The translations under genes were made by a program, and so were the position numbers. A DNA stretch of 64,000 nt from Cyanophora paradoxa CCMP329 (taxonomy: Eukaryota > Plantae > Glaucophyta): NCBI GenBank assembly GCA_004431415.1, contig QPMI01000436.1, positions 496,001 to 560,000 of the forward strand. Reading direction: 5' to 3'. The notes under the pieces are model-generated. The model did not search any database. It worked only from the letters and a program-made list of their open reading frames with translations, and was not told the origin of the DNA. Position 1 is the first letter of the stretch, and each line of letters starts with the position of its first letter. Below, piece by piece: positions 1 to 64,000 of this stretch.

Positions 1-1001
1 CCGCCCGCTCAGGCGGAATCCGGATCCGCCGGCGCCGCGCCGCCGGCCCGCGGCCCCGCGGGCTGCGGCTGAAGTTCCGCCGCCCAGGAGCTCTCGATGT
101 AGCTACTACTACGGTAGTACTAGCCTACTAGCCGCTGAGCTATATATTAATATATGTCCAACGTGATACCGAGTATGCGTCGGATTGTCCCCGGTACGTG
201 GGTTAGGGACAACTTCGGGCTCGAAATAGCCGCCTCGAATTCAAGATCTTGCAATTGGGAATGTGACCGTCGGACATGAACAGGATTTGCACGTCACAGC
301 TGAATCTGAGCTCGAGCTAGCGCTGATCCGGCCGATTACATAAATCAAACAAGTTAGCTATAGTTTACACGGTTTACACGAATTAACCCTTCGATTCAAT
401 TCGACGGGGGGTTCGCCGGGAACTTCCGGGATCCGCCCCACCGTAGTCTCTCAAAAAAAACATTCGAAATTGATTCGAATTAAAATTCGCGCGCGCGAGC
501 AATTGCAATTGACTTCAAAAAGGTAAAGAGGATCTCGAAATGACTGTACCCGGGCAAGCCGCCGGCCGCCTCATATCGATAATCGATACAGTACCAGTAT
601 CCGATCCGGCGACGCCGTCCTGCAGCTGAGCTGCAGTTACAATTGCAACTTGCAAGCAGCAGCAGCAGCAGCAGAAGAAGCAGCTGCAGCCGGGGACGCT
701 GAGCAGAAGCAGGCCTAGAGACGCTGATCATGAGCGCTGCTAACGCTAGTTAGTTCGAACCCCGGCCCAGGAAGTGAAGCTCTAGCTATAGCAGCTGCCA
801 CCCCCGCCCGCTGCCAGGCCCTGAGGCTGACGAGCCTTAGGTGACTGAGAAGCGCTTTGTGCGACGCGTACGCGTGTACGTGCTGTTTCCGAACTTCCGA
901 AGTCGTCGGACTCCCACGTTCACCAGCGCCCCGCGCGCGGCCGGGAGCTTCGTCGATCCGATATCGATCGGTCCAGCTGCGGCCGGACTGGACCTCGCGG
1001 A

Positions 1002-2675
1002 ATGTCTGTGGACGTCGCCTCTCCCAGCTGCAGCTCTCCCGGGCTGAAGTTCCTTGAGCTCGAGCTCCAGCCCGGATCGGGGCGCAGCATGTGCACGTCG
1101 GTCTCGCTTGCCCTTCCGGCGCACGTCCCGGCGGCGCGCGTGCAGTACGCTTCGAATTCAGCAGCGGGGCCTGTGAAGCCTCTCCCGATTAACTATATTC
1201 CTACAGCGAAGAGCTGTCAAACGCCGCCCGCGGCCTCCGCGGGCGGCGCCCGCAGCGACGTTCTGGAGCTCGCGTCGCTTTCCCACTCGGCGCTCGGCGA
1301 TATGCACGCGGAGATCGATATGGATGCCCTGGAGCACGAGCTGAGGACCGTCCGGACGTCCCGGCGCTGCGCGGGCGAATTTGACCCCTCCGGTGCGCCA
1401 GGCGGCCCTTCATTCTCGCGCTACAACCGAGCGCGCATGCACTTGCTCGCGCGGTTCTAATCCCGCGCGCCTTTCGCTCCACCGCGCAGACTCCGGCGAA
1501 GAGATCGGGCCCGGGGCGCTGATGTGTCTGAGCCCCCTGTCGCCGGAGACCGACGACCAGGCGCCCCCTCCTTCCTCCCTCTCGACCGCCCTCTTTAGCG
1601 GACTCCGGGCCCTCAACGTCACTCTTTCGCGTGCGTGAGCCCCCTGAAAACAAATTTGAATATGAGGTCTAGACCTAGATCCCGACGCCCTTCCGTGATT
1701 TGATCTGATTTGATCTGATCCCGACCGGCAGCCTTGAACGCGCGGAGCCTCTCGCCGTCGCTGTCGCCCCGACCGCGGGCCGCGCTCACGTCCGAGGAGG
1801 TCCTCTGCGGGTCGGTCTCGCGGAACCGGTCCCTTCGCCGCTGCCAGACGATGTCGGGGACCTCTTCGGAGGCTCTCGGGCCCGGGCCCGGGCCCGGGCC
1901 CGCCGCCCCGAGCTCCGGATCTGGATATGGCGAAGGGGATTCGGGTTCGAATCCGGCCGCGGCGGGGCAGCAGCAGCAGCGGGCGCAGTGCCCCTCGCTC
2001 AGCAAGATCGCGAGCCTGCTCCTCGGCAATTGCAAGGTCCCCTCGTCGAGCTCGACGCGGGCCCCTGCTTCGGGTTCGTCGCTATCGCTGGCGCCAGCCT
2101 TCAGCTTGAATTTCAATTCGGAGGCGCCCTCGGCGCCCGCGCCCTCCGCGAGGCGGGGCAGCTTCGTTCGCTCGGCGACGTTCGCGGCGCGCCCGTCGCC
2201 CGCGATGGATTCGGACCCTTTGGACTTGGCCGCGGATCCGGAGTCCTGTGGAGCGCCCTCGGAGCCGGCGGCGACGCCTGAGGCCGCGGCGCCGCGGCCG
2301 TCGGCGACCGCGGCCGGCGCGTCGACCGCGCGGCCGGCCTCGGCGGCGCGGCGGGTGGCGCGGCCCAGCTCCCGGCGGGGAGCACGGCGCCGGCGGGGCG
2401 GGCCCGCTCCGCGAGCGCCCACGGCCGCCGGCGGGGCAGCGTGGCCGACTACGCCGACGACGAGGGCATGTGATCATGAGGCGTGGGGCGCGATGGCGAG
2501 CCCGGCCCCCGCCCCGGCCCCCGGTCCCAGCGCCGGCCGCGCCGCCGTGCGCCTCGAGCCTCCCACCAGAGTCCGGATCCGGCTCGGCTTTTTCACTTTT
2601 TTCAGACGTGACTTGTCTTATTTTCGCCTACTCATACGTACTTTGCGTATGTTCGTATCAGCTCGTATCCTTTGA
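1002..2675 (+). CDS. Hypothetical low-complexity Ser/Pro/Ala-rich protein, spliced; boundaries uncertain
   Basis: ORFs 1002-1460, 1381-1638 and 1734-2675 can be joined by plausible introns (acceptors GCGCAG ~1488 and GGCAG ~1731, donor GTGCGT 1631). An AT-rich 3' region follows. No recognisable domain. Confidence 0.4.
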
Positions 2676-3602
2676 ACTGTTTATGTTCCCAGTTAACCTG
2701 TATGCTGTATACTGTGTCCTCTGCATTCTCAAGTGTTCCGATCATCTGTGTACGTACTCTCCGAGACTTACATAATTAAGCAGCAGTTTAAGCTTCGCCG
2801 CGTTCTAGGTTATAATGGTCGCGATCGGCCGCCCATTGCATTCTGTATCCGTCCTCGTATATATGCGTATACGTATACGTAGATGCTTGGCAATAGATGG
2901 GTTATAATATTAATCTCTATCTATAGATCTAGATCTATCATAGTACTAGCTATAGTATCTCAGACTCAGAGTCTCTTTATAATTAAGTTTATTTAGCCGA
3001 GCATATATACTGCAGCTTGCTATAGCTATAACTATAGCTGTAATTCATATAAACGCGTGTAGCATTATAGATCTGCTTCGACGTCACTGAGTCAACTTTT
3101 GTTGCATGAAATTTATAATTACCAGTACACGTATATACGTAACGAGTCAATTGCAATCCGCTGAAACACGAATCTCGAACTTCATGATCATGATCAGCCT
3201 AGGCCTAGGCCGGCGCCGGGCCTAGGCCTGACATGTATACAGAATCGAACCCCGGCCCGGGACCCCGGCCGCGGCCCAGCTGCAGCCGGCGCCCGGCACC
3301 GCGCGCATGCCGGCTAGCGCTAGCACTGCTGCTGCCGCAGTGCACTATAGCTAGTCACTGAGTACTGCGGCAGCCTGGCAGCGCGCGCCGCGGCGCGCCG
3401 CGCGCGCGCCCGCCCCCCGCCGCGGCCGGGCCAGGGCCTGGCAGCTAGCTGCGCAACCGTCTAGATCTGCAGCAGCGCTAGCTGCAGCAGATAAGGGAAA
3501 AGGGAAAAGCGAGCGACGGGAACTCGGAATCGAATCCGAAGTCGAACGCGAGCGCGCGATCAAATTGCCGGGGGGATCAGCTGGTCGGGGATACGTGTTT
3601 CG

Positions 3603-5558
3603 ATGGAGGCCGAGCAACAAGCGCCCGCAGCTGCCGATGGAGACGTCAACGTCAGGATTGCTCCGGTGAGCGCGTATCCTCCCTCTAGAATCGGGTCGAT
3701 CGGAGCGCTGGGGCGCGAGCGCGGGAACGCGCCGCTGCGGAAACCCTGCGGCCCGGCGCGAAGCACGCGCATCGCGGGCATTACGCGTTCGACGCGAGCT
3801 ATGAGCCCACGCGTTCGCGCCCTGACGGCAGCGCGGGCGCAGATCCAGTGGAAGGGGCCCGAGAAAGCGCCGGACAAGACGGCGGAGGAGCTGGCCGCGA
3901 TGGCAGAGAAGCACAAGAAGCGGGCAGAGAAGTTCGGCGTCGAATTCAAGGAGCCCAAAGCGGATCTCTTCGTGCCGCCGAAAGAGCGGAAGAAGGTCGT
4001 CGTCCGGCGGCATGGCTTCGCTACGGGTGAGCGCGACCGCGCAAACGTCCCGCCAGCATCATCGCCGCGCTCGTAGCTCAGTCCTCGCCGCCGCAGGCAT
4101 CGACCTCATGAGCGAGGAGGAGAAGGCCAAGCGGGAGGCGAGGGCAAAGAAGGTGCGGGGCTCGCGGGGGGCTTGCCCGCGCGCCGCTGCCGACGCCACG
4201 CGCAGTTCAACATCGAGCTCGTCGAGATCAAGGCGATCACGACGGATCCGGAGCTGGAGAAGCGGCGGCAGCGCGCCTCCAAGTTCGGCCCGATGCGCGT
4301 CGAGGAGTTCATGGACGTCGAGGCCCTCGCGGAGCAGCGCAAGGATTGGGATCTCACCGTACCCCGCATCTGGGAGAGCGTGCACGTGCGCCCTTCCGCC
4401 CCGCCCTGCCCCGCCGCGATTAGATCGCCCCTCCGCGCACTTCCGCCGGCTCGGCTCAGGCGGCGCAGGTGTACGGCACCGACGACATGAGCACGGCGGA
4501 CGTGTTAGCTTACTTCAAGGAGTTCGGTCCCTCGTGGGTCACATGGATCAACGATTCCTCCTGTGCGCCCGCCGCTCCCGTACCCCCCCGGCGCTCCCGT
4601 ACCCCCGGCTGACATGCGCCGCGCGCCGCCTTCAGGTAACGTTGTCTTCGAGGACAGATTCAGCGCCAAGCGGGCGCTGTTCGAGCTGAGCACGGTCGCT
4701 CTCCCTATACCCCTGGACACGCCGCCCCCTCCCCCCAAGGGGAAGTCCCCCGCCCCTGCGCCCGCCGACGGCGCCCCGGCTCCGGCTCCGGCCCCCTCCG
4801 ACGACTCGGACATGGCCGTAGGTCGGCTTTCCCCCTCGCTGCGCCATCCTTCTCTCCCCGTCGCCTGAGCCCCGGCCAGAGCCTACGACTACGTCGGCAA
4901 CGAATGCGGATGCGGATGCAGCGGCGACGGCGGCGGCGGCGGCGGAGAACACCGTCGAGCTCTGCTGCTGGCGACAGGGCTTCGACGGCGCCAAGGGTAC
5001 GTCACCACGCGCCCCGCGTACCTCTGAAGCGTACCCCGGCGTGCGGTTGAACAAGGGCGGGCGGGCGGGTGCGCAGGGAACAAGCTGCTACTTAGGTTCG
5101 CGACCAAGCACGACGTCAAGCCCCCGGTCCGGGAGCGCAAGCCCTCGCTCTGGAGCCGCGTCCCCGCGCTCCGCATGGCCGCCGAGGACCCCAGCTACAA
5201 CCCCGCCGCCTACGAAGGTGGGCGCTTCGTTCGCTTCCTCTCTGCTTGCTCCGCCGTTCTCGGCTGAATTTTCGTCGCAGCCGAGCAGCAGCGGCGCGAG
5301 AAGAAGCGGGCGAAGCGCGCGCGGCAGATGGAGAAGCGCAAGGCGAAGAAGGCGCGGCCCTCGGCGGACGCGGAGATGGGGGAGGTCGGGAGCCCCATAT
5401 CAGCCGACGAGGACGGCGGGGGCGCCGGCGGCGGCAGCGGCGCCGAGGCCGGCGCCGCCGGCGAGGGGGCCGGCGCCGTCGGGGAGCCCGCGGGGGCTAC
5501 CGGTGCGGACGAGTCCTTTGTGGAGGTACCCCCCACGGAGCCGGGCGCGGCCGAGTAG
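3603..5558 (+). CDS. NCBP3: Nuclear cap-binding protein subunit 3-like (DUF2414 RRM-like) protein, multi-exon
   Basis: Spliced product contains KKRAEKFG and RQRASKFG, then ESVHVYGTDDMSTADVLAYFKEFGPSWVTWINDSSCNVVFEDRFSAKRAL, which matches the NCBP3 core (GVDxMSTxDV...WxxDxSCNVV). GT-AG introns keep the frame. Confidence 0.8.
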
Positions 5559-6146
5559 CAGTAGTAGCTGCCCCCTATAGCTAGGCCTCGGCTCGAGATT
5601 TGCAGAGCCTGCGCATGCGCATGCATATGCATCGGGGCCGGGCGGCCCGCCGGCCCGCCCCCCGCAACCCTCTCCCGGATTCCCCTCCTGCACCCCTCGC
5701 GCGCGATTGTGCACGAAGAAGTCAACTCGCTTAATTGAATGAAAGTCAACTGCGAGGGTTATCTCATTATCACGCCCTGTCGACACACAGCGCGGCGAAT
5801 TCGAAGGGAAGGGATTAAATATTGCTGGAAAATTACAATTATGGGCTTCAAAAAGCCAACAGGAATGAAGCGGGCCGTATTGAAAGAAAAGCAAGGAACT
5901 GCATAAACAAAGTCTACAAGAGCTGTCTCCACGCGGAGTTAACCTATCGGCGGGCGATACAGACTGACTCATTGTACAGCTACTACTGATGATCTTGGAT
6001 AAGCAAATCGAGAACAGGGCACGAGTATTCAGGGTCGCCGAGAAAAGCTGGCCGAATAAGGGGCCGGCAAGGCGGCCGCTGTGCCGCTGGTCCACTCAGA
6101 CAGAGCGGGCGGCGGGGCCGGCCGGCCGGCCGGGCGGCCGGCAGGG

Positions 6147-7541
6147 CTACTCCATACGTCGGCCCGAGCCGCCGATGAGGGAGATGATGAACACGAAGAG
6201 GCGCGTGACGTCAAGGTAGAGGGAGATGGTGGCCCAGATGTACTCGTCGGGCTTCAGGTGCTTCACGAGCACCGACGTGTCGTACACGATGTAGAGCCCG
6301 AAGAGGACGGCGCCCACCAGCGAGAAGACGAAGTGCGTGACGGGGCCCAGAGGCACGAAGAGCTGTATCAAGCCCCAGCCCGCGAAGATGCCGAGCACGA
6401 CGAAGAGCCTGCGCGTGCGAGGCGCGGCGCCGAGTCGGCGGGCTGCGTCGGCGGAGGCGCGAGCGGGGCGGCGGCGGCGGACCCTGCCCCCATGAAACTG
6501 AAGTCACGGGATGTCTGGAGCGTGTAAAGCGTGAGGCATATTGTGATGCCCGCTGTCAGCCCCGCAGCCTCCAGAACCTGGAAGCGCGCCGGTCGGTTGG
6601 GCGGAACGGGCCGCGCCGCGCACGCTGCGCATGAAGCAGGGCGCACCACCATCGCTGAGTAGTATGTGCAGATGACAGCTATCGTGTACGCCTCCACGAT
6701 TGTCTGCGGGACGGGGAAGTCAACGAACTGGCTTCCCGCGCCTCGCTGGCCCCTGGCACAGAGCGTGGGGGCCGTCAAAACTAGTGCAATATGAATGGCG
6801 AGCTCACCCAGAGGAGCAAAAGGACCTGCAGGGCGGAGGACAGTGAGCTCCTGCCAGTGAACACTCACGGGCGAGCAGGCGGCGGACCATGTTGGTAGGA
6901 TATGAGTGACGCTTGAACCACATGGGAACAAACAACGCCAAGGGGAGAAACACGGCAATCCAGAACACGGTTGGCGACGCCTGGACCCAGTTGCGGATGT
7001 CCGCGACAAACATGAAAAGGACGATGGTGGCGGTCGTGATAAGGAGCTGCAAGGATAGTATGCCATAGACCTTCCTCAGAAAACCTGGGGACGCAGGTCA
7101 GGCAGCGGCCGGTTGGCTCGGATTGAGGCATGATTGCGCACCGAGGCGGACACTAACGGCTGCGGCGCGGACGAATGCACTATAGGTCTCCGGAGTAGCT
7201 GTGGAATCTACTACAGCTCCGCCAGGTCGATCGCCCGGCCGGAAGATATGTAAGGTCGTGGTGGTGCGTGTCTGAGTCACCACCGCCGACGCGCCCGGAG
7301 GGACCAGGTCATAGGCCTCGAATCCCTTCTGATTCTCTTCATCTGCCCCAGATGCTGCGGGTGATGCCCCTCGTATCGTCAGCTTTCCAGCGACGGCTTC
7401 ATCGCCAGGCTCCGTAACGCCGGTCGAACTGCTGCTGCTCGTAACGAGGCTGCTGCCGCTGTAAAGAGGGATGTCTGGCAGCCCGCCCTTCTCCACATCC
7501 ACCTCTGCCGGTTCGGGCCGCACTTCTCTGGGGCGCACCAT
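6147..7541 (-). CDS. Bax inhibitor-1 / Lifeguard (TMBIM, GAAP-like) membrane protein
   Basis: Spliced exons give FLRKVYGIL..QLLITT, RHSYPTN, TIVEAYTIAVIC, VLEAAGLTAGITICLTLYTLQTSRDFSFMG and GAVLFGLYIVYDT...PDEYIWATISLYLD, the classic TMBIM signatures. Confidence 0.92.
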
Positions 7542-8212
7542 GTGCGCGTTGATCTGTGTACCGCCCCTTCTAACGAGGCGGATAGCCGGCGACAGAGGCG
7601 CTGGAGCTGCGTGTTTGCTGAGGCCAAGGCAAATCTCGCATGTACCCTGTCGGTCGCCGGTGTACCCAGCTTATCACCTAGCCTTTTTTTTCGGCCGCAT
7701 TTGCTGTGATCGCATCGTCTCGGGCTTAAGCTTGTCGCCTCGCCTCGGCTTGCGGCGATCGGTTAGATGTGTTGGGTTGCCTGCTGCAGCGGCGCGATCA
7801 GCCGTCGTGCTGCAGCCTGCAGCTATCGCGCCGCGCGCGCGCTGCTCGCATATGCATCGATTGCGGCGGCCGCGCGCGACCAGCTGGGCGGCAGGTTTAG
7901 GGCTTTCGGCGGCCGGCCGCGCGCGGTTGGGAACGTACGCGTGGACGTATACGTAGCAGCTGCATGCGCAGCTGCGCATGCATATGCAGGAGCGGGATCT
8001 TGACTAGTACTCGAAGTCGACGCGACAGCCAGGTTCGCCGGCCGCGGACTATAGCTATAGCTAGCACATACATAGCTAGTAGCTGGACTCCGCAGCAGCG
8101 GGAGCTCGAGCAGAAGTCGGCGCCGCGCCGGGCTACTCATGTCCGGTGCGCTGGTGCGCTGGCGCTCGCTTCGCGCCAGTGCTTTTCTCTCGAACTGAAA
8201 TTCGATCCGACG

Positions 8213-8984
8213 ATGTCGATCTCATATGCAAGCAGTCCTCGCAGCTCACATGCTCACGATCATGATCACCTATACGGCGTCCTCGCCTGAACCTCCGAGT
8301 GGCGCGTATTTTGGGCTTTGATTTACCCAGCGCCGGCCCGTCACTGCCCCGGTCCGTGGCCTCCAGATATCACCGGCGCGCGCGCGGCAGGCCTGAGACG
8401 CTGAACGACGCCGTCCTCCCGAGCGAACAGGTGATTGTACCCCTCCCCCCCTCCCCCCTTCCCCCCCTCCCCACTCCCCCCTCCCCTCCCCATGCGCGGG
8501 CTGATGCGCCCGCCCGCGCCCCCTCCCGCGCTCGCGCCCGCGCGCAGGTGTCCACGATGAAGCGGCAGCTGCGGCGGGCGGAGTTCGAGGAGCTGCCGGC
8601 CCAGGCTAGCGCTGCAGCTGGCGCGCGCCTCGGGATGACGCCCCGGACCCCGGATCGCAAGCCGCGGCCGTCGCCTCCGGGGAGCCGGCCCTGGGCCCAG
8701 GGCTCGCCGGCCCCGCGCACCGCGCCCGGGGCTGCCGGGCCGTGTCGAACCCCGAGCTGGATCCGTCGACCCGCCCCCTCGAGCCGCAGCGCAACAGCAC
8801 TCCGAAGTTGACGACGCGTAGCTGCAGCCGCAGCACGCGCACCCGCTCTCGTGGCGTGCCTCGCACGGCCCGCCCGCCGCGGCCGGCGGAGGTTTTCAAG
8901 CTCAAGCCCTCCGGATCCGCGCCCGGCGGCCTCGGCCTCGCGGAACCCCTTCAGCTTCGGATTCCACCACGTGCACAGATATAA
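8213..8984 (+). CDS. Hypothetical spliced protein; structure uncertain
   Basis: ATG at 8213 and a clear intron 8431-8547 (GTGATT...GCGCAG) joining ETLNDAVLPSEQ|VSTMKRQLRRAEFEE. The 3' end is ambiguous. Confidence 0.3.
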
Positions 8985-9998
8985 GGGTTGAGGCCCTTAG
9001 GGGGGTGGCGGTCACTGAGGACGCGAGGCGTAGCGCGAGGCGGGCTCCTGGGCGGAGCGGCGGCCTCCTATCTTAGGACGTCTTCGAGGTCCGCTGAGCG
9101 CGAGCACCTCGACGGGCGTGTCGACGGGCGTGTACACCACGTGCACCGTACCCGCAGCCGCCGTGCACGTGCATGCACGCGCAGGCAAGAGCTGCAGCGC
9201 CGGCCGCCGGCACCGCATGCGCAGCTGCTGCTGAGGCTTCCTGGCCCTCCGAGGAGCCTCGGCCTCGCGCACCGTCAAGGCGCAGCCGCAGCCGCAGCCG
9301 CAGCCGCAGCCGCAGCCGCCGGCTGGGGCGCCGCGCGCCGCAGCCGCAGCCGCAGCCGCCGGCCGGGGCGCCGTCGGCGCGGCAGAGGCCTAGGCCTAGC
9401 TATAGGGTCCCGCGGCCCGTTGTGCACGTGCAGAGGCGACGGCTGCTTCGCCGGAACCGCATGCGCAGCCGCAGGGCCCCCCGCGGCCGAGCGAGCTCGA
9501 GCCTAATTATGATCAGCTGCAGGGGCCTCGAGCTCGAGCTCTCGCCTAGATAGAGTAGCCCCCGGCCCGTGCGCAATAGTTTAGCCCGGGACCCGGGGCT
9601 TCGAATTCAGGGTCTATATATAGTATAATAGCTAGGTAACTTAGTAACCCGCGCGCGATAGTAGAGCCCGGGCCCGCGCCGGGGGCCTAGGTATATGTAC
9701 TAAGGGGGCCTGAACGTTGTGATATTGCGATCGATCATCGGAACTCGGAAAACGACTCGGCGAGCCTTGTCACTGCAGCTGATGTCCATCATATGAGTCA
9801 CTGAATTCGAATCACTAAATCGTCAACAAGGAGTCAAGGAGCATATGATCATGAACATGATCACGAGTAAAGAACTCGAAAGATGCAAACGCGCACAAAA
9901 ATTAAATCTACAGGGCTGAGAGCGACTGAGGCTAGGGCCTGTCACTAATTATAACACATCCTCTAGATCTCGATGCATATCTATGGCCTATATGGGCC

Positions 9999-10508
9999 TC
10001 AGTCGTCGTAGCGGTCGTTCTCGTAGCCACGGCAGTAGCCGGGCTGGCTCGTGGGCAAGGCCCAGCACTCTTGGCGCGTGATGGGCAGGCCCTGGAGGCC
10101 TTGGAACTGCTGCGGCTGCGGCTGGTACGCGTGCTGCGGGTACTGCTGCTGCTGCTGCTTCTGAGGGGCGGGCGCCGGCTGCGGGCTGCGAGCCTCGTTG
10201 TAGGCCTTGACGCCGCCCACGACGCACGAGCCGACGGTCTTGGCGACGACGCCTTCCACCGCGCCGCCCACGCAGTCCCCTTTGAAGAGAAGGCCCTTCG
10301 CGCAGCCGCCGGCGGCGGCGCCCGCGAGGCCGCGCAGGTCGGCCGCCTCGCTCACGCAGCCCTTGGCGCCCTGCCAGACGGCCTGCGCGCGCGACGCGAC
10401 CTGCTGCGGCGGCTGCTGCTGCTGCTGCGGGCGCTGCAGCGGAGGTGCACGTGGTTGCTGCTGGTAGGTAGCCAGCGTATACGTGCGCGTGGATCCGGAC
10501 TTGCTCAT
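9999..10508 (-). CDS. Small Gln/Pro-rich protein with a central Cys-containing glycine-zipper segment
   Basis: 169-aa ORF with strong GC3 bias and core GLAGAAAGGCAKGLLFKGDCVGGAVEGVVAKTVGSCVVGGVKAY. A GCGCAG acceptor lies just upstream of the ATG and AT-rich sequence follows the stop. Confidence 0.6.
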   Translation of the reverse strand: MSKSGSTRTYTLATYQQQPRAPPLQRPQQQQQPPQQVASRAQAVWQGAKGCVSEAADLRGLAGAAAGGCAKGLLFKGDCVGGAVEGVVAKTVGSCVVGGVKAYNEARSPQPAPAPQKQQQQQYPQHAYQPQPQQFQGLQGLPITRQECWALPTSQPGYCRGYENDRYDD

Positions 10509-11506
10509 CGCTGCGCATGCAGGAGGAACGTAAACGCCCTACCGGATCGCGGCGGCGAGAAGAGAAGCTCAAGGCAAGTCCGACCTTCAAACACGCGTTG
10601 GAGTTCAGCGGCAGTAGCTTGCCGGGACGCGCGGGATCTGGGGAGAGGATGCGAGCGTCGTCAGCACGTTGGGGCCTGGAGAGAGGAGAGAGAGGAGAGC
10701 TGACCCTCCAAGCGCGGAAGCTTTTGCGTGCGACTGTGCGCGGCCCTAGAACGAAGGGGAGCGTTTTGGCTGCAGCTGATTTGTTAGCTGACCTTGGACA
10801 AATGACCTTGGCGGCCATATGTCAAGTTACCAAGTCAAACGACGGTGTCAACTGACTCTGCATGTCGCCGTTATCGTCCGAAGTTCATGTCACCGTCATG
10901 CGATGATAGTCCGAAGTTCAATTGCAACCGACGCTGTCGGCTGGAGCTGGGACGCGAAGCTGCGCGCCAGCGAATCTTGCTGCAACGCCGCATGCATTCC
11001 GAGAGGGTTCCGACGCGCCGCATTGCCAGGTCTGAGCCGAGACTGAGCGAGTGCGGGGGGTACGGGCCCATGGCTTCAATGTGCGTGCGGCCCGCGGCCG
11101 GCGGCAGGGCGCGCGCCGGCCTCCCGGCCCGCAATTGTAAACGCATACGTGCACATGCATGCGCCTTGAACAGCCCGAACCCCGCGGCCGTGTCAGACAG
11201 ATAGGCCGGCGCCGGCGCGGCGCCCGGCCGACGCGCGCCTGGGCCGCCTGCAGCTGCAAACCTACGGCACGCAGCGAAAAGCGAGCTGCTTCTCTTTCGA
11301 TCTCTTTCGAATTCGATGCTTCTTGAGGACGGGTCGAGGGGCGAGGGGCCAAGAGGGGATCCGGAAAGCTGGGAGGGAAGGGGACGGGAGGGGCGGGTGG
11401 GCCCCGCGCAGCGCTGCGCATGCACGCGGCGGGGCGAAGGGTGGAAAGGGAAGGGGGCGGCTACAGCTATCTATAGCTACGGCTCCAACCTCTCCTACTG
11501 CTACTA

Positions 11507-13915
11507 CTATGTGCTCCGCCAGGGCATGGTCATGATGAGGGGCTTGTAGAGCCCCGGCCCGGGATTCGCCTGGCTCGAGCTGCCCTCCGGGTTCTTGGCC
11601 GAGAGCTCCGCGGACATGTACCGCTTCTTCTCGCGGTCCCGGTCCGACGTGCCGAACCCGGGTACGGGCGACTTCCTCAAGGTGCTGTGCGTACCCTCGG
11701 CGATGGCGGAGCGCGCCTCGTAGGCCCCCGGGCCCGGCGTGTCCTTGCCGACCATGTCCTTGTCCATCCCCTTCGCGATGAAGCGGTGCTCTGAGGACGA
11801 ACGAAGGCGAAGCGCACGTCAGACTTGGGACGGGACGAGGCGGGAGTAACAATAGATCTTAGACGGCAATGTATCCCTTCTCGTTAGACTAGGCGAAGGC
11901 GGAGCTAGGGAGCTAATAAAGGCTTAGAGCTAGAGAGTTCTCGAACAAAAACGAGAAGGACGCACGGCGCTCGTTGTCGCGCTGGGAGGTGCCGATGCGG
12001 ACCGCCGGGCTCTTCTCGACCGTCGGGTCGACCAGCGTCCCGACCGTCGGGCGCAGGTTGTAGGCCCCGGGCCCCGGAATCTCCCCGCTCCTCGTCTTCT
12101 TCTTTCCCTTGGCGCCGTCCGCGCCCACGCCAACGCCGCGGGACGCCTTTGCGAACCCGTACGAGGTCGTCTCGCCCATCTTGGAGGGGGGGTGGTACAC
12201 GGGCCCGGGGCTCCCCTTGCCCCACTCGTCCGCCGAGAGCTTGGATCCCATGAAGACCTTCTTCTGCTGGTCGCGCGTCGCCGTGCCGAAGGAGAACTGC
12301 GGCGCCCCGTCCACCTTGCCCTGGTTCGCGTCCGTGTTGTAGATCGGCCTGCGCGCGCGCGCGAGCGCGAAACAGTCAGAAACGGGATAGAGAAGTTAGC
12401 TCAGCTAACTGGCCATGGTTAGCCTTTATCAGTTAGAACCTTAAAGTAGGCAGCTTCATAAGATATACATTCGAGCCATCGGCCCGGCCCGGCCCGGCAA
12501 GGCCCGGCCCCGCAGAGCGCACGCACCCGGGGGAGACAGTGGGGTGCAGGTTCGTGCGCTGCTCCGACGTGCCGAAGCCCCAGCGCGGGAGGTGCTCGCC
12601 CACCGTGCCCTTCAGGGGGTACTGCCCCGGCCCCGGCGCCGAGCTCGCTGCTCGCCCGGAGTGAGAGAGGGCGGGGGAAGGGGAAGGGGGGTAGGGGGGC
12701 AAGCAAGCACATCGGCTGCCGAGGTCCCTTGTCGATTTGGAGAAGACGGGGCGCGCGTCCACGGTCTTGGTGGGGCTCATCACGCCCGTGTCCACCTCGC
12801 GCCGCTCGTAGGCGCCGGGCCCGGGCACCGCCTCGCGCTTGTCCGGCGGGAATCGATCCCGCGAACCGAAGACGTGCTGGGGAGCGTTCGCCTGCTTCCC
12901 GGTCTTGGACTGCCGCCCGACCGGCTGGACGGCGTTGTCCAGCTCGTACTTCCCGGGCCCGGGGGTGCCCCACCCCTTCTGGTCCTTCTCCATCTCCTTG
13001 GAGAGGAATCGCTCTGCGCAGCGCGGGGGGGTACCCGGGCTCAGCGGCGGCCCCGGCCGCTTCGTTCGCTATTGGCCCCGCGCACTTCGTTCGCCGTCGC
13101 GGTTGCTCTTCCCGAAGGTCGCGGCCGGCGCCTTTTGAGCGGACGGGTCGTTGTCCACGGGGTACTGCGCAGCGCACGCCCGGCTCAGGACCCGGGGGGG
13201 GGGGGGGGGGGGAGGGGGGGGGGTATGCCGCACCGCCCCGGGGCCCGGGGTGGCGTCCCGCCCGCCGCCGCCCATGCGCCCGCGTCCCGTGGATCCGAAT
13301 GTCCACCTGGGCCCCTCTACTTCCCCCTTGTCGTTCGGCCGCGCGTGCGCCCTGCCGCCCGCCCCGCCGTCCCCGTCGGCGCCCCGCGAGCAAAGAAGAG
13401 CGGGGCGGGGCGGGGCGGGGTCGAGCCGGGCGCGCACCCGGGCCCCGGCTCGTCGTTCGCGATGCCCATTCCTTTCCTGGGCGCGGTGCCGAAGCCGTAC
13501 CGGGGGCCCTGCGAGGCGCCCGCCGTTCAGCGGCCCGGCGGCGGCGGCGGGCGCGCAGAGTCAACGCACTGTCTCCTTCTCGGCAGCAGCGGTCACGTTG
13601 TAGGCGGGGCCGGGGCTAGCATTCTCCAGTCCAGACTTTGCGCGGCCCGCCCCGCCGATCGAGAACTTGGGCGCATCGCCTGCGTGGGCTTGAGCCGCGG
13701 CACGCGGGGACGCGGGGGACGCTCCTCCGCTCACCAATGCTGGTGGTTACACTGTAGATGGGCCCTGGCCCGGTGCGGCCTAGGTGCTCTTTGGTGGTCT
13801 CTTTCGAGAGGTACTGTTTCTGTGGTTGCCTTGGGCCGCTGCCGAAACTCCAGCTAATCGAGTAGTCATTGGTGCCGAACAGCTGGTGCTTGGGCACACT
13901 GCCTGGCGCTGACAT
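11507..13915 (-). CDS. ODF3/SHIPPO-repeat (sperm-tail PG-rich repeat) flagellar protein
   Basis: Repeated PGPGxY motifs (GPGPIY, TPGPGKY, VPGPGAY, APGPGQY, SPGPVY, IPGPGAY, TPGPGAY, NPGPGLY) alternate with (W/F)xFG motifs across the exons. Confidence 0.88.
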
Positions 13916-14480
13916 CGCGCTGGCTCGCTCCGCCTGGCTGCAGATGCCGCCGCAGCCCTTGGTGCGTCTTAAACGCTTGTGGCAGTCTACAGCTGCGCGC
14001 CGGTTCTCGATGTGACGTCCAGCTTCTGCGGGAGGAAACGCGTCTCGCGGCCGGCCCCAATTAATCTGTTTGCGTACCCGCAGGTCTGATTGCTCAGCGT
14101 ACCCCCGCAACAACGCCTGGACCAGGCGGAACCACTTCACCAAGCTTAAGGTCCGAGACCGGGATCCGCTCCAATTCCGCGAAAGCTAACACGCCGGCTT
14201 GATAGCAGAGCTCGTTCGGCCCGTCTCCGGCGGGCGGCTCGGGTTGACGTCGACGCTCTCTCCGACATCGTCGTCGGGCCCGACAGCCACGGTGCGCGGC
14301 TCGCCGACGTGGCTGGGCGGTGAACGTGTTTCTTCTAGTCGCGGCATTTGTCCCGGAGAACCCTGCGGACACACCTCCGGACCTCCGGAACCGACGCTGA
14401 TCATGATGGCAATCGCAAAGCTCGGCTCACGACGTGGCTCTCGCAGTTCTCGGGGATCGTCTTCGCGCAAGTTCGGCATC

Positions 14481-17400
14481 ATGGGTAACAAACGTGCGCC
14501 AGTGCTTCAAATTCTCGAACTGCCGTCGCGCCGGCCGCGGCCGCAGCGCAGCGGCCGGGCTGAACACATACACATCGCAGTCCCCAAGGAGGTTATCAGC
14601 CAATGCGATGGCTACGGCGCCAACGGCCCACAGCCTCTCAACAAGATCGAAGTGGCCTGCCGCGCTGGGACCCCCGAGAAGCAGTGCAAGGTCCGCCGTT
14701 CCGCGCTCAAACGCGCCCCGCGGCCGCATGTGCTAGCTTCGTGCTTGCTGACGCTTCGGTCAGCTCTTCGTGGAGCAGACGTGCACCGATCTCGCCACGC
14801 TCTACAACGGACCGGCCGGCGTTGCGCGCGATTTGATGTGAGCCCGTTCGCGCTTTCTGGCGGTGCCGTGCGCTTGCCGACTACTCGCGGCGCCGCAGCA
14901 CCCGGCTTGAGGCCCAGAACCAAGCTAGAATTGTGCACCCCGCCCCGCCGCTTGCTGCGAACCCCTCCGAGGCTCTGACGCTGTACCCCGCCGCCGATGG
15001 CAGAGAATCGAGTACACCCCGAACGACAAGAACGTCACGTACCCCAGGGGAGAGGCGTCGTACTATGATCCCAAACTGAAGGCGATGGTCCAGTACCCCC
15101 CAAACACGATCCCGGTCCTGTGAGTGCCTGCGCATGCCTCTCCTGCCCTGGGCCGGGGCCGGCGTCGACGTCCAGCTGCGGCGCTGACTAAGGGGTCGCT
15201 TCCGGTCCGCAGCTACAACCCTGCCGCCACGCAGAACGCGGTCGATGGGGACCGCGACCCATACGTCGGGCTCGGGCAAGAGGTGCGTACGTACGCTCCG
15301 CGGTTCCGCGGTCCCCGGTCCAGCCCTTTCTCGCTTGTTTTGATCTCGATCCACCGGTACCCCTCCCCGCAGCTCGTGCGCGCGTGGCATCTCGCCAGAG
15401 GTACGCTCCGCTCCCCCCCCCCCCCCCCCCCCCCTCAAGGCCTACGCCTCCGCCGGCGCCGACCCGCAGACGCACGCGCAGGCATGTACCCCGAGAAGGC
15501 GGGTACGGATTTCATCAAGACGTGCATGGTGCTGGGCCAAGGGCCCTACGGCGTCAACATGCCGATCTCGGACCGGCTCATCCGCGCCGAGTTCAACCAG
15601 GCTCCCCGCACCACCTACCGTCCGCCCTTTCTCCGCCCCTGCCGTCCTACGCGGCTGACGACGCCGCTTTGACTTGCAGCGCAATCGGCCCCGAACGGGT
15701 GCAGCGACGCCGCCAAGCTCGCCGACATGCGGGCGCTCTACATGTCCCCCGAGTTCATCGAGGACTGGAACGTCCTTAAGGACGCGATTGCGGGGAAGCC
15801 CCCCGGGACGACCCTGACCGCGGACCGGACCAGCCACTGCACCGGCTACGGCGTTGGTGCGCGTTCGGATCCGCGCTGCTCGTAGCCCCTTCCGAAATCG
15901 AAGAGACTCCGAAGTAATCCGCGCCGCCGCGCCAGGAAATCTGCAGAAGATCGGAGTTCTGTGCAGGGCCGGAATGGACGAGTCGTATTGCGCGGTACGC
16001 CGCCGGTATTCACGAGCTCGCCCCGCTTGCGCGAGCTGATTTCCTTCTTTGGTGATCACCGCAGTCGTTCCAGCGCATGGTACGTCTCGGCCGCGGCCAG
16101 TTTGCTGTGCCGCGGGCCGCTCGAGCTCGCGCCCTCCGCGGCTGGCATTTAACTTCAGCCCGCGACGCGGGCGCGCGCGCGCAGATCTGCAGCGACCTGA
16201 AGACGATCTACGAGGCGCCCAACAACCACGGCCGGACTCTGATGTGAGCCGATCGCGATCGGCCTTCATTTTCTCAGCGAAGAGCTAGAGGCTGATTTTC
16301 GACTTCGAATTCTTGCGGCGCGGCAGCCAGCGACTGGAGGCGCAGCCTAAGAACATCGTGCGCCGCGGGCTAAGCCTCTGACACGCTTCTGACGCGGCGA
16401 GTGCCTCTGACGCCATGTCTCCCGCGACCTGCGCATGCGCGCCCCACAGACTATCGTTCTCAACGACTCCGAGACGAACGAGGCGATCCCGGCACGGAGC
16501 GTGGGCAACACCGCCGGCACCTTCTACGACGCCTTCAGCCGCCAGAACCTGCAGGTCCTATAAGATCTACTCGTAGATCTCGTGGCGTCTTGCAAGACTT
16601 AAAGCTTCTTAAAGACTTAAAGCTTCCTATAAGATCTACTGTGTGGTTTTAACATTAAAATCTCGTGGCGTCTTGCAAGACTTAAAGCTTCCTTCCGGCC
16701 GCACTGCCGCAGTACCCGACGGACGCGATCACGGTCAAGTTCAACCCGACCTCGATGACGACGCCGACCGACGGCGAGCGCCCGCCCTTCATCTCCCTCG
16801 CCCACGAGGTGCGTACGTATACGTCCCGCGCGCGCGCGGTCCGCGGCCATGCGTATTATGGCCAGCCCGGTTCGATCACGCATATATGCTTTGCACGCAT
16901 AGAATACTAGTTCGATCCTAATTACCGCGGGGCGCGCGGTCCACGGCCATGCGTATATATGTATAAGGCCAGCCCGGTCCCGCTCGCTCTTGATCCTCTA
17001 CCCCCGCTCGCCCTCTCCGCAGCTCATGCACGCGTGGCACTGGGCCTATGGTGCGCGCAGCGCGCCTCCCCCCCCCCCCCCCCCCCCCCCCCCCGCCCCG
17101 ACCCGAGGCGCAGGCATGTACCCCCCGAAGGCCGAGGGCGACTCGAGCTTCGTGAAGGAGTGCATGGTGCTGGGCCGGGGGCCCTTCGCCGCGAACATGG
17201 ACGTCTCCGAGCGTCACCTCCGCGCCGACGTCGGCCTCCCCGAGCGCCACTTCCACGGTGCGGTTAATTGTAACGCTGTTGGTTTCAATTCAAATTTTAG
17301 TATCGTTTGTTAATTCCGGTCTGATCGCGGCCGATCTGATAAACAACACAACTGCAATGAGTTTTAACTAGTATCTCCGACTAGATACTACTACCGAGAA

Positions 17401-17960
17401 ACGTGTAGAAAAGGCCGCTGCCTCTGCTCACTTCACATTTTCGCCGCAGGCAAGTCGGTGCCGAAGCCCGACGGCTGCAACGACGTGGCCCTGCTCGCCA
17501 GGATGGCCGCCAGCGGGTGGGCCCCCTGGGCCCCGCCCCCGCCCCCGCCCCCGCCCCAAGTCCGCACCCAGCTGGACGACGACGCGGCCAGCGTCGTGGT
17601 GCCCTACTCGGCGGACCCGGCCGAGGTCGACGTGCGCCCCGCTGTGGCTAATTATAAGATCTCCTATGTGATTTTAATATTAAAATCTCATAGTGTCTTA
17701 TACGACTTTTTCTTTATTCGAGGGCCGAGATCGGCTCGGCTCGGCTCGGCTCTGCTCTGCTGACAGCGCTCGCGCAGGCGGCGGACCTCGCGGATGCCTT
17801 CGGAGGGGACGAGGGCGGCGCCGCGGGCGATTTGATCGAGGGCGCCGCCGCCGGCGCCGCCGAGGACGCGGCGGCGTTCGAGGCCTGCCCCTGCTGCGGG
17901 GCCGCCGCCGGCGCCTGCGCCGTCGGCGGCGGCGAGGCACACGCCGGCCACATGCTCTAG
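14481..17960 (+). CDS. Putative N-myristoylated protein with two tandem M91-like (NleD/HopH1-type) zinc-metallopeptidase domains; first degenerate, second intact
   Basis: Starts MGNK|LPKEVISQCDGYG. Domain 2 reads ITVKFNP...RPPFISLAHE|LMHAWH...VKECMVLG...VSERHLRADVGLPER. Domain 1 reads VLYNP...RDPYVGLGQE|LVRAWH...IKTCMVLG...ISDRLIRAEFNQAPRTTY. Confidence 0.75.
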
Positions 17961-19074
17961 ATCTAGATCCAGGCCCCGGCCGCGATGATCCTGATCTGTG
18001 TTTTAGTTCTATTTCTAGTTCTAGTTCTAGTATTCCTGTGTGTCGTGGTATATCTTACAATTGTGCGCCCGAGCCTCGGAGATCTAGAGCGCTCGGCGGC
18101 TGGCCCAGTGGCCGATTTTGATTGACTGCTGTTCTCTTAGGCTTTCTCATCGAATTTACAGACTTTACTCTCTTCGTGCTTGCTTACTACGTGCATGCAC
18201 ACTGTGACATATGGCGTACATCGATGATCGATGCATCATGGCATATGCACGTCCCGGCCCACGCGTACGTGCACGTCCCGGCGCGCACCACGTCACGGCG
18301 TCACGGCGTTATACTCGAATTCGAAGCCTTGAAAACTAATCACATGACTCTAGATCTAGTGATGGCTTTACATGTAAATGCATTAGCATGGCTCTAGACT
18401 CTGAGAAATTTGAAAGCCCGATACACGGATGGCTAAGTGACTGGACACTACGTATACGTATACATAGACGCACATAAAACTTCGCATACGTATATACTAT
18501 GCATACGATGATACGCCAACGCGCAATGATAAAATAGAAATCGAAAACCTAGATCTAGAGTGCCACGGTGAATATGAAATTAATTATATAAATCTCAAGT
18601 CTGCAAACGATTCCGACACGGGTCATGATGAATTGAAAAGAAAGTTGAAAGAGTCGAGATATATAAAGCCAACTGGCGCATTCAATCTGGAAGGCAGCCG
18701 TGCGCTATAAAAACCATGCATGGTAAATCAAACCAAACTAAAGGATTCCGGAGTCCGGAGCTGGCGAAAGGGACGACGGATGGATGGATCGCCGTGGCCA
18801 GCCGCAGAGCGCGAGCGTGGCGGGTACCGCGGCCGGCTACGTACACGCAGACGGCCCTCAGAGGAGCGGGGGCGGGGGGGGGGGGGGGGGGGGGGGAGGT
18901 GCCGGCCAGCTGCCGCCGGCCCGGGAGGGGGGGGGCGAGGAAGGGGGAGGGCGGCGGCCCTAGGGGAGGGACAGGCTCGAAAGGGCGCGGGGGGTCGCGA
19001 TCGCGATGGGGGCAGCCGAAGGGGCGGCCGAAGCGCCGCCGAAGCGGCGGAGGACGGGGAGGAGGGAGGGCGGC

Positions 19075-22007
19075 CTACTGGCCTGGGCATAGGCCTGCAG
19101 CCGGGGCGGGCGCCGGCGCCGGCCCGGCGTCGAGGCCGCCGAAGCGGCGGAGGACGGGGAGGAGGGCGGCGCGCGTGATGGGCTTCACGACGTGCTCGTC
19201 GAGCCCGGCGGCGAGGGAGGCCTCCCGGTCCGATGGGCTCCCGAACGCCGTGCACGCCACTGGCGGGCCGGGCTAAGGGACCGGGGGAGGAGGGGGGTAC
19301 GGGGCGCACCGAGGGGGGTGCGGGGCATCCCGAGCTCGTCCTCCATCTGCCGCAGGCGCTGCGCCATCGCCAGGCCGTCGCACCGTGGCTGGCGGGGAGG
19401 GGTGCGGGGTCAGGAAGCAGGGTGGGGGTGGGAGACCGCGGGGGGGGGGGGGGGGGGTACAAGTCACCATGGCGATGTCGGAGAGGACGAGGTCGAAGGG
19501 GGTACGGGCGCCGGGGCCGGGGTACCGGGTCCGGGGCGCAGCATCTCCAGCGCCTCCTCGCCGTCTTTTGCCTCTGCCGTCGCGTGGCCCATCCGCCGCA
19601 GCAGCGCCGTCAGCACCCGCCGGTTCATCTGAGTTCGAAGAGGGGGGGAGAAGCGGATTAGGGGTAGGGAAGGGGAAAGGGGGGTACGGGCGAACCTCGA
19701 CGTCGTCGACGACAAGGATGCGGAGGGGTGTACAGCCGCGGGCGGTTCCGGAGGGGTAGCGCCGTCGAGGGAATCGAGGGAGGCCGGGGCGGCGATGGCG
19801 AGGGGGGTAGGACGTTCCTCCGCCGGGCGGCGCCGGCGCCGACGCCGGCGCTCCGTCCCGAGCGGGGGGAGCTGGTCGACGAGGAGGGGGCACGGGGGGC
19901 CAGGGGGCAGAGGTTGGAAAAGGACGGGGAGGGTCCGCAGGCGCCGGCGGCCGGGGGCGAGGGGGGCCGGACCGAGGCGCTGCGCATGCGGGCCCCGGCC
20001 CCGGGCCCGCCCGCGGGGAGGGTTTCCAGCTCGGTGCCTGTACCCCCCTCGGGCGCGAGCTCCGCAAGCAGCGCCGCCTTGCGGATCGGCTTCGTCAGGA
20101 CCTGCGAACGACGCTCAGAAAGGAACGGAAAGGAGAGGAAAGGAAAGGAGAAAGGGGAGGAGCCACGTGGGCCGCGTGGCCATAGGCCACGTGGGCCACA
20201 TGGACCTTGTCCGATCCATGCCGGAGCGAAGGAAAGGAAAGGAAAGTAAAGGAAAGGAAAGGAAAGTAAAGGAAAGGAAAGGAAAGGAAAGGAAAGGAAA
20301 GGAAAGGAAAGGAAATGTAAAAGAAAAGGACCTTGTCCATGCCGGAGCGGAGGCAGGCCTCGAGCTCCTCTGAGCCAGCGTGGCCCGTGAGGGCGACGAT
20401 GCGGCAGGGGGCGAGGCCCCGCGCCGCCTCCAGCGCCCGGATCCGCTCCGTCGCCTCGCACCCGCTCAGCACCGGCCTGCCGGCCGGCCGCGGGATCATC
20501 TAGCCGTCAGCGAGATGTATAGCTAAATCTAGAGGAAAGAAGGGGGCCTAGGTCGCTGCAAATCGAACCCAGTCTTATCGGATATATATCCAAACGAGGC
20601 AGTTCTAGATCTAGATAAATTTTATCGCTCGGCTGCACATGGCCATGGAGCAGTCCATGAAGGGGCAGAGGCGCCTGTTTCTAAAGTCTAACTTAATTAG
20701 GTTAAGCTTAGACTAAGCAAGTTAAGCTTAGACTAAGCTTAGTCTAAGCTCGGGTCCAAGGTCTTTCTTTGGCCCTCTGAGGCGCACATGGAGCAGTCCA
20801 TGAAGGCGGCCGAGTAGGCGGCCCGCCCCGCCGGCGTCGCCCCCGCCCGCCCCGCGAACAGCGCCACCGCCTGCGGGGGGAGGGGGGAGGGTACGTGAGA
20901 CGGGGGGGGTGGGGGCGCAGGGAGGGCGGGGCGAGGCCCGGCGGCCGGGGCAGGGCGAGCGGAGAGATTTTGGTAGCCTAGCCGAGATCGAGGGAGGGAC
21001 AGGGACAGGGGGTGGGTGGGGGAGAGGGGAGGGGGGGGGGGGGGGGGTAGGGTGCGGGGCGGGACGGGGCGGGGCGGGGCGGGCCTTGGCGCCGTCGGTG
21101 GCGACGTCGCAGGGGTACCCGGCGCCGCGCAGCATCGCCGACAGGATCCGCCGGTTCACCTGAGGGGGTGGGCGGGGGAGGAGAAGTGAGCGAGTGAGGC
21201 AGACGCGAGGGAGGGAGGGAGGGAGGGGCGGAGACTTCGATTCGATCCGACTCGGATCTCAAGCGAATACAAAGCTAAGGGAGCTGACGCCCTCCGGACT
21301 CGGCGCACCCCCTCGCCCTCGCCCCGTCCAAACAAACCCAACCTTAATATCCTAATCTCGATTTAGATTTAGATCGTAAAAGGAATGCTAAGAATTAAGA
21401 CTACGTACGCCCCCCCGGCCCTGTCCCGTCCCGTCCCGTCCCGTCCCGTCCCGGCGCACGCACCTCGTCGTCCTCAGCGATGAGGACGCGTGGCCCGCCA
21501 GCCTCCTCGGACCCCCCGGCCGCGGCCGAGGCGGGGGGCGAGGTGGGCTGGACGCCCCACGAGTCGGCGCGGGCGCCGACGCCCACGGCCGAGAGGGAGA
21601 GGGCCGAGGCGGGGGGCGAGGGCGGGAAGGAGGAGGAGGAGGAGAAGGCGGGGGGGCCCGGGCCCGGGGAGCCGGGCGGGGCGGCGCGGAAGGGCCACGA
21701 GAAGAAGAAGGTCGAGCCGCGCCCCACCTGCGATGTCGATCGCGTGTAAGCGCTAGCTCGAAGGCTCGATGGATGCGTGAAGCTCAACGCCCGTGTAACT
21801 ATGCAACTATAGTGCTCTAAACGCTGAAACTATGTAACTTTATAACTATAACTATATGTAACTATATTAACTAAGGAAGCCCGGCCTGCTCGGGGCTGCG
21901 TGCAGCTGGAGAGGGTGCTGGGGAGGGCGGGGGCGGGGATCGGACCTCGGACTCGCAGCCGATCTCGCCGCCGGCCGCGTTGACGATCTCCTTCGAAATC
22001 GCGAGTC
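19075..22007 (-). pseudogene. Duplicated 3' fragment of the hybrid histidine kinase (end of HATPase plus two receiver domains), no start or promoter
   Basis: Copy of the exons LAISKEIV...VGRGSTFFF...REC1...REC2...GLCPGQ*. The upstream side abuts the duplication junction. Confidence 0.75.
20229..20315. repeat. (GGAAA)n microsatellite in an intron; second copy at ~24388-24474
   Basis: Pentamer array visible directly in the sequence. Confidence 0.95.
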
Positions 22008-23227
22008 CTGCCGGGTAGAGGAAGGGAGCGGGTATGAGGATTCCTGCCGGGGCGGGGGCGGGGCCGGGGCGCCTGCGCCGTCGGCGGCGGCGAGGCACAC
22101 GCCGGCCACATGCTCTAGATCTAGATCCAGGCCCCGGCCGCGATGATCCTGATCTGTGTTTTAGTTCTATTTCTAGTTCTAGTTCTAGTATTCCTGTGTG
22201 TCGTGGTATATCTTACAATTGTGCGCCCGAGCCTCGGAGATCTAGAGCGCTCGGCGGCTGGCCCAGTGGCCGATTTTGATTGACTGCTGTTCTCTTAGGC
22301 TTTCTCATCGAATTTACAGACTTTACTCTCTTCGTGCTTGCTTACTACGTGCATGCACACTGTGACATATGGCGTACATCGATGATCGATGCATCATGGC
22401 ATATGCACGTCCCGGCCCACGCGTACGTGCACGTCCCGGCGCGCACCACGTCACGGCGTCACGGCGTTATACTCGAATTCGAAGCCTTGAAAACTAATCA
22501 CATGACTCTAGATCTAGTGATGGCTTTACATGTAAATGCATTAGCATGGCTCTAGACTCTGAGAAATTTGAAAGCCCGATACACGGATGGCTAAGTGACT
22601 GGACACTACGTATACGTATACATAGACGCACATAAAACTTCGCATACGTATATACTATGCATACGATGATACGCCAACGCGCAATGATAAAATAGAAATC
22701 GAAAACCTAGATCTAGAGTGCCACGGTGAATATGAAATTAATTATATAAATCTCAAGTCTGCAAACGATTCCGACACGGGTCATGATGAATTGAAAAGAA
22801 AGTTGAAAGAGTCGAGATATATAAAGCCAACTGGCGCATTCAATCTGGAAGGCAGCCGTGCGCTATAAAAACCATGCATGGTAAATCAAACCAAACTAAA
22901 GGATTCCGGAGTCCGGAGCTGGCGAAAGGGACGACGGATGGATGGATCGCCGTGGCCAGCCGCAGAGCGCGAGCGTGGCGGGTACCGCGGCCGGCTACGT
23001 ACACGCAGACGGCCCTCAGAGGAGCGGGGGCGGGGGGGGGGGGGGGGGGGGGGGGAGGTGCCGGCCAGCTGCCGCCGGCCGGGAGGGGGGGGGCGAGGAA
23101 GGGGAGGGCGGCGGCCCTAGGGAGGACAGGCTCGAAAGGGCGCGGGGGGTCGCGATCGCGATGGGGGCAGCCGAAGGGCGGCCGAAGCGCCGCCGAAGCG
23201 GCGGAGGACGGGAGGAGGGAGGGCGGC

Positions 23228-26200
23228 CTACTGGCCTGGGCATAGGCCTGCAGCCGGGGCGGGCGCCGGCGCCGGCCCGGCGTCGAGGCCGCCGAAGCGG
23301 CGGAGGACGGGGAGGAGGGCGGCGCGCGTGATGGGCTTCACGACGTGCTCGTCGAGCCCGGCGGCGAGGGAGGCCTCCCGGTCCGATGGGCTCCCGAACG
23401 CCGTGCACGCCACTGGCGGGCCGGGCTAAGGGACCGGGGGAGGAGGGGGGTACGGGGCGCACCGAGGGGGGTGCGGGGCATCCCGAGCTCGTCCTCCATC
23501 TGCCGCAGGCGCTGCGCCATCGCCAGGCCGTCGCACCGTGGCTGGCGGGGAGGGGTGCGGGGTCAGGAAGCAGGGGTGGGGGGTGGGAGACCGCGGGGGG
23601 GGGGGGGGGGGTACAAGTCACCATGGCGATGTCGGAGAGGACGAGGTCGAAGGGGGTACGGGCGCCGGGGCCGGGGGTACCGGGTCCGGGGCGCAGCATC
23701 TCCAGCGCCTCCTCGCCGTCTTTTGCCTCTGCCGTCGCGTGGCCCATCCGCCGCAGCAGCGCCGTCAGCACCCGCCGGTTCATCTGAGTTCGAAGAGGGG
23801 GGGGAGAAGCGGATTAGGGGTAGGGGAAGGGGAAAGGGGGGTACGGGCGAACCTCGACGTCGTCGACGACAAGGATGCGGAGGGGTGTACAGCCGCGGGC
23901 GGTTCCGGAGGGGGTAGCGCCGTCGAGGGAATCGAGGGAGGCCGGGGCGGCGATGGCGAGGGGGGGTAGGACGTTCCTCCGCCGGGCGGCGCCGGCGCCG
24001 ACGCCGGCGCTCCGTCCCGAGCGGGGGGAGCTGGTCGACGAGGAGGGGGCACGGGGGGCCAGGGGGCAGAGGTTGGAAAAGGACGGGGAGGGTCCGCAGG
24101 CGCCGGCGGCCGGGGGCGAGGGGGGCCGGACCGAGGCGCTGCGCATGCGGGCCCCGGCCCCGGGCCCGCCCGCGGGGAGGGTTTCCAGCTCGGTGCCTGT
24201 ACCCCCCTCGGGCGCGAGCTCCGCAAGCAGCGCCGCCTTGCGGATCGGCTTCGTCAGGACCTGCGAACGACGCTCAGAAAGGAACGGAAAGGAGAGGAAA
24301 GGAAAGGAGAAAGGGGAGGAGCCACGTGGGCCGCGTGGCCATAGGCCACGTGGGCCACATGGACCTTGTCCGATCCATGCCGGAGCGAAGGAAAGGAAAG
24401 GAAAGTAAAGGAAAGGAAAGGAAAGTAAAGGAAAGGAAAGGAAAGGAAAGGAAAGGAAAGGAAAGGAAAGGAAATGTAAAAGAAAAGGACCTTGTCCATG
24501 CCGGAGCGGAGGCAGGCCTCGAGCTCCTCTGAGCCAGCGTGGCCCGTGAGGGCGACGATGCGGCAGGGGGCGAGGCCCCGCGCCGCCTCCAGCGCCCGGA
24601 TCCGCTCCGTCGCCTCGCACCCGCTCAGCACCGGCCTGCCGGCCGGCCGCGGGATCATCTAGCCGTCAGCGAGATGTATAGCTAAATCTAGAGGAAAGAA
24701 GGGGGCCTAGGTCGCTGCAAATCGAACCCAGTCTTATCGGATATATATCCAAACGAGGCAGTTCTAGATCTAGATAAATTTTATCGCTCGGCTGCACATG
24801 GCCATGGAGCAGTCCATGAAGGGGCAGAGGCGCCTGTTTCTAAAGTCTAACTTAATTAGGTTAAGCTTAGACTAAGCAAGTTAAGCTTAGACTAAGCTTA
24901 GTCTAAGCTCGGGTCCAAGGTCTTTCTTTGGCCCTCTGAGGCGCACATGGAGCAGTCCATGAAGGCGGCCGAGTAGGCGGCCCGCCCCGCCGGCGTCGCC
25001 CCCGCCCGCCCCGCGAACAGCGCCACCGCCTGCGGGGGGAGGGGGGAGGGTACGTGAGACGGGGGGGGTGGGGGCGCAGGGAGGGCGGGGCGAGGCCCGG
25101 CGGCCGGGGCAGGGCGAGCGGAGAGATTTTGGTAGCCTAGCCGAGATCGAGGGAGGGACAGGGACAGGGGTGGGTGGGGAGAGGGGGGGGGGGGGGGGGG
25201 GGTAGGGTGCGGGGCGGGACGGGGCGGGGCGGGGCGGGCCTTGGCGCCGTCGGTGGCGACGTCGCAGGGGTACCCGGCGCCGCGCAGCATCGCCGACAGG
25301 ATCCGCCGGTTCACCTGAGGGGGTGGGCGGGGGAGGAGAAGTGAGCGAGTGAGGCAGACGCGAGGGAGGGAGGGAGGGAGGGGCGGAGACTTCGATTCGA
25401 TCCGACTCGGATCTCAAGCGAATACAAAGCTAAGGGAGCCGACGCCCTCCGGACTCGGCGCACCCCCTCGCCCTCGCCCCGTCCAAACAAACCCAACCTT
25501 AATATCCTAATCTCGATTTAGATTTAGATCGTAAAAGGAATGCTAAGAATTAAGACTACGTACGCCCCCCCGGCCCCGTCCCGTCCCGTCCCGTCCCGTC
25601 CCGTCCCGGCGCACGCACCTCGTCGTCCTCAGCGATGAGGACGCGTGGCCCGCCAGCCTCCTCGGACCCCCCGGCCGCGGCCGAGGCGGGGGGCGAGGTG
25701 GGCTGGACGCCCCACGAGTCGGCGCGGGCGCCGACGCCCACGGCCGAGAGGGAGAGGGCCGAGGCGGGGGGCGAGGGCGGGAAGGAGGAGGAGGAGGAGA
25801 AGGCGGGGGGGCCCGGGCCCGGGGAGCCGGGCGGGGCGGCGCGGAAGGGCCACGAGAAGAAGAAGGTCGAGCCGCGCCCCACCTGCGATGTCGATCGCGT
25901 GTAAGCGCTAGCTCGAAGGCTCGATGGATGCGTGAAGCTCAACGCCCGTGTAACTATGCAACTATAGTGCTCTAAACGCTGAAACTATGTAACTTTATAA
26001 CTATAACTATATGTAACTATATTAACTAAGGAAGCCCGGCCTGCTCGGGGCTGCGTGCAGCTGGAGAGGGTGCTGGGGAGGGCGGGGGCGGGGATCGGAC
26101 CTCGGACTCGCAGCCGATCTCGCCGCCGGCCGCGTTGACGATCTCCTTCGAAATCGCGAGTCCTGCCGGGTAGAGGAAGGGAGCGGGTATGAGGATTCCT

Positions 26201-29200
26201 GCCGGGGCGGGGGCGGGGCCGGGGCCGGAGCTAAGAAGGGAAGCTCATAGAGGTGGAGCCGGAGCCGGGGAGCCGGGGCAGAGGGGCCGGGGCGGGGGCG
26301 GGGCAGAGGGGCGGGGCAAAGCTTCTTCTAAGCTTCTGATCTTCTAAGCCTTCAAGCCTTTTAAGCCTTGAAGCGGAGCGCGGACCGAGGCCGTTGCCGC
26401 CCGGGTCGGTGGCCATGTCGGAGTGGGCGCGGAAGAAGGGCGAGAAGAGGCGCGCCACCGACGCCGGCGCGATCCCGGGGCCTGCAGGCCCCGCCGCAGC
26501 CGGCTCAGCACCGCGCACCCAATCTAAGCTCTAAGGCTATTTTGGGCGGCTCTAAGCTCAGCCGGCTTAAGCTCTCAGCTAAGCGGCTCAGCACTGCAGG
26601 CGCAGCCGGCTCAGCATCGATATCGTGGCACCCGGGCGCTTGGCCCCATAGGGCTTAATCGAGATCCGGTATCGGGTGCGCGCGCGCGCGCGCGCGCGCC
26701 GCGCCCCAGCTGCCTCAGCGCCGCGGCACCCTGATCTAATCTCTAAGGATCTAAGCTTCATCTAACGCAAGCTTCATCTAACGCACCGGAGTCCTCGACC
26801 TCGAAGCGGACGCAGAGGGCGTCCCCTCCGGAGCCGCCGGGGCCCTCGCCGCCCTCCCCCAGCGCCTCCACCGCCTCGGGCGAGAGGGGCACGAGCCCCG
26901 CCCGCACCTGGAGGGGAGGAGGTGAGGAGGAGGGGGGGAGGGGGGGAGGGGAGGGGGGCATTGTTCTAGAGAAACTTCTAGGAGAAGCGAGGGAAGGAGG
27001 ATATGTCGATCTCAAGAGAACAGTCTCAGCGGGGCGGGGCGGGAGGGGGGGAGGGTGCGGGGGGGGGGGGGGGGGGGGGGGGGCGGGGCGTGGGGTGCGG
27101 GGCGCACGCGGATGGCGCCGCTGTTGCTGTACTTGACGGCGTTCGAGAGCAGGTTCAGCACCACTGCGCGGCGCGGCGGGGCGGGGCGGGACGGGCCGGG
27201 GCGGGTTCGGGTCAGAATTTTTAGAACGCTCGTTCGCTTTGTGTATACGTAGCTGCAGGCCACTCGTTCTGGCGAATTTAGATTTCGAATTCGATTTGTC
27301 TGCCTTGTCTCTATCGCACCCTGGCAGAGGCGGTTCGTATTCCGTCTATAGCTTATCGATCTGAATTTAGCTTGTCTATCTAGATCTATAATTGCGATCG
27401 CACCCTGGCAGAGGCGGTCGGGGTCGCCGAGGAGGGCGTCCGGGACCGTCTCCTCGACCGCGAGGGCCACGTCCAGGCCCTTCGCCTCCGCCTGCAGCTG
27501 CACCTGCGGGGGCGGAGGAGGTTGGGATTCACCGAGGGCGAGGACGGGTCGCCTGGAGGATCTAGGGTCTAGATGTCTCGTGGAAGTGATTCGTTCGATA
27601 CGATCTCTCTGGCTCGCGGGGAGGAGGTGGGGAGGCGGGCGCGCGTGATGCGCATGGCCTAGGTTCAAAGGTCCCGAGTCTAGAGGCATCGATCGAAGTC
27701 GGAGAGGGGAAGAGGGCCCGGGGGTACGCGCGCACGATGCGCATGGCGGCGCAGGCGAGGAGGAGGGTGGGGGTGGGGGGAGGTGAAGGGGAGGGGGGGG
27801 GGGAGGTTGAGGGAGAAAGGAGGCGAGAGATAGGGGGTACGCGCGCGCGCACGATGCGCATGGCGGTCCTAGGGTCTCGGGCCTAGGATCTAGAAGGTCT
27901 AGGTCCAGAGTCCTACAAAAGGGGGGAGGAGAGTCCTACAGAGTCGAGGTAGAAAGGAGGGAGAGATAGGGGGAGGGCCGGGGGTACGCGCGCACGATGC
28001 GCATGGCGGTCCTAGGCGCGTGCCATCTAGGATCTAGGGTCGGGGAGGGGGGGGGGGGGGGGGGGGGCGGGAGGATCTAGGATCTAGGGTCGGAAAGGAG
28101 GGCCGGGGGTACGCGCGCGCGCACGATGCGCATGGCGGTGCGGAGGACGGCGCGGAGGGAGAGGGGCACGCGCCGCAGCTGCATCGCACCCACCTCCATA
28201 CGCTGGAACTCGAGCACCTGGGGGGGTAGGGGAGGAGGAAGTTAAGGGGGGGTAGGGGGTAGGGGGTGGGGATAGTGGGAGAGCACCGCGTCGATAAGGA
28301 AGCGGAGGTGGTTGCCCGACTGCGCCGCCGCCTCGACGTACCTGCGGGGGTACAGAGTCAGAGTCGGGTTCGGGTCGAGAAGGGGGCTACAGGCGCACCC
28401 GGCGGCGTCGGGGGGTAGGGCGCAGTCGGCGGCGAGCTCGAGCATGCCGAGCACCCCGTTCAGCGGCGTCCGCACTGCCGGGCGATAAATATTGGAAATT
28501 GCGGGGACGTGAAGAGCGAGAAGAGGTGGCGGCTGCGGCGCCGGCCGCCGTGGCCCGACTCTAGCTATAGCGTGGGGGCGAGGCGGGGCGGGCGCGGGGC
28601 GGGGCGGATCGAACGCTAAGACTTTGGGACGCTCGGACTTTGAGGCGCGGTGGGGCGGGACTCTTGAGGATTCAAGCTTAAGGTCTCAAGCGTAATGGTT
28701 TAAAAGGGAGGAGGGGGACGGGACGGGACGGGGCGGGGCGGGGCGGGGCGGGCCCCGCTCTCGTACTTGAGGCACCGCGGCCCGACTCTACTACTAGAGT
28801 CGAGATCTAAACTCTATCTTAAGGGCGGGGCGGGGCGGGGCGCACTCTCGTGGGACATGGAGGCGAGGAATTTCTTCGTGCTCTCCGCCTGCAGTGCGAA
28901 ACGAACGTGCCGCGGCGTCGGTTGGATCGGGGTACGCGTGGGGTGGGGCCGGCGCCTCGGGGGACGGCGGCGTCGGTTGGATCGGGGTACGCGTGGGGTG
29001 GGGCCGGCGCCTCGGGGGACGGCAGCGGGCCGGCAGCGGATCTTCATTCGAGCTAGGAAATCTGGAGATCTAGATCATCGTTTAGATGGCCTTGGCCTGG
29101 GTGGGTGGGTGGGGGTGGGGGGGGGGGGGGAGGGGAGGGGGGAGGCGGAGGCCGCGGCGGTGCGGGGCGGGGCGGGGGCGGAGGACGGGGCGGGCGCACG

Positions 29201-30833
29201 CGGATCTTCATCTCGATGCGGGCCTCCGTGTCCACGCTCACCAGCTCCTGGAACCTGCCGGGGGGAAGGAGGAGGGGGGTGTCAGGGGCGGGAGGGGGGC
29301 CCTGGGCGGAGACCGGAGGGCTATAGCCATAGCTACGCGCGAGGGCGCACGCGGCGAAGCGGGCGCGGACGTCGGACAGGAGCGGCTTAAATAGGCTTAA
29401 AAAGACTTGGATCTAGATCTAGTAAAGGCTTGAAAGATTCAGCTTAAGATAGGGGAGGATCTGGATCTAGGATGTGGATTTTGGATGAATTAATTATAAA
29501 GCGCACGTGGCGAAGCGGGCGCGGACGTCGGAGAGGAGCGGCTCGAGGCGCGCCAGCTCCGAGAGGCCCGAGCCCCGCGCCCAGGGCGGAGGAGGGGAGG
29601 CGGCGGGGGGCGAGGCGGAGGCAGTGGAAGGGGGGGCGATGGCGGCGGCGGCGGCGGAGGCGGCCGCGGCGCTCAGCTTGCGGGACGAGATGCGCCGCAC
29701 CGCCTGCCGGGTGCGTCAGCTTAGAAAGCGCGTTCAGCTCCGATCCGAGGCGCTAGATGAAGGACTAGCGAGCTCAACACTGAGCTCAAGCTTATGGGAC
29801 AGCAAGCTATGGTTAATTTGGGGGTCGCGGGCGCACTGCGAGGCCGCGCGAGGCGGAGCGGGCCGGCTCCTCGGGGGCCTCAACCTTAGCTTAATTCTTG
29901 GCTTCTTAAGCTTTAGCTCTGGCTCTGGCTTCTTATCTCTGTATCTAGCTTCTCACGCTTGATCTCAAGCATTCGTTTGGGGGGCGCACTGCGAGGCCGC
30001 GGGAGGCGGAGCGGGCGGGCTCCTCGGGCGCCCCCTCGTTCAGGGGCGAAGCCGGGGCCGGGGCCGGGGCCGGGGCGGCGAGGGAAGCCTTGCGGGAGGC
30101 GGGAGGCGAGGCGGGGGCCGCCGGCTCGATCCGCGCGTGCTGGCCGAGGGCGAGGGTCATGCAAGAGAAAGAGAGAAGATTCAAGGTTGATAGTTGATAA
30201 GAGATAGATAGAGAGATCATAGAAGCTGGTAAGTTACATGAAGCTCGCTGTCTCATGATTACCTGGGCGAGGGCGAGGGTCATGTGGGAGAGGGTCTGGA
30301 CGATGACCTCCAGCCCGCTGTACAGCTGCGCCAGCGGCCGCGTGATCCGCAGCCCCACCAGCCTGCGGTGGGGGGGTTAGAGGGGCACAGCGCAAGGGGT
30401 AGCGTGTTAACGTTGGACAAGCTCTTAAAGTTCAAAGTTGAAGCTCAAGCTTTATTTCAAGCTTAAGCTTAAGCCAAATCAAAGCTTAAGCTTAAGCTCA
30501 AGCTTAAACGATCACAGCTTAAGCTTGAGCTCAATTATAAGCTTGAGTCAAGCCCGAATTGAAGTTGGAGTCAAGCAGGAGGACGCACACGGCGGCGGCG
30601 AGGCAGAAGACGAGCCAGAGTGAGTTGGCGATCGAGACGATCACGAAGGAGCGGTACACGTCCGCCAGCACGCTGTCCTGCGCCCCCGGACCGCCCCGGC
30701 GTCAGATCGAGACGGCCGGTGCGAGACCTGGATCTGGACCTAGATGTAGCTAGATTTAGCGCCTCGGGCCCCGGCGTCAGGGGTGCTACCTAGCCATAGG
30801 CCTAGATCCGGACCTAGATCCGGACCTAGATCT

Positions 30834-30918
<85 letters not shown>

Positions 30919-33900
30919 CAGCCCCCGGCCCGCCCCGGCCCGCCCCGGCGTCAGGGGGACCACCTAGGCCTTCTAAGCGCCGGAGCCAGCGTCTAAGAGG
31001 GGATATAACTCGGCAGCCCCCTCTCCGCTATGCATTCCTAGATCTCTATGATGTGCCGTCCTTCGCGCGCCGGCCTTGGTCTCGATGGATGTCGCAGTGG
31101 GCCCCATGATCCGCCCGGAACGGGGGCGCAGAGGGTGCGCTCGGGGGCCGGGGGCCGGGACTAGATTAGATCCCTATATACTAAAGAAAGAAGGCGGGGC
31201 GGGCCGGGGCCGCGTGGGCCACCGGCGCGGCGGCGGCGACGTACGTACTTGCTAGGCGCCCGCCCGCTAGATCTAATCCTATATATATCCTATCCTAGAT
31301 CCATCGGGGCGTCTGATCTAATGGGGGCCGGGGCTACCTGCACAGCGGCGACGATCTAGATCTCGATCTAGATCTAGATCCAGGTCCAGGGCCTTCTCGA
31401 GAGGGCTCGATCTAGATCTAGAGCCGGGTCCTTCGCCTTATAAGTTAGGCACCTGCGCGGCGGCGACGTAGATGCGCCAGGAGAGGTTGGGCGGGGCGGC
31501 GAAGGTCGCCCGCGCGAAGTAGTAGGAACGGCCCCCCGACGAAAAGGTCTCGCCCTCCCCGCTGTATGGGAAAAGATGTGTGAGGAAAAGAAAGGAAAAG
31601 CTTAAGGGAACGGATGGGATGTATGGGAGAGGATGAGTGAGGCAAGGGGAGGGAAGGAAAAGCTTGAGGGAGAACGGGGGGCACCTGGAGCCAGCAGCGG
31701 CGCGGGCCTCGGCGAAGCGAACGAGGTCGCGGATGAGCTGCGGCGGGCGGGCGGGCGGACGGTAACATTATATTCCATCAGTTGAAGGCACCGAAGCATC
31801 GGTTCGGCTCGGTCGCTTCGGTTCGGTTCGGTTCGGCGTCGTCCTGCGCACCTGGGAGGGGTTCTCTGCCGCACGCAGCGGGCTCTCCTTGGAGTCCATA
31901 ACGTGTTCTGGCCGCCCCGTCGACGCCCCGATCATCTGATCGCGGCGGGGAATTAGATCGCGGGGGAAGGGGGGAGGGGAGGGGGAGCTCGAGGGGGAGG
32001 GGATGGGGAAGGGCGGTGCGGGGCGGGCTGCGCTAGAGGGTGCTACATCCCAGCTACGGCGGGAGATCTAGGATTGGATCGCGGGGGGACGGGGGGTGGG
32101 GGAGGGTGAAGGGGAAGGGCGTGGGGGGGGAGAGGAGGGGCGGGTTGCGTTAGGTCTAGAGCGTGCTAGATCCCAGCTACTTGTACTTAAGCTTTTAGGA
32201 CGTGGGTGAAGCGGCGTGCACGTGTGTTGAGGTGGGGTGGGAGTGGGGTTGGGGGGTGGGGGGGGGGGAGGAAAGGGGGGTACGGACGGTGCCGGTGGCG
32301 CCGTCGACGACGACGGTGAGGCCCTCCAGATCGCGGTACCCCGCCAGGGATTCCACCCACACCTGCGCCCGGGGAGCGTGATCACGAGTTCGAATTTCGG
32401 AGGCCCGGGCAGGATCCACGCTAGCGCTGGCTGAGCCCAATATTTGTTGTACCCCGGAGAGCCCGGAGAGTGGGAGGAGCTATTTATAGGGCGGCCGGCG
32501 CCGCACCCGCTGGAGGTACTTCGAGAGGGCGGCGAGGGGTACGGAGACCGCCGAGGCCCCCGTCACGGGCCCGGGGTACGACGGAGGGCCCGCCGGGGCC
32601 GGCGGCTCAGGCATGGCCGGCATGGTGGCGGGGATGGGTAGGCCCGCCGCTCGCGGCGGGCCCCGCAGCCGGTACGTCGTCGCGTACTGCGGGCGGGGGC
32701 TCAGGGGGGGGAAGAAGGCGGAGGGGGGTACGCGCGCGCCTGGAGGACGAGGCGCTCCAAGGGGTCGAGGGTGCGGAAGCCGGTGGCGGTCAGCTGCCAG
32801 GCCGCCCCGGCCCCGGACTCCAGGGCGTCCTGTGACAAGAATAGCCTTGATTCAGAGCCGAGAATTCAAATTTCGGAAGGGGGGGGGGGGGTAAAGGACC
32901 TTGACGACTCCCCAGGCGACGCCAAGGGACGAGTCGGGACGCTCGGACATGAGCGCGGCGGGCTGGCCCCGGGCCGTCCCGTAGAAGTTCTCGGTCCAGG
33001 TCCCGTTGCCCACGAAGACGACGGGCGAGCCGCAGGGCGGAGCGCCCGCCTCGGCGCTCCGGTTGCAGCCGTACGCGCCCAGCGTCCCCAGCCGCGTGTC
33101 CGCCCGCACCGGCGCGCCCTCTGCGCGGAACTTGAGCTTGAAAACTCGAGACCGAGATCGGAATCGGGCGAGCGCGGGCACCGTCGTAGGAGAAGCGGAC
33201 GTAGTGAGCGAAGACTGTACAGCGAAGAAGATGAATCTCAAGTCAGAAACCCAGCAAGAAGCTCAAGCTTAAGCCAGGGGTCTAGCGGGCCGGTCCCGCC
33301 CGCCTACCCTCGGGAAAAGCTTAAGCTTAAGCTTAAGCTTAAGAAGCTTAACTAGAAGGTCTAGCGGGCCGGCCCCGCGCGCCCGCCTACCCTCGGGGTG
33401 CACGGCCATAGTGATGGCCAGCGCCTCCAGCACAGCCCGCCACCGGCCCCGGTCCAGAATTCCCTGCGAGCGAGCGAGCGGTCGAGATTTTAGGTGAAAG
33501 GGCAGTGGAGAGCACTAGGCGTGCCCGCGGAGGCGGGCGGTGTCCCCTCTAGCCGTCCCGGAGATCGCGCAGCGAGCGAGCGGTCCGGCCGGTGAGTTGG
33601 GGTGGGCGGGTTCGAGGCCGGAATCTCGGTCTTGAGCGGCCGGGGCCAAGGCGGGGCCGGGCGCCGGGGACGAGGCCGCGCGCACGAACCGACTCCATGT
33701 CGCTCTTCGTGCGCTCGGCGGCGCGCACGGCCGAGTCCACGAACCGCTGCGGGCGAAGTCGAAGTCTTAAGCGAAGCTTAAGCTTAAGTGAGGCCAGCGG
33801 GGATCAGGAGCGGCCGCACCGAGACAGCGCCCACCGCGCCGTCCCTCACTTGCCCGATCGTCGTCCCTGCGCATGCCGCCCCGGCAAGCTGCAGCTTAGA

Positions 33901-34821
33901 CCTGGTAGGGCGCCCAGCCGGCCGCGCGAGGCGGACCGGCCATAGCGTCGACGTTCTTAATCGCGAAATGGTACGTGATGCTCCACGACTGCGAAGCGGT
34001 CAACGGGACGCGGCGAAGGGCTGGAGAACGGAGGTAGGCCTAGGCTAGGCACTGTGACGGACGCACGAAAGCGACAGCGCCGGCCACTGCGGCGGTAGGA
34101 TCCGGTCATGATCAATCGCAAGCGAGAATTCGAAGGCGGCTGCAGCGGCGGCTCGGCGCACCGGAGAGCGCGACGAGGATGCAGACGACGACGCGGATGC
34201 TGACTTTCCTGCGGGGGCACTCGTGTCGGGGGCCGAACGCGTACGGGCGCCGGCATGCGCAGGCCGGGATCGGGACAGCCGACCGTGAGAGCTTCAGGCG
34301 GCGACGGGAGGGCAGCGGGCCGCGCTTCTTTCCCTCGTCGCCGTCTGCCGCGGCCGCGGGCGCGTCCAGCTTGTACCTGGCGGCTGCCGCGTCCTTCGAT
34401 TCGGCACGCTCGAGCTCGCCGTTGGCGTCCTTTCCCGCCGCGTCGCGCGGGGAGGCGGCGGGAACGGCCCCGCCGCGCGGCTCGACGACGGACAGGTCCG
34501 ACACGACTGCCGACGCGTACGGCGCCATGGCCATCGCGCCGCCGGCGGAGCGCGACTGCCGAGTCGCGTCGGAAGCCGACGCGGATCGGAGGGCTGTCAC
34601 AGTGTTGCTGGCGCCGCGCGACCACGCTGATGCGGCTGGTCGCTGCAGCTGCTCGTCGCCGAGCTCCCGGCGCAAGATGCGGTATCCCTCCTCTGGATCT
34701 GCGCGTGCGTGCTTTCCTTCCCGCGCGAGCGGCGTCCGAGGCTGCGCAAGCGCTAGCTATAGCCTATAGCCACGATCGATAATCCGGATCCGGATGGACC
34801 GGACCCCACGTCGTTTCGCAT
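23228..34821 (-). CDS. Membrane hybrid histidine kinase (TM/sensor region, HisKA, HATPase_c, two receiver domains); start approximate
   Basis: H-box FLASMSHE|(V)[13 protein letters not shown]; GDPDRLCQ|[12 protein letters not shown]; FEVEDSG|PGI; LFSPF; [14 protein letters not shown]; GRGSTF. REC1: [23 protein letters not shown]2: [20 protein letters not shown]. Hydrophobic segments near 34180 and 30600. Confidence 0.9.
28913..29022. repeat. Two-copy ~55-bp tandem repeat in a histidine kinase intron
   Basis: cggcgtcggttggatcggggtacgcgtggggtggggccggcgcctcgggggacgg occurs twice in tandem. Confidence 0.9.
30836..30915. repeat. (AT)n microsatellite, ~40 units, preceded by a 12-bp CCTAGATCCGGA tandem
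   Basis: Visible directly in the sequence. Confidence 0.97.
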
Positions 34822-35085
34822 GCGCAGCCGGCGTCGACGCCACACAGCCGTTGTTTTGCAAACACTTACCCGTGAATCGGCCCATCGATCGAACGATTCA
34901 CCGCAATGGAGAAAAAAGAATCTGCAAGAGATCGTGCATGTTGCCGCCGACTTGCATGAATACGAACAAGATAAGCCGCCCATGGCCATCAGCAGGCCCC
35001 TGAGGCCTGGGAACCCCCGTGGCCTCGCCCGGGTCGCCTCGAGCTCGCGCCGCCCGCGGTCCCCCGCCGGCGCCGCGCGCCCCGC

Positions 35086-38000
35086 CTAGTCGTCGTCGGA
35101 CTCCGGGTCGGCGACGAGGGCGTCGATACCCGGGATGTCCTCCAGGTACCGCCGCGAGGCCGCTGCGGGGGGCGCGCGGGGCGGGGCGGGGCGGGTGAGG
35201 GCCGGGCCGGAGCCGGGAAAGAAGCCGGGCGGGCCGGATCCAGCTCCCGCCGGACGCCGGACGCGACGGCGAGGGGCGGGGCGGGGCGGGGCCGGGGCGC
35301 ACGGTGGGCGGAGAGGAGGCGGAGGGTGGCGAGGAGGGCGGCCTGCAGGGGCGAGCGCGGCGCCGCGTGCCGCAGCGCGTCCGCCACCGCCTTGTGCGCC
35401 AGCCGCCGGCACATCGCCTCCCGCGTCCGCGCTGCACGGCGGGCCAAGTCAAGCCAAGCCAAGCCAGGCTGAGCTAAAGCCAGGCTGAGCTAACTAGGCT
35501 AGGACAAGCCAAGCTGAGCGTAGCAAAGCTGGGGGCGGGCCGCGGCGCACTGGGGATGGCGAGGTGGGCGAGGAGGTCGGCCGCCTGCGCAGCGATGCGC
35601 GCCGTCGTCGCCGCCGCCGCCGCCTGCGCCGCCGCCCGCTGCCGCGCCAGCGCCTGGCCCGAGGCCGGCGACGGCGAGCGCTGGTGCTGCTGCTGCTGCT
35701 GGTGCGGCGAGGCCGACGCCGGCGTCGCGAGCGAGGCGAAGGGGATCGTTCCCCCCGCGACGGCCGCCGAGGCGGCGGAGAGGAGGCCGCAGACGGCGGG
35801 CACGGCGTCCTTGGCGGCGATGGGCTCCCGGAACACCGGCCGCCTCGCGAGGTTCATGAGCAGCGAGAGGGCCGTCGCCCGCACGGCCTCCGTGCGCGGC
35901 GGCTCGGCCCGCAGCACCTCCACCACCGCCCCCACCGCCGCCGCCCCCTCCGCCAGGAGCGCCTCGTCGTACGGCTGCTCGCGCGGGGTGAGAAGGGGGG
36001 GGAGAGAACGCGGGGGGTACGGGTACGTGCCTCGCGGTCGGGGAGGCGGAGGGCGCGGGCGCTGTGGAGGCTGCCCTCGCTGTCGCTCTCGGGGATGGGG
36101 CGGCCCCGGGAGGAGCGGGAGAGGCGGGAGCCGGCGAGGACGCGGGCGGCGGCGGCCGCGTCGGCCTCGGAGCCGCCGCCCTCCAGGATCTCTTCGGCGA
36201 AGAGCGGCGCGATGAACGTCATCTCCTCGTCCTCTGCGGGGCGGAGAGCGGGCGAGTGGGGGGCCGTCAGAGCGCAGCGCAGCGGAGCGAGCAGAGCGAT
36301 GCAGAGCAGAGAGCGGGGTAAAGTTTAAGATTAGATGTACGGCGTTTCTCTTAGGTTCAAAGTGGAGTGGAGTCTTCTCTTAGGTTCGAGTTGAAGGGGC
36401 GCGCGCACGGCGGGTGAGGCGCTCGAGGACGCGGAGGGCGAGGGCCTGCACGTCGGCGGCCGCCCGCACGCCCGCCAGCGCAACGACCCGCGGCAGCAGG
36501 TCCCCCTCGCACAGGTGCGCCCGGCACTCCGCTGCATAGAAAGTTAGAGGAGGGCGGGGTGGGGTGGGGGGTACGGGCGCGAATGGGGCGCACGGTCGGC
36601 GGCGATCTCGATGAGGGTCGAGAGGGCGGCCGCGGCCACGGGGCCCGCGCGCGTCTGCGGGCGGGGTACGTACGGCTCAGAGGAGGGAAGGGGACGAAGC
36701 GCGGGAGGGGTACGGGCGCGCGTGCTCGGCGGCGGCGACGAGGACCGGTATGAGGCCGGCGTCGCGCATGACGGCGCGGCAGTCCGCTGCGCCCCGGGCT
36801 CGCTCGAAGGGCGGGGCGGGGCGGGGCGGGGCGGGGCGGGCGCACGGGTCGGGGAGAGGAGGAGGGCAGTGGCCGACGCCGGCGTCGCCAGCTGCGCCCG
36901 CCCCGCTAAGGAGGGGGGGGGATACGTGGCGGGAGGGGGGGGTACGGGCGCACGGCGACGTCGCGGGGGTTGGCGAGGACGTCGCGGACCGCCTCGACGG
37001 CCCCCGCCCGCAGCAGCGGCTCGTGCGCCCTGAGAGGAGGAGCGCCTCAGCGGAGGGGGAAGAGCGGAAGCGGAAGGAAAGAAAGACACGGCATCTCGAG
37101 CGAGTGTCTCGAGCATTTAAATCCTAAGCTACTTGGAAGTGTCTCGGAGTCTCAGGCGGCTCGGCGGGGCGCACTCGGTGGGCCCGCCGGCGAGGGCCTG
37201 GAGCGCTGCGAGGCACTTGGTGCGGAGGAGGGCGCCGCGGGCCCGCGGCGAGTCGACGACGGCCACCAGCGGGCCCGCCACCTCCTCGCCCACCTTCCGC
37301 CGCATCTCCGCTGCCCGCGGGGTCGGCCGCGTACGAGGGCGGGGCCTCCGAAGATAGATTTGGGCGCACGGGACTTGGCGAGGTGCGCGACGACGTTCGC
37401 CGCGTGCTGCTCCGCCAGTCAGTCAGCGCGCCTCGCTGGGAGGACGAGGAGGGGGCGGGGGGCGAGGGGCCGGGCCTGGGCGAGGTGCTCGTTCGGGGAG
37501 GCGATGGCGGCGGGGAGCGCCGGCAGGCACGAGAGCACCTCCGCCCGCTGCGAATCTACAAAAGGGGGGGGGTACGGGTCGCCCTGGAGGGGGGTACGGG
37601 CCGCGCTGGAGGGGGGGGGGTACGAAGCGGACCGTCGTTGGCGAGGACGGCGAGGAGGGCGAGCGAGCCGGCCCGGCAAGCCTCGGACGTCGTACCCCCG
37701 AGGGCCTGCCCCCCATGGCGCCCGGCGGCCTCAGCGGCCCCGGCTCCGGCTCCGGCCCCGGCCCCGGCTCCGGCCACGGACCTGCAGGACGGCCTCGGTG
37801 GCCTTGGCCTCCACCAGCGCCAGCTGCGCCCCGGCTGCACCGGCGGCGCTCAGGGGGGGTACCGGTGCGGGCGGGGCGGGGGGTACCGGGGCGGGAGATG
37901 GCGAGCGCCGCGAGATCCTGGATCGCCTGCGGGGAGGGTGAGAGGTGAGGGGCGCCCGGGCGGGGGGGTACGGGCCTGCTCGACGTCGAGGGGCCGCGGG

Positions 38001-39132
38001 GAGGCGAGGCGGGGCACGAGGGCGCGCGCGTAGGCCACGTTCTCCGCGTGCTGCGCCCCCTTCCCGGGCTCCGGCGTCTCTGCGCCCCCGCGAGGCGCTC
38101 AGAGGCGCGCGGGGCGCGGCGGGGGGCGGGGACCATGAACAAGTGTCTAGCTTAGAATCCATCCTTTCATCCTTTAGAGAATCCCCCGTAGAAATATCGC
38201 GCACTGAGGACGCGCTTGAGCTCAGCGGCCATGGCGGCGCGCAGGCCGTCGTACTCGGGGCCCTCCGGCGCCTCCTCCGGCGGCCGCGGCGGCAGCAGGC
38301 AGTCGAAGCGCTGGGGGGCGGCGGGTCGGGCGGGGGTGGTTGGGGGAGGGGGGTACGGGGATGCGGGCACCTTCTCGAGGCGGAGCCACTTCATCGAGTC
38401 GGGGAAGTCCAGCGTCGTGAGCTTCACCTGAGCGCCGGGGGGTACAGCGTGAGATGGGGAGGAGGGGGGTACGAGCGCGGGGACGGGACGGGAGGGGTTC
38501 ACGGTCATGACGACGATGCGCTTGGAGGGGTCGTGCGGCCGCTCAACTGCGCCGGGGTACCGGTGAGAAGGGAAGGGGGGGGGGGGAAGCGGGGCGGGGC
38601 GGGCCCTGGTCGGAGAGGAGCTGGACCTCGTCGGCGGCGGCGCGCGAGTTGCAGTACTCGCGGCTCATCACGCACACCGCCACCTTGCACTTCGAGATCG
38701 CCGCCCTGCGCGCCACCGAGCCCCGCGGGGCTGGGCGTGGGCCGCGGCCGCGGCGAGCGCCGGGAGCGGTGGCGGGGTGGCGTACACGATGACGGTCTTC
38801 GCCGCCGCGTCTGTTTTTGTCTTCCTCGTGTGCTTGCGCCGGTCTGGCGCGAAGGGCGGGCGAGGCGCGGAGCGTCAGCGGCGGGGAGCGCACGCTGCAG
38901 GCGAAGCGCACCCCATATCACGTCGCCGAGCTGCATGCGAAGGTCTGCGACGAGCTGCTGCACGAATATCTCGTCCTCGGGCACGTAGCTGCGCAGACCG
39001 TTTCAGCGGGTCGTGCCGTGCGGCAAGGAGCTGCGGGGGGCGCAGTTCGACCAGACAGGCCGTCGGGAATCACCTGAAGAACACCGGCTTGCCCGGTGTC
39101 GTCACCATCAGCGAGAGCGTCCCCGAGTCCAT
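35086..39132 (-). CDS. TIR-domain (TIR_2-like) plus armadillo-repeat protein
   Basis: Spliced N-terminus KPVFFS|YVPEDEIFVQQLVADLRMQLGDVIW|DRRK...AAISKCKVAVCVMSREYCNSRAAADEV...KRIVVM. ARM-like units follow: LVEAKATEAVLQV, LLRAGAVEAV, MRDAGLIPVLV, TALSLLMNLARRPVFREPIAAKDAVPAVCGLL. Confidence 0.8.
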
Positions 39133-39392
39133 CTTGCCGGCTGCCGCGCGCCTCGCTTGGGGCGAGCTAAGCGCCGCAGCGCGTTTTGTGGGATCTCAGA
39201 GGTCTGTAGCTAACGTGGACACCACAAGCCTGCCCGCCAGGCGACTGTAGCTCCTGCAGTCCAAGTGCTTTCGCCGCAGCGGTTAGTGTTCCGAAAAAAA
39301 GCATGCAGCGCAGCTAGCGCCCGCCTGGCGGCGTGCGGGACGGTGCGGCGCCCAGAGACAGGTTTTAAGTACCGAGACACGGCATCGGAGCC

Positions 39393-41328
39393 ATGCTGGG
39401 CGGCTTCCTGGTGCTGTCCTCCCGGACGGGCCTCGTCCTGCAGTCGCAGATGTACGCGCCGGGCTTCGGACTCCCCGGCTCGAAGCAGGACGGTGGCGAG
39501 GAAGGTCAGAGCGCCCGCTGCCCCGCCGCCGACCGCAGCTGACGCCCGTTGCAGCGGTCGGCAACGCGGACGAGATGAACGTCGGCAGCCTGCTCTACGC
39601 CATCGTAATGAACGCGAGGAGCCTGGTGGATGAGGACCAGCCCGGCAGCTCGAAGCAGCACGAGGCGCGCGCGCCGGAATCGCGCCCGCAGCGCGCGCCC
39701 CGCATGTAGCTGACCCGCCGGCGGCCGGCAGGACGCCGGGGCGGGGATCACGCTGCTCTGCGTGGGGGATATGGACGTGCACTTCGCTATGCACAGGACG
39801 CAGCCGGCGATCTGCGTGACCTTCGTCAACAACTGCTTCGGGCAGGAGCGCGGCGCGGAGCTCGCGCGCACCATCCTCGACCGGCGCGCCGCCGCCCGCC
39901 CGGCCCCGCCTCCCGCCCCGCCCCGCTCCGCGCCACCGGCGAGCTAACCGCGCCGCGCCGCGCCGCAGATTCGTTGCCAAGTTCGATTCGCAGCTGACGC
40001 GGCCCGTGCGGCTGAAGGGGTTCACGCCCGTCATGGGCTCCATCCTGACCGAGCTCCCGAAAGCCCTCGCCCACTCGCTCTCCGCCGCCCTCCCCGCCGG
40101 CCGCTCCCTCGGCTGGCTCTTCGTCGTCCACTCCCCCGCCTTCGCCTCCGAATTGGACGGCGCGGGTCCCTCCCCATCCGCCCCCGCCGGCCCCACCCCC
40201 CCGCCCGGCCCCCCCGCCCGCTCCCTCTCCCAGTCCCCCTTCAAGCGCCGCCTGTCCGTCCAGGCCCGCGGCGGCGCCGTACCCTTCCTCCCGCCCAAGC
40301 GCCGCTGGTGGAGCCCGAAGGAGAAGCGGGCCCCGTACTTCGCGATGCTGGGACCCCTCCAGTTCCTCTACGTCCCCGAGGCCGGCCCCTTGCCCGCCCC
40401 CGACGAGCGCGGTCTGGAGGCCCTCGTGACGCTCGTGCACGCCGCCGGGCGCCTCTCCTCCGCACCCTCCTACGGCCCGGTGGGGCCAGGGGGGGACGAG
40501 TGGGGCCCGCGGCCCCCGCAGCGCCTGCGCTGCTTCTCCGTCGTCTATCGGTGCGTTCGGCTCCGCGCCGCTAAGCTTCCCTTCAGCTCTTTGGGCTCTG
40601 ACTCTGCGCGCAGGGGCGCCCTCGCGCCCGGCGTGGCCGGCTCGCGGGCCGACGCGTACGGGGGCGGCCCGCCCTCCCCGGGCCCCGGGCCGGGACCCGC
40701 TCCCGCCCCCGTCCCGCAGCCTGAAGCGGGGGCGCCGGCCGCGCGCCCCCCGACTGCGGAGCGCGGGCGTTCCCGGTTCCCCAGCATCCCCGGGGCCTCC
40801 GAGGCGCCTCAGCCGCCCCCCGCGCCCACGGCGACGGCTCCTCGACCGTGCGGGGCGCCTCGCCTGTCGGGCCCCGCGGCGAGCCGCCCCGCCCCCGCCC
40901 CCGCCGGCCTGCCCCCGCGGCCGCCCTCGCAGCAGCGGCCGCCGGACGGGGCGGGCCTCCAGCCCCGGGGCCTCTTCGGCTTCCTTCGGGGCCGGCCTAT
41001 GCCCCGCTCGCTCTCCGCCGGCCCCGCCCTCGCCGGCGGCGGATCCCGCCCGCCGGGCAGCGGCGGGACCGTGGCGCCCAGCCCGCGGCCGTCGGCGGCG
41101 GGCGTGGGCGCGGGGAGCACGCGGCTCGTCGCGTGGCGGGCGGGCGATCTCCTCGTCGCCGCCGCGATGCGCGAAGGCCCGGGATCAAATTCGAATCGAA
41201 ATTCGAATTCGCTGGGCCTGGGACTGGAGGGCCTGACGGCGGCGGTGGAGAGCGACGTGCACCGCCTGCGCCTCCTCTTCGCGCTCCTCGCCTCGCGGTC
41301 CCTCCGCACCGCCCAGCACGTCTCCTAG
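39393..41328 (+). CDS. Longin-fold-like protein with a long Pro-rich insert
   Basis: MLGGFLVLSSRTGLVL...VGSLLYAI...VHFAMHRTQPAICVTFV...GAELARTILD|RFVAKF follows the beta-beta-alpha-beta-beta-beta-alpha pattern of longin domains. The exact family is not determinable. Confidence 0.55.
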
Positions 41329-41541
41329 CATCTATAAGTAGCTATCTAGCTAGAGCAGCGTTCGAGTAGAGCCTATTATCATTCAAACTACAGGCGAATC
41401 GACATCGAAGCATGCATGCAAGCCAGAACTCAGGACAGCATTTACAGCGGGGCCGGGGCGCGAATCGGATCGGATCGGGTCGAAGGGAGGAAGGGCGGAT
41501 TAGAGAGGGTAGGAGCAGGGGGCGGGGAGTAGGAGGCCCGA

Positions 41542-42355
41542 TCACTGAAGGCTCGCGGAGCCAGAGCCAACCGGCCCGTCCGTGTCGACCTTCGCAGCCC
41601 CCGCGGCTGCCGCCCGCGCGACGGCGGCGACGACGGAGGGGACGGAGGCGAGCGGGTCCCGCCCGTCCCCGGCGCCCGCCGTGAACCTCGTCGACGGCTG
41701 CGCGTGCGGCTGCGGCTGCGGCTGCGTCTCGCGCACGATCCTGTAGCTCGCGTCGCCTACTGTGAAGATTCGCTCGCCGCCCGTCAGCTTCTGCGGCCGC
41801 GCCGTGAGCGGAGGCGCGGCGGGCCCATCGGGAGCGCGCAGGGCGCACGGAGACCACAAAGTCAGCGGCGGCGCCGCCCAGGGCCCGCCAGTCAGGGTCC
41901 TGCTCTGGGGACCACGAGAAGAGCGGGATGCCGACGCCCACGCCCAGATCTATGCCGAGGACCCTGCGCGCGGCGCGAGGCGGGCGGTGAGGCGCGGGAA
42001 AAGGAGGAGACGCCCGCAATGCATGCACGCTCACACGCCGAGCCGGACGCCGCAGCCGAAGCCGACGCATCTTTGGAACGGATCCATGCCGATGCCGCCT
42101 ACGGAGCGGTCGGGTGTCAGCGAGCGAACGCCGCCGCTAAGCAAGCGAGCGGTCTAAGCACGACGCACATTTCAGGCCAGTGCCCCCGGGGCCATCGATG
42201 CCGCCGCCGATGCCGAGACCCGCGCCCACGCTGAGAGACAGTCAGGCGGCGATCCGAGCCAGGGCGCGCCTGAGGATGCGAAGCTGGTCGCGCGCCAGCG
42301 CTCACCCGAGCTCGAATTGCCGCCCGAAGAGGTTAATGCGCCCGAGGCTGCGCAT
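41542..42355 (-). CDS. Small Gly-rich (GxGxG) protein
   Basis: Spliced: MRSLGRINLFGRQFELG|VGAGLGIGGGIDGPGGTGLK|CGIGMDPFQRCVGFGCGVRLG|..VLGIDLGVGVGIPLF. Canonical introns keep the frame. Confidence 0.6.
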
Positions 42356-43004
42356 GAATCAATCAGAGCGCGCTGCGAGGCGCTGCTTGGCCGCTACTTG
42401 GCCGCGCATACCTTCCCGGCCGCTTGGGCGCCGGCTGCTCCTCGGACATCGCCCGGACGCGCGGTTGGACGTTCTTAGGGGGGTACGCGTCCGTCCTGCC
42501 GAACCTTGAGATGCTTCGAATTCGAATTCGAACTCCGAGATCGATCGAATTCTAGATCTGCGCATGCATGCATATGCATGCGCGCGCAGCTGCGCGCCGC
42601 GGCGCGCATCAGGCTGCTACAGCTGCGCGGTTCGACGGGCGGGCGGGGCCCGGGCGACCCCGGCCCATGGCCATATGCATGGCCAGGCCGGCTCGAGCCT
42701 GGAGCTCCGCGCCAGCGGCCGCGGCCGGCGCGCCGCGGCGGCTCACGTGGGGGTGCCGGCGGACTCCGGTCCGGCCGCGGGACCGGATCCCGGATCGGGG
42801 GCGCGGCGAGTGGCGGCGCCGGCGCCGGCGCGGCTCGCTTGATGGCCGGCACCATGAGGCAGGGGCCGGGGCGGGGGCAGGCAGCGGGCAGGGCGAAGGC
42901 GCGGCGGGTTGTCGGCGGCGGCACGTATACCTTCACACGACAGTAAAGGATCTTGCACACGCAAAGCTTCGAGACGAGCAGAGGGCGGGGTCAAGTCGAA
43001 GTAG

Positions 43005-44431
43005 CTAGAATCGGAGGGAGAGGTCGTGGTTGTCGTTGTAGCCCTCCACGAACTTGTCGAAGCGTGCGCGCCGGAACCACTTGCGGACCCGCCGATCCCG
43101 CGTCCGGGTACCCGTACTCGTCGAGCAGCTGCGGAACGTTCAGCGGGGGCGGGGGGTACAGCGTTGAAGATTTGGGAGGGGTACCGCGTTGAAGTATTCC
43201 CACAAGCACCAGACGTGGTCGGCAGTGAGCGGCACCCCGTCGGTCCTGAGAAGGCATCAGAATGCAAAAGGTAAAGTCTAAAGAGCATCGGCAGCGACCT
43301 GTAAACGAAGCTGTCGCCGATGTTGCTCTGCCACCGGTCCGGCGCCAGGCCAGAGTCCAGCTCGACCATGAGGTACGTCGTTATCTGCTCCCCGTTCGGA
43401 TTCCGCTCTAGATTTGATCTCATCTGAGCATCTGATCTGACCTGGTTATCGAGCCTCTTGGTCCGCGGCAGGTGCGAGTGGTCGGCCTCCCTAGCGACGC
43501 GGACGGGGATGCCCAGCACGTTCAGGACGGGCGACGGCTCGCCCCGCTGGAATGTCGGCCCGTTCCGCCTGAGCCGTACGTTCCTCGGCTCGCCCTGGCT
43601 CCCGAACTGGCCCGCCACGATGCGAACCGCCTGCAGGTACTCCTCTGCCGCGACGCCGGCGGGTCCCTGGTGATCCGGCGCTGGTCAGCGCGCGCGCCCG
43701 GCGGTCTGGGGGGCGAGGCGGACGCACCTCTGCTGCTGGCCCGGGACCGGCCGACGTCGAGGCGGCGGCCGCATGGGCGCTCTGCGCGTCGCGCGCTCCT
43801 CAGGCAAGAACCGTGCTGAGCTGCGTAGAAGGGCGCGAAAGCACCTGCGCTGCATGGGGCTCGGCCGGTGGTGTCCCGACCGATCTCTGCGACGCCGACT
43901 TCTGCACTCGTGCGCGTAATTATAACCTAGGGGAGAATGCCCACGGTGGGATGCGCTCACTTGCGCTGGACTGTCAGGCTTCTCGTCCAGATGCACGACT
44001 GTGAACAGCGAGAGCAGCTCCCTGGCTCGTTGCTCGATCTCTGCCGCAGTTGGCTCGCTCGCTCGCTCGGAGCTCTGCGTGGAGCGCGACCGCTGTAAAT
44101 GTCAGCAGTGGGCGGCCGCGCGCATGCGCGGTGAAGAAAAGCGCACCCACGTCGGCTTAGGATTGCTCGCCGGCGCCTCTGTCGATGCCTTTTCGCCCAC
44201 CCGCTTGCAGTTCTGCACAGAGGCAGCGCGGTTGCAATTTCGCGTTAGCCGGCGCGGTCGGCCCGCAGGGGCGAGCGCGCGCGTACAAACCGGCTTGTGC
44301 GCGCTCCAATCGGTACGTTGGCAATCCCGCGAACAGTAGTGGCGTGCCTGGCGACCGCCGCAGAGCTTCTCAGTCGGTACGTTGCAGCGGCCGCAGAAGT
44401 GCTGCTCGCCGGCGTCCGTTGTGGAGGCCAT
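43005..44431 (-). CDS. MYND zinc-finger protein with an uncharacterised C-terminal domain; possible frameshift near the 3' end
   Basis: CGRC...LCGGRQARHYCSRDCQRTDWSAHKPVC is a MYND finger. The C-terminal part reads LDNQ|ITTYLMVELDSGLAPDRWQSNIGDSFVYR. Confidence 0.7.
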
Positions 44432-45369
44432 ACTGCGCAAGCTGCCAGAGTGGAGGCGCGCTCAGTTCGTTCGATGGAGTTCGGTCGGGTGTGGTCGCCG
44501 GCCCGTTGAAAGTAGCGCTGCTTTTTCCTCTCGATTGATCGATGACGGCGCCGGCGGCGGGCTTAAGCTTGGGCTGCAGCTCGAAGCGCGCCCAACAAGA
44601 CTTCGACGATACTGTACCCGACTTAGTGCGAGAGTCTTAGCGCCGAGAGACCGCCGAGCGTCCGCCGAGGGAACTAGTACTAGGGGCGAAACGCTGTCGA
44701 CGTCGCCAGCTAGCGCTTTGCTTCCAAACTAGAAACTCTTTTTTCAACTTCGATTCACTTCCACTTCGGCGCGGCCCCGGCGGCGCCGGCGCCCGCCGCG
44801 TACGTCGCTCGGTGGGTCTACGCTCATTCAGCATTTTGCGCCGCCGGGCCGCGGAGGCCAGCGCCTCGAAGTGGCTTAAGGCTTAAGGCTTAAGGCGCTT
44901 CCAAGCTAAGGCTGAGCGCGGGAATCGCCAGAGGAGATCGTAAGCATGTTTTCAGCTTGCGGTGCGCGCGCGCGGTTGCGGGATCGCAGTTGTCGCCGCG
45001 GTTGAAGCAGTTGTCGTCGCAGTTCTCGCGCGGGGCGCCGGCGGCCTTCGTGCTTTCGCGCCAGCGACATCGCTTCTGTCTTCGGCCCCCTCAGCGTTCT
45101 TGGGCGCAGGTGATCTCGCTTTTCCGACTCAGTGATCCTCGCGTGCGAACCTCTTGGCTTTTTAAACCGCTCCCGGCAGCCGGTGTCTTTTTCCTTGGCT
45201 CAGGCATCACTCCAGCCAGCCTTCGACTGTCTGGACGGCCATCGAATGGCCGCCCGCTCGTCCCGCGTCGCTCTACGCACGCAAGCAGATCTAGAGTCGT
45301 CAATCACACACAATCTGAAGGTCAGCCGTTGCTTCTGGGGTCTCGATATCGCTTTACACATGCGCAGCG

Positions 45370-46576
45370 ATGACCTATGCGCGCTTCATCGAGCAAGCCA
45401 TGTCGGATCCTGATAGGCGTCAACAGGCTGAGAAGCTCTCCGTGGTGTGGCTTGCGCCTCGCATAATTGTTCGTCGCTTTAAGTGGGCATACAGGCCATC
45501 GCGCAAGCAGGCGAGTTCGGTCAGAGTCAAGTGCTGGAGGCTGTAAAAGAGCTGAAGAACGGTCAGAGCGATCTGGACAAGAAACTTTGGGTAAGGGTTC
45601 TGTGTCTGGTTGCCGAGAAGAGTCTCTTACCCTGCGGCCAGGCAATCATCATCACTCTGGTCGGATTGTGAGCGTATTCCGCTTTCCGATCTTCACCGTT
45701 TGAGTTCCTAATGCCACGTACAGGCTGCTGAGCACCATCCTGTCACGCAACGGTGCGATTCGTGTTTGTATCTCGAATGCATGCTGTGTGTACCTGAACC
45801 ACAATTCCATCAGGGAACGCTTCGCCCCCTGGCCCCAGCACGGCCCCGCCCGCGGCCGCGGCCTCCCCGCCCGCGGCCTCCTATCCCGCGGCATCCCCGC
45901 CCGCGGCCTCCTATCCCGCGGCCTCTCCGCCCGCGGCCTCCTATCCCGTGGCATCCCCGCCCGCGGCCTCCTATCCCGCGGCCTCTCCGCCCGCGGCCTC
46001 CTATCCCGTGGCATCCCCGCCCGCGGCCTCCTATCCCGCGGCCTCTCCGCCCGCGGCCTCCTATCCCGTGGCATCCCCGCCCGCGGCCTCCTATCCCGCG
46101 GCCTCTCCGCCCGCGGCCTCCTATCCCGTGGCATCCCCGCCCGCGGCCTCCTATCCCGCGGCCTCTCCGCCCGCGGCCTCCTATCCCGTGGCATCCCCGC
46201 CCGCGGCCTCCTATCCCGCGGCCTCTCCGCCCGCGGCCTCCTATCCCGTGGCATCCCCGCCCGCGGCCTCCTATCCGCGGCCTCTCCGCCCGCGGCCTCC
46301 TATCCCGTGGCATCCCCGCCCGCGGCCTCCTATCCCGCGGCCTCTCCGCCCGCGGCCTCCTATCCCGTGGCATCCCCGCCCGCGGCCTCCTATCCCGCGG
46401 CCTCTCCGCCCGCGGCCTCCTATCCCGTGGCATCCCCGCCCGCGGCCTCCTATCCCGCGGCCTCTCCGCCCGCGGCCTCCTATCCCGTGGCATCCCCGCC
46501 CGCGGCCTCCTATCCCGCGGCCTCTCCGTCCGCGGCCGCCGCTACCCCGCCCGCTCAGGCCTCGCCCGTACAGTAG
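45370..46576 (+). CDS. Coiled-coil + single TM protein with an (ASPPAASYP[A/V])n tail; one apparent 1-nt deletion in the repeat
   Basis: Spliced: [25 protein letters not shown]|AIAQAG...[15 protein letters not shown]|AIIITLVGL|LLSTILSRN|[24 protein letters not shown]...ASPVQ*. Further upstream exons from ~44946 may be UTR or coding. Confidence 0.55.
45870..46529 (+). repeat. Minisatellite of ~22 x 30-bp units alternating A/B (60-bp higher-order repeat)
   Basis: cccgcggcctcctatcccgcggcctctccg alternates with cccgcggcctcctatcccgtggcatccccg. Confidence 0.97.
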
Positions 46577-46777
46577 TGGACTCTGGGAAGTCCCATCGTT
46601 CCGCGTGCCTCTGCGTCTATTTGCCCACCCACTAATCTCGAGTCAACTGCATGGTGTCTGAAACTCGCCAGGGACTCATTCAGCGTGTTCTAGTTTCAGC
46701 GAGTGCTAGCTTATGGATTTCCGCGCGAGGTTCAGTCTGGGCCCGATGCACGGTGTCTGGGCCCGGACCCCAATGGC

Positions 46778-48381
46778 TCAGCGGGGCAGCCAGGCGACGA
46801 GGCAGGGCGAGTCCGGCACGCGCGCCGTCTGCGCGAAGACGCCGAGCGGGTCGTCCCCGGCCCCCGGCGCGTGCGTCCGCACCGCCGCCCCGCCCGCCCG
46901 CAGCAGCGACGCCAGGCCCCGCCACGAGGCCGCGGGGGGTACAGCCCGCGCCCCGGGGGGTACGGCCCGCTCGGTGGCGGCGACGACGTGGAGGCCCGGG
47001 GGAAGGGAGCGGGGGGTACGCCGGAAGTCCTCGGGCACGAGGCGCACGTTGGGGGGGCGCTCCTCCCCGTACGGGAAAAGCACGCCCTGCGGGGGGGAGG
47101 GGGAGGGGGGGAGGGAGGAGGGGGTACGCCGTCAGCCGAGAACCGTTGGGGGGGGGGGATTGAAGGCGCGCCTCGGGGAGGGGGTACTGGACGCGAGCTC
47201 GAAATCGCGGAGCTGTAGGCCCTCGGGGGCGCGCCCCGGCTCGAGCTCGAGCGCGGCCAGCTCCTCGGGACCCGGTGGGGCCGCCCCGGCCCCTGCCGCC
47301 GTCAGCAGCAGCGCGTGCGTTCGCGAAGAGAAGATTCCCGTCCGCTCGGTCTGGAGGAGGAGGGGGGGGGGGGGGGGGGGGGGGCGGAGCTCAGGGGGGT
47401 ACGGGAAGGGAGGAGGGATGGAGAGGGTCCGGCACCTTCTTGTAGACGTGGAGGGCGGCGGGGCGTACAGGGGATCGACGGCGTAGAAGGCGGAGGAGGG
47501 GTACGCGCGGGCGGCGGGGAGGAGCCAGCGGCCGAGCTCGAGGCCGGGGTGCAGGTCGGCGCAGGCGAGGGGCTCGGGCCCCGCCTGGCGCAGGACCTGG
47601 CTGAGCAGGAACGAGGTGAAGGGCCCGCCGCCGCGCCCGCCGCCGGAGCGGACGGTGCGGGCCCGCCGCAGGAACGCGTCGCGAGCCTCCTCCGGCTCGC
47701 AGTCGAGCACGAGCAGCGCCGCCGGCGGCTGCTCCGCCCCGCCCCACTCGGCCGGGAGGTCGCCTTCCCCCTCCACCAGCGCCGCCCGCTCCGCGACGGG
47801 CACCCGCCGCGCCGGCGCCGGGCCCCGCGCGTAGGCCGCGGCCGGCGCGGCCGGCTCGTACCCGCCGGCGCCGACGTGCGCCCCGCCGTACGGCTGCCCG
47901 ACGTAGCCGTAGCCCTGCTGCTCTTGCGCCGCCATCATGTCCGCCTCCAGCTCTGCGGCCGCCGCGCCCGGCCCGTCGTTGGCGGCGGGCGCGGAGCGCG
48001 GAGCGGAGCTCGAGCGGGGCGGCGGCCGCACCGGCGGCCGCGACCTCGAGCGCCTGCAGGCGCGCCGCGTACTCCTCATCGGCTGTGAACGCTCAGCGGC
48101 GCGACGCGAGGCCGCAGGGTCGCCGGGCCGCCGGGGCGTGCTCACACTCGTGTGGAAGCTTCTCCGAACTTCCAGCGGGCGGGCGCGGCGGCCCGCGGAC
48201 GGCGGCGAACTCCTGGAAAGCCGCCGCGCTCTCCTCGGCCTGGAGGCTCCTCGCTAGCTCCTGCGTTCGCGTTCAGCCGGCTGCGTCGGACCTCGAGAAT
48301 TGATCGCGCCTCGTCCTGGAGCTGCTGCGCGAGCTTCGAGTCCTCGTCCGCTTCCGAGGGCTTGCTGACCGCGTCCCCCAT
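46778..48381 (-). CDS. Protein with an MG start, a MIU/UIM-like motif and a class I SAM-methyltransferase-like fold
   Basis: MGDAVS...DSKLAQQLQDE. The segments LACADLHPGLELGRWLLPAARAYPSSAFYAVD, PPNVRLVPEDF and WRGLASLLRAGG resemble degenerate MTase motifs. Confidence 0.5.
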
Positions 48382-48725
48382 CGCTCGCCGCGCCGCGAAG
48401 CTTGAAGGTCGCAAACGCGTGGAGGGGGGGAGAAGCGTGTGCCAGGGGGGTACAAATCAAGGGGAACCAGGGGCTTTTATACGAAGTGGCCGAGCTAGAT
48501 GCGCGGGAGAAGTTAGGGGCCGAACTTTTGTCAAGCGCCGCCCATCCGCCGCCGCCGAGAGCAGCGGGCAGCAGGGCCACCGTGCGACGTGCGGGAGGCC
48601 TCGGCAACGCTCGGGGAGGCCCGCTCGGAAGGCCCGTGAGCGACCGACGTTGATCAGCGTTCCGGCGTCGGCGCAGCGTCGGCGCATCAGTTGAGCTCAG
48701 TAACAGCTCATTCATCGTAGACACA

Positions 48726-49678
48726 ATGCAGAATGACAGCAGGCGTGTTCGGGCGGGCCCTGGTGGGCTCAGCCGCCAGCTCCTCTCCTTCGGCAGCTCC
48801 TCTCTCCCGGAGAACTACGCAATCTCAACGTCAACAACGACAACTTCGAGTGGTCAGACTACATACACGTCGGGAAGGTGCGCCCGGGCCCCGGGGCGAA
48901 CTCGCAAGCTCCGCCGGCCGAACGTCCGACCGAGGAATCTTCTCGCAGGACTTCGAAGGGAGCTCAGAACACGTCCAATGAGCGGGGAGATGTTCTAGGC
49001 GCACTCCTTACGGCGCCGATCTCCACGATTGAGCTTCGGGACCACGCCGGTGCGTCCTCCTAGCTTGCAACGGCCGGCCCGGCTCCATCCCCGCTATTCG
49101 CTCTCTAAATGGCATCCTCCGTGGCCTCAGACCTCGTGGAGCTGGAATTCGATCTCGTCTTCCGCAATGGCGGTCCGCCGGGCTCCAGCGCTCGACCGCC
49201 GCGCCGCATCGCTGACGCCCGCCTCCCCGCAGACGGCGGCCGCAGCGTCGGCAGCAGCCTGGGCAGGATGTCGCGTGGCGGGTCTGCGGGGAGCCTGACT
49301 TCGCTCCGGGGGGCGCGGCCGGCGAGCCCCGCGTGCACCGAAGGCTCCGACCACGAAGGCGAGGCCCCGACCCTGGGCCACTCCCGCTCCGGATTCCGTG
49401 CCGTCTCGCGCCCCATTCCGATCCCTGCAAGCGTGAGCGCTGCCCGCCGCGGCCCTTCGGCGCTCGCGAGTGTTCCCTGCCTGACATTTGATCGCAGGCC
49501 AAGAACCGCCGCTGGCGCGTGTATTCCTGGGACGGCACCGGCGCATCCTCAGCCGAATGAAGAAGCCGACAGCCCTAGCGCCGCTCCTTCCGCCCAGCGG
49601 ATCGGAATTTTGCACCCTCCAGAGCGCGCACCAATTTTGACCTTCGCACCGAGTTCGTCGGTGCTTCATGCCGCTTGA
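48726..49678 (+). CDS. Hypothetical Ser/Thr-rich protein
   Basis: ATG at 48726, intron 48878-48948 (GTGCGC...CGCAG) and terminal ORF 49109-49678. No domain recognised. Confidence 0.35.
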
Positions 49679-50454
49679 ATTCCATTCTTTTCAAGCTCCA
49701 ATTTTGGCCCTTCTCGATCGTGTATCTTTAACGCATAATCCACATCCCTGTATCCGTATTGGTATTGAATTCGCTCGCAGTCCGATTGAGTTTGTTGAGT
49801 TTTTGGCAGTGTGGCAGTTTGACAGTGTAGAGCCGTTCCGACCCGATAAACAGCGGCCCCTGGCCCCCCATTTTTCCCTTGCCGCGTGCGGCTTCAATTT
49901 TACCCTCGTAGCTCAGTCGTATAGTGTATACAGGTTCTTCTTGCGACTCTTCAGACGCAGGCGCCGCGGCGCCCAGTGCCTTCGAGGCTTCGACCAGCTA
50001 GCTGTAAAGAACTCGTTTTCAGATTCTCTAAGTAGTAGTTCGCCAGAGTATTCTTCCGCCGTTTCCATTCATCGTGATCATGCGAGTCATTGTCACTGTT
50101 GCGAGTCGCCGTTTAGTCTTGAGCGGTAGAGAACGTACGTGTAAGCGACTGTAGATAACCCCGCCCTTGGATCGTGTCCTTGAACATCGAACGCGCGCGC
50201 AAGTCATGATTACTGAGTGTCGATCACCGAGTCAGTGTTTCCTTGCCCCGGGCCCGCGCGCCCCTCGTCACACGGCGTGCACGCGACACCCCATACTCCC
50301 GAACTTGATCAGTGCGAGGAGTGCACGTGCGGGCCCGCGTGCATGCGCAAGGCTGGCCATGGCCGTGGCATGGGGTTCGGGTTTCGAATTCACTTCGAAT
50401 TCACGATCCCACGCCTCGAGCTAGCTGGCCAAGGCCTTGCCCCCCGCCTCGTGC

Positions 50455-52011
50455 CTAGAAGTTCGTCAGCACCTTCTCCGCTGGCACGCCCCACTCGGCC
50501 GCCAGCTCCTTGACCGCCTCCGACATGCCCTTGACGCCGCACATGACGATGACCGCGCTCGACGCGTCCTTCACGCCGTCCTTCTTCATCGCCTCCTGCA
50601 CGTACCCTGCTCGCTCGCCCGGGGTTCGTCAAAAAGAAGAAGAAGAAGATTGGAGCGGGGGTGGGGGGTACAGGCCCACCGGTTGCGCCGGACCAGCCGG
50701 TGCCGTCGGGGCGGCTGACGACGGGCGTGACCTTCACGCCGATGTCCTCCCACGCCGCGAATCGGTCCTTGTACGCCATGCGAGCCGGCGTCTGCACGCC
50801 GTAGTACAGCCGAACGTCCTTGCGGAAGGGAATCTCGAAGCCGCCGGGCACGTCCAGGACATCGGGCGCGTCCTGTACCCCCGGTCGGCTCGGGGGGGGG
50901 GGGGGGGGGGGGGGTTAGGGGGTAGGGGCACGCACGGCCTCGATGCAGGAGCGGATGGGCGCGATGCCCGAGCCCGTCGCGACGAAGATGACTGCGGGGG
51001 GTACAGGGTCCGCGTGAGCGGCGCAGAGGGAGGGGTACAGGCAAGCGGCCGGGGCCCGGGGCGCACTGGTTTCGCAGGTGTTGACGGGGAGGGTGGCCGT
51101 GATGTCGTAGCCCTTGCCAAGGAACTGCGAGACCGAGACCTCCGCGCCTGCGCAGCGCGAGGTGCAGGGCGGTCAGGGGTACGTTGCCGGAGCTGCTCGG
51201 CCGCTAGCGGCCGCGGGCACCGGGCTTGAGGTCGCAGAGCTCGCCGGCGGCGCCGTCCGCGCGCTTGATCAGGAACTCGAGCGGGAAGGTGACCGACTGG
51301 TCGTCGTTCGCCTCGAGCTCCGACCTGCGCGCGCATCCGGGGAGCCCGGTTCGAGCGCGAGCCGCGGCGCGCCCCGGAAAGCTCAAGCGCACATGAAGAA
51401 CGGCGGGCTGGCGATGGCGAAGAAGCCAGGCTTTCCGTCCGCGCTCGTCTTGATCTGCACGTACTGGCCCGGAAGCCGGAAGGTCCTGTGCGCGTTCAGG
51501 AGCGACTAGCGCGAAGGCGGGCGCGGGTGCTCACCCGTGCGCTTCCTGGGCGGCCGCCGGCACGGTTACTTCGACTGTGATCGCATGGTGGTCCTCCGCC
51601 GCGACCTGCGGCGCCGCGACGACTTACTCGCTCAGCTATAATTTGATCCGAGCGGGCCCTTCAGTGCGCGCGGGCCGCCGCGTGCCGAAGCACACGGAGA
51701 GCGATTCGGCCGCTCACCTCGTTCTTCGTGACTTTCGCGGTCTGCCAGACGGGCTCCGGGCCCCAGCCAGCGGAGATACGGAAGGCGGCGAAGTCCGCAA
51801 CCGCGATGGACGCGAACTTCGGCGAGATGCGACGGCCGCAGAACCGCGAGCTCGTCGAGAACTGGACCCGCTCGACCTTCCGGAAGCTGCTGGCACGGAC
51901 CGCCGCCGCGCGCGGTGCTGGCGCTGATGCCGAGCTGGACGAGCTGGCGGTCGACGGAGCGACGCGAACGGCGCCCGCGACGCTGGGAACGCTGGCTACG
52001 AACGCCGGCAT
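50455..52011 (-). CDS. Plastid-targeted ferredoxin-NADP-reductase-like FAD/NAD(P)H oxidoreductase (FNR-like / pKIWI502 family)
   Basis: Transit peptide MPAFVASVPSVAG.... Mature motifs: PGQYVQIK...KPGFFAIASPP, LEFLIK, GKGY, IFVATGSGIAPIRS, VRLYYG, GYVQ, VIMCGVKGM...VLTNF*. Confidence 0.9.
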
Positions 52012-52049
52012 CTTCTTTGTTTTTCTCGAACTGGGTACACAGAACAAGG

Positions 52050-55000
52050 ATGGCCTCGGCGGACCCGCCGCGGGGCCTGGGCATCCTCATCCTGATCTTC
52101 CGGTTGTGCGTGTTCGTTTTCTACCACAGCGTCTCAATCGTGGGCCAGTCCCTCGTCCCGAAGGTCCGACGATCTTTGCCGTCGAAACCGAGCCTCCCGG
52201 CTCACCGCCGCCGCAGAAAGGGGCCGTGATCGTTACCGCGAACCATGGCAACTCGCTTATGGACGCCCAGATGGTCCTCACCTCGTGCCCCAGGAGGGTG
52301 CGCATGCGGCTCTCTAGATGGCGATCCGATGCGCCGGTTCAGGACCGGCGGTCTCACGGCCGGAGCAGGTCCGTCTGACCGCAAAGGATACGCTCTGGAA
52401 GAGCACCTGGTGGCGGTGAGCGCGATTCCCGGCCGATCGTCCACGCGCGCGCGCTCAGCCGCGCGCGCAACGCAGCTTCTGGCTGTCGAACACCGGCACC
52501 ATCCCGATCAAGCGCGCTATGGACCACGCCGGCGAGAAAGTCGTGCGTGCTGTCGCCTTTCCTTTCCTCTGGCCAGGGCTCCTCGAACGCCTCGCGCAGG
52601 ACAACACGTCCAGCTTTGACGCGCTCTACAAGGTGCTCGACAACGGGGGGTGCATAGGCCTCTTCCCCGAGGGAATCTCGCGCTACCGCCCGTGCGCTCG
52701 CTCGCCCCCGCCCCCGCCCCGCCGCGCGCTCGGCGACCCCCGCGCGCCTCGCTCGCTTAGCTAAGCCGCCGCGCCGGAAGGTGGCTCTCCCCTCTCAAGC
52801 CCGGCGTGGCACGCATCGGTGCGGGGCGCAACCGGCTCGCGCTCGCGCTCCCGCTCCTCTCTTGCCGCTAAGGCGCCCCGCGCGCAGCCCTCGAGTCGGT
52901 CGCGCGGAACAAGGATCCCGATTTCAGGTGCGGCCGCCCCTCCGCCCCGCGCCGCGCTACGCCTTAGTGGGCCCAGGCTCTTAGCATAGCTTTAAGCTCG
53001 AGGTCTAGGTTCTAAGACGGTCAAGGCTTTTCAGCTTCAGTATTCTAGCTTCCTCCAACGTTCTGAGTCGCCCCCCGCCCCCGCAGCTGCGCGATCCAGC
53101 CGTGCGGCCTTAGCTCTGAGACGCCCTAAGTAGCCTAAACTCTTAGCGCCTCTTTAAGCTTCTTGAAGTAAATTATTCGAATTCTGAGGCCGACTAGGCT
53201 TTTCAGCTTTAGCATTCTAGGTTCTGAGACGCCCCCCGCCCCCGCCCCCGCAGCTGCGCGATCCAGCCGTGCGGCCTTAGCTCTGAGACGCCCTAAGTAG
53301 CCTAAGCTCTTAGCGCCGCTTTAAGCTTCTTGAAGTAAATTATTCGAATTCTGAGGCCGTCTAGGCTTTTCAGCTTTAGCATTCTAGGTTCTGAGACGCC
53401 CCCCGCCCCCGCCCCCGCCCCCGCAGCTGCGCGATCCAGCCGTGCGGGCTCACGTACATGCACCGCGACAAATTCCGCTCTGACGTCGTCTGCCGCTTCG
53501 GCGAGGCGCGCGCGATCCCGTACCCCCCACTTCCCCCCCCCCGGCCTCACCGGTAACCCCCCCCCCGCAGCCCATCGTCGTCGACCGGAAGACCTACCCC
53601 AAGGTGCCCTACCCCACCCCCGCCGCCCCTCCTCCTCCCTCCCTCCGCCCCGCTCTAAGCCTCCCTCCCTCCCTCCCCCCCCCCCCCCCCCCCCCCCTTC
53701 CCCCACCGCGCAGCTGGACCTAGCCGTGCCTAGCCACCTAGCCACCCAGCCGCCTAGCTCAGTGCTGTAGTTGTAGTGCCAGATCCCGATCCCAGTGCCG
53801 CCGCCTAGAAGCCGTCTAGAAGCCGCCTAGAAGCCGCCGGAGGGTGAAGGGGGCGCTGTTCTCTTCCCGGGGACCTCACCTGACCTGACCTCATCGCCTC
53901 TGGCAGCGCATCGACCGCCTGGGGGTCACCCAGGAGCTCGTCCGCCGCCGGGTGCGCTCAGATCAGATCAGATCAGATCAGATGGAATCTGATCTGATGG
54001 AATCTGATCTGATCTGATCTGAATTGATCCTGCAGCCGTCGGTGATCGCGTGCGCGTGGCGCGTGCTGCTGCGCGCCCTCTCCGCCGCCTTCCTGCTCTC
54101 CCTGGCCCTCCCGGGTACGACAAAAATCCCGGCGTAACCTATATTTAGCTCACCTGGCTCCCGCGCTCGCCCCCCGCAGGCATCGTCATCCTCTCGCCGC
54201 TCTTCGTCGCGAGCCGCTACGTAGAGGGGTACTGCATGCGCCGCGCCGGCGGCGCCGAGATGAACCAGGACGAGGCGCGCCGTACCCCCCCCCTCTACCC
54301 CCCTCTACTTAGCCCTCCGGTCAGGTCGCCCAGTTCAAGATCTCGGCGGCGGTCGTCATCCTCCCCACGCTCCTCTCGCTCTCAACTACTGCCTCCTGGG
54401 CCTTCCTCGGGGCTCGGGCGACCGCCGCCCTCGCGGCCGGCCTCCCGCTCCTCCTCTGGCTCACCCTACGCTGGCTCGAGGTGCGTACCCCCCCTTAAAG
54501 ATCCGGATCGGATCCGGATCCGGATCCGGATCCCTGGCCATGGGCCGCGCGCGCCCGCCCCCCTTCCTTCCTCTTCCTCCTCTCCCTCCCCTGCCCCTTC
54601 TGAAAGCGGTACCCCCCCTTCCTCCCTCCCCCCTCCCCCAGGACGGGACGCACTCGGCGCGGACGATGCTCCTCTACTGGCGCTGGATGACCCTGGCCCC
54701 CTCCGTGAAGCGCGAGGTCCGATCTCCGCACACATATATGAAGCAGCTCGAAGATCTAGAGCTCGCGGACGTGTAACCTTTTAATTTAGCACAACTTCGT
54801 CCCATAGAGCGGCACGGGTTCCGATAGGAATAACAGCGGCCACGTAGCAACTAGGATCTGATGAAAGGTCCGAATGATTTATAGATGCGAGCGGAGGAGA
54901 GGGGCTCTAGTAAGACCTAAGGAGGGCTCTTTTGCATAGCCATAAGCTTTGCTTGAGAAGCTTCACTTAGTATATATATATATACGTTGATGTGCCTCCG

Positions 55001-55500
55001 GCGCGCGCGCGCGCAGGTGCGGTCGGAGTGCGCGCCATAAGCTTCACTCAATATTTACATTAATACGCCTCCTTATAACCATACGCTTAAGCTGAAGCTT
55101 AAGAAGAAGTCTCGCTTGACGTTTATTTACATTAATGCGCGCAGGTGCGGGCAGAGTGTGCGGCCGTCGAGGGCCTGGTGGCCCGCGTCGCGGAGGAGTT
55201 CGGCGTGCCCGACTACAAGGACGCCCGCCCCGCCTCCGTCATCGACTACTTCAAGTGAGTGATTATTTATATAAGACGCATGCCTCGATGTAAAGGACGC
55301 TCCTCAAGACGGATATAAGATGCTTTCTTTATTTCATCTCCTCCTCCTCCTTCATCTTCTCCTGACCTGCCCTTCTTTTCCCCCCTCCTCGCGGCAGCCC
55401 CGTGCGGCGGCGCAAGAAGTCTGTGTCCGAGCTTCTGAAGCTGCGGCCGGCGCTCAACGAGATGTACAACGAGGACCAGTGCCCCCGCAAGGACGAGTAG
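52050..55500 (+). CDS. Glycerol-3-phosphate/DHAP O-acyltransferase (Sct1/Gpt2-like, PlsC superfamily)
   Basis: GAVIVTANHGNSLMD (HxxxxD), LTAKDTLW, GTIPIKR, IGLFPEGIS, LSPLKPGVARI, PCGLTYMHRDKFRSDV..FGE|PI, followed by C-terminal TM helices. Confidence 0.88.
53030..53450 (+). repeat. Three imperfect ~170-bp tandem copies spanning a 3' splice site and exon start
   Basis: ggcttttcagctt...ttctgag.cgccccccgcccccgcag|ctgcgcgatccagccgtgcgg occurs three times; only the last continues in the coding frame. Confidence 0.92.
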
Positions 55501-56358
55501 GGAGGCCTAGGGCGAGTAGTAGCTAGCTAGGTATAGCTTGCGGAAGCCTCGGCGCCTCCCGCATATTACAAACGGTTGCTGTCTAGCTTGACCTTCGGTC
55601 TAGGTCTACATTTCAAGCTTCTCCATCAGGGGCCTCTTCAGCTTTCCTACGCCACAATTTCCCACGGTTCCTCCGCCTTTCTCTGTAGGTGCCACGGGGC
55701 TGGCCCGCGATTTTGAGCGATATTCCAGCGGGCCCGTTCTGTGAACGTGTCGCAGTGTTCTAGCCTATTAGGCTGTACTACATATATTACGCGTGCGGTG
55801 TTACGTCACGGCGTAGCTCCGGATCCATTTACGTACATGTGCGCGCCGCGCACGCACACTAGCACGCACATCGATCAGTGTACACCTGTGATCGCTGTGA
55901 TCATCATGGCATGTTCATGATCATGATAATGACGTCGACTCAGTGAGTTGCATGAGGCCTAGGGCCGGGCGGCTTTCACTGCATATATGTGCATACATAC
56001 TATGATATGATTGAACGTGCACATGATATTAGTATCGATGGTTAACTGTTATCGGGCTGAAGCGCTAGCCTTAAGGGCGGCAAGAAGGTGCGAGGTCCCT
56101 CCCCCCGGGGGGTCCCGTGCTCGCTGTGATTTGAAAGTGCTCGGGTGGGCATTTCATCAAATCGAGGAAAGGAATTCGAAGCGCGTCTCTACAAGGCTAC
56201 AGTGCGGTTCTACGGTAGTCTACAGGGCAGAGGCCCCGCCGTCCCGCGCCCTCGAGCTTGAAAGGGGCAAAACGGTCGCTCGGACGGGCCGGCGGGGCCT
56301 CGCGAGAGGGTACAGCTATTCACAGGGGGTAGAGGCGAGCTCAGGGCCCAGCCGGGGG

Positions 56359-59300
56359 CTAAGCTCTTCGAGATCCCTTTGCGGAGGCGTGGCCTTGTAA
56401 TTGTTGCGCCGCGCCCGAGGGGGCGGCGTGGCCTTGGTGCTGGTGGTGCTGGTGCCGTGCCGGGGAGGCCGGGGCCGGGGCGGCCGCCGGCGCCGCCGCG
56501 GTCGCTGCCGCCGCGCCCGTCTGCTGCTGCGCTCCCCCCGACGCCCCCGCCTTCTCCTTGTCGGCGGTACCCCCCGCGGGCCCGAAGGGGGGCCCGTCGT
56601 GGTAGACCTTGGTGATCTTCCCGATACCCTTCGTCTTCCCCTCGCGGAAGATGATCTGCGGGGAACGCGAGCCGAACTCGAATTCGAATTCGGAGCGGGG
56701 GTACAGGGGTGGGGGTGGGGGTGTACCTTCGTGCCGGCGTCGATGTACTCGGGGCGGTACAGGAACTGCGCATGAGGAACAAACCGTAAGCTCAAGCGGG
56801 GCAAGGGGCGTTCGTTCGAATTCGTTCCTTCGTTCGTTCGTTCGTTCCCCTGCGTGCTGTACCCCGGGGCCCGGGGAGCGTTCGTTCACCTTGAAGATGA
56901 CGGTGGCGCGGTCGCCTGTGCGGAGGATCTCCTTCGTCTGGATCTCCACGATGCTCGCCGTCTGCCGCACCGCTGCGAAGAGGGCTAAGCGAGGGGCGAG
57001 GGGCGGGGGGCGGGGGGCGGGGCGGCGGCGGAGGGCGAGAGGCGGAGGGCGGGGGAGGGTGGGGCAGGGCGGGCGGCGCGGCCGCGGCCGCGGCAGCGGC
57101 GGCGCGGCGGCCGAACAAAGGCTAGGAGGGGGGAGGGGGGGGGGGGGGGGAGGGGGGTGGGCGAGGGGCGGGCGAGGGCGGGGCAGGGAGGGGAGCGGGG
57201 CGAGGGGCGGGGCAGGGAGGCTGAGGGCGGGGCGGGGCGGGGGGCGGGGCAGCGGCGCACTGACGCAGTGGATGACGGGCTGGTAGTTGCGCGAGATCGT
57301 CGTCGGGTGCTTCAGCACCAGCACCTCCGCCTGCGCGATTGCGGGGGGTCAGGAGAGGTGGGACTCGGAAGACTCGGTGCAGGAAGCTAAGGGGCTCGTT
57401 GGGAGGCGCAGTTAGTTGGCTAGCTGGCTCGTTCAGTTTGTTGCTAGGGCGGGCGGCGCGCTGGGGCGGACCTTATCTTACGAGGGGGTCTTATCTAGAT
57501 AATCAGATGGTCTAGATCTAATCTAATTGATACGAAAAGATCCGTACAAGACCTAGAAAGAAGGGCAGGGGCAAGACTCGGTGCTGGAAGCTAAGGGGCT
57601 CGTTGGGAGGCGCAGTTAGTTGGCTATAGCTAGCTAGCTAGCTAGGCAGCTAGCTTGCTAGCCAGTTGGTCGGCTCGATGGGGCGGGCAGAGGCGCTGGG
57701 GCGGACCTGGAAGTAGCGTGCGGCGCGGGGGCCCTATCTAGATATCCAGCTGGACCTAGAGACCTTCAACAAGATCTCTATCTATCTCTCTACTCAATAT
57801 CCGTCCAAGACCTAGAGAGAAGCTTAAGAGCGAGCCCGGGCGGGCGGACCTGGAAGTAGCGCTCTAGGTGGTCTGGATGGAATCTAATACAAAGGGGTCT
57901 TATCTAGATAATCAGATGATATCTTATCTAATCAGTTAGTTGGCTAGGCGGGCAGACGCGCTGGGGCGGACCTAGGGCGGGGGAAGGGCAGGCGACGGAA
58001 GCACGGGACAAGACCTAGGAAGAAGGGCCGGGGCGGGGCGGGGCGGGCCTGGAAGTAGCGAGCGGCGCGGGGCTTGAGCGCCGGGTCCACCATCACCATC
58101 CCCTTGCGGATCGCGCCCCGCTTGATCTAAGATGATGAAAAGCAGTTAGAGGATATAAGGAAGGAAGGATATATAGAAGGGCGACCTTCTTGAGGGCGAG
58201 GCTGCAGGTCTGGCCGGCGACGGCGCGGCCCACGGGGACGCGCTTGTAGTGGATCGATTTCACGGAGACGGGCACGAAGTTCCCGGCGTCGTCGGGCCCC
58301 AGCAGCAGCGTCGCATTCGGCTCGATCACGCCGTTCATGACCGTGCCTGCGAAGACGCCAAGGGAAAGCAAGAGGTTGGGAAGCAAGAATCTAATCTAGT
58401 AGAAGGAAAGGATCGCTCTCGCACCGGCGACGACGGTGCCGACGCCGAGGACGCCGAAGGTCTCGTCGATGCGGAACTCGGCGGGCTTGGAGGCTAGCTC
58501 CTCCCACTTGTTCGAGGCCGGGAGGAGGTTGAGGAACGAGTGCAGGAGCTCCAGGCCCGCGCCCGTCACCTGAGAGAAGACGGGGCCAGGTGAGGAACGA
58601 TCTAGATGTTAGAATTTAGAAGCAGCGCAGGCGCCCAGGATCTTGAATAGATCTAGATCTAGATCTTAGATCTAGACAGGCCGGGGCCGGCCGCCGCGCA
58701 CGGAGGAGAGGGTGAAGACGGGGGCGACGCGGTCCGCGTTGTTGATGATGCTGCGCGCGAGATGCGAATTCGAAGTGAGTGAGCGGGGATAGCGGCGGAG
58801 AGCACAGGGGAAGATCTAGATGCAATGAAACATTTAACAGAGCGCGAGCAGAGAAAGACCGGGGCGCACTTGTGGGCGCAGAGGACGACGTCGTCCATGG
58901 AGCGGACGGCGAGGGGCAGCTTGCGGGCCCCCGGGCTCTTCAGGATCCGGAACACGTCCTCCAGCGTCTGCTTCAGCACTGCGAAGGGGACGAGCGTCAG
59001 AGAAACGTCAGATGTAGCTCTAGGAGAGCCAGAGGCGACTGAACGGATAGAAGACAGATTGGGTGGGTAGATGGAAGATGATCTAGACCTCAGATGCGAC
59101 CCAAGGACCCTCAGCAAGCCAAGCACCGTGCTCGGGGGCGATGTCGGTCTTGGTGACGACGACGAAGACGGGCACGCCGAGCGCCAGCGCGATCCCCAGG
59201 TGCTCCCGCGTCATCCGCGTCACCCCCATGTTGCCCCCGACCTGCGGGGGGGAGAAGAAGAAGAAGCAGGTGTGAGCAGAGCGAAGCGAGAGACGTGCCC

Positions 59301-61832
59301 TAGGGCGGAGCCGCGGCGTATTAAGGGAAGTGACGCCAAGCTAAGCTATGAAACGGGACCGAAACTAGTAGGCTAGGCACCGCGAAAGTCGGGCCCCGAG
59401 GGCAGGGCCCTTCTTCTTCTTCTTAAGGAGGCCCTTCTAAGGCCTCCGGGATACGAGAGGCGGCTCGGCTCCCCCCTTGGGCCCGGCGCGGCTGCGGGGG
59501 GCCCGGGCCCCGCCCCGCGGGGCGCACGGCGAGGAGGGGGTACAGAGCTGTGGCTAAGTGAGGAAGGCTCTGCGGGACAAGATCTAAATCTAGCTAGAGG
59601 AGGGGGCTCAAGGCTTAAGGAGAATTTCGCTAAGTACTGTAAGTCGGGAAATATTTAGTATACTGGATCTCAGCCTACTAAACCGGCCAAACCCCGGCAT
59701 TACTAATTATTTTGGGGTCTTAAATATTACCCGAATTACAGTAGTGGTTTAGCTGAAAGGATACGGTAAGATCCGAAGCGAGGCGGGGAGGGGCGCACTG
59801 CGACGAGGACGTGATCCCGGGGGGCCCTCTGCTTCTAGATGGATGCGGCGGGGCGGGGCGGGACGGGGCGGGGCGGGGCGCACGGCGAGGGCGCCGAGGA
59901 CCTTCTAACAGGCTTCTAACAGGCTTCTAACAGCTTCTTATAGCTCTTATAAGATGCTTCGAAAAAATGCTTCTAAACGCGGGGCGGGGCGGGGCGCACG
60001 GCGAGGAGGACGTAGTCGGGGACGTGGCCCGTCAGCCCGAACACCGTCGTCTTCAGGTACTTCTCTGCGGGGGAGGCGGGGGCGAGGGTCAGGGCGAGGG
60101 CGAGGGCGAGGGAAGGGGGGGGGGAGCAGAGCAGGGGTATGGGCAGGGAGCAGAGCAGGGGTATGGGGGGGGGGGGGAGCAGAGCAGGGAGCAGAGCAGG
60201 GGAGCATGGGGGCTTAGAGAGCTGGGGGTGAGGGCGAGGGCGAGGGAAGCGTGGGGGGGAGGGGGGTGGGGTTTCGGGGGAGGGGGGGGGATGGCGGGGG
60301 GCAGGGTAGGATGAGGCTGGAGGACGGGGCAGGGCGGAAAGAGTCGAAGACCTCATGATAACATAGAGATGATGATAGCGTAGAGCTTGTAATAGTCTAG
60401 AACTTATCATAGCTTGGAGTTTGCAGAGCGCACCGTGCCCGGCGAGGTCGAAGAAGGTGAGGGTCTTGGCGCAGGACTCGAGCATCTCCTCCCAGCTCAG
60501 GTTCCGGCCCCCGGGCCCGTGCTGCACGATGGCGTTGCCGTGGACGTCGAAGCCCATGATCTGCTGGCTCACGGACGAGGTCCGGCCTGCCGGGGGTAGA
60601 TAGAATCAGATGGATCAATAGCAGTTCGATGGATAGATAGCGACTGACTAACTGGACCTAAAGATAGATTTACTTCTGCACGCGAAGCGCGCGCACCGCT
60701 CTCGATCTCGTGCTTGTGGGCGAAGACGTTGGCGCGCGCGAGGCCGCGCCCGTTGTCGAGGGCGCCCCGCGTCAGCACCCCGATCAGGGTGCTCTTCCCT
60801 GAGTCGACGTTGCCCGCCACCGCCACGCGGATCTGCGCGGATCGAATCCGTAAGTCGGGCGGGCGGGCGGGCGGGCGGCCGGCCGCCTTCACGTGAAGGG
60901 CGGCGGGGCGGGTGCGGCGGGGCGCGGGCGCACGTCCAGGTAGCTGCGGAGAGAGGGGGCGATCAGGACGAAAAGGCGGAGAGAGGGACAGGCGCGCGCG
61001 GGCGCACCGCGTGTTGCTGACGAGGCGAACGAGGACCTCGGCGCACCTGCCCTCCACTCCTTGCCTGCCGGCCGCTAAGCAACGATGCGCGAGCCGTAGA
61101 TTTGAATTCGGAAGCGAAGCACCGCTCGCGGAGGACGTGGATCTCGGCCTTGAGCGCCTCGGCCATGCGGCGGAGCGTCTCGAGCGAGGCGGCGAGCTCC
61201 GCGTCCGGGAGCCCGCGGGCCGTCCCGTCGTCGTCGTGCCCGATCTGGTAGATCGCCTCGCCGAGGCCCTCGTCCAAGCGAAACTTCAGCTGCGGCCGCA
61301 CGCACGCACGCAAGTGAGCTCGAGACGATGCGCATTCGAGCAACTCGGCGGCGGGAGGCCACCTGCGTGATCAGGTGCTGGAGCCGCTCCGCCGACGGGT
61401 TTAGAAGCTGGCGCTTGTACTCCACGGGCCCGTCCTGCACGCGCAGCAGAGCCGGAGAAGGTCAGAGGAGCGTTGGGCGTCCGGGCGGCGCGGCCGCGGG
61501 CCGGGAGCCCCGTTACGTCTAGAAACGCCATGTACACGACAAAAGGAACTCGCCGCGGCGACAGTGCCGCCGCGGATACCAAACACTCAAAATCCGGGCT
61601 TTGAACCGGCCGGGGGCCGGGCATGCGGACGCACGTCTTTCTCCTGCGGAAGGTGCGGGTGGTCATCCGCCCAAAGGAGGTGCGCGTGGTCATCCAGATG
61701 CGGCGCCGCCGCGGCCGCGTGCCCAGTGGGCGCCTTGCCTACGTCGACCGCCATGCTGTGCTGCCCTGCTGGCTCGACGAGCATATTGGCGGTCAAGTTC
61801 TCGTTGTTCGCCGTCGCTGTCATTCTCGGCAT
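56359..61832 (-). CDS. GTPBP1/2: GTP-binding protein 1/2 (translational GTPase)
   Basis: GPVEYK...LITQ|[17 protein letters not shown]; [30 protein letters not shown]...HKHEIESG|RTSSV; TFFDLAGH|[13 protein letters not shown]; FVVVTKTD; [15 protein letters not shown]; [10 protein letters not shown]. Confidence 0.95.
59635..59743. mobile_element. Candidate MITE (Tc1/mariner-pogo type) with TA target duplication, in a GTPBP intron
   Basis: Left TA-CTGTAAGTCGGGAAATATTTA and right TAAATATTACCCGAATTACAG-TA form 21-bp TIRs with 2 mismatches around an AT-rich interior. Confidence 0.7.
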
Positions 61833-62199
61833 CGCTGGCTTCTGCTTCCTGCCCCATGTTGGCCCGGGCGCGTTTAGAGAGCTGCGGACGGCATGGCGGC
61901 GGGCGGGGACGACTGACCTAGTACTCAGGCCCCTTGTCGCGTCCCTCTTCGCGTCCCGAGGCCGTTCGTATGGGTTTCGTACGCCCGAGGCTCAGAACTT
62001 GGATTGCCCCCACTTCCGCCCCCCCCCTCCCTCTCCCCCCCCCCCTTCGATCGCCCCCTACCCCTGTTCAGGTACTTGCCACCACTTGGCAGTGCTTGCC
62101 ACTGAGCGCCCACCGCAGCTGGTAGCGGCACACTCTACGGAGCAGCTATAGGCGCCGCAGTCGCACGCCGGTTTTTGAATTCAAATATTAAGCAGCAGC

Positions 62200-64000
62200 A
62201 TGTCAGACGAATGGGAGGAGCAGCCGGAACAGATGCGAGCGCTGCTGGAACGAAAAGGCGGTCGACCGATCTGCGAGCTGTGGCGTAAGAAGTTGGCGCG
62301 CGTCCAGAAGAGGCGCGGGGGCAAGGAGCTGCGGACCTTCTGCAATAAGTGCGGACACACAACGAGTTACATCGACGGCAGCACGACAAATGCGATGAAC
62401 CACCAGAAATCTAAGCACCCGGACCTGCTTGAGCGGGTCAGTGCGCCGCCAGAGGACGAGCTCTCCGCTGATCATGATGTCGCGCGAACGCTGAGCTTGC
62501 TCCCTGCAGGAGGAAGATGATGCGGAGGACGATGACGAGCCTTTTGTGCGTTGCAATTTCTCCAGTTTGCGTCCGGGGCGAGCGGGCGTTGATTGTGATC
62601 GCGCGGGCGCCCAGGATCCGGAGGACGACGTCGCGGAATACCCGAGGGATGCGCAAGCGACGGGCAACTTTCGGAGCAGGTCAAAGAGTGCAAACGAGGT
62701 TAGCAATCTCGCTAGGTGCTTTTCAATTGCTAGGCGCCGATGTACCGTACGCGTGCCTGCGGCATGCGCAGCCCCAGGCGGAAGATGTGTACGCATCGGC
62801 TAGGGCTGGCGCCGTCAAAGGAAGGGGTCGGCTAGGGCTGGCGCCGTCAACTTCCACCGGTGATAGCGAGCAGGTTCGCACCACAAAATGAAATCCATTT
62901 CTTCTCACTGCAGACAATTTTGCCACATTTACAGAGAGCTGGAAAGAAAAGGAGTACTCAGGTGCATTATATGCCTCTGATTCGCAATCTCATTCTCTGC
63001 CCTCTAGTCAAGCCTCCGCAGGGCGAAGATACGGCTGCTGCTACCAGCTCGCCAAAGCGGCACAAAGCTGCTGCTTCGGGATCGTCTCAGGGCGACTGGA
63101 GCAGTGTGATGGACTTTCTGGGTGATCAGAAGAAGGTGAGGCTTGCTGAGGTTGTCAGCAGAGCAACATGAACACGCCAGCAGAAACTTGATGATGCCTT
63201 GAAGGAGGCCACTGCTGCAAAGAAGGAAGCCACGACTGCAAAGAAGGTTCTGAACTGACCACCACACATCTGAACTGATGTACATCTGAACTGAATGTGC
63301 ACAGGAAAGTGAGAAGGCGGCTAGAGAACTTGCAGCTGCCAAGCAGGCGGCCTCATCGGCAAAGGAGGAAACTGCCAGGCTAAGCAGACGGTTTGCCAAA
63401 GCTTCCCAGGAGATCAAGGAGATTGAGAACGAGAGGAAGACAGTGCGTACATGGCCTTGCATTGATGTCCTTTCATTGATGAGTCGACAACAGGCTGATG
63501 AGGATTTGAATAGGGCACGGGAGAAGGTAAGCTTGCATCATTTAACACCTAATAGGAGTGCTTACTGTTCTACATGCAGATCACGACCCTCAGGGACAGG
63601 CTTAGCAAGAGTGTGAAGGCAAAGGATGCAGCAGTGAAGGATGCTGCAGATCGGAGCAAGGAGATTCAGCTGCTTAGGGAGCAGCACACCACAGTGTGCC
63701 ATCAGGTATGTTTGCAACCCTTTGTTTGCATGCCATCTTTTGCTGATCGCTTGCTCCTTGCAGAAAGTTGCAGCAACAGAGGAAGCTGCTGCCTCAAAGA
63801 AGATCGCTGAGGCAGCTACAAAAGAGATTCATACAGTGCGCAACTGGTTGCTGAGGAGAAATGATTGCTGATGATTTCGAATAGCTCAGAGACTCTGTGC
63901 AACGTGCACACAACGACGTGACGCGACTCGACTCTCAGCTTGACAAGGTGAGATGGCGCGTTGGTGCACTGAGCATGTCCTCACTTTGCTTTCGTGCAGG
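62200..64000 (+). CDS. BED zinc-finger plus long coiled-coil protein, 3' end outside the window; possibly transposon-derived
   Basis: LW...FCNKCG..TSYIDGSTTNAMNHQKSKHP matches the BED pattern (W...CxxC...STTN..xHxxxxH). Many short introns separate Lys/Glu/Ala heptad exons. Confidence 0.7.

Follow-up and report, generated by a model that had tools for sequence, protein, structure and literature searches.

A Spliced Two-Domain M91 Gene of Cyanophora paradoxa with a Predicted Zinc Protease Domain and a Domain without Zinc Ligands

Overview

The coding region at 14481–17960 on the plus strand of the window (the whole 64,000-nucleotide stretch of Cyanophora paradoxa DNA that was analysed) comprises 19 exons encoding 553 amino acids, and it is read here as an expressed algal gene of peptidase family M91, likely of bacterial origin, in which domain 1 is likely a binding module and domain 2 is a predicted intracellular zinc endopeptidase of narrow specificity. 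This reading draws on sequence comparison and a modelled fold and is given a probability of about one half. M91 proteases are weapons injected by bacteria into animals, plants, and other bacteria. A native algal M91 family would be a case of a host keeping a bacterial weapon, would offer a natural pair of dead and live domains from which to learn which residues M91 catalysis needs, and would hint at a so far unknown proteolytic pathway in a plant relative that branched off early.

Gene Structure and Transcript Evidence

Coding exons 1–7 lie at 14481–14493, 14581–14690, 14764–14837, 14899–14932, 15004–15119, 15213–15282, and 15373–15400; exons 8–13 at 15482–15619, 15680–15856, 15936–15994, 16065–16079, 16185–16243, and 16327–16357; and exons 14–19 at 16450–16554, 16713–16808, 17023–17050, 17114–17257, 17450–17631, and 17778–17960, all on the plus strand. 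All 18 coding introns have GT..AG ends, and a single open frame runs through the 553 codons with no stop or shift. Two further plus-strand introns of the 5′ UTR (14151–14208 and 14292–14446, together spanning 14151–14446) appear as joints in transcript contigs, and since the translated spliced leader contains an in-frame stop and no ATG, 14481 is the start. Contigs came from three putative RNA runs, X1, X2, and X4 (the label is a guess), and from a DNA run, X9. Joints in contigs of the three putative RNA runs support at least 14 of the 18 coding introns as well as the two 5′-UTR introns: introns 1–6, 8–13, 17, and 18 are supported by contig joints, 14–16 by contig arithmetic, and intron 7 is inferred. 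A 15-nt microexon in the region of introns 8–13 is among the supported joints, and none of these splice joints occurs among the contigs of X9. Transcripts that fail to join both domains would have spoken against the original prediction, and a 1097-nt contig found in X1 and X2 does join them: it begins in the 5′ UTR, crosses domain 1, and continues into the opening exons of domain 2.

A search with exon 17 against 5.8 billion clusters returned one protein, P0001, which is EukProt Cyanophora paradoxa P012887. This public model differs from the present one solely in its later donor for intron 15, which inserts 10 residues into the zinc motif. A 205-nt contig of X4, one piece of which ends at 16806, has a length that fits a donor at 16809 and not the later donor of P0001; the twin intron of domain 1 sits at the equivalent place. 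On an M91 profile built from 72 homologue domains, the insert lowers the score by about 18 bits. The splice choice of the public model, which disrupts the zinc motif, is corrected here. The window is eukaryotic, GC-rich DNA, and a GC3 of 0.85–0.95, together with the spliced contigs, excludes contamination. It has been reported that the C. paradoxa genome is likely haploid and carries 9.2 introns per gene with a mean length of 86 bp (PMC6704402). At 16386–16479, covering the end of intron 13 and the start of exon 14, other contigs match at higher depth in X1, X2, and X4, which suggests a repeat or an alternative transcript start.

Several neighbouring features were observed. A SHIPPO (sperm-tail PG-rich) repeat gene at 11900–13900 on the minus strand stands head to head with the M91 gene, and the short stretch between them is covered by transcript contigs. 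A hybrid histidine kinase-like gene with receiver domains, recognised from motifs by eye, lies at 18600–26500 on the minus strand and converges on the M91 gene; the open frames tried in this interval gave no Pfam match. The segments 17896–22051 and 22052–26225 form a tandem duplication of about 4.16 kb with 99.4% identity, which takes in the last ~20 codons of the M91 gene and, from its neighbour, the 3′ part. The junction shows up in X9 as a loose end, with the depth going from about 29 up to 43, so the duplication is likely real. Further away, a piece of a Bax inhibitor-1 family gene lies at 6371–7075 on the minus strand (E 6e-6, below the cut-off), an array with a 15/30-nt period and about 39 overlapping copies at 45700–46660 matches GLTT and extensin-like repeats, and two 167-nt copies, head-to-tail and 98% identical, occupy 53072–53405.

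Family Assignment and Predicted Fold

With P0001 as the query, its 10-residue insert included, Pfam Peptidase_M91 (PF14891) was matched over two stretches at 41.9 bits against a cut-off of 25 (E 1.8e-10), and nothing else in Pfam passed its cut-off. Nine bacterial M91 domains and two exons of the gene seeded a profile search that gave 84 M91-like proteins, and on the profile built from 72 of their domains, domain 1 (14598–15750, plus strand, aa 11–218) scores 31.6 bits and domain 2 (15832–17526, plus strand, aa 246–458) 72.5 bits. Both the Pfam match and these profile scores bear out the family originally proposed. Among single exons searched against Pfam, exon 15 alone touches M91 (E 0.11). 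No NCBIfam family was matched, no delivery module (T3SS signal, Rhs, WXG, or PVC) was found in Pfam or NCBIfam, and there was no Pfam match to the M27 profile and no phmmer match to solved light chains. Two phmmer matches among solved structures were dismissed as chance.

The fold was modelled from an alignment of 42 short single-domain M91 homologues to domain 2, giving a mean pLDDT of 64.9 and a pTM of 0.51; the single-sequence fold was poor (pLDDT 40.7). The order of strands and helices is alike in both domains of the model, and the pTM near 0.5 suggests that the packing of domain 1 against domain 2 carries no confidence. When the model was compared with 48,161 solved chains, a comparison that barely tests domain 1, ranks 1–19 were all of the BoNT family, the best being the BoNT/X light chain (Z 11.3 for model residues 241–446, rmsd 3.4, 170 residues), with NTNH/X at Z 9.3. 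The reliance of the model on the 42 M91 homologues aligned to domain 2 was counted against the preferred reading of the gene. GtgA scored Z 7.3, lethal factor 5.9, ERAP1 5.8, and Wss1 5.3. Foldseek gave nothing against the PDB at E 0.001, viral folds gave no match at that threshold, and the solved-structure library contains no M91 structure. The published placement of the M91 fold is likewise closest to the botulinum light chains (PMC6367388).

A best match to a widespread eukaryotic zincin family would have spoken against the original prediction; the gene would in that case be a divergent, vertically inherited zincin of the Wss1/SPRTN or M1 aminopeptidase type. Such folds do occur in the structural list, but at Z 5.8 or less they reach half of the botulinum light chain score; M91 is the sole Pfam family over its cut-off, and bacterial M91 proteins carry an almost identical RPPFI.LAHE stretch, so that this descent is considered extremely improbable.

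Catalytic Residues of the Two Domains

The motifs quoted for the two domains in the original prediction were all found in place. In domain 2, the HE/LMH motif (aa 374–378; 16803–17031, plus strand) is split by intron 15 (16809–17022), and the following segment (17152–17256, plus strand) keeps E400, E417, R421, and R429, with Arg418 in place of Asn and His432 in place of Tyr. In domain 1, the corresponding motif is a degenerate QE/LVR (aa 138–142; 15277–15381, plus strand), split by intron 6, in which both histidines are lost and the general-base glutamate is kept; the third-ligand column and the RxxY motif lie at 15514–15618 on the plus strand, where Thr162 replaces Glu and R191 and Y194 are intact. 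The ligand columns therefore read H374, H378, and E400 in domain 2, where domain 1 has Q138, R142, and T162. Domain 2 thus retains HELMH and the downstream glutamate as described, the E400 column being Glu in 42/42 homologues, and the loss of all three predicted zinc ligands from domain 1 is confirmed.

Eleven columns of the homologue alignment are invariant or nearly so, ten of them counted at 42/42. Domain 2 keeps 9 of the 11 invariant positions, including H374, E375, H378, and E400. Domain 1 keeps E139, G149, R183, R191, and Y194. Elsewhere it has Q138 and R142 in place of His, T162 and D179 in place of Glu, and D131 in place of Pro, and it is changed at the Asn column that is also altered in domain 2. 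All three ligands are lost from domain 1 against 1–2 of the 7 other invariant positions (Fisher p 0.03–0.08), a comparison of sequences that is suggestive of a loss aimed at the ligands.

The family pattern originally cited (EN.IR...R..Y) holds only in part in domain 2: the HExxH portion stands, whereas EN has become ER and RxxY has become RHFH. The [DE]N motif (PMC3482391) and the RxxY active-site motif (PMC6367388) have both been named for M91. In the former, the acidic residue is kept and the Asn, present in 42/42 homologues, is Arg in both domains; in the latter, the Tyr, also present in 42/42 homologues, is missing from domain 2, and the motif is intact in domain 1 and in a second Cyanophora protein, P0002. 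By profile and predicted fold the protein is an M91 member, and with two family motifs missing from domain 2 it is classed as a variant, not a typical member. The transition state of the botulinum light chain is stabilised by both the Arg and the Tyr of RxxY (PMC10454453), and since this Tyr is replaced in domain 2, the domain may be slow, altered, or dead. The replacement of two residues invariant in 42/42 homologues weakens the original view of domain 2 as an active protease and was counted against pairing it, as a protease, with a binding twin.

These same two absences are what would be expected if neither domain cuts and the protein acts instead as a sensor, decoy, or scaffold, perhaps one directed at bacterial M91 effectors or at the targets or inhibitors of such effectors, with domain 2 perhaps holding zinc; the abundant transcript form described below would still make all of domain 1. 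This role is judged unlikely, given that domain 2 retains its general base and three ligands among the 9/11 invariant positions and has the shorter branch in trees, and that His can stabilise the transition state in thermolysin.

Internal Duplication

The two domains align with 88/204 identities (43%), and the alignment score of 390 compares with 34 ± 5 (maximum 57) in 300 shuffles. Six of the seven introns of domain 1 match the column and phase of introns among the nine of domain 2; under random placement, three or more were shared in 9 of 200,000 trials. The equivalent intron positions originally noted are thus extended to six, and they support a duplication that came after intron gain, as had been claimed. 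Three homologous intron pairs rank 1, 2, and 3 of 153 in likeness, the other three ranking 52, 74, and 94, and none of 20,000 random draws of six intron pairs reached the mean likeness of the homologous pairs. As the introns of both copies can still be aligned, the duplication is not very old. In trees, the two domains form one clade (support 99–100), with a longer branch for domain 1 (0.96–1.11) than for domain 2 (0.43).

Between the domains, dN is 0.56 and dS is 0.78, or about 1.0 at 45 fourfold sites after correction for composition, so that dN/dS is about 0.55–0.7. By these estimates, the protein sequence has changed fast since the duplication; dN below dS was counted for the reading of a protease with a binding twin. 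In addition, six cysteines are common to both domains, and 0/42 homologues have Cys at those columns.

A Transcript Form without the Catalytic Exons

The main transcript contigs of X1 and X2 lack 532 nt (16603–17134, plus strand). The contig that continues domain 2 in these runs reads 48 nt into intron 14 and then makes a non-canonical jump from 16602 to 17135. The HExxH exons are thereby lost, and aa 345 is the last residue before the frame closes. The HExxH exons have a contig depth of 0 in X1 and X2, where the skip form alone is present among the contigs listed (2/3 of the putative RNA runs). In X4, the end of an intact contig at 17164 is precisely the break that a branch rejoining at 17135 would produce, which indicates that both forms are present; the intact form has a depth of 2.9, and the shared exon one of 12.5. 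Depths of contigs are a rough measure, and rare forms drop out of contigs. An ordinary splice is not supported for the skip, which has at best CT..AG at its ends and 2 nt of sequence common to them, nor is a reverse-transcriptase skip at a hairpin, since neither fold pairs the ends. The DNA run X9 has an unbroken, unbranched contig across the left end of the skip. The likeliest explanation is a deletion that has spread in culture. Intron 14 (16555–16712, plus strand), which holds the left end of the skip, is AT-rich (44% GC) and contains a 32-bp direct repeat. A short AT-rich, partly palindromic element is shared by introns 14 and 18 (16555–16712 and 17632–17777; 82% over 56 nt) and occurs nowhere else in the window; the skip starts inside it.

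The dominance of the skip form in transcript contigs, together with the longer domain 1 branch and trees that name no donor, was counted against a protease with a binding twin. It would fit a fairly recent duplication in decay, in which domain 1 is an in-frame passenger upstream of domain 2, the whole gene is being lost, and the paralogue P0002 does any real work. The dN/dS is high, the top three ranks in intron likeness speak for a duplication that is not very old, the longest introns, with their AT-rich inserts, cluster in the catalytic half, and the 4.16-kb tandem duplication begins in the last exon. Nevertheless, the losses in domain 1 hit the ligands and spare RxxY and the six shared cysteines, the frame and all intron ends are undamaged, and the missing branch in X9 means that the loss may be an event of culture. 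Decay is regarded as a serious though less probable alternative, and the pairing of a predicted protease with a likely binding domain is preferred.

A Second Cyanophora M91 Protein

P0002 (tig00021179_g19265) is a C. paradoxa protein and the sole non-self match among 1.84 billion representatives. It is on record as a 159-aa piece, matches PF14891 at 25.5 bits, and carries canonical EN and RxxY; it is not a low-complexity match. Its model begins just after HE, where the two-domain gene has an intron, and this intron is probably common to both. The M91 part of P0002 scores 79–89 on bacterial homologues against 46 on domain 2. The acidic Gly/Ala-rich tail of the two-domain protein (17778–17960, plus strand), with a cluster of C530, C532, C533, and C540, shares 35/52 identities with the tail of P0002 (score 146 against 62 ± 8 for shuffles), and no similar Cys motif occurs among the 84 M91 homologues. 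The Cys-rich tail could serve to bind metal, to bear a lipid, or to cover the zinc site. That a paralogue combines this tail with canonical EN and RxxY was counted for a bacterial-type M91 protease. A single origin of the two domains with P0002 has a p-AU of 0.78 and is neither rejected nor demonstrated by the trees.

Origin and Distribution

No orthologue outside C. paradoxa was found among the 1.84 billion representatives, and a word-indexed search matched P0001 itself alone; in both cases, the P0001 query was weakened by its 10-residue insert. None of the 84 M91-like proteins is labelled EukProt, and as the same profile search also missed P0001 and P0002, which lie within its length range, this result is uninformative on other eukaryotes. 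The identified homologues outside C. paradoxa are all bacterial or unlabelled metagenomic proteins. A tblastn search of 72,556 plasmid records gave weak best matches to Paraburkholderia M91 proteins (7/8 records, E 0.06–0.5), viral contigs gave no match, and one match in phage records was discarded as chance. PF14891 occurs in 5 of 401 genomes sampled from one bacterial phylum, a patchy distribution as for conflict genes. Among the metagenome proteins, P0042–P0079 are small (about 175–250 aa) stand-alone M91 proteins with no obvious delivery domain.

The phylogeny, one of the checks originally proposed, grouped the two domains together; their long-stemmed clade has no resolved sister, and the trees name no donor. 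From the distribution of homologues, it is likely that the gene was gained from bacteria. An ancient acquisition, as originally supposed, is weakened by the lack of an orthologue found outside the species and by homologous introns that still align. It has been reported in the M91 family table that bacteria alone are listed (PMC3482391), and no eukaryotic, intron-bearing, or glaucophyte M91 was found in the literature searched, which includes few subscription papers.

N-Terminus and Location

The protein does begin with MGNK, as noted for a myristoylation-type start. The PROSITE-type myristoylation pattern has Gly2 and a small residue at position 6; Gly2, Asn3, and Lys7 are favourable, but with Pro6 the sequence MGNKLP fails this pattern. 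No signal peptide or transmembrane stretch was found, the maximum 19-residue hydropathy being 1.44, in the tail, and that of the N-terminal windows −0.32. The myristoylation and membrane anchoring originally proposed are weakened by these results.

The six cysteines in both domains and the existence of an M91 domain with antibacterial activity (PMC13556075) would suit a disulphide-bonded weapon that the cell exports to attack bacteria or grazers and from which it is protected by domain 1 acting as a cap. This is rated very unlikely, as the protein has no signal peptide or hydrophobic N-terminus.

Proposed Mechanism

An M91 gene would have entered the Cyanophora lineage and then gained introns, six new cysteines, and the acidic Cys-rich tail, features that are observed, the tail being common to the paralogue. 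An internal duplication, supported by the shared introns, would have followed. Copy 1 retains the fold, RxxY, and the Glu that acts as general base, so that it would be able to hold on to a protein or peptide, as an exosite or a brake for copy 2. Copy 2 would cleave a single protein or a small set of them, much as NleD cleaves MAP kinases; with His in place of Tyr, it would probably work more slowly or through an altered transition-state site. The likeliest setting would be biotic conflict or stress signalling, and the gene would hence be dispensable in culture, where the form without the catalytic exons dominates. It is further proposed, tentatively and with less confidence than the main reading, that glaucophytes domesticated a bacterial effector protease of the botulinum light chain superfamily as a small native family with its own Cys-rich tail, one member of which independently evolved the layout of a dead and a live domain known from bacterial toxins, its catalytic half being switchable off at the RNA or DNA level; its role as a protease would then lie in algal defence or stress signalling.

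Comparison with Known Systems

The closest system by sequence is M91/Tox-HopH1, comprising NleD, HopH1, XopG, and Rhs-M91 toxins, with which domain 2 shares HExxH, the third-ligand Glu, and the following Glu and Arg. The nearest relatives within M91 are small stand-alone proteins of Paraburkholderia and metagenomes, with about 28–33% identity over long stretches. Unlike the M91 effectors, the Cyanophora gene is eukaryotic and spliced, consists of two tandem copies with six extra cysteines and a Cys-rich tail, has no secretion or Rhs module, and has Asn and Tyr changed in domain 2. It has been reported that NleD cuts JNK and p38 (PMC11475232) and that the XopG mutants H142R, E143A, and H146R still bind their partner (bioRxiv 2025.02.06.636770), and the latter makes a binding role for domain 1 plausible.

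The botulinum/tetanus light chain (M27), together with NTNH, is the closest solved fold to the domain 2 model. NTNH is not known to carry the zinc motif. Identity to M27 is about 16%, and nothing in the Cyanophora protein, which has neither translocation nor receptor domains, points to SNARE specificity. A duplication gave rise to BoNT and NTNH (PMC7020563), whereas the dead and live copies of Cyanophora sit in one chain. In this layout, the protein resembles anthrax lethal factor, in which a dead N-terminal zincin-like domain, a binding-only copy, precedes an active C-terminal one. Lethal factor differs in belonging to another zincin family (Z 5.9) and in being a secreted bacterial toxin whose dead copy binds the translocase.

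Follow-up and report, generated by a model that had tools for sequence, protein, structure and literature searches.

Copies of exon ends in a histidine kinase gene

The window analysed is a stretch of 64,000 nucleotides from Cyanophora paradoxa CCMP329, an intron-rich alga; its GC content and the size of its introns accord with PMC6704402. On its minus strand lies a hybrid histidine kinase gene, modelled with 31 exons and 30 introns, whose open frame spans about 1210 codons with a provisional 5' end. HisKA, HATPase-like and two receiver domains are predicted, the Pfam matches for HisKA and Response_reg (single-exon queries) being below the curated cut-off, and searching for homologues of exon 33118-32900 yielded four matches, all weak. 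RNA contigs show that this sensor-kinase gene is expressed. Introns are numbered from exon 33746-33690. The boundary of exon 2 was chosen as the in-frame one with better codon usage, and micro-exons called by an automatic gene finder at several of the copies described below were taken out by hand, a removal that RNA backs for intron 18.

Nine of the 30 introns contain a clear copy, 15 to 51 nt long, of the end of the upstream exon, mostly including the donor site, and the copy lies 43 to 149 nt downstream of the real junction (Table 1). The copies are sharp-ended and 88 to 100% identical to the original, they carry substitutions of their own, and the spacers between are unduplicated. Read along the minus strand of this gene, each copy is downstream of the working donor. 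The eight pairs of copy and junction reported in a sequence-only reading of this DNA were all found, with positions right to a few bases; the ninth clear copy, in intron 11, was absent from that list. Some of the copies in intron 18 have spacer letters in common, and are therefore partly derived from one another.

Table 1. The kinase gene, its exon-end copies and its intronic duplications (positions in the window)
Feature	Region	Strand	Repeated segments	Spacer	Remarks
Hybrid histidine kinase gene	23229..33746	-			Modelled exons, Pfam on single exons, RNA contigs
Intron 2	33279..33397	-	Real 33397-33358 (-7 to +33), copy 33314-33279, 35/40	43 nt, 30% GC	Exon boundary chosen by codon usage
Intron 6 duplication	32033..32180	-	25 nt, 123 apart
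Intron 9, weak decayed exon-end copy	31220..31470	-	Copy 31243-31220		Exon-end probe
Intron 9, triplication of branch-point region	30693..30967	-			Wholly intronic
Intron 11	30140..30284	-	Real 30284-30263, copy 30161-30140, 21/22
Intron 12	29829..30032	-	Real 30032-29982 (-43 to +8), copy 29879-29829, 48/51	102 nt	Donor of copy intact; DNA contigs identical
Intron 13	29345..29543	-	Real 29543-29501 (-37 to +6), copy 29387-29345, 41/43	113 nt, 34% GC	Donor of copy intact; DNA contigs identical
Intron 14	29025..29216	-	Real 29216-29190, short copy 29051-29025, 12-nt exact core		Donor of copy broken, its G lost
Intron 15 duplication	28548..28790	-	16 nt, 227 apart
Intron 18 (621 nt)	27622..28139	-	Real 28139-28097, copies 28010-27972, 27867-27833, 27749-27716 and decayed 27661-27622, up to 35/35
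Intron 19	27313..27418	-	Real 27418-27397 (-15 to +7), copy 27334-27313, 22/22	62 nt
Intron 21 duplication	26495..26616	-	16 nt, 106 apart		DNA identical; intron spliced out whole
Intron 26	24794..24973	-	Real 24973-24943, copy 24829-24794; core 24829-24803 vs 24973-24946, 26/28	116 nt, self-repeating	Copy contains a 6-nt fold-back insertion
Intron 27	24361..24512	-	Real 24512-24487, copy 24391-24361 with 5-nt insertion	5-nt microsatellite	AG-GT site formed by copy

With the last 25 bases of each exon as probes, 10 of 30 introns contained a match to their own exon end at P ≤ 0.01 (the matches of introns 9 and 30 being weak), as computed with an earlier boundary of exon 2. At the same threshold, far-exon control probes matched in 0/28 and 0/28 introns, and acceptor-side probes in 0/30. 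Introns 15 and 30 gave matches of low complexity, which were disregarded. In the kinase introns the supposed excess of junction copies over control positions is thus real. DNA contigs of a 2019 run and a 2024 run, from two studies, agree with the window at every letter over six copies (24803, 27313, 27640, 29345, 29831 and 30145), a confirmation that leaves aside 24361, 29036, 33282 and, in intron 18 with its four copies, the central part. Empty read-depth bins were not treated as proof, and some repeat letters were skipped in read mapping.

Splicing across the copies and a candidate new intron

At the introns that they bridge, RNA contigs of two studies show the upstream donor in use. Intron 18 is removed by joining 28125 directly to 27503, intron 19 is bridged from its upstream donor, and at intron 26 the RNA reads to the upstream donor. 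For intron 13, the RNA depth in the bin holding the copy fits the real exon alone.

Intron 11 (30262-30140, 123 nt) is in frame and stop-free, and the last 22 bases of the exon before it recur at its 3' end, where the copy would provide the acceptor. Use of its donor is shown by an RNA contig, the acceptor is a predicted one, and the DNA contigs are identical. Judging from its sequence, intron 11 is a candidate for a newly gained intron.

Spacers and wholly intronic duplications

Fifteen spacers were examined, three of them from neighbouring genes. They had been described as AT-richer, palindromic and stop-bearing filler, which is accurate in part: 9 of the 15 have 30 to 44% GC, compared with 72% for exons, but the other six have 56 to 74%, and sense-frame stops are missing in four introns. 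Direct or inverted internal repeats of 8-mers cover 373 of 1479 spacer nt, versus 98 in shuffles (maximum of 300 shuffles, 198 nt), and the spacers look self-templated, although self-repeats are scarce in those of introns 11 and 19. Fold-back 9-mers, made of a triplet, its reverse complement and the triplet again, occur 13 times in spacers (0.5 expected) and 142 times in intergenic DNA (3.8 expected), which palindromes fill as well. Within the 64-kb window, no element common to the spacers and no source for them elsewhere was found, the BLAST matches being local repeats or simple motifs.

In a hand count over 129 modelled introns of ten genes, 16 introns held between them about 27 duplications lying wholly inside the intron, and junction copies were donor-side in about 11 cases and acceptor-side in 2. 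The mix of donor, acceptor and intronic events is therefore about 0.28/0.05/0.67, close to the 0.21/0.05/0.74 obtained by simulating uniform breaks followed by survival, under survival rules that we assumed; the simulation also reproduces the bias of donor over acceptor copies. Since duplications confined to introns outnumber junction copies about two to one and the uniform-break model gives a similar mix, a mutational focus on exon-intron borders, as proposed in the sequence-only reading, is not needed to account for the classes. What persists of that proposal is a residual clustering: copies end at +1 to +9 past the donor in six of nine events, versus 2.3 expected (P = 0.0099). By gene, donor-side copies were present in 9 of 30 and 2 of 17 introns, and in none of the other 82. 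Intron 18 and two GTPBP introns each show repeated events at one donor.

The further idea that G-quadruplexes direct the process was rejected, the motif being no commoner in introns with copies (7/13) than in long introns without (14/24).

Origin of the copies

A recurrent mutational process that lengthens these introns, as had been suggested, is supported. We consider it probable that the copies are neutral scars of error-prone repair of DNA breaks, by insertion with duplication. Repair would duplicate 15 to 50 bases beside the break and place between the two copies 40 to 150 bases of new, partly self-templated filler (X, filler, X'). Breaks could occur anywhere, with selection then filtering the outcome: exon-internal events would be lost unless the filler can be spliced, as may have happened with intron 11, and events copying the acceptor upstream would mostly be lost, while events within the intron or over the donor would persist, as splicing from the first donor removes filler and copy together. 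Palindromes would be added later, by microsatellite growth, by re-duplication of units and by the 6-nt fold-back insertion that also fills intergenic DNA. The class mix, the self-repeating spacers and the sharpness of the copies argue for break repair; the clustering near donors, and a copy length in excess of that known from Daphnia, argue against it. Copies are concentrated in two of ten genes, a pattern that a uniform process alone leaves unexplained.

In Daphnia pulex, new introns and intron growth have been attributed to the repair of staggered double-strand breaks (Li et al. 2014, PMC4202315; review PMC3443670). Inserts there are AT-rich and of unknown origin; here 9 of 15 spacers are AT-rich, and no source for them was found in the window. 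In both, the exon end next to the insert recurs directly at its far side, so that repeats of the flanks stand on both sides of it; internal direct repeats, above chance here, would come from further rounds, and introns would lengthen passively. Intron 11 has the form of the single staggered-break class of Daphnia. However, on the evidence of this single genome, the repeats are 15 to 51 nt long compared with 4 to 17 nt in Daphnia, and most events add length to an existing intron and copy its donor instead of creating a new one. Selection of the first donor has been demonstrated for the pseudo-donors of human F7 intron 7 (Borensztajn et al. 2006, PMC1557585), where the repeat unit also spans the exon-intron border, and where splicing takes the most upstream donor, its identical downstream counterparts staying silent, as in the bridged introns 18 and 19 and, by reads to the donor, in intron 26. 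F7 is one 37-bp head-to-tail minisatellite; here unrelated spacers of 43 to 149 nt separate the copies, in about a third of the introns of one gene. Intron gain by tandem genomic duplication at proto-splice sites (PMC2891723; PMC3443670) likewise involves a duplicated exonic segment that supplies a splice site, one copy turning intronic, but in our case the intron body is new filler rather than the duplicated segment, and the donor of intron 11 comes from filler. Small tandem duplications by fill-in at staggered break ends in mammalian cells (Schimmel et al. 2021, PMC8355091) offer a route to short break duplications independent of polymerase theta; long filler between the copies goes unmentioned in its abstract. 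The architecture, for which the sequence-only reading knew of no description, has precedents in Daphnia and F7; our literature search found no paper describing it in C. paradoxa.

Much less likely is mutagenesis focused on junctions, in which breaks or template switches would favour the sequence immediately following the 5' splice site; its transcription-linked, spliceosome-linked or donor-primed variants (the last starting on the self-complementary donor motif) merit the same reserve. The clustering of copy 3' ends within +9, the 11 donor-side introns against 2 with clear acceptor-side copies, and the repeated hits at one donor would fit. However, the overall class mix fits uniform breaks, the intronic part of a match can be erased by later insertions while its exonic part is frozen by selection, G-quadruplex motifs are not enriched, and the sample is small. 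A hotspot past 5' splice sites, linked to transcription or spliceosome assembly, that time and again copies exon ends into introns and sometimes makes a new intron is about as doubtful; if it existed, splicing would steer where intron DNA grows.

We give somewhat less credit again to a plain head-to-tail tandem duplication of the junction, whose spacer later grew by small fold-back insertions and microsatellite slips. The abundance of fold-back 9-mers, the fold-back insertion inside the copy at 24803 and the one spacer of pure microsatellite are what it would produce, but several copies that are still 94 to 100% identical stand beside spacers of 60 to 113 nt, which would require at least 10 insertions at one spot. 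Also against it are the scarce self-repeats in the spacers of introns 11 and 19, and no spacer-free adjacent junction copies were seen.

It is improbable that the copies serve as alternative or recursive donors, cassette micro-exons or NMD switches. Admittedly, 7 of 11 copied donors score equal or nearly equal to the real one, an upstream AG at several copies could give an in-frame micro-exon, and the recursive-splice motif (AG directly before the inner GT), found within the kinase gene in intron 27 only, is formed there by the copy; moreover, contigs lose rare forms and recursive splicing yields the same mRNA, which makes low-level use possible. Against this, the RNA contig coordinates leave no room for the copies in introns 18, 19 and 21 to 25, and three copied donors are broken or much weakened. 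Splicing from a copied donor would also have inconsistent effects, with four introns giving a stop, one shifting the frame and two adding stop-free in-frame sequence; the stops do not fit a consistent NMD design, which was rejected. The suggestion that decoy donors drive regulated splicing or NMD thus found no evidence in its favour, and nothing points to a function of the copies.

Introners are families of similar insertions that create introns or sit in them, with target duplication. Several introns do contain, between direct repeats, an insert of roughly 100 nt that is AT-richer and looks foreign, but small introner-like elements, with the copies as their target-site duplications, are a very improbable source: within the window, the 15 spacers share no sequence and no terminal inverted repeats, unlike introner families, and the duplications range in length from 15 to 51 nt. 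A shared mobile element was rejected on these grounds. Finally, an assembly or polishing artefact can practically be dismissed, and is rejected for the six covered copies, for although homopolymer noise is present in the window and an X1 contig jumps, through a 32-nt shared copy, from 27749 to 28010, those six are the same letter for letter in both runs, the copies have substitutions of their own, and one skipped copy is apparently present in a second X1 contig.

Most likely, then, the kinase gene exhibits an already known route of intron growth and origin, here at unusual density. Traces of intron growth and gain are usually gone, whereas about ten fresh, long-repeat footprints are found here in one gene, one probable new intron among them. 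For the species, no fewer than 16 DNA runs exist, along with several RNA runs; with such footprints, its genome could therefore be used to test break-repair models of intron evolution, and could also test first-donor selection in an organism with short introns.

Exon-end copies in the kinase gene

The echo architecture of the hybrid histidine kinase gene, in which an intron holds a second copy of its own upstream exon end downstream of the working donor, is real and recurrent. All copies listed in the sequence-only reading are present in the sequence, and 9 of the 30 introns carry a clear one (introns 2, 11, 12, 13, 14, 18, 19, 26 and 27, numbered from exon 33746-33690), while that of intron 9 is weak. 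Copies are 15-51 nt long, mostly 88-100% identical and sharp-ended, with unduplicated spacers of 43-149 nt between the real junction and the copy. With other introns as the null, 10 of the 30 probes made from the last 25 exon bases found a match in their own intron (p<=0.01); at this threshold, control probes gave 0/28 and 0/28 (far-exon) and 0/30 (acceptor-side) matches. An artefact, the possibility that the sequence-only reading had allowed for, finds no support at the six copies covered: contigs of two DNA runs (2024 and 2019) over 24721-30700 match the copies at 24803, 27313, 27640, 29345, 29831 and 30145 with zero differences. In the four-copy intron 18, one DNA contig skips from 27749 to 28010 via a common 32-mer. 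The G-rich DNA there has probably led to a shortcut in the assembly graph, a shorter allele being a possible alternative.

The window is gene-dense, with ~65% GC and short GT/GC-AG introns; the published, long-read based assembly of Cyanophora paradoxa has 67.6% GC and a mean intron length of 86 bp (PMC6704402). The median intron is 222 nt in the kinase gene, compared to 65-119 nt in nine other modelled genes of the window. HisKA and receiver-domain matches, searched by single exons, were weak. The tandem duplication that includes part of this gene looks real and recent, because X1 contig depth is ~200 there, compared to 60-95 in adjoining DNA, and the differences between its copies are two T/C changes and single-base indels in runs.

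Features of the window (window coordinates)
Feature	Positions	Strand	Remarks
Kinase gene model	33746-23229	minus	31 exons, ~1210 codons open, canonical junctions
Kinase intron 11	30262-30140	minus	in frame, stop-free
Kinase intron 14, duplication	28909-29028		~60 nt, head-to-tail, adjoining acceptor
Kinase intron 9, TA run	30836-30915		long
Tandem duplication	17902-22070, 22060-26228		~4.16 kb; repeats 3' third of kinase gene, echo introns 26 and 27 included
GTP-binding protein gene, introns	59999-59242, 58048-57331	minus	758 and 718 nt; several donor echoes
Acyltransferase-like gene	52928-53426, 54717-55144	plus	acceptor-side echoes
Tandem array	45846-46530		30/60-nt period
Gene with two paralogous halves, introns	16555-16712, 16809-17022	plus	one of 214 nt, with internal duplications
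Counterpart of its 214-nt intron	15283-15372		90 nt

Proposed junction targeting and spacer make-up

The sequence-only reading proposed a mutational process focused on exon-intron borders. Recurrent duplication is borne out; the focus is less clear. Among 129 modelled introns, ~27 wholly intronic duplications were found, with donor-side copies in 11 introns and clear acceptor-side copies in 2. Simulating uniform breaks in the 74 short introns of the window, under simple survival rules of our own choosing, gave donor, acceptor and intronic proportions of 0.21/0.05/0.74, near the observed 0.28/0.05/0.67; targeting of junctions is therefore not required by this mix. Yet six of nine events have their copy end between +1 and +9 after the donor, compared to 2.3 expected (p = 0.0099), and the uniform-break model explains neither this clustering nor the confinement of donor echoes to two of the modelled genes. 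The proposed G-quadruplex focus, or indeed any G4 association, was not upheld, the motifs occurring in 7/13 echo introns and 14/24 long introns that lack an echo.

Other genes also hold duplications. In the second GTP-binding protein intron the modelled working donor is GC and the echoes are GT, forming AG-GT sites. The acyltransferase-like gene has three candidate acceptor copies spaced at 167-173 nt; a donor lies after each of the first two, giving potential in-frame 15-nt micro-exons. The unequal introns of the two-halves gene represent within-gene intron growth without a junction copy.

Past the downstream copy, the sequence usually continues as ordinary C-rich intron; the simplest history would thus be that a spacer and a copy were inserted close to the old donor, the upstream copy being retained as exon. 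Spacers compared with each other showed no relatedness. They are self-repetitive (373 nt, compared to 98 in shuffles) and hold palindromes at twice the shuffled level, which intergenic DNA exceeds in turn (66 compared to 34 six-base palindromes per kb). A large part is due to a motif of triplet, reverse complement and triplet, counted 142 times in intergenic DNA (3.8 expected), 82 in long introns (6.5) and 13 in spacers (0.5). The palindromes thus characterize the non-coding DNA of this window as a whole rather than its junctions. One such insertion sits within the copy at 24803, so the fold-back process acts after duplication. These 9-mers reach 37x the shuffled level in intergenic DNA, specifically for 3-nt units; exons have 45, compared to 12.

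Use of the copied donors

Of the 11 echo donors, seven have scores near that of the real donor. RNA contigs, which drop rare forms, came from two probable RNA runs of different studies, and wherever tested the main mRNA used the first donor. They join 28125 directly to 27503, and downstream their coordinates fit exons of 100, 56, 121, 96, 62, 264, 75 and 83 nt exactly; therefore, no echo is included in that stretch. Echo use is predicted to bring four introns a stop and one a frameshift, while two would add 28 and 42 codons free of stops, a mixture in which no consistent design for NMD-coupled regulation, as suggested earlier, can be recognized. Among kinase introns, a recursive-type AG-GT site occurs in intron 27 only. 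The echoes are probably neutral.

Echoes and possible intron gain

Intron 11 is the most informative case. Its 3' end repeats the last 22 exon bases (21/22); the repeat supplies the acceptor and the filler the donor. RNA contigs join exons 30677-30589 and 30362-30263; use of the intron 11 donor is seen in RNA, and that of the acceptor is deduced. Judged from its sequence, its form is what a recent intron gain would leave, and it is put forward as a candidate only.

A minisatellite reading does not fit the unduplicated spacers between copies, nor an introner family the unrelatedness of the spacers within the window. Published lists of intron-gain mechanisms include both tandem duplication and break repair (PMC3443670, PMC2891723). 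The kinase echoes work like Daphnia neointrons, formed and grown by staggered-break repair (PMC4202315), and their donors resemble the silent pseudo-donors in human F7 (PMC1557585), but they stand apart by the length of the repeats, by the filler that separates the copies and by their density.
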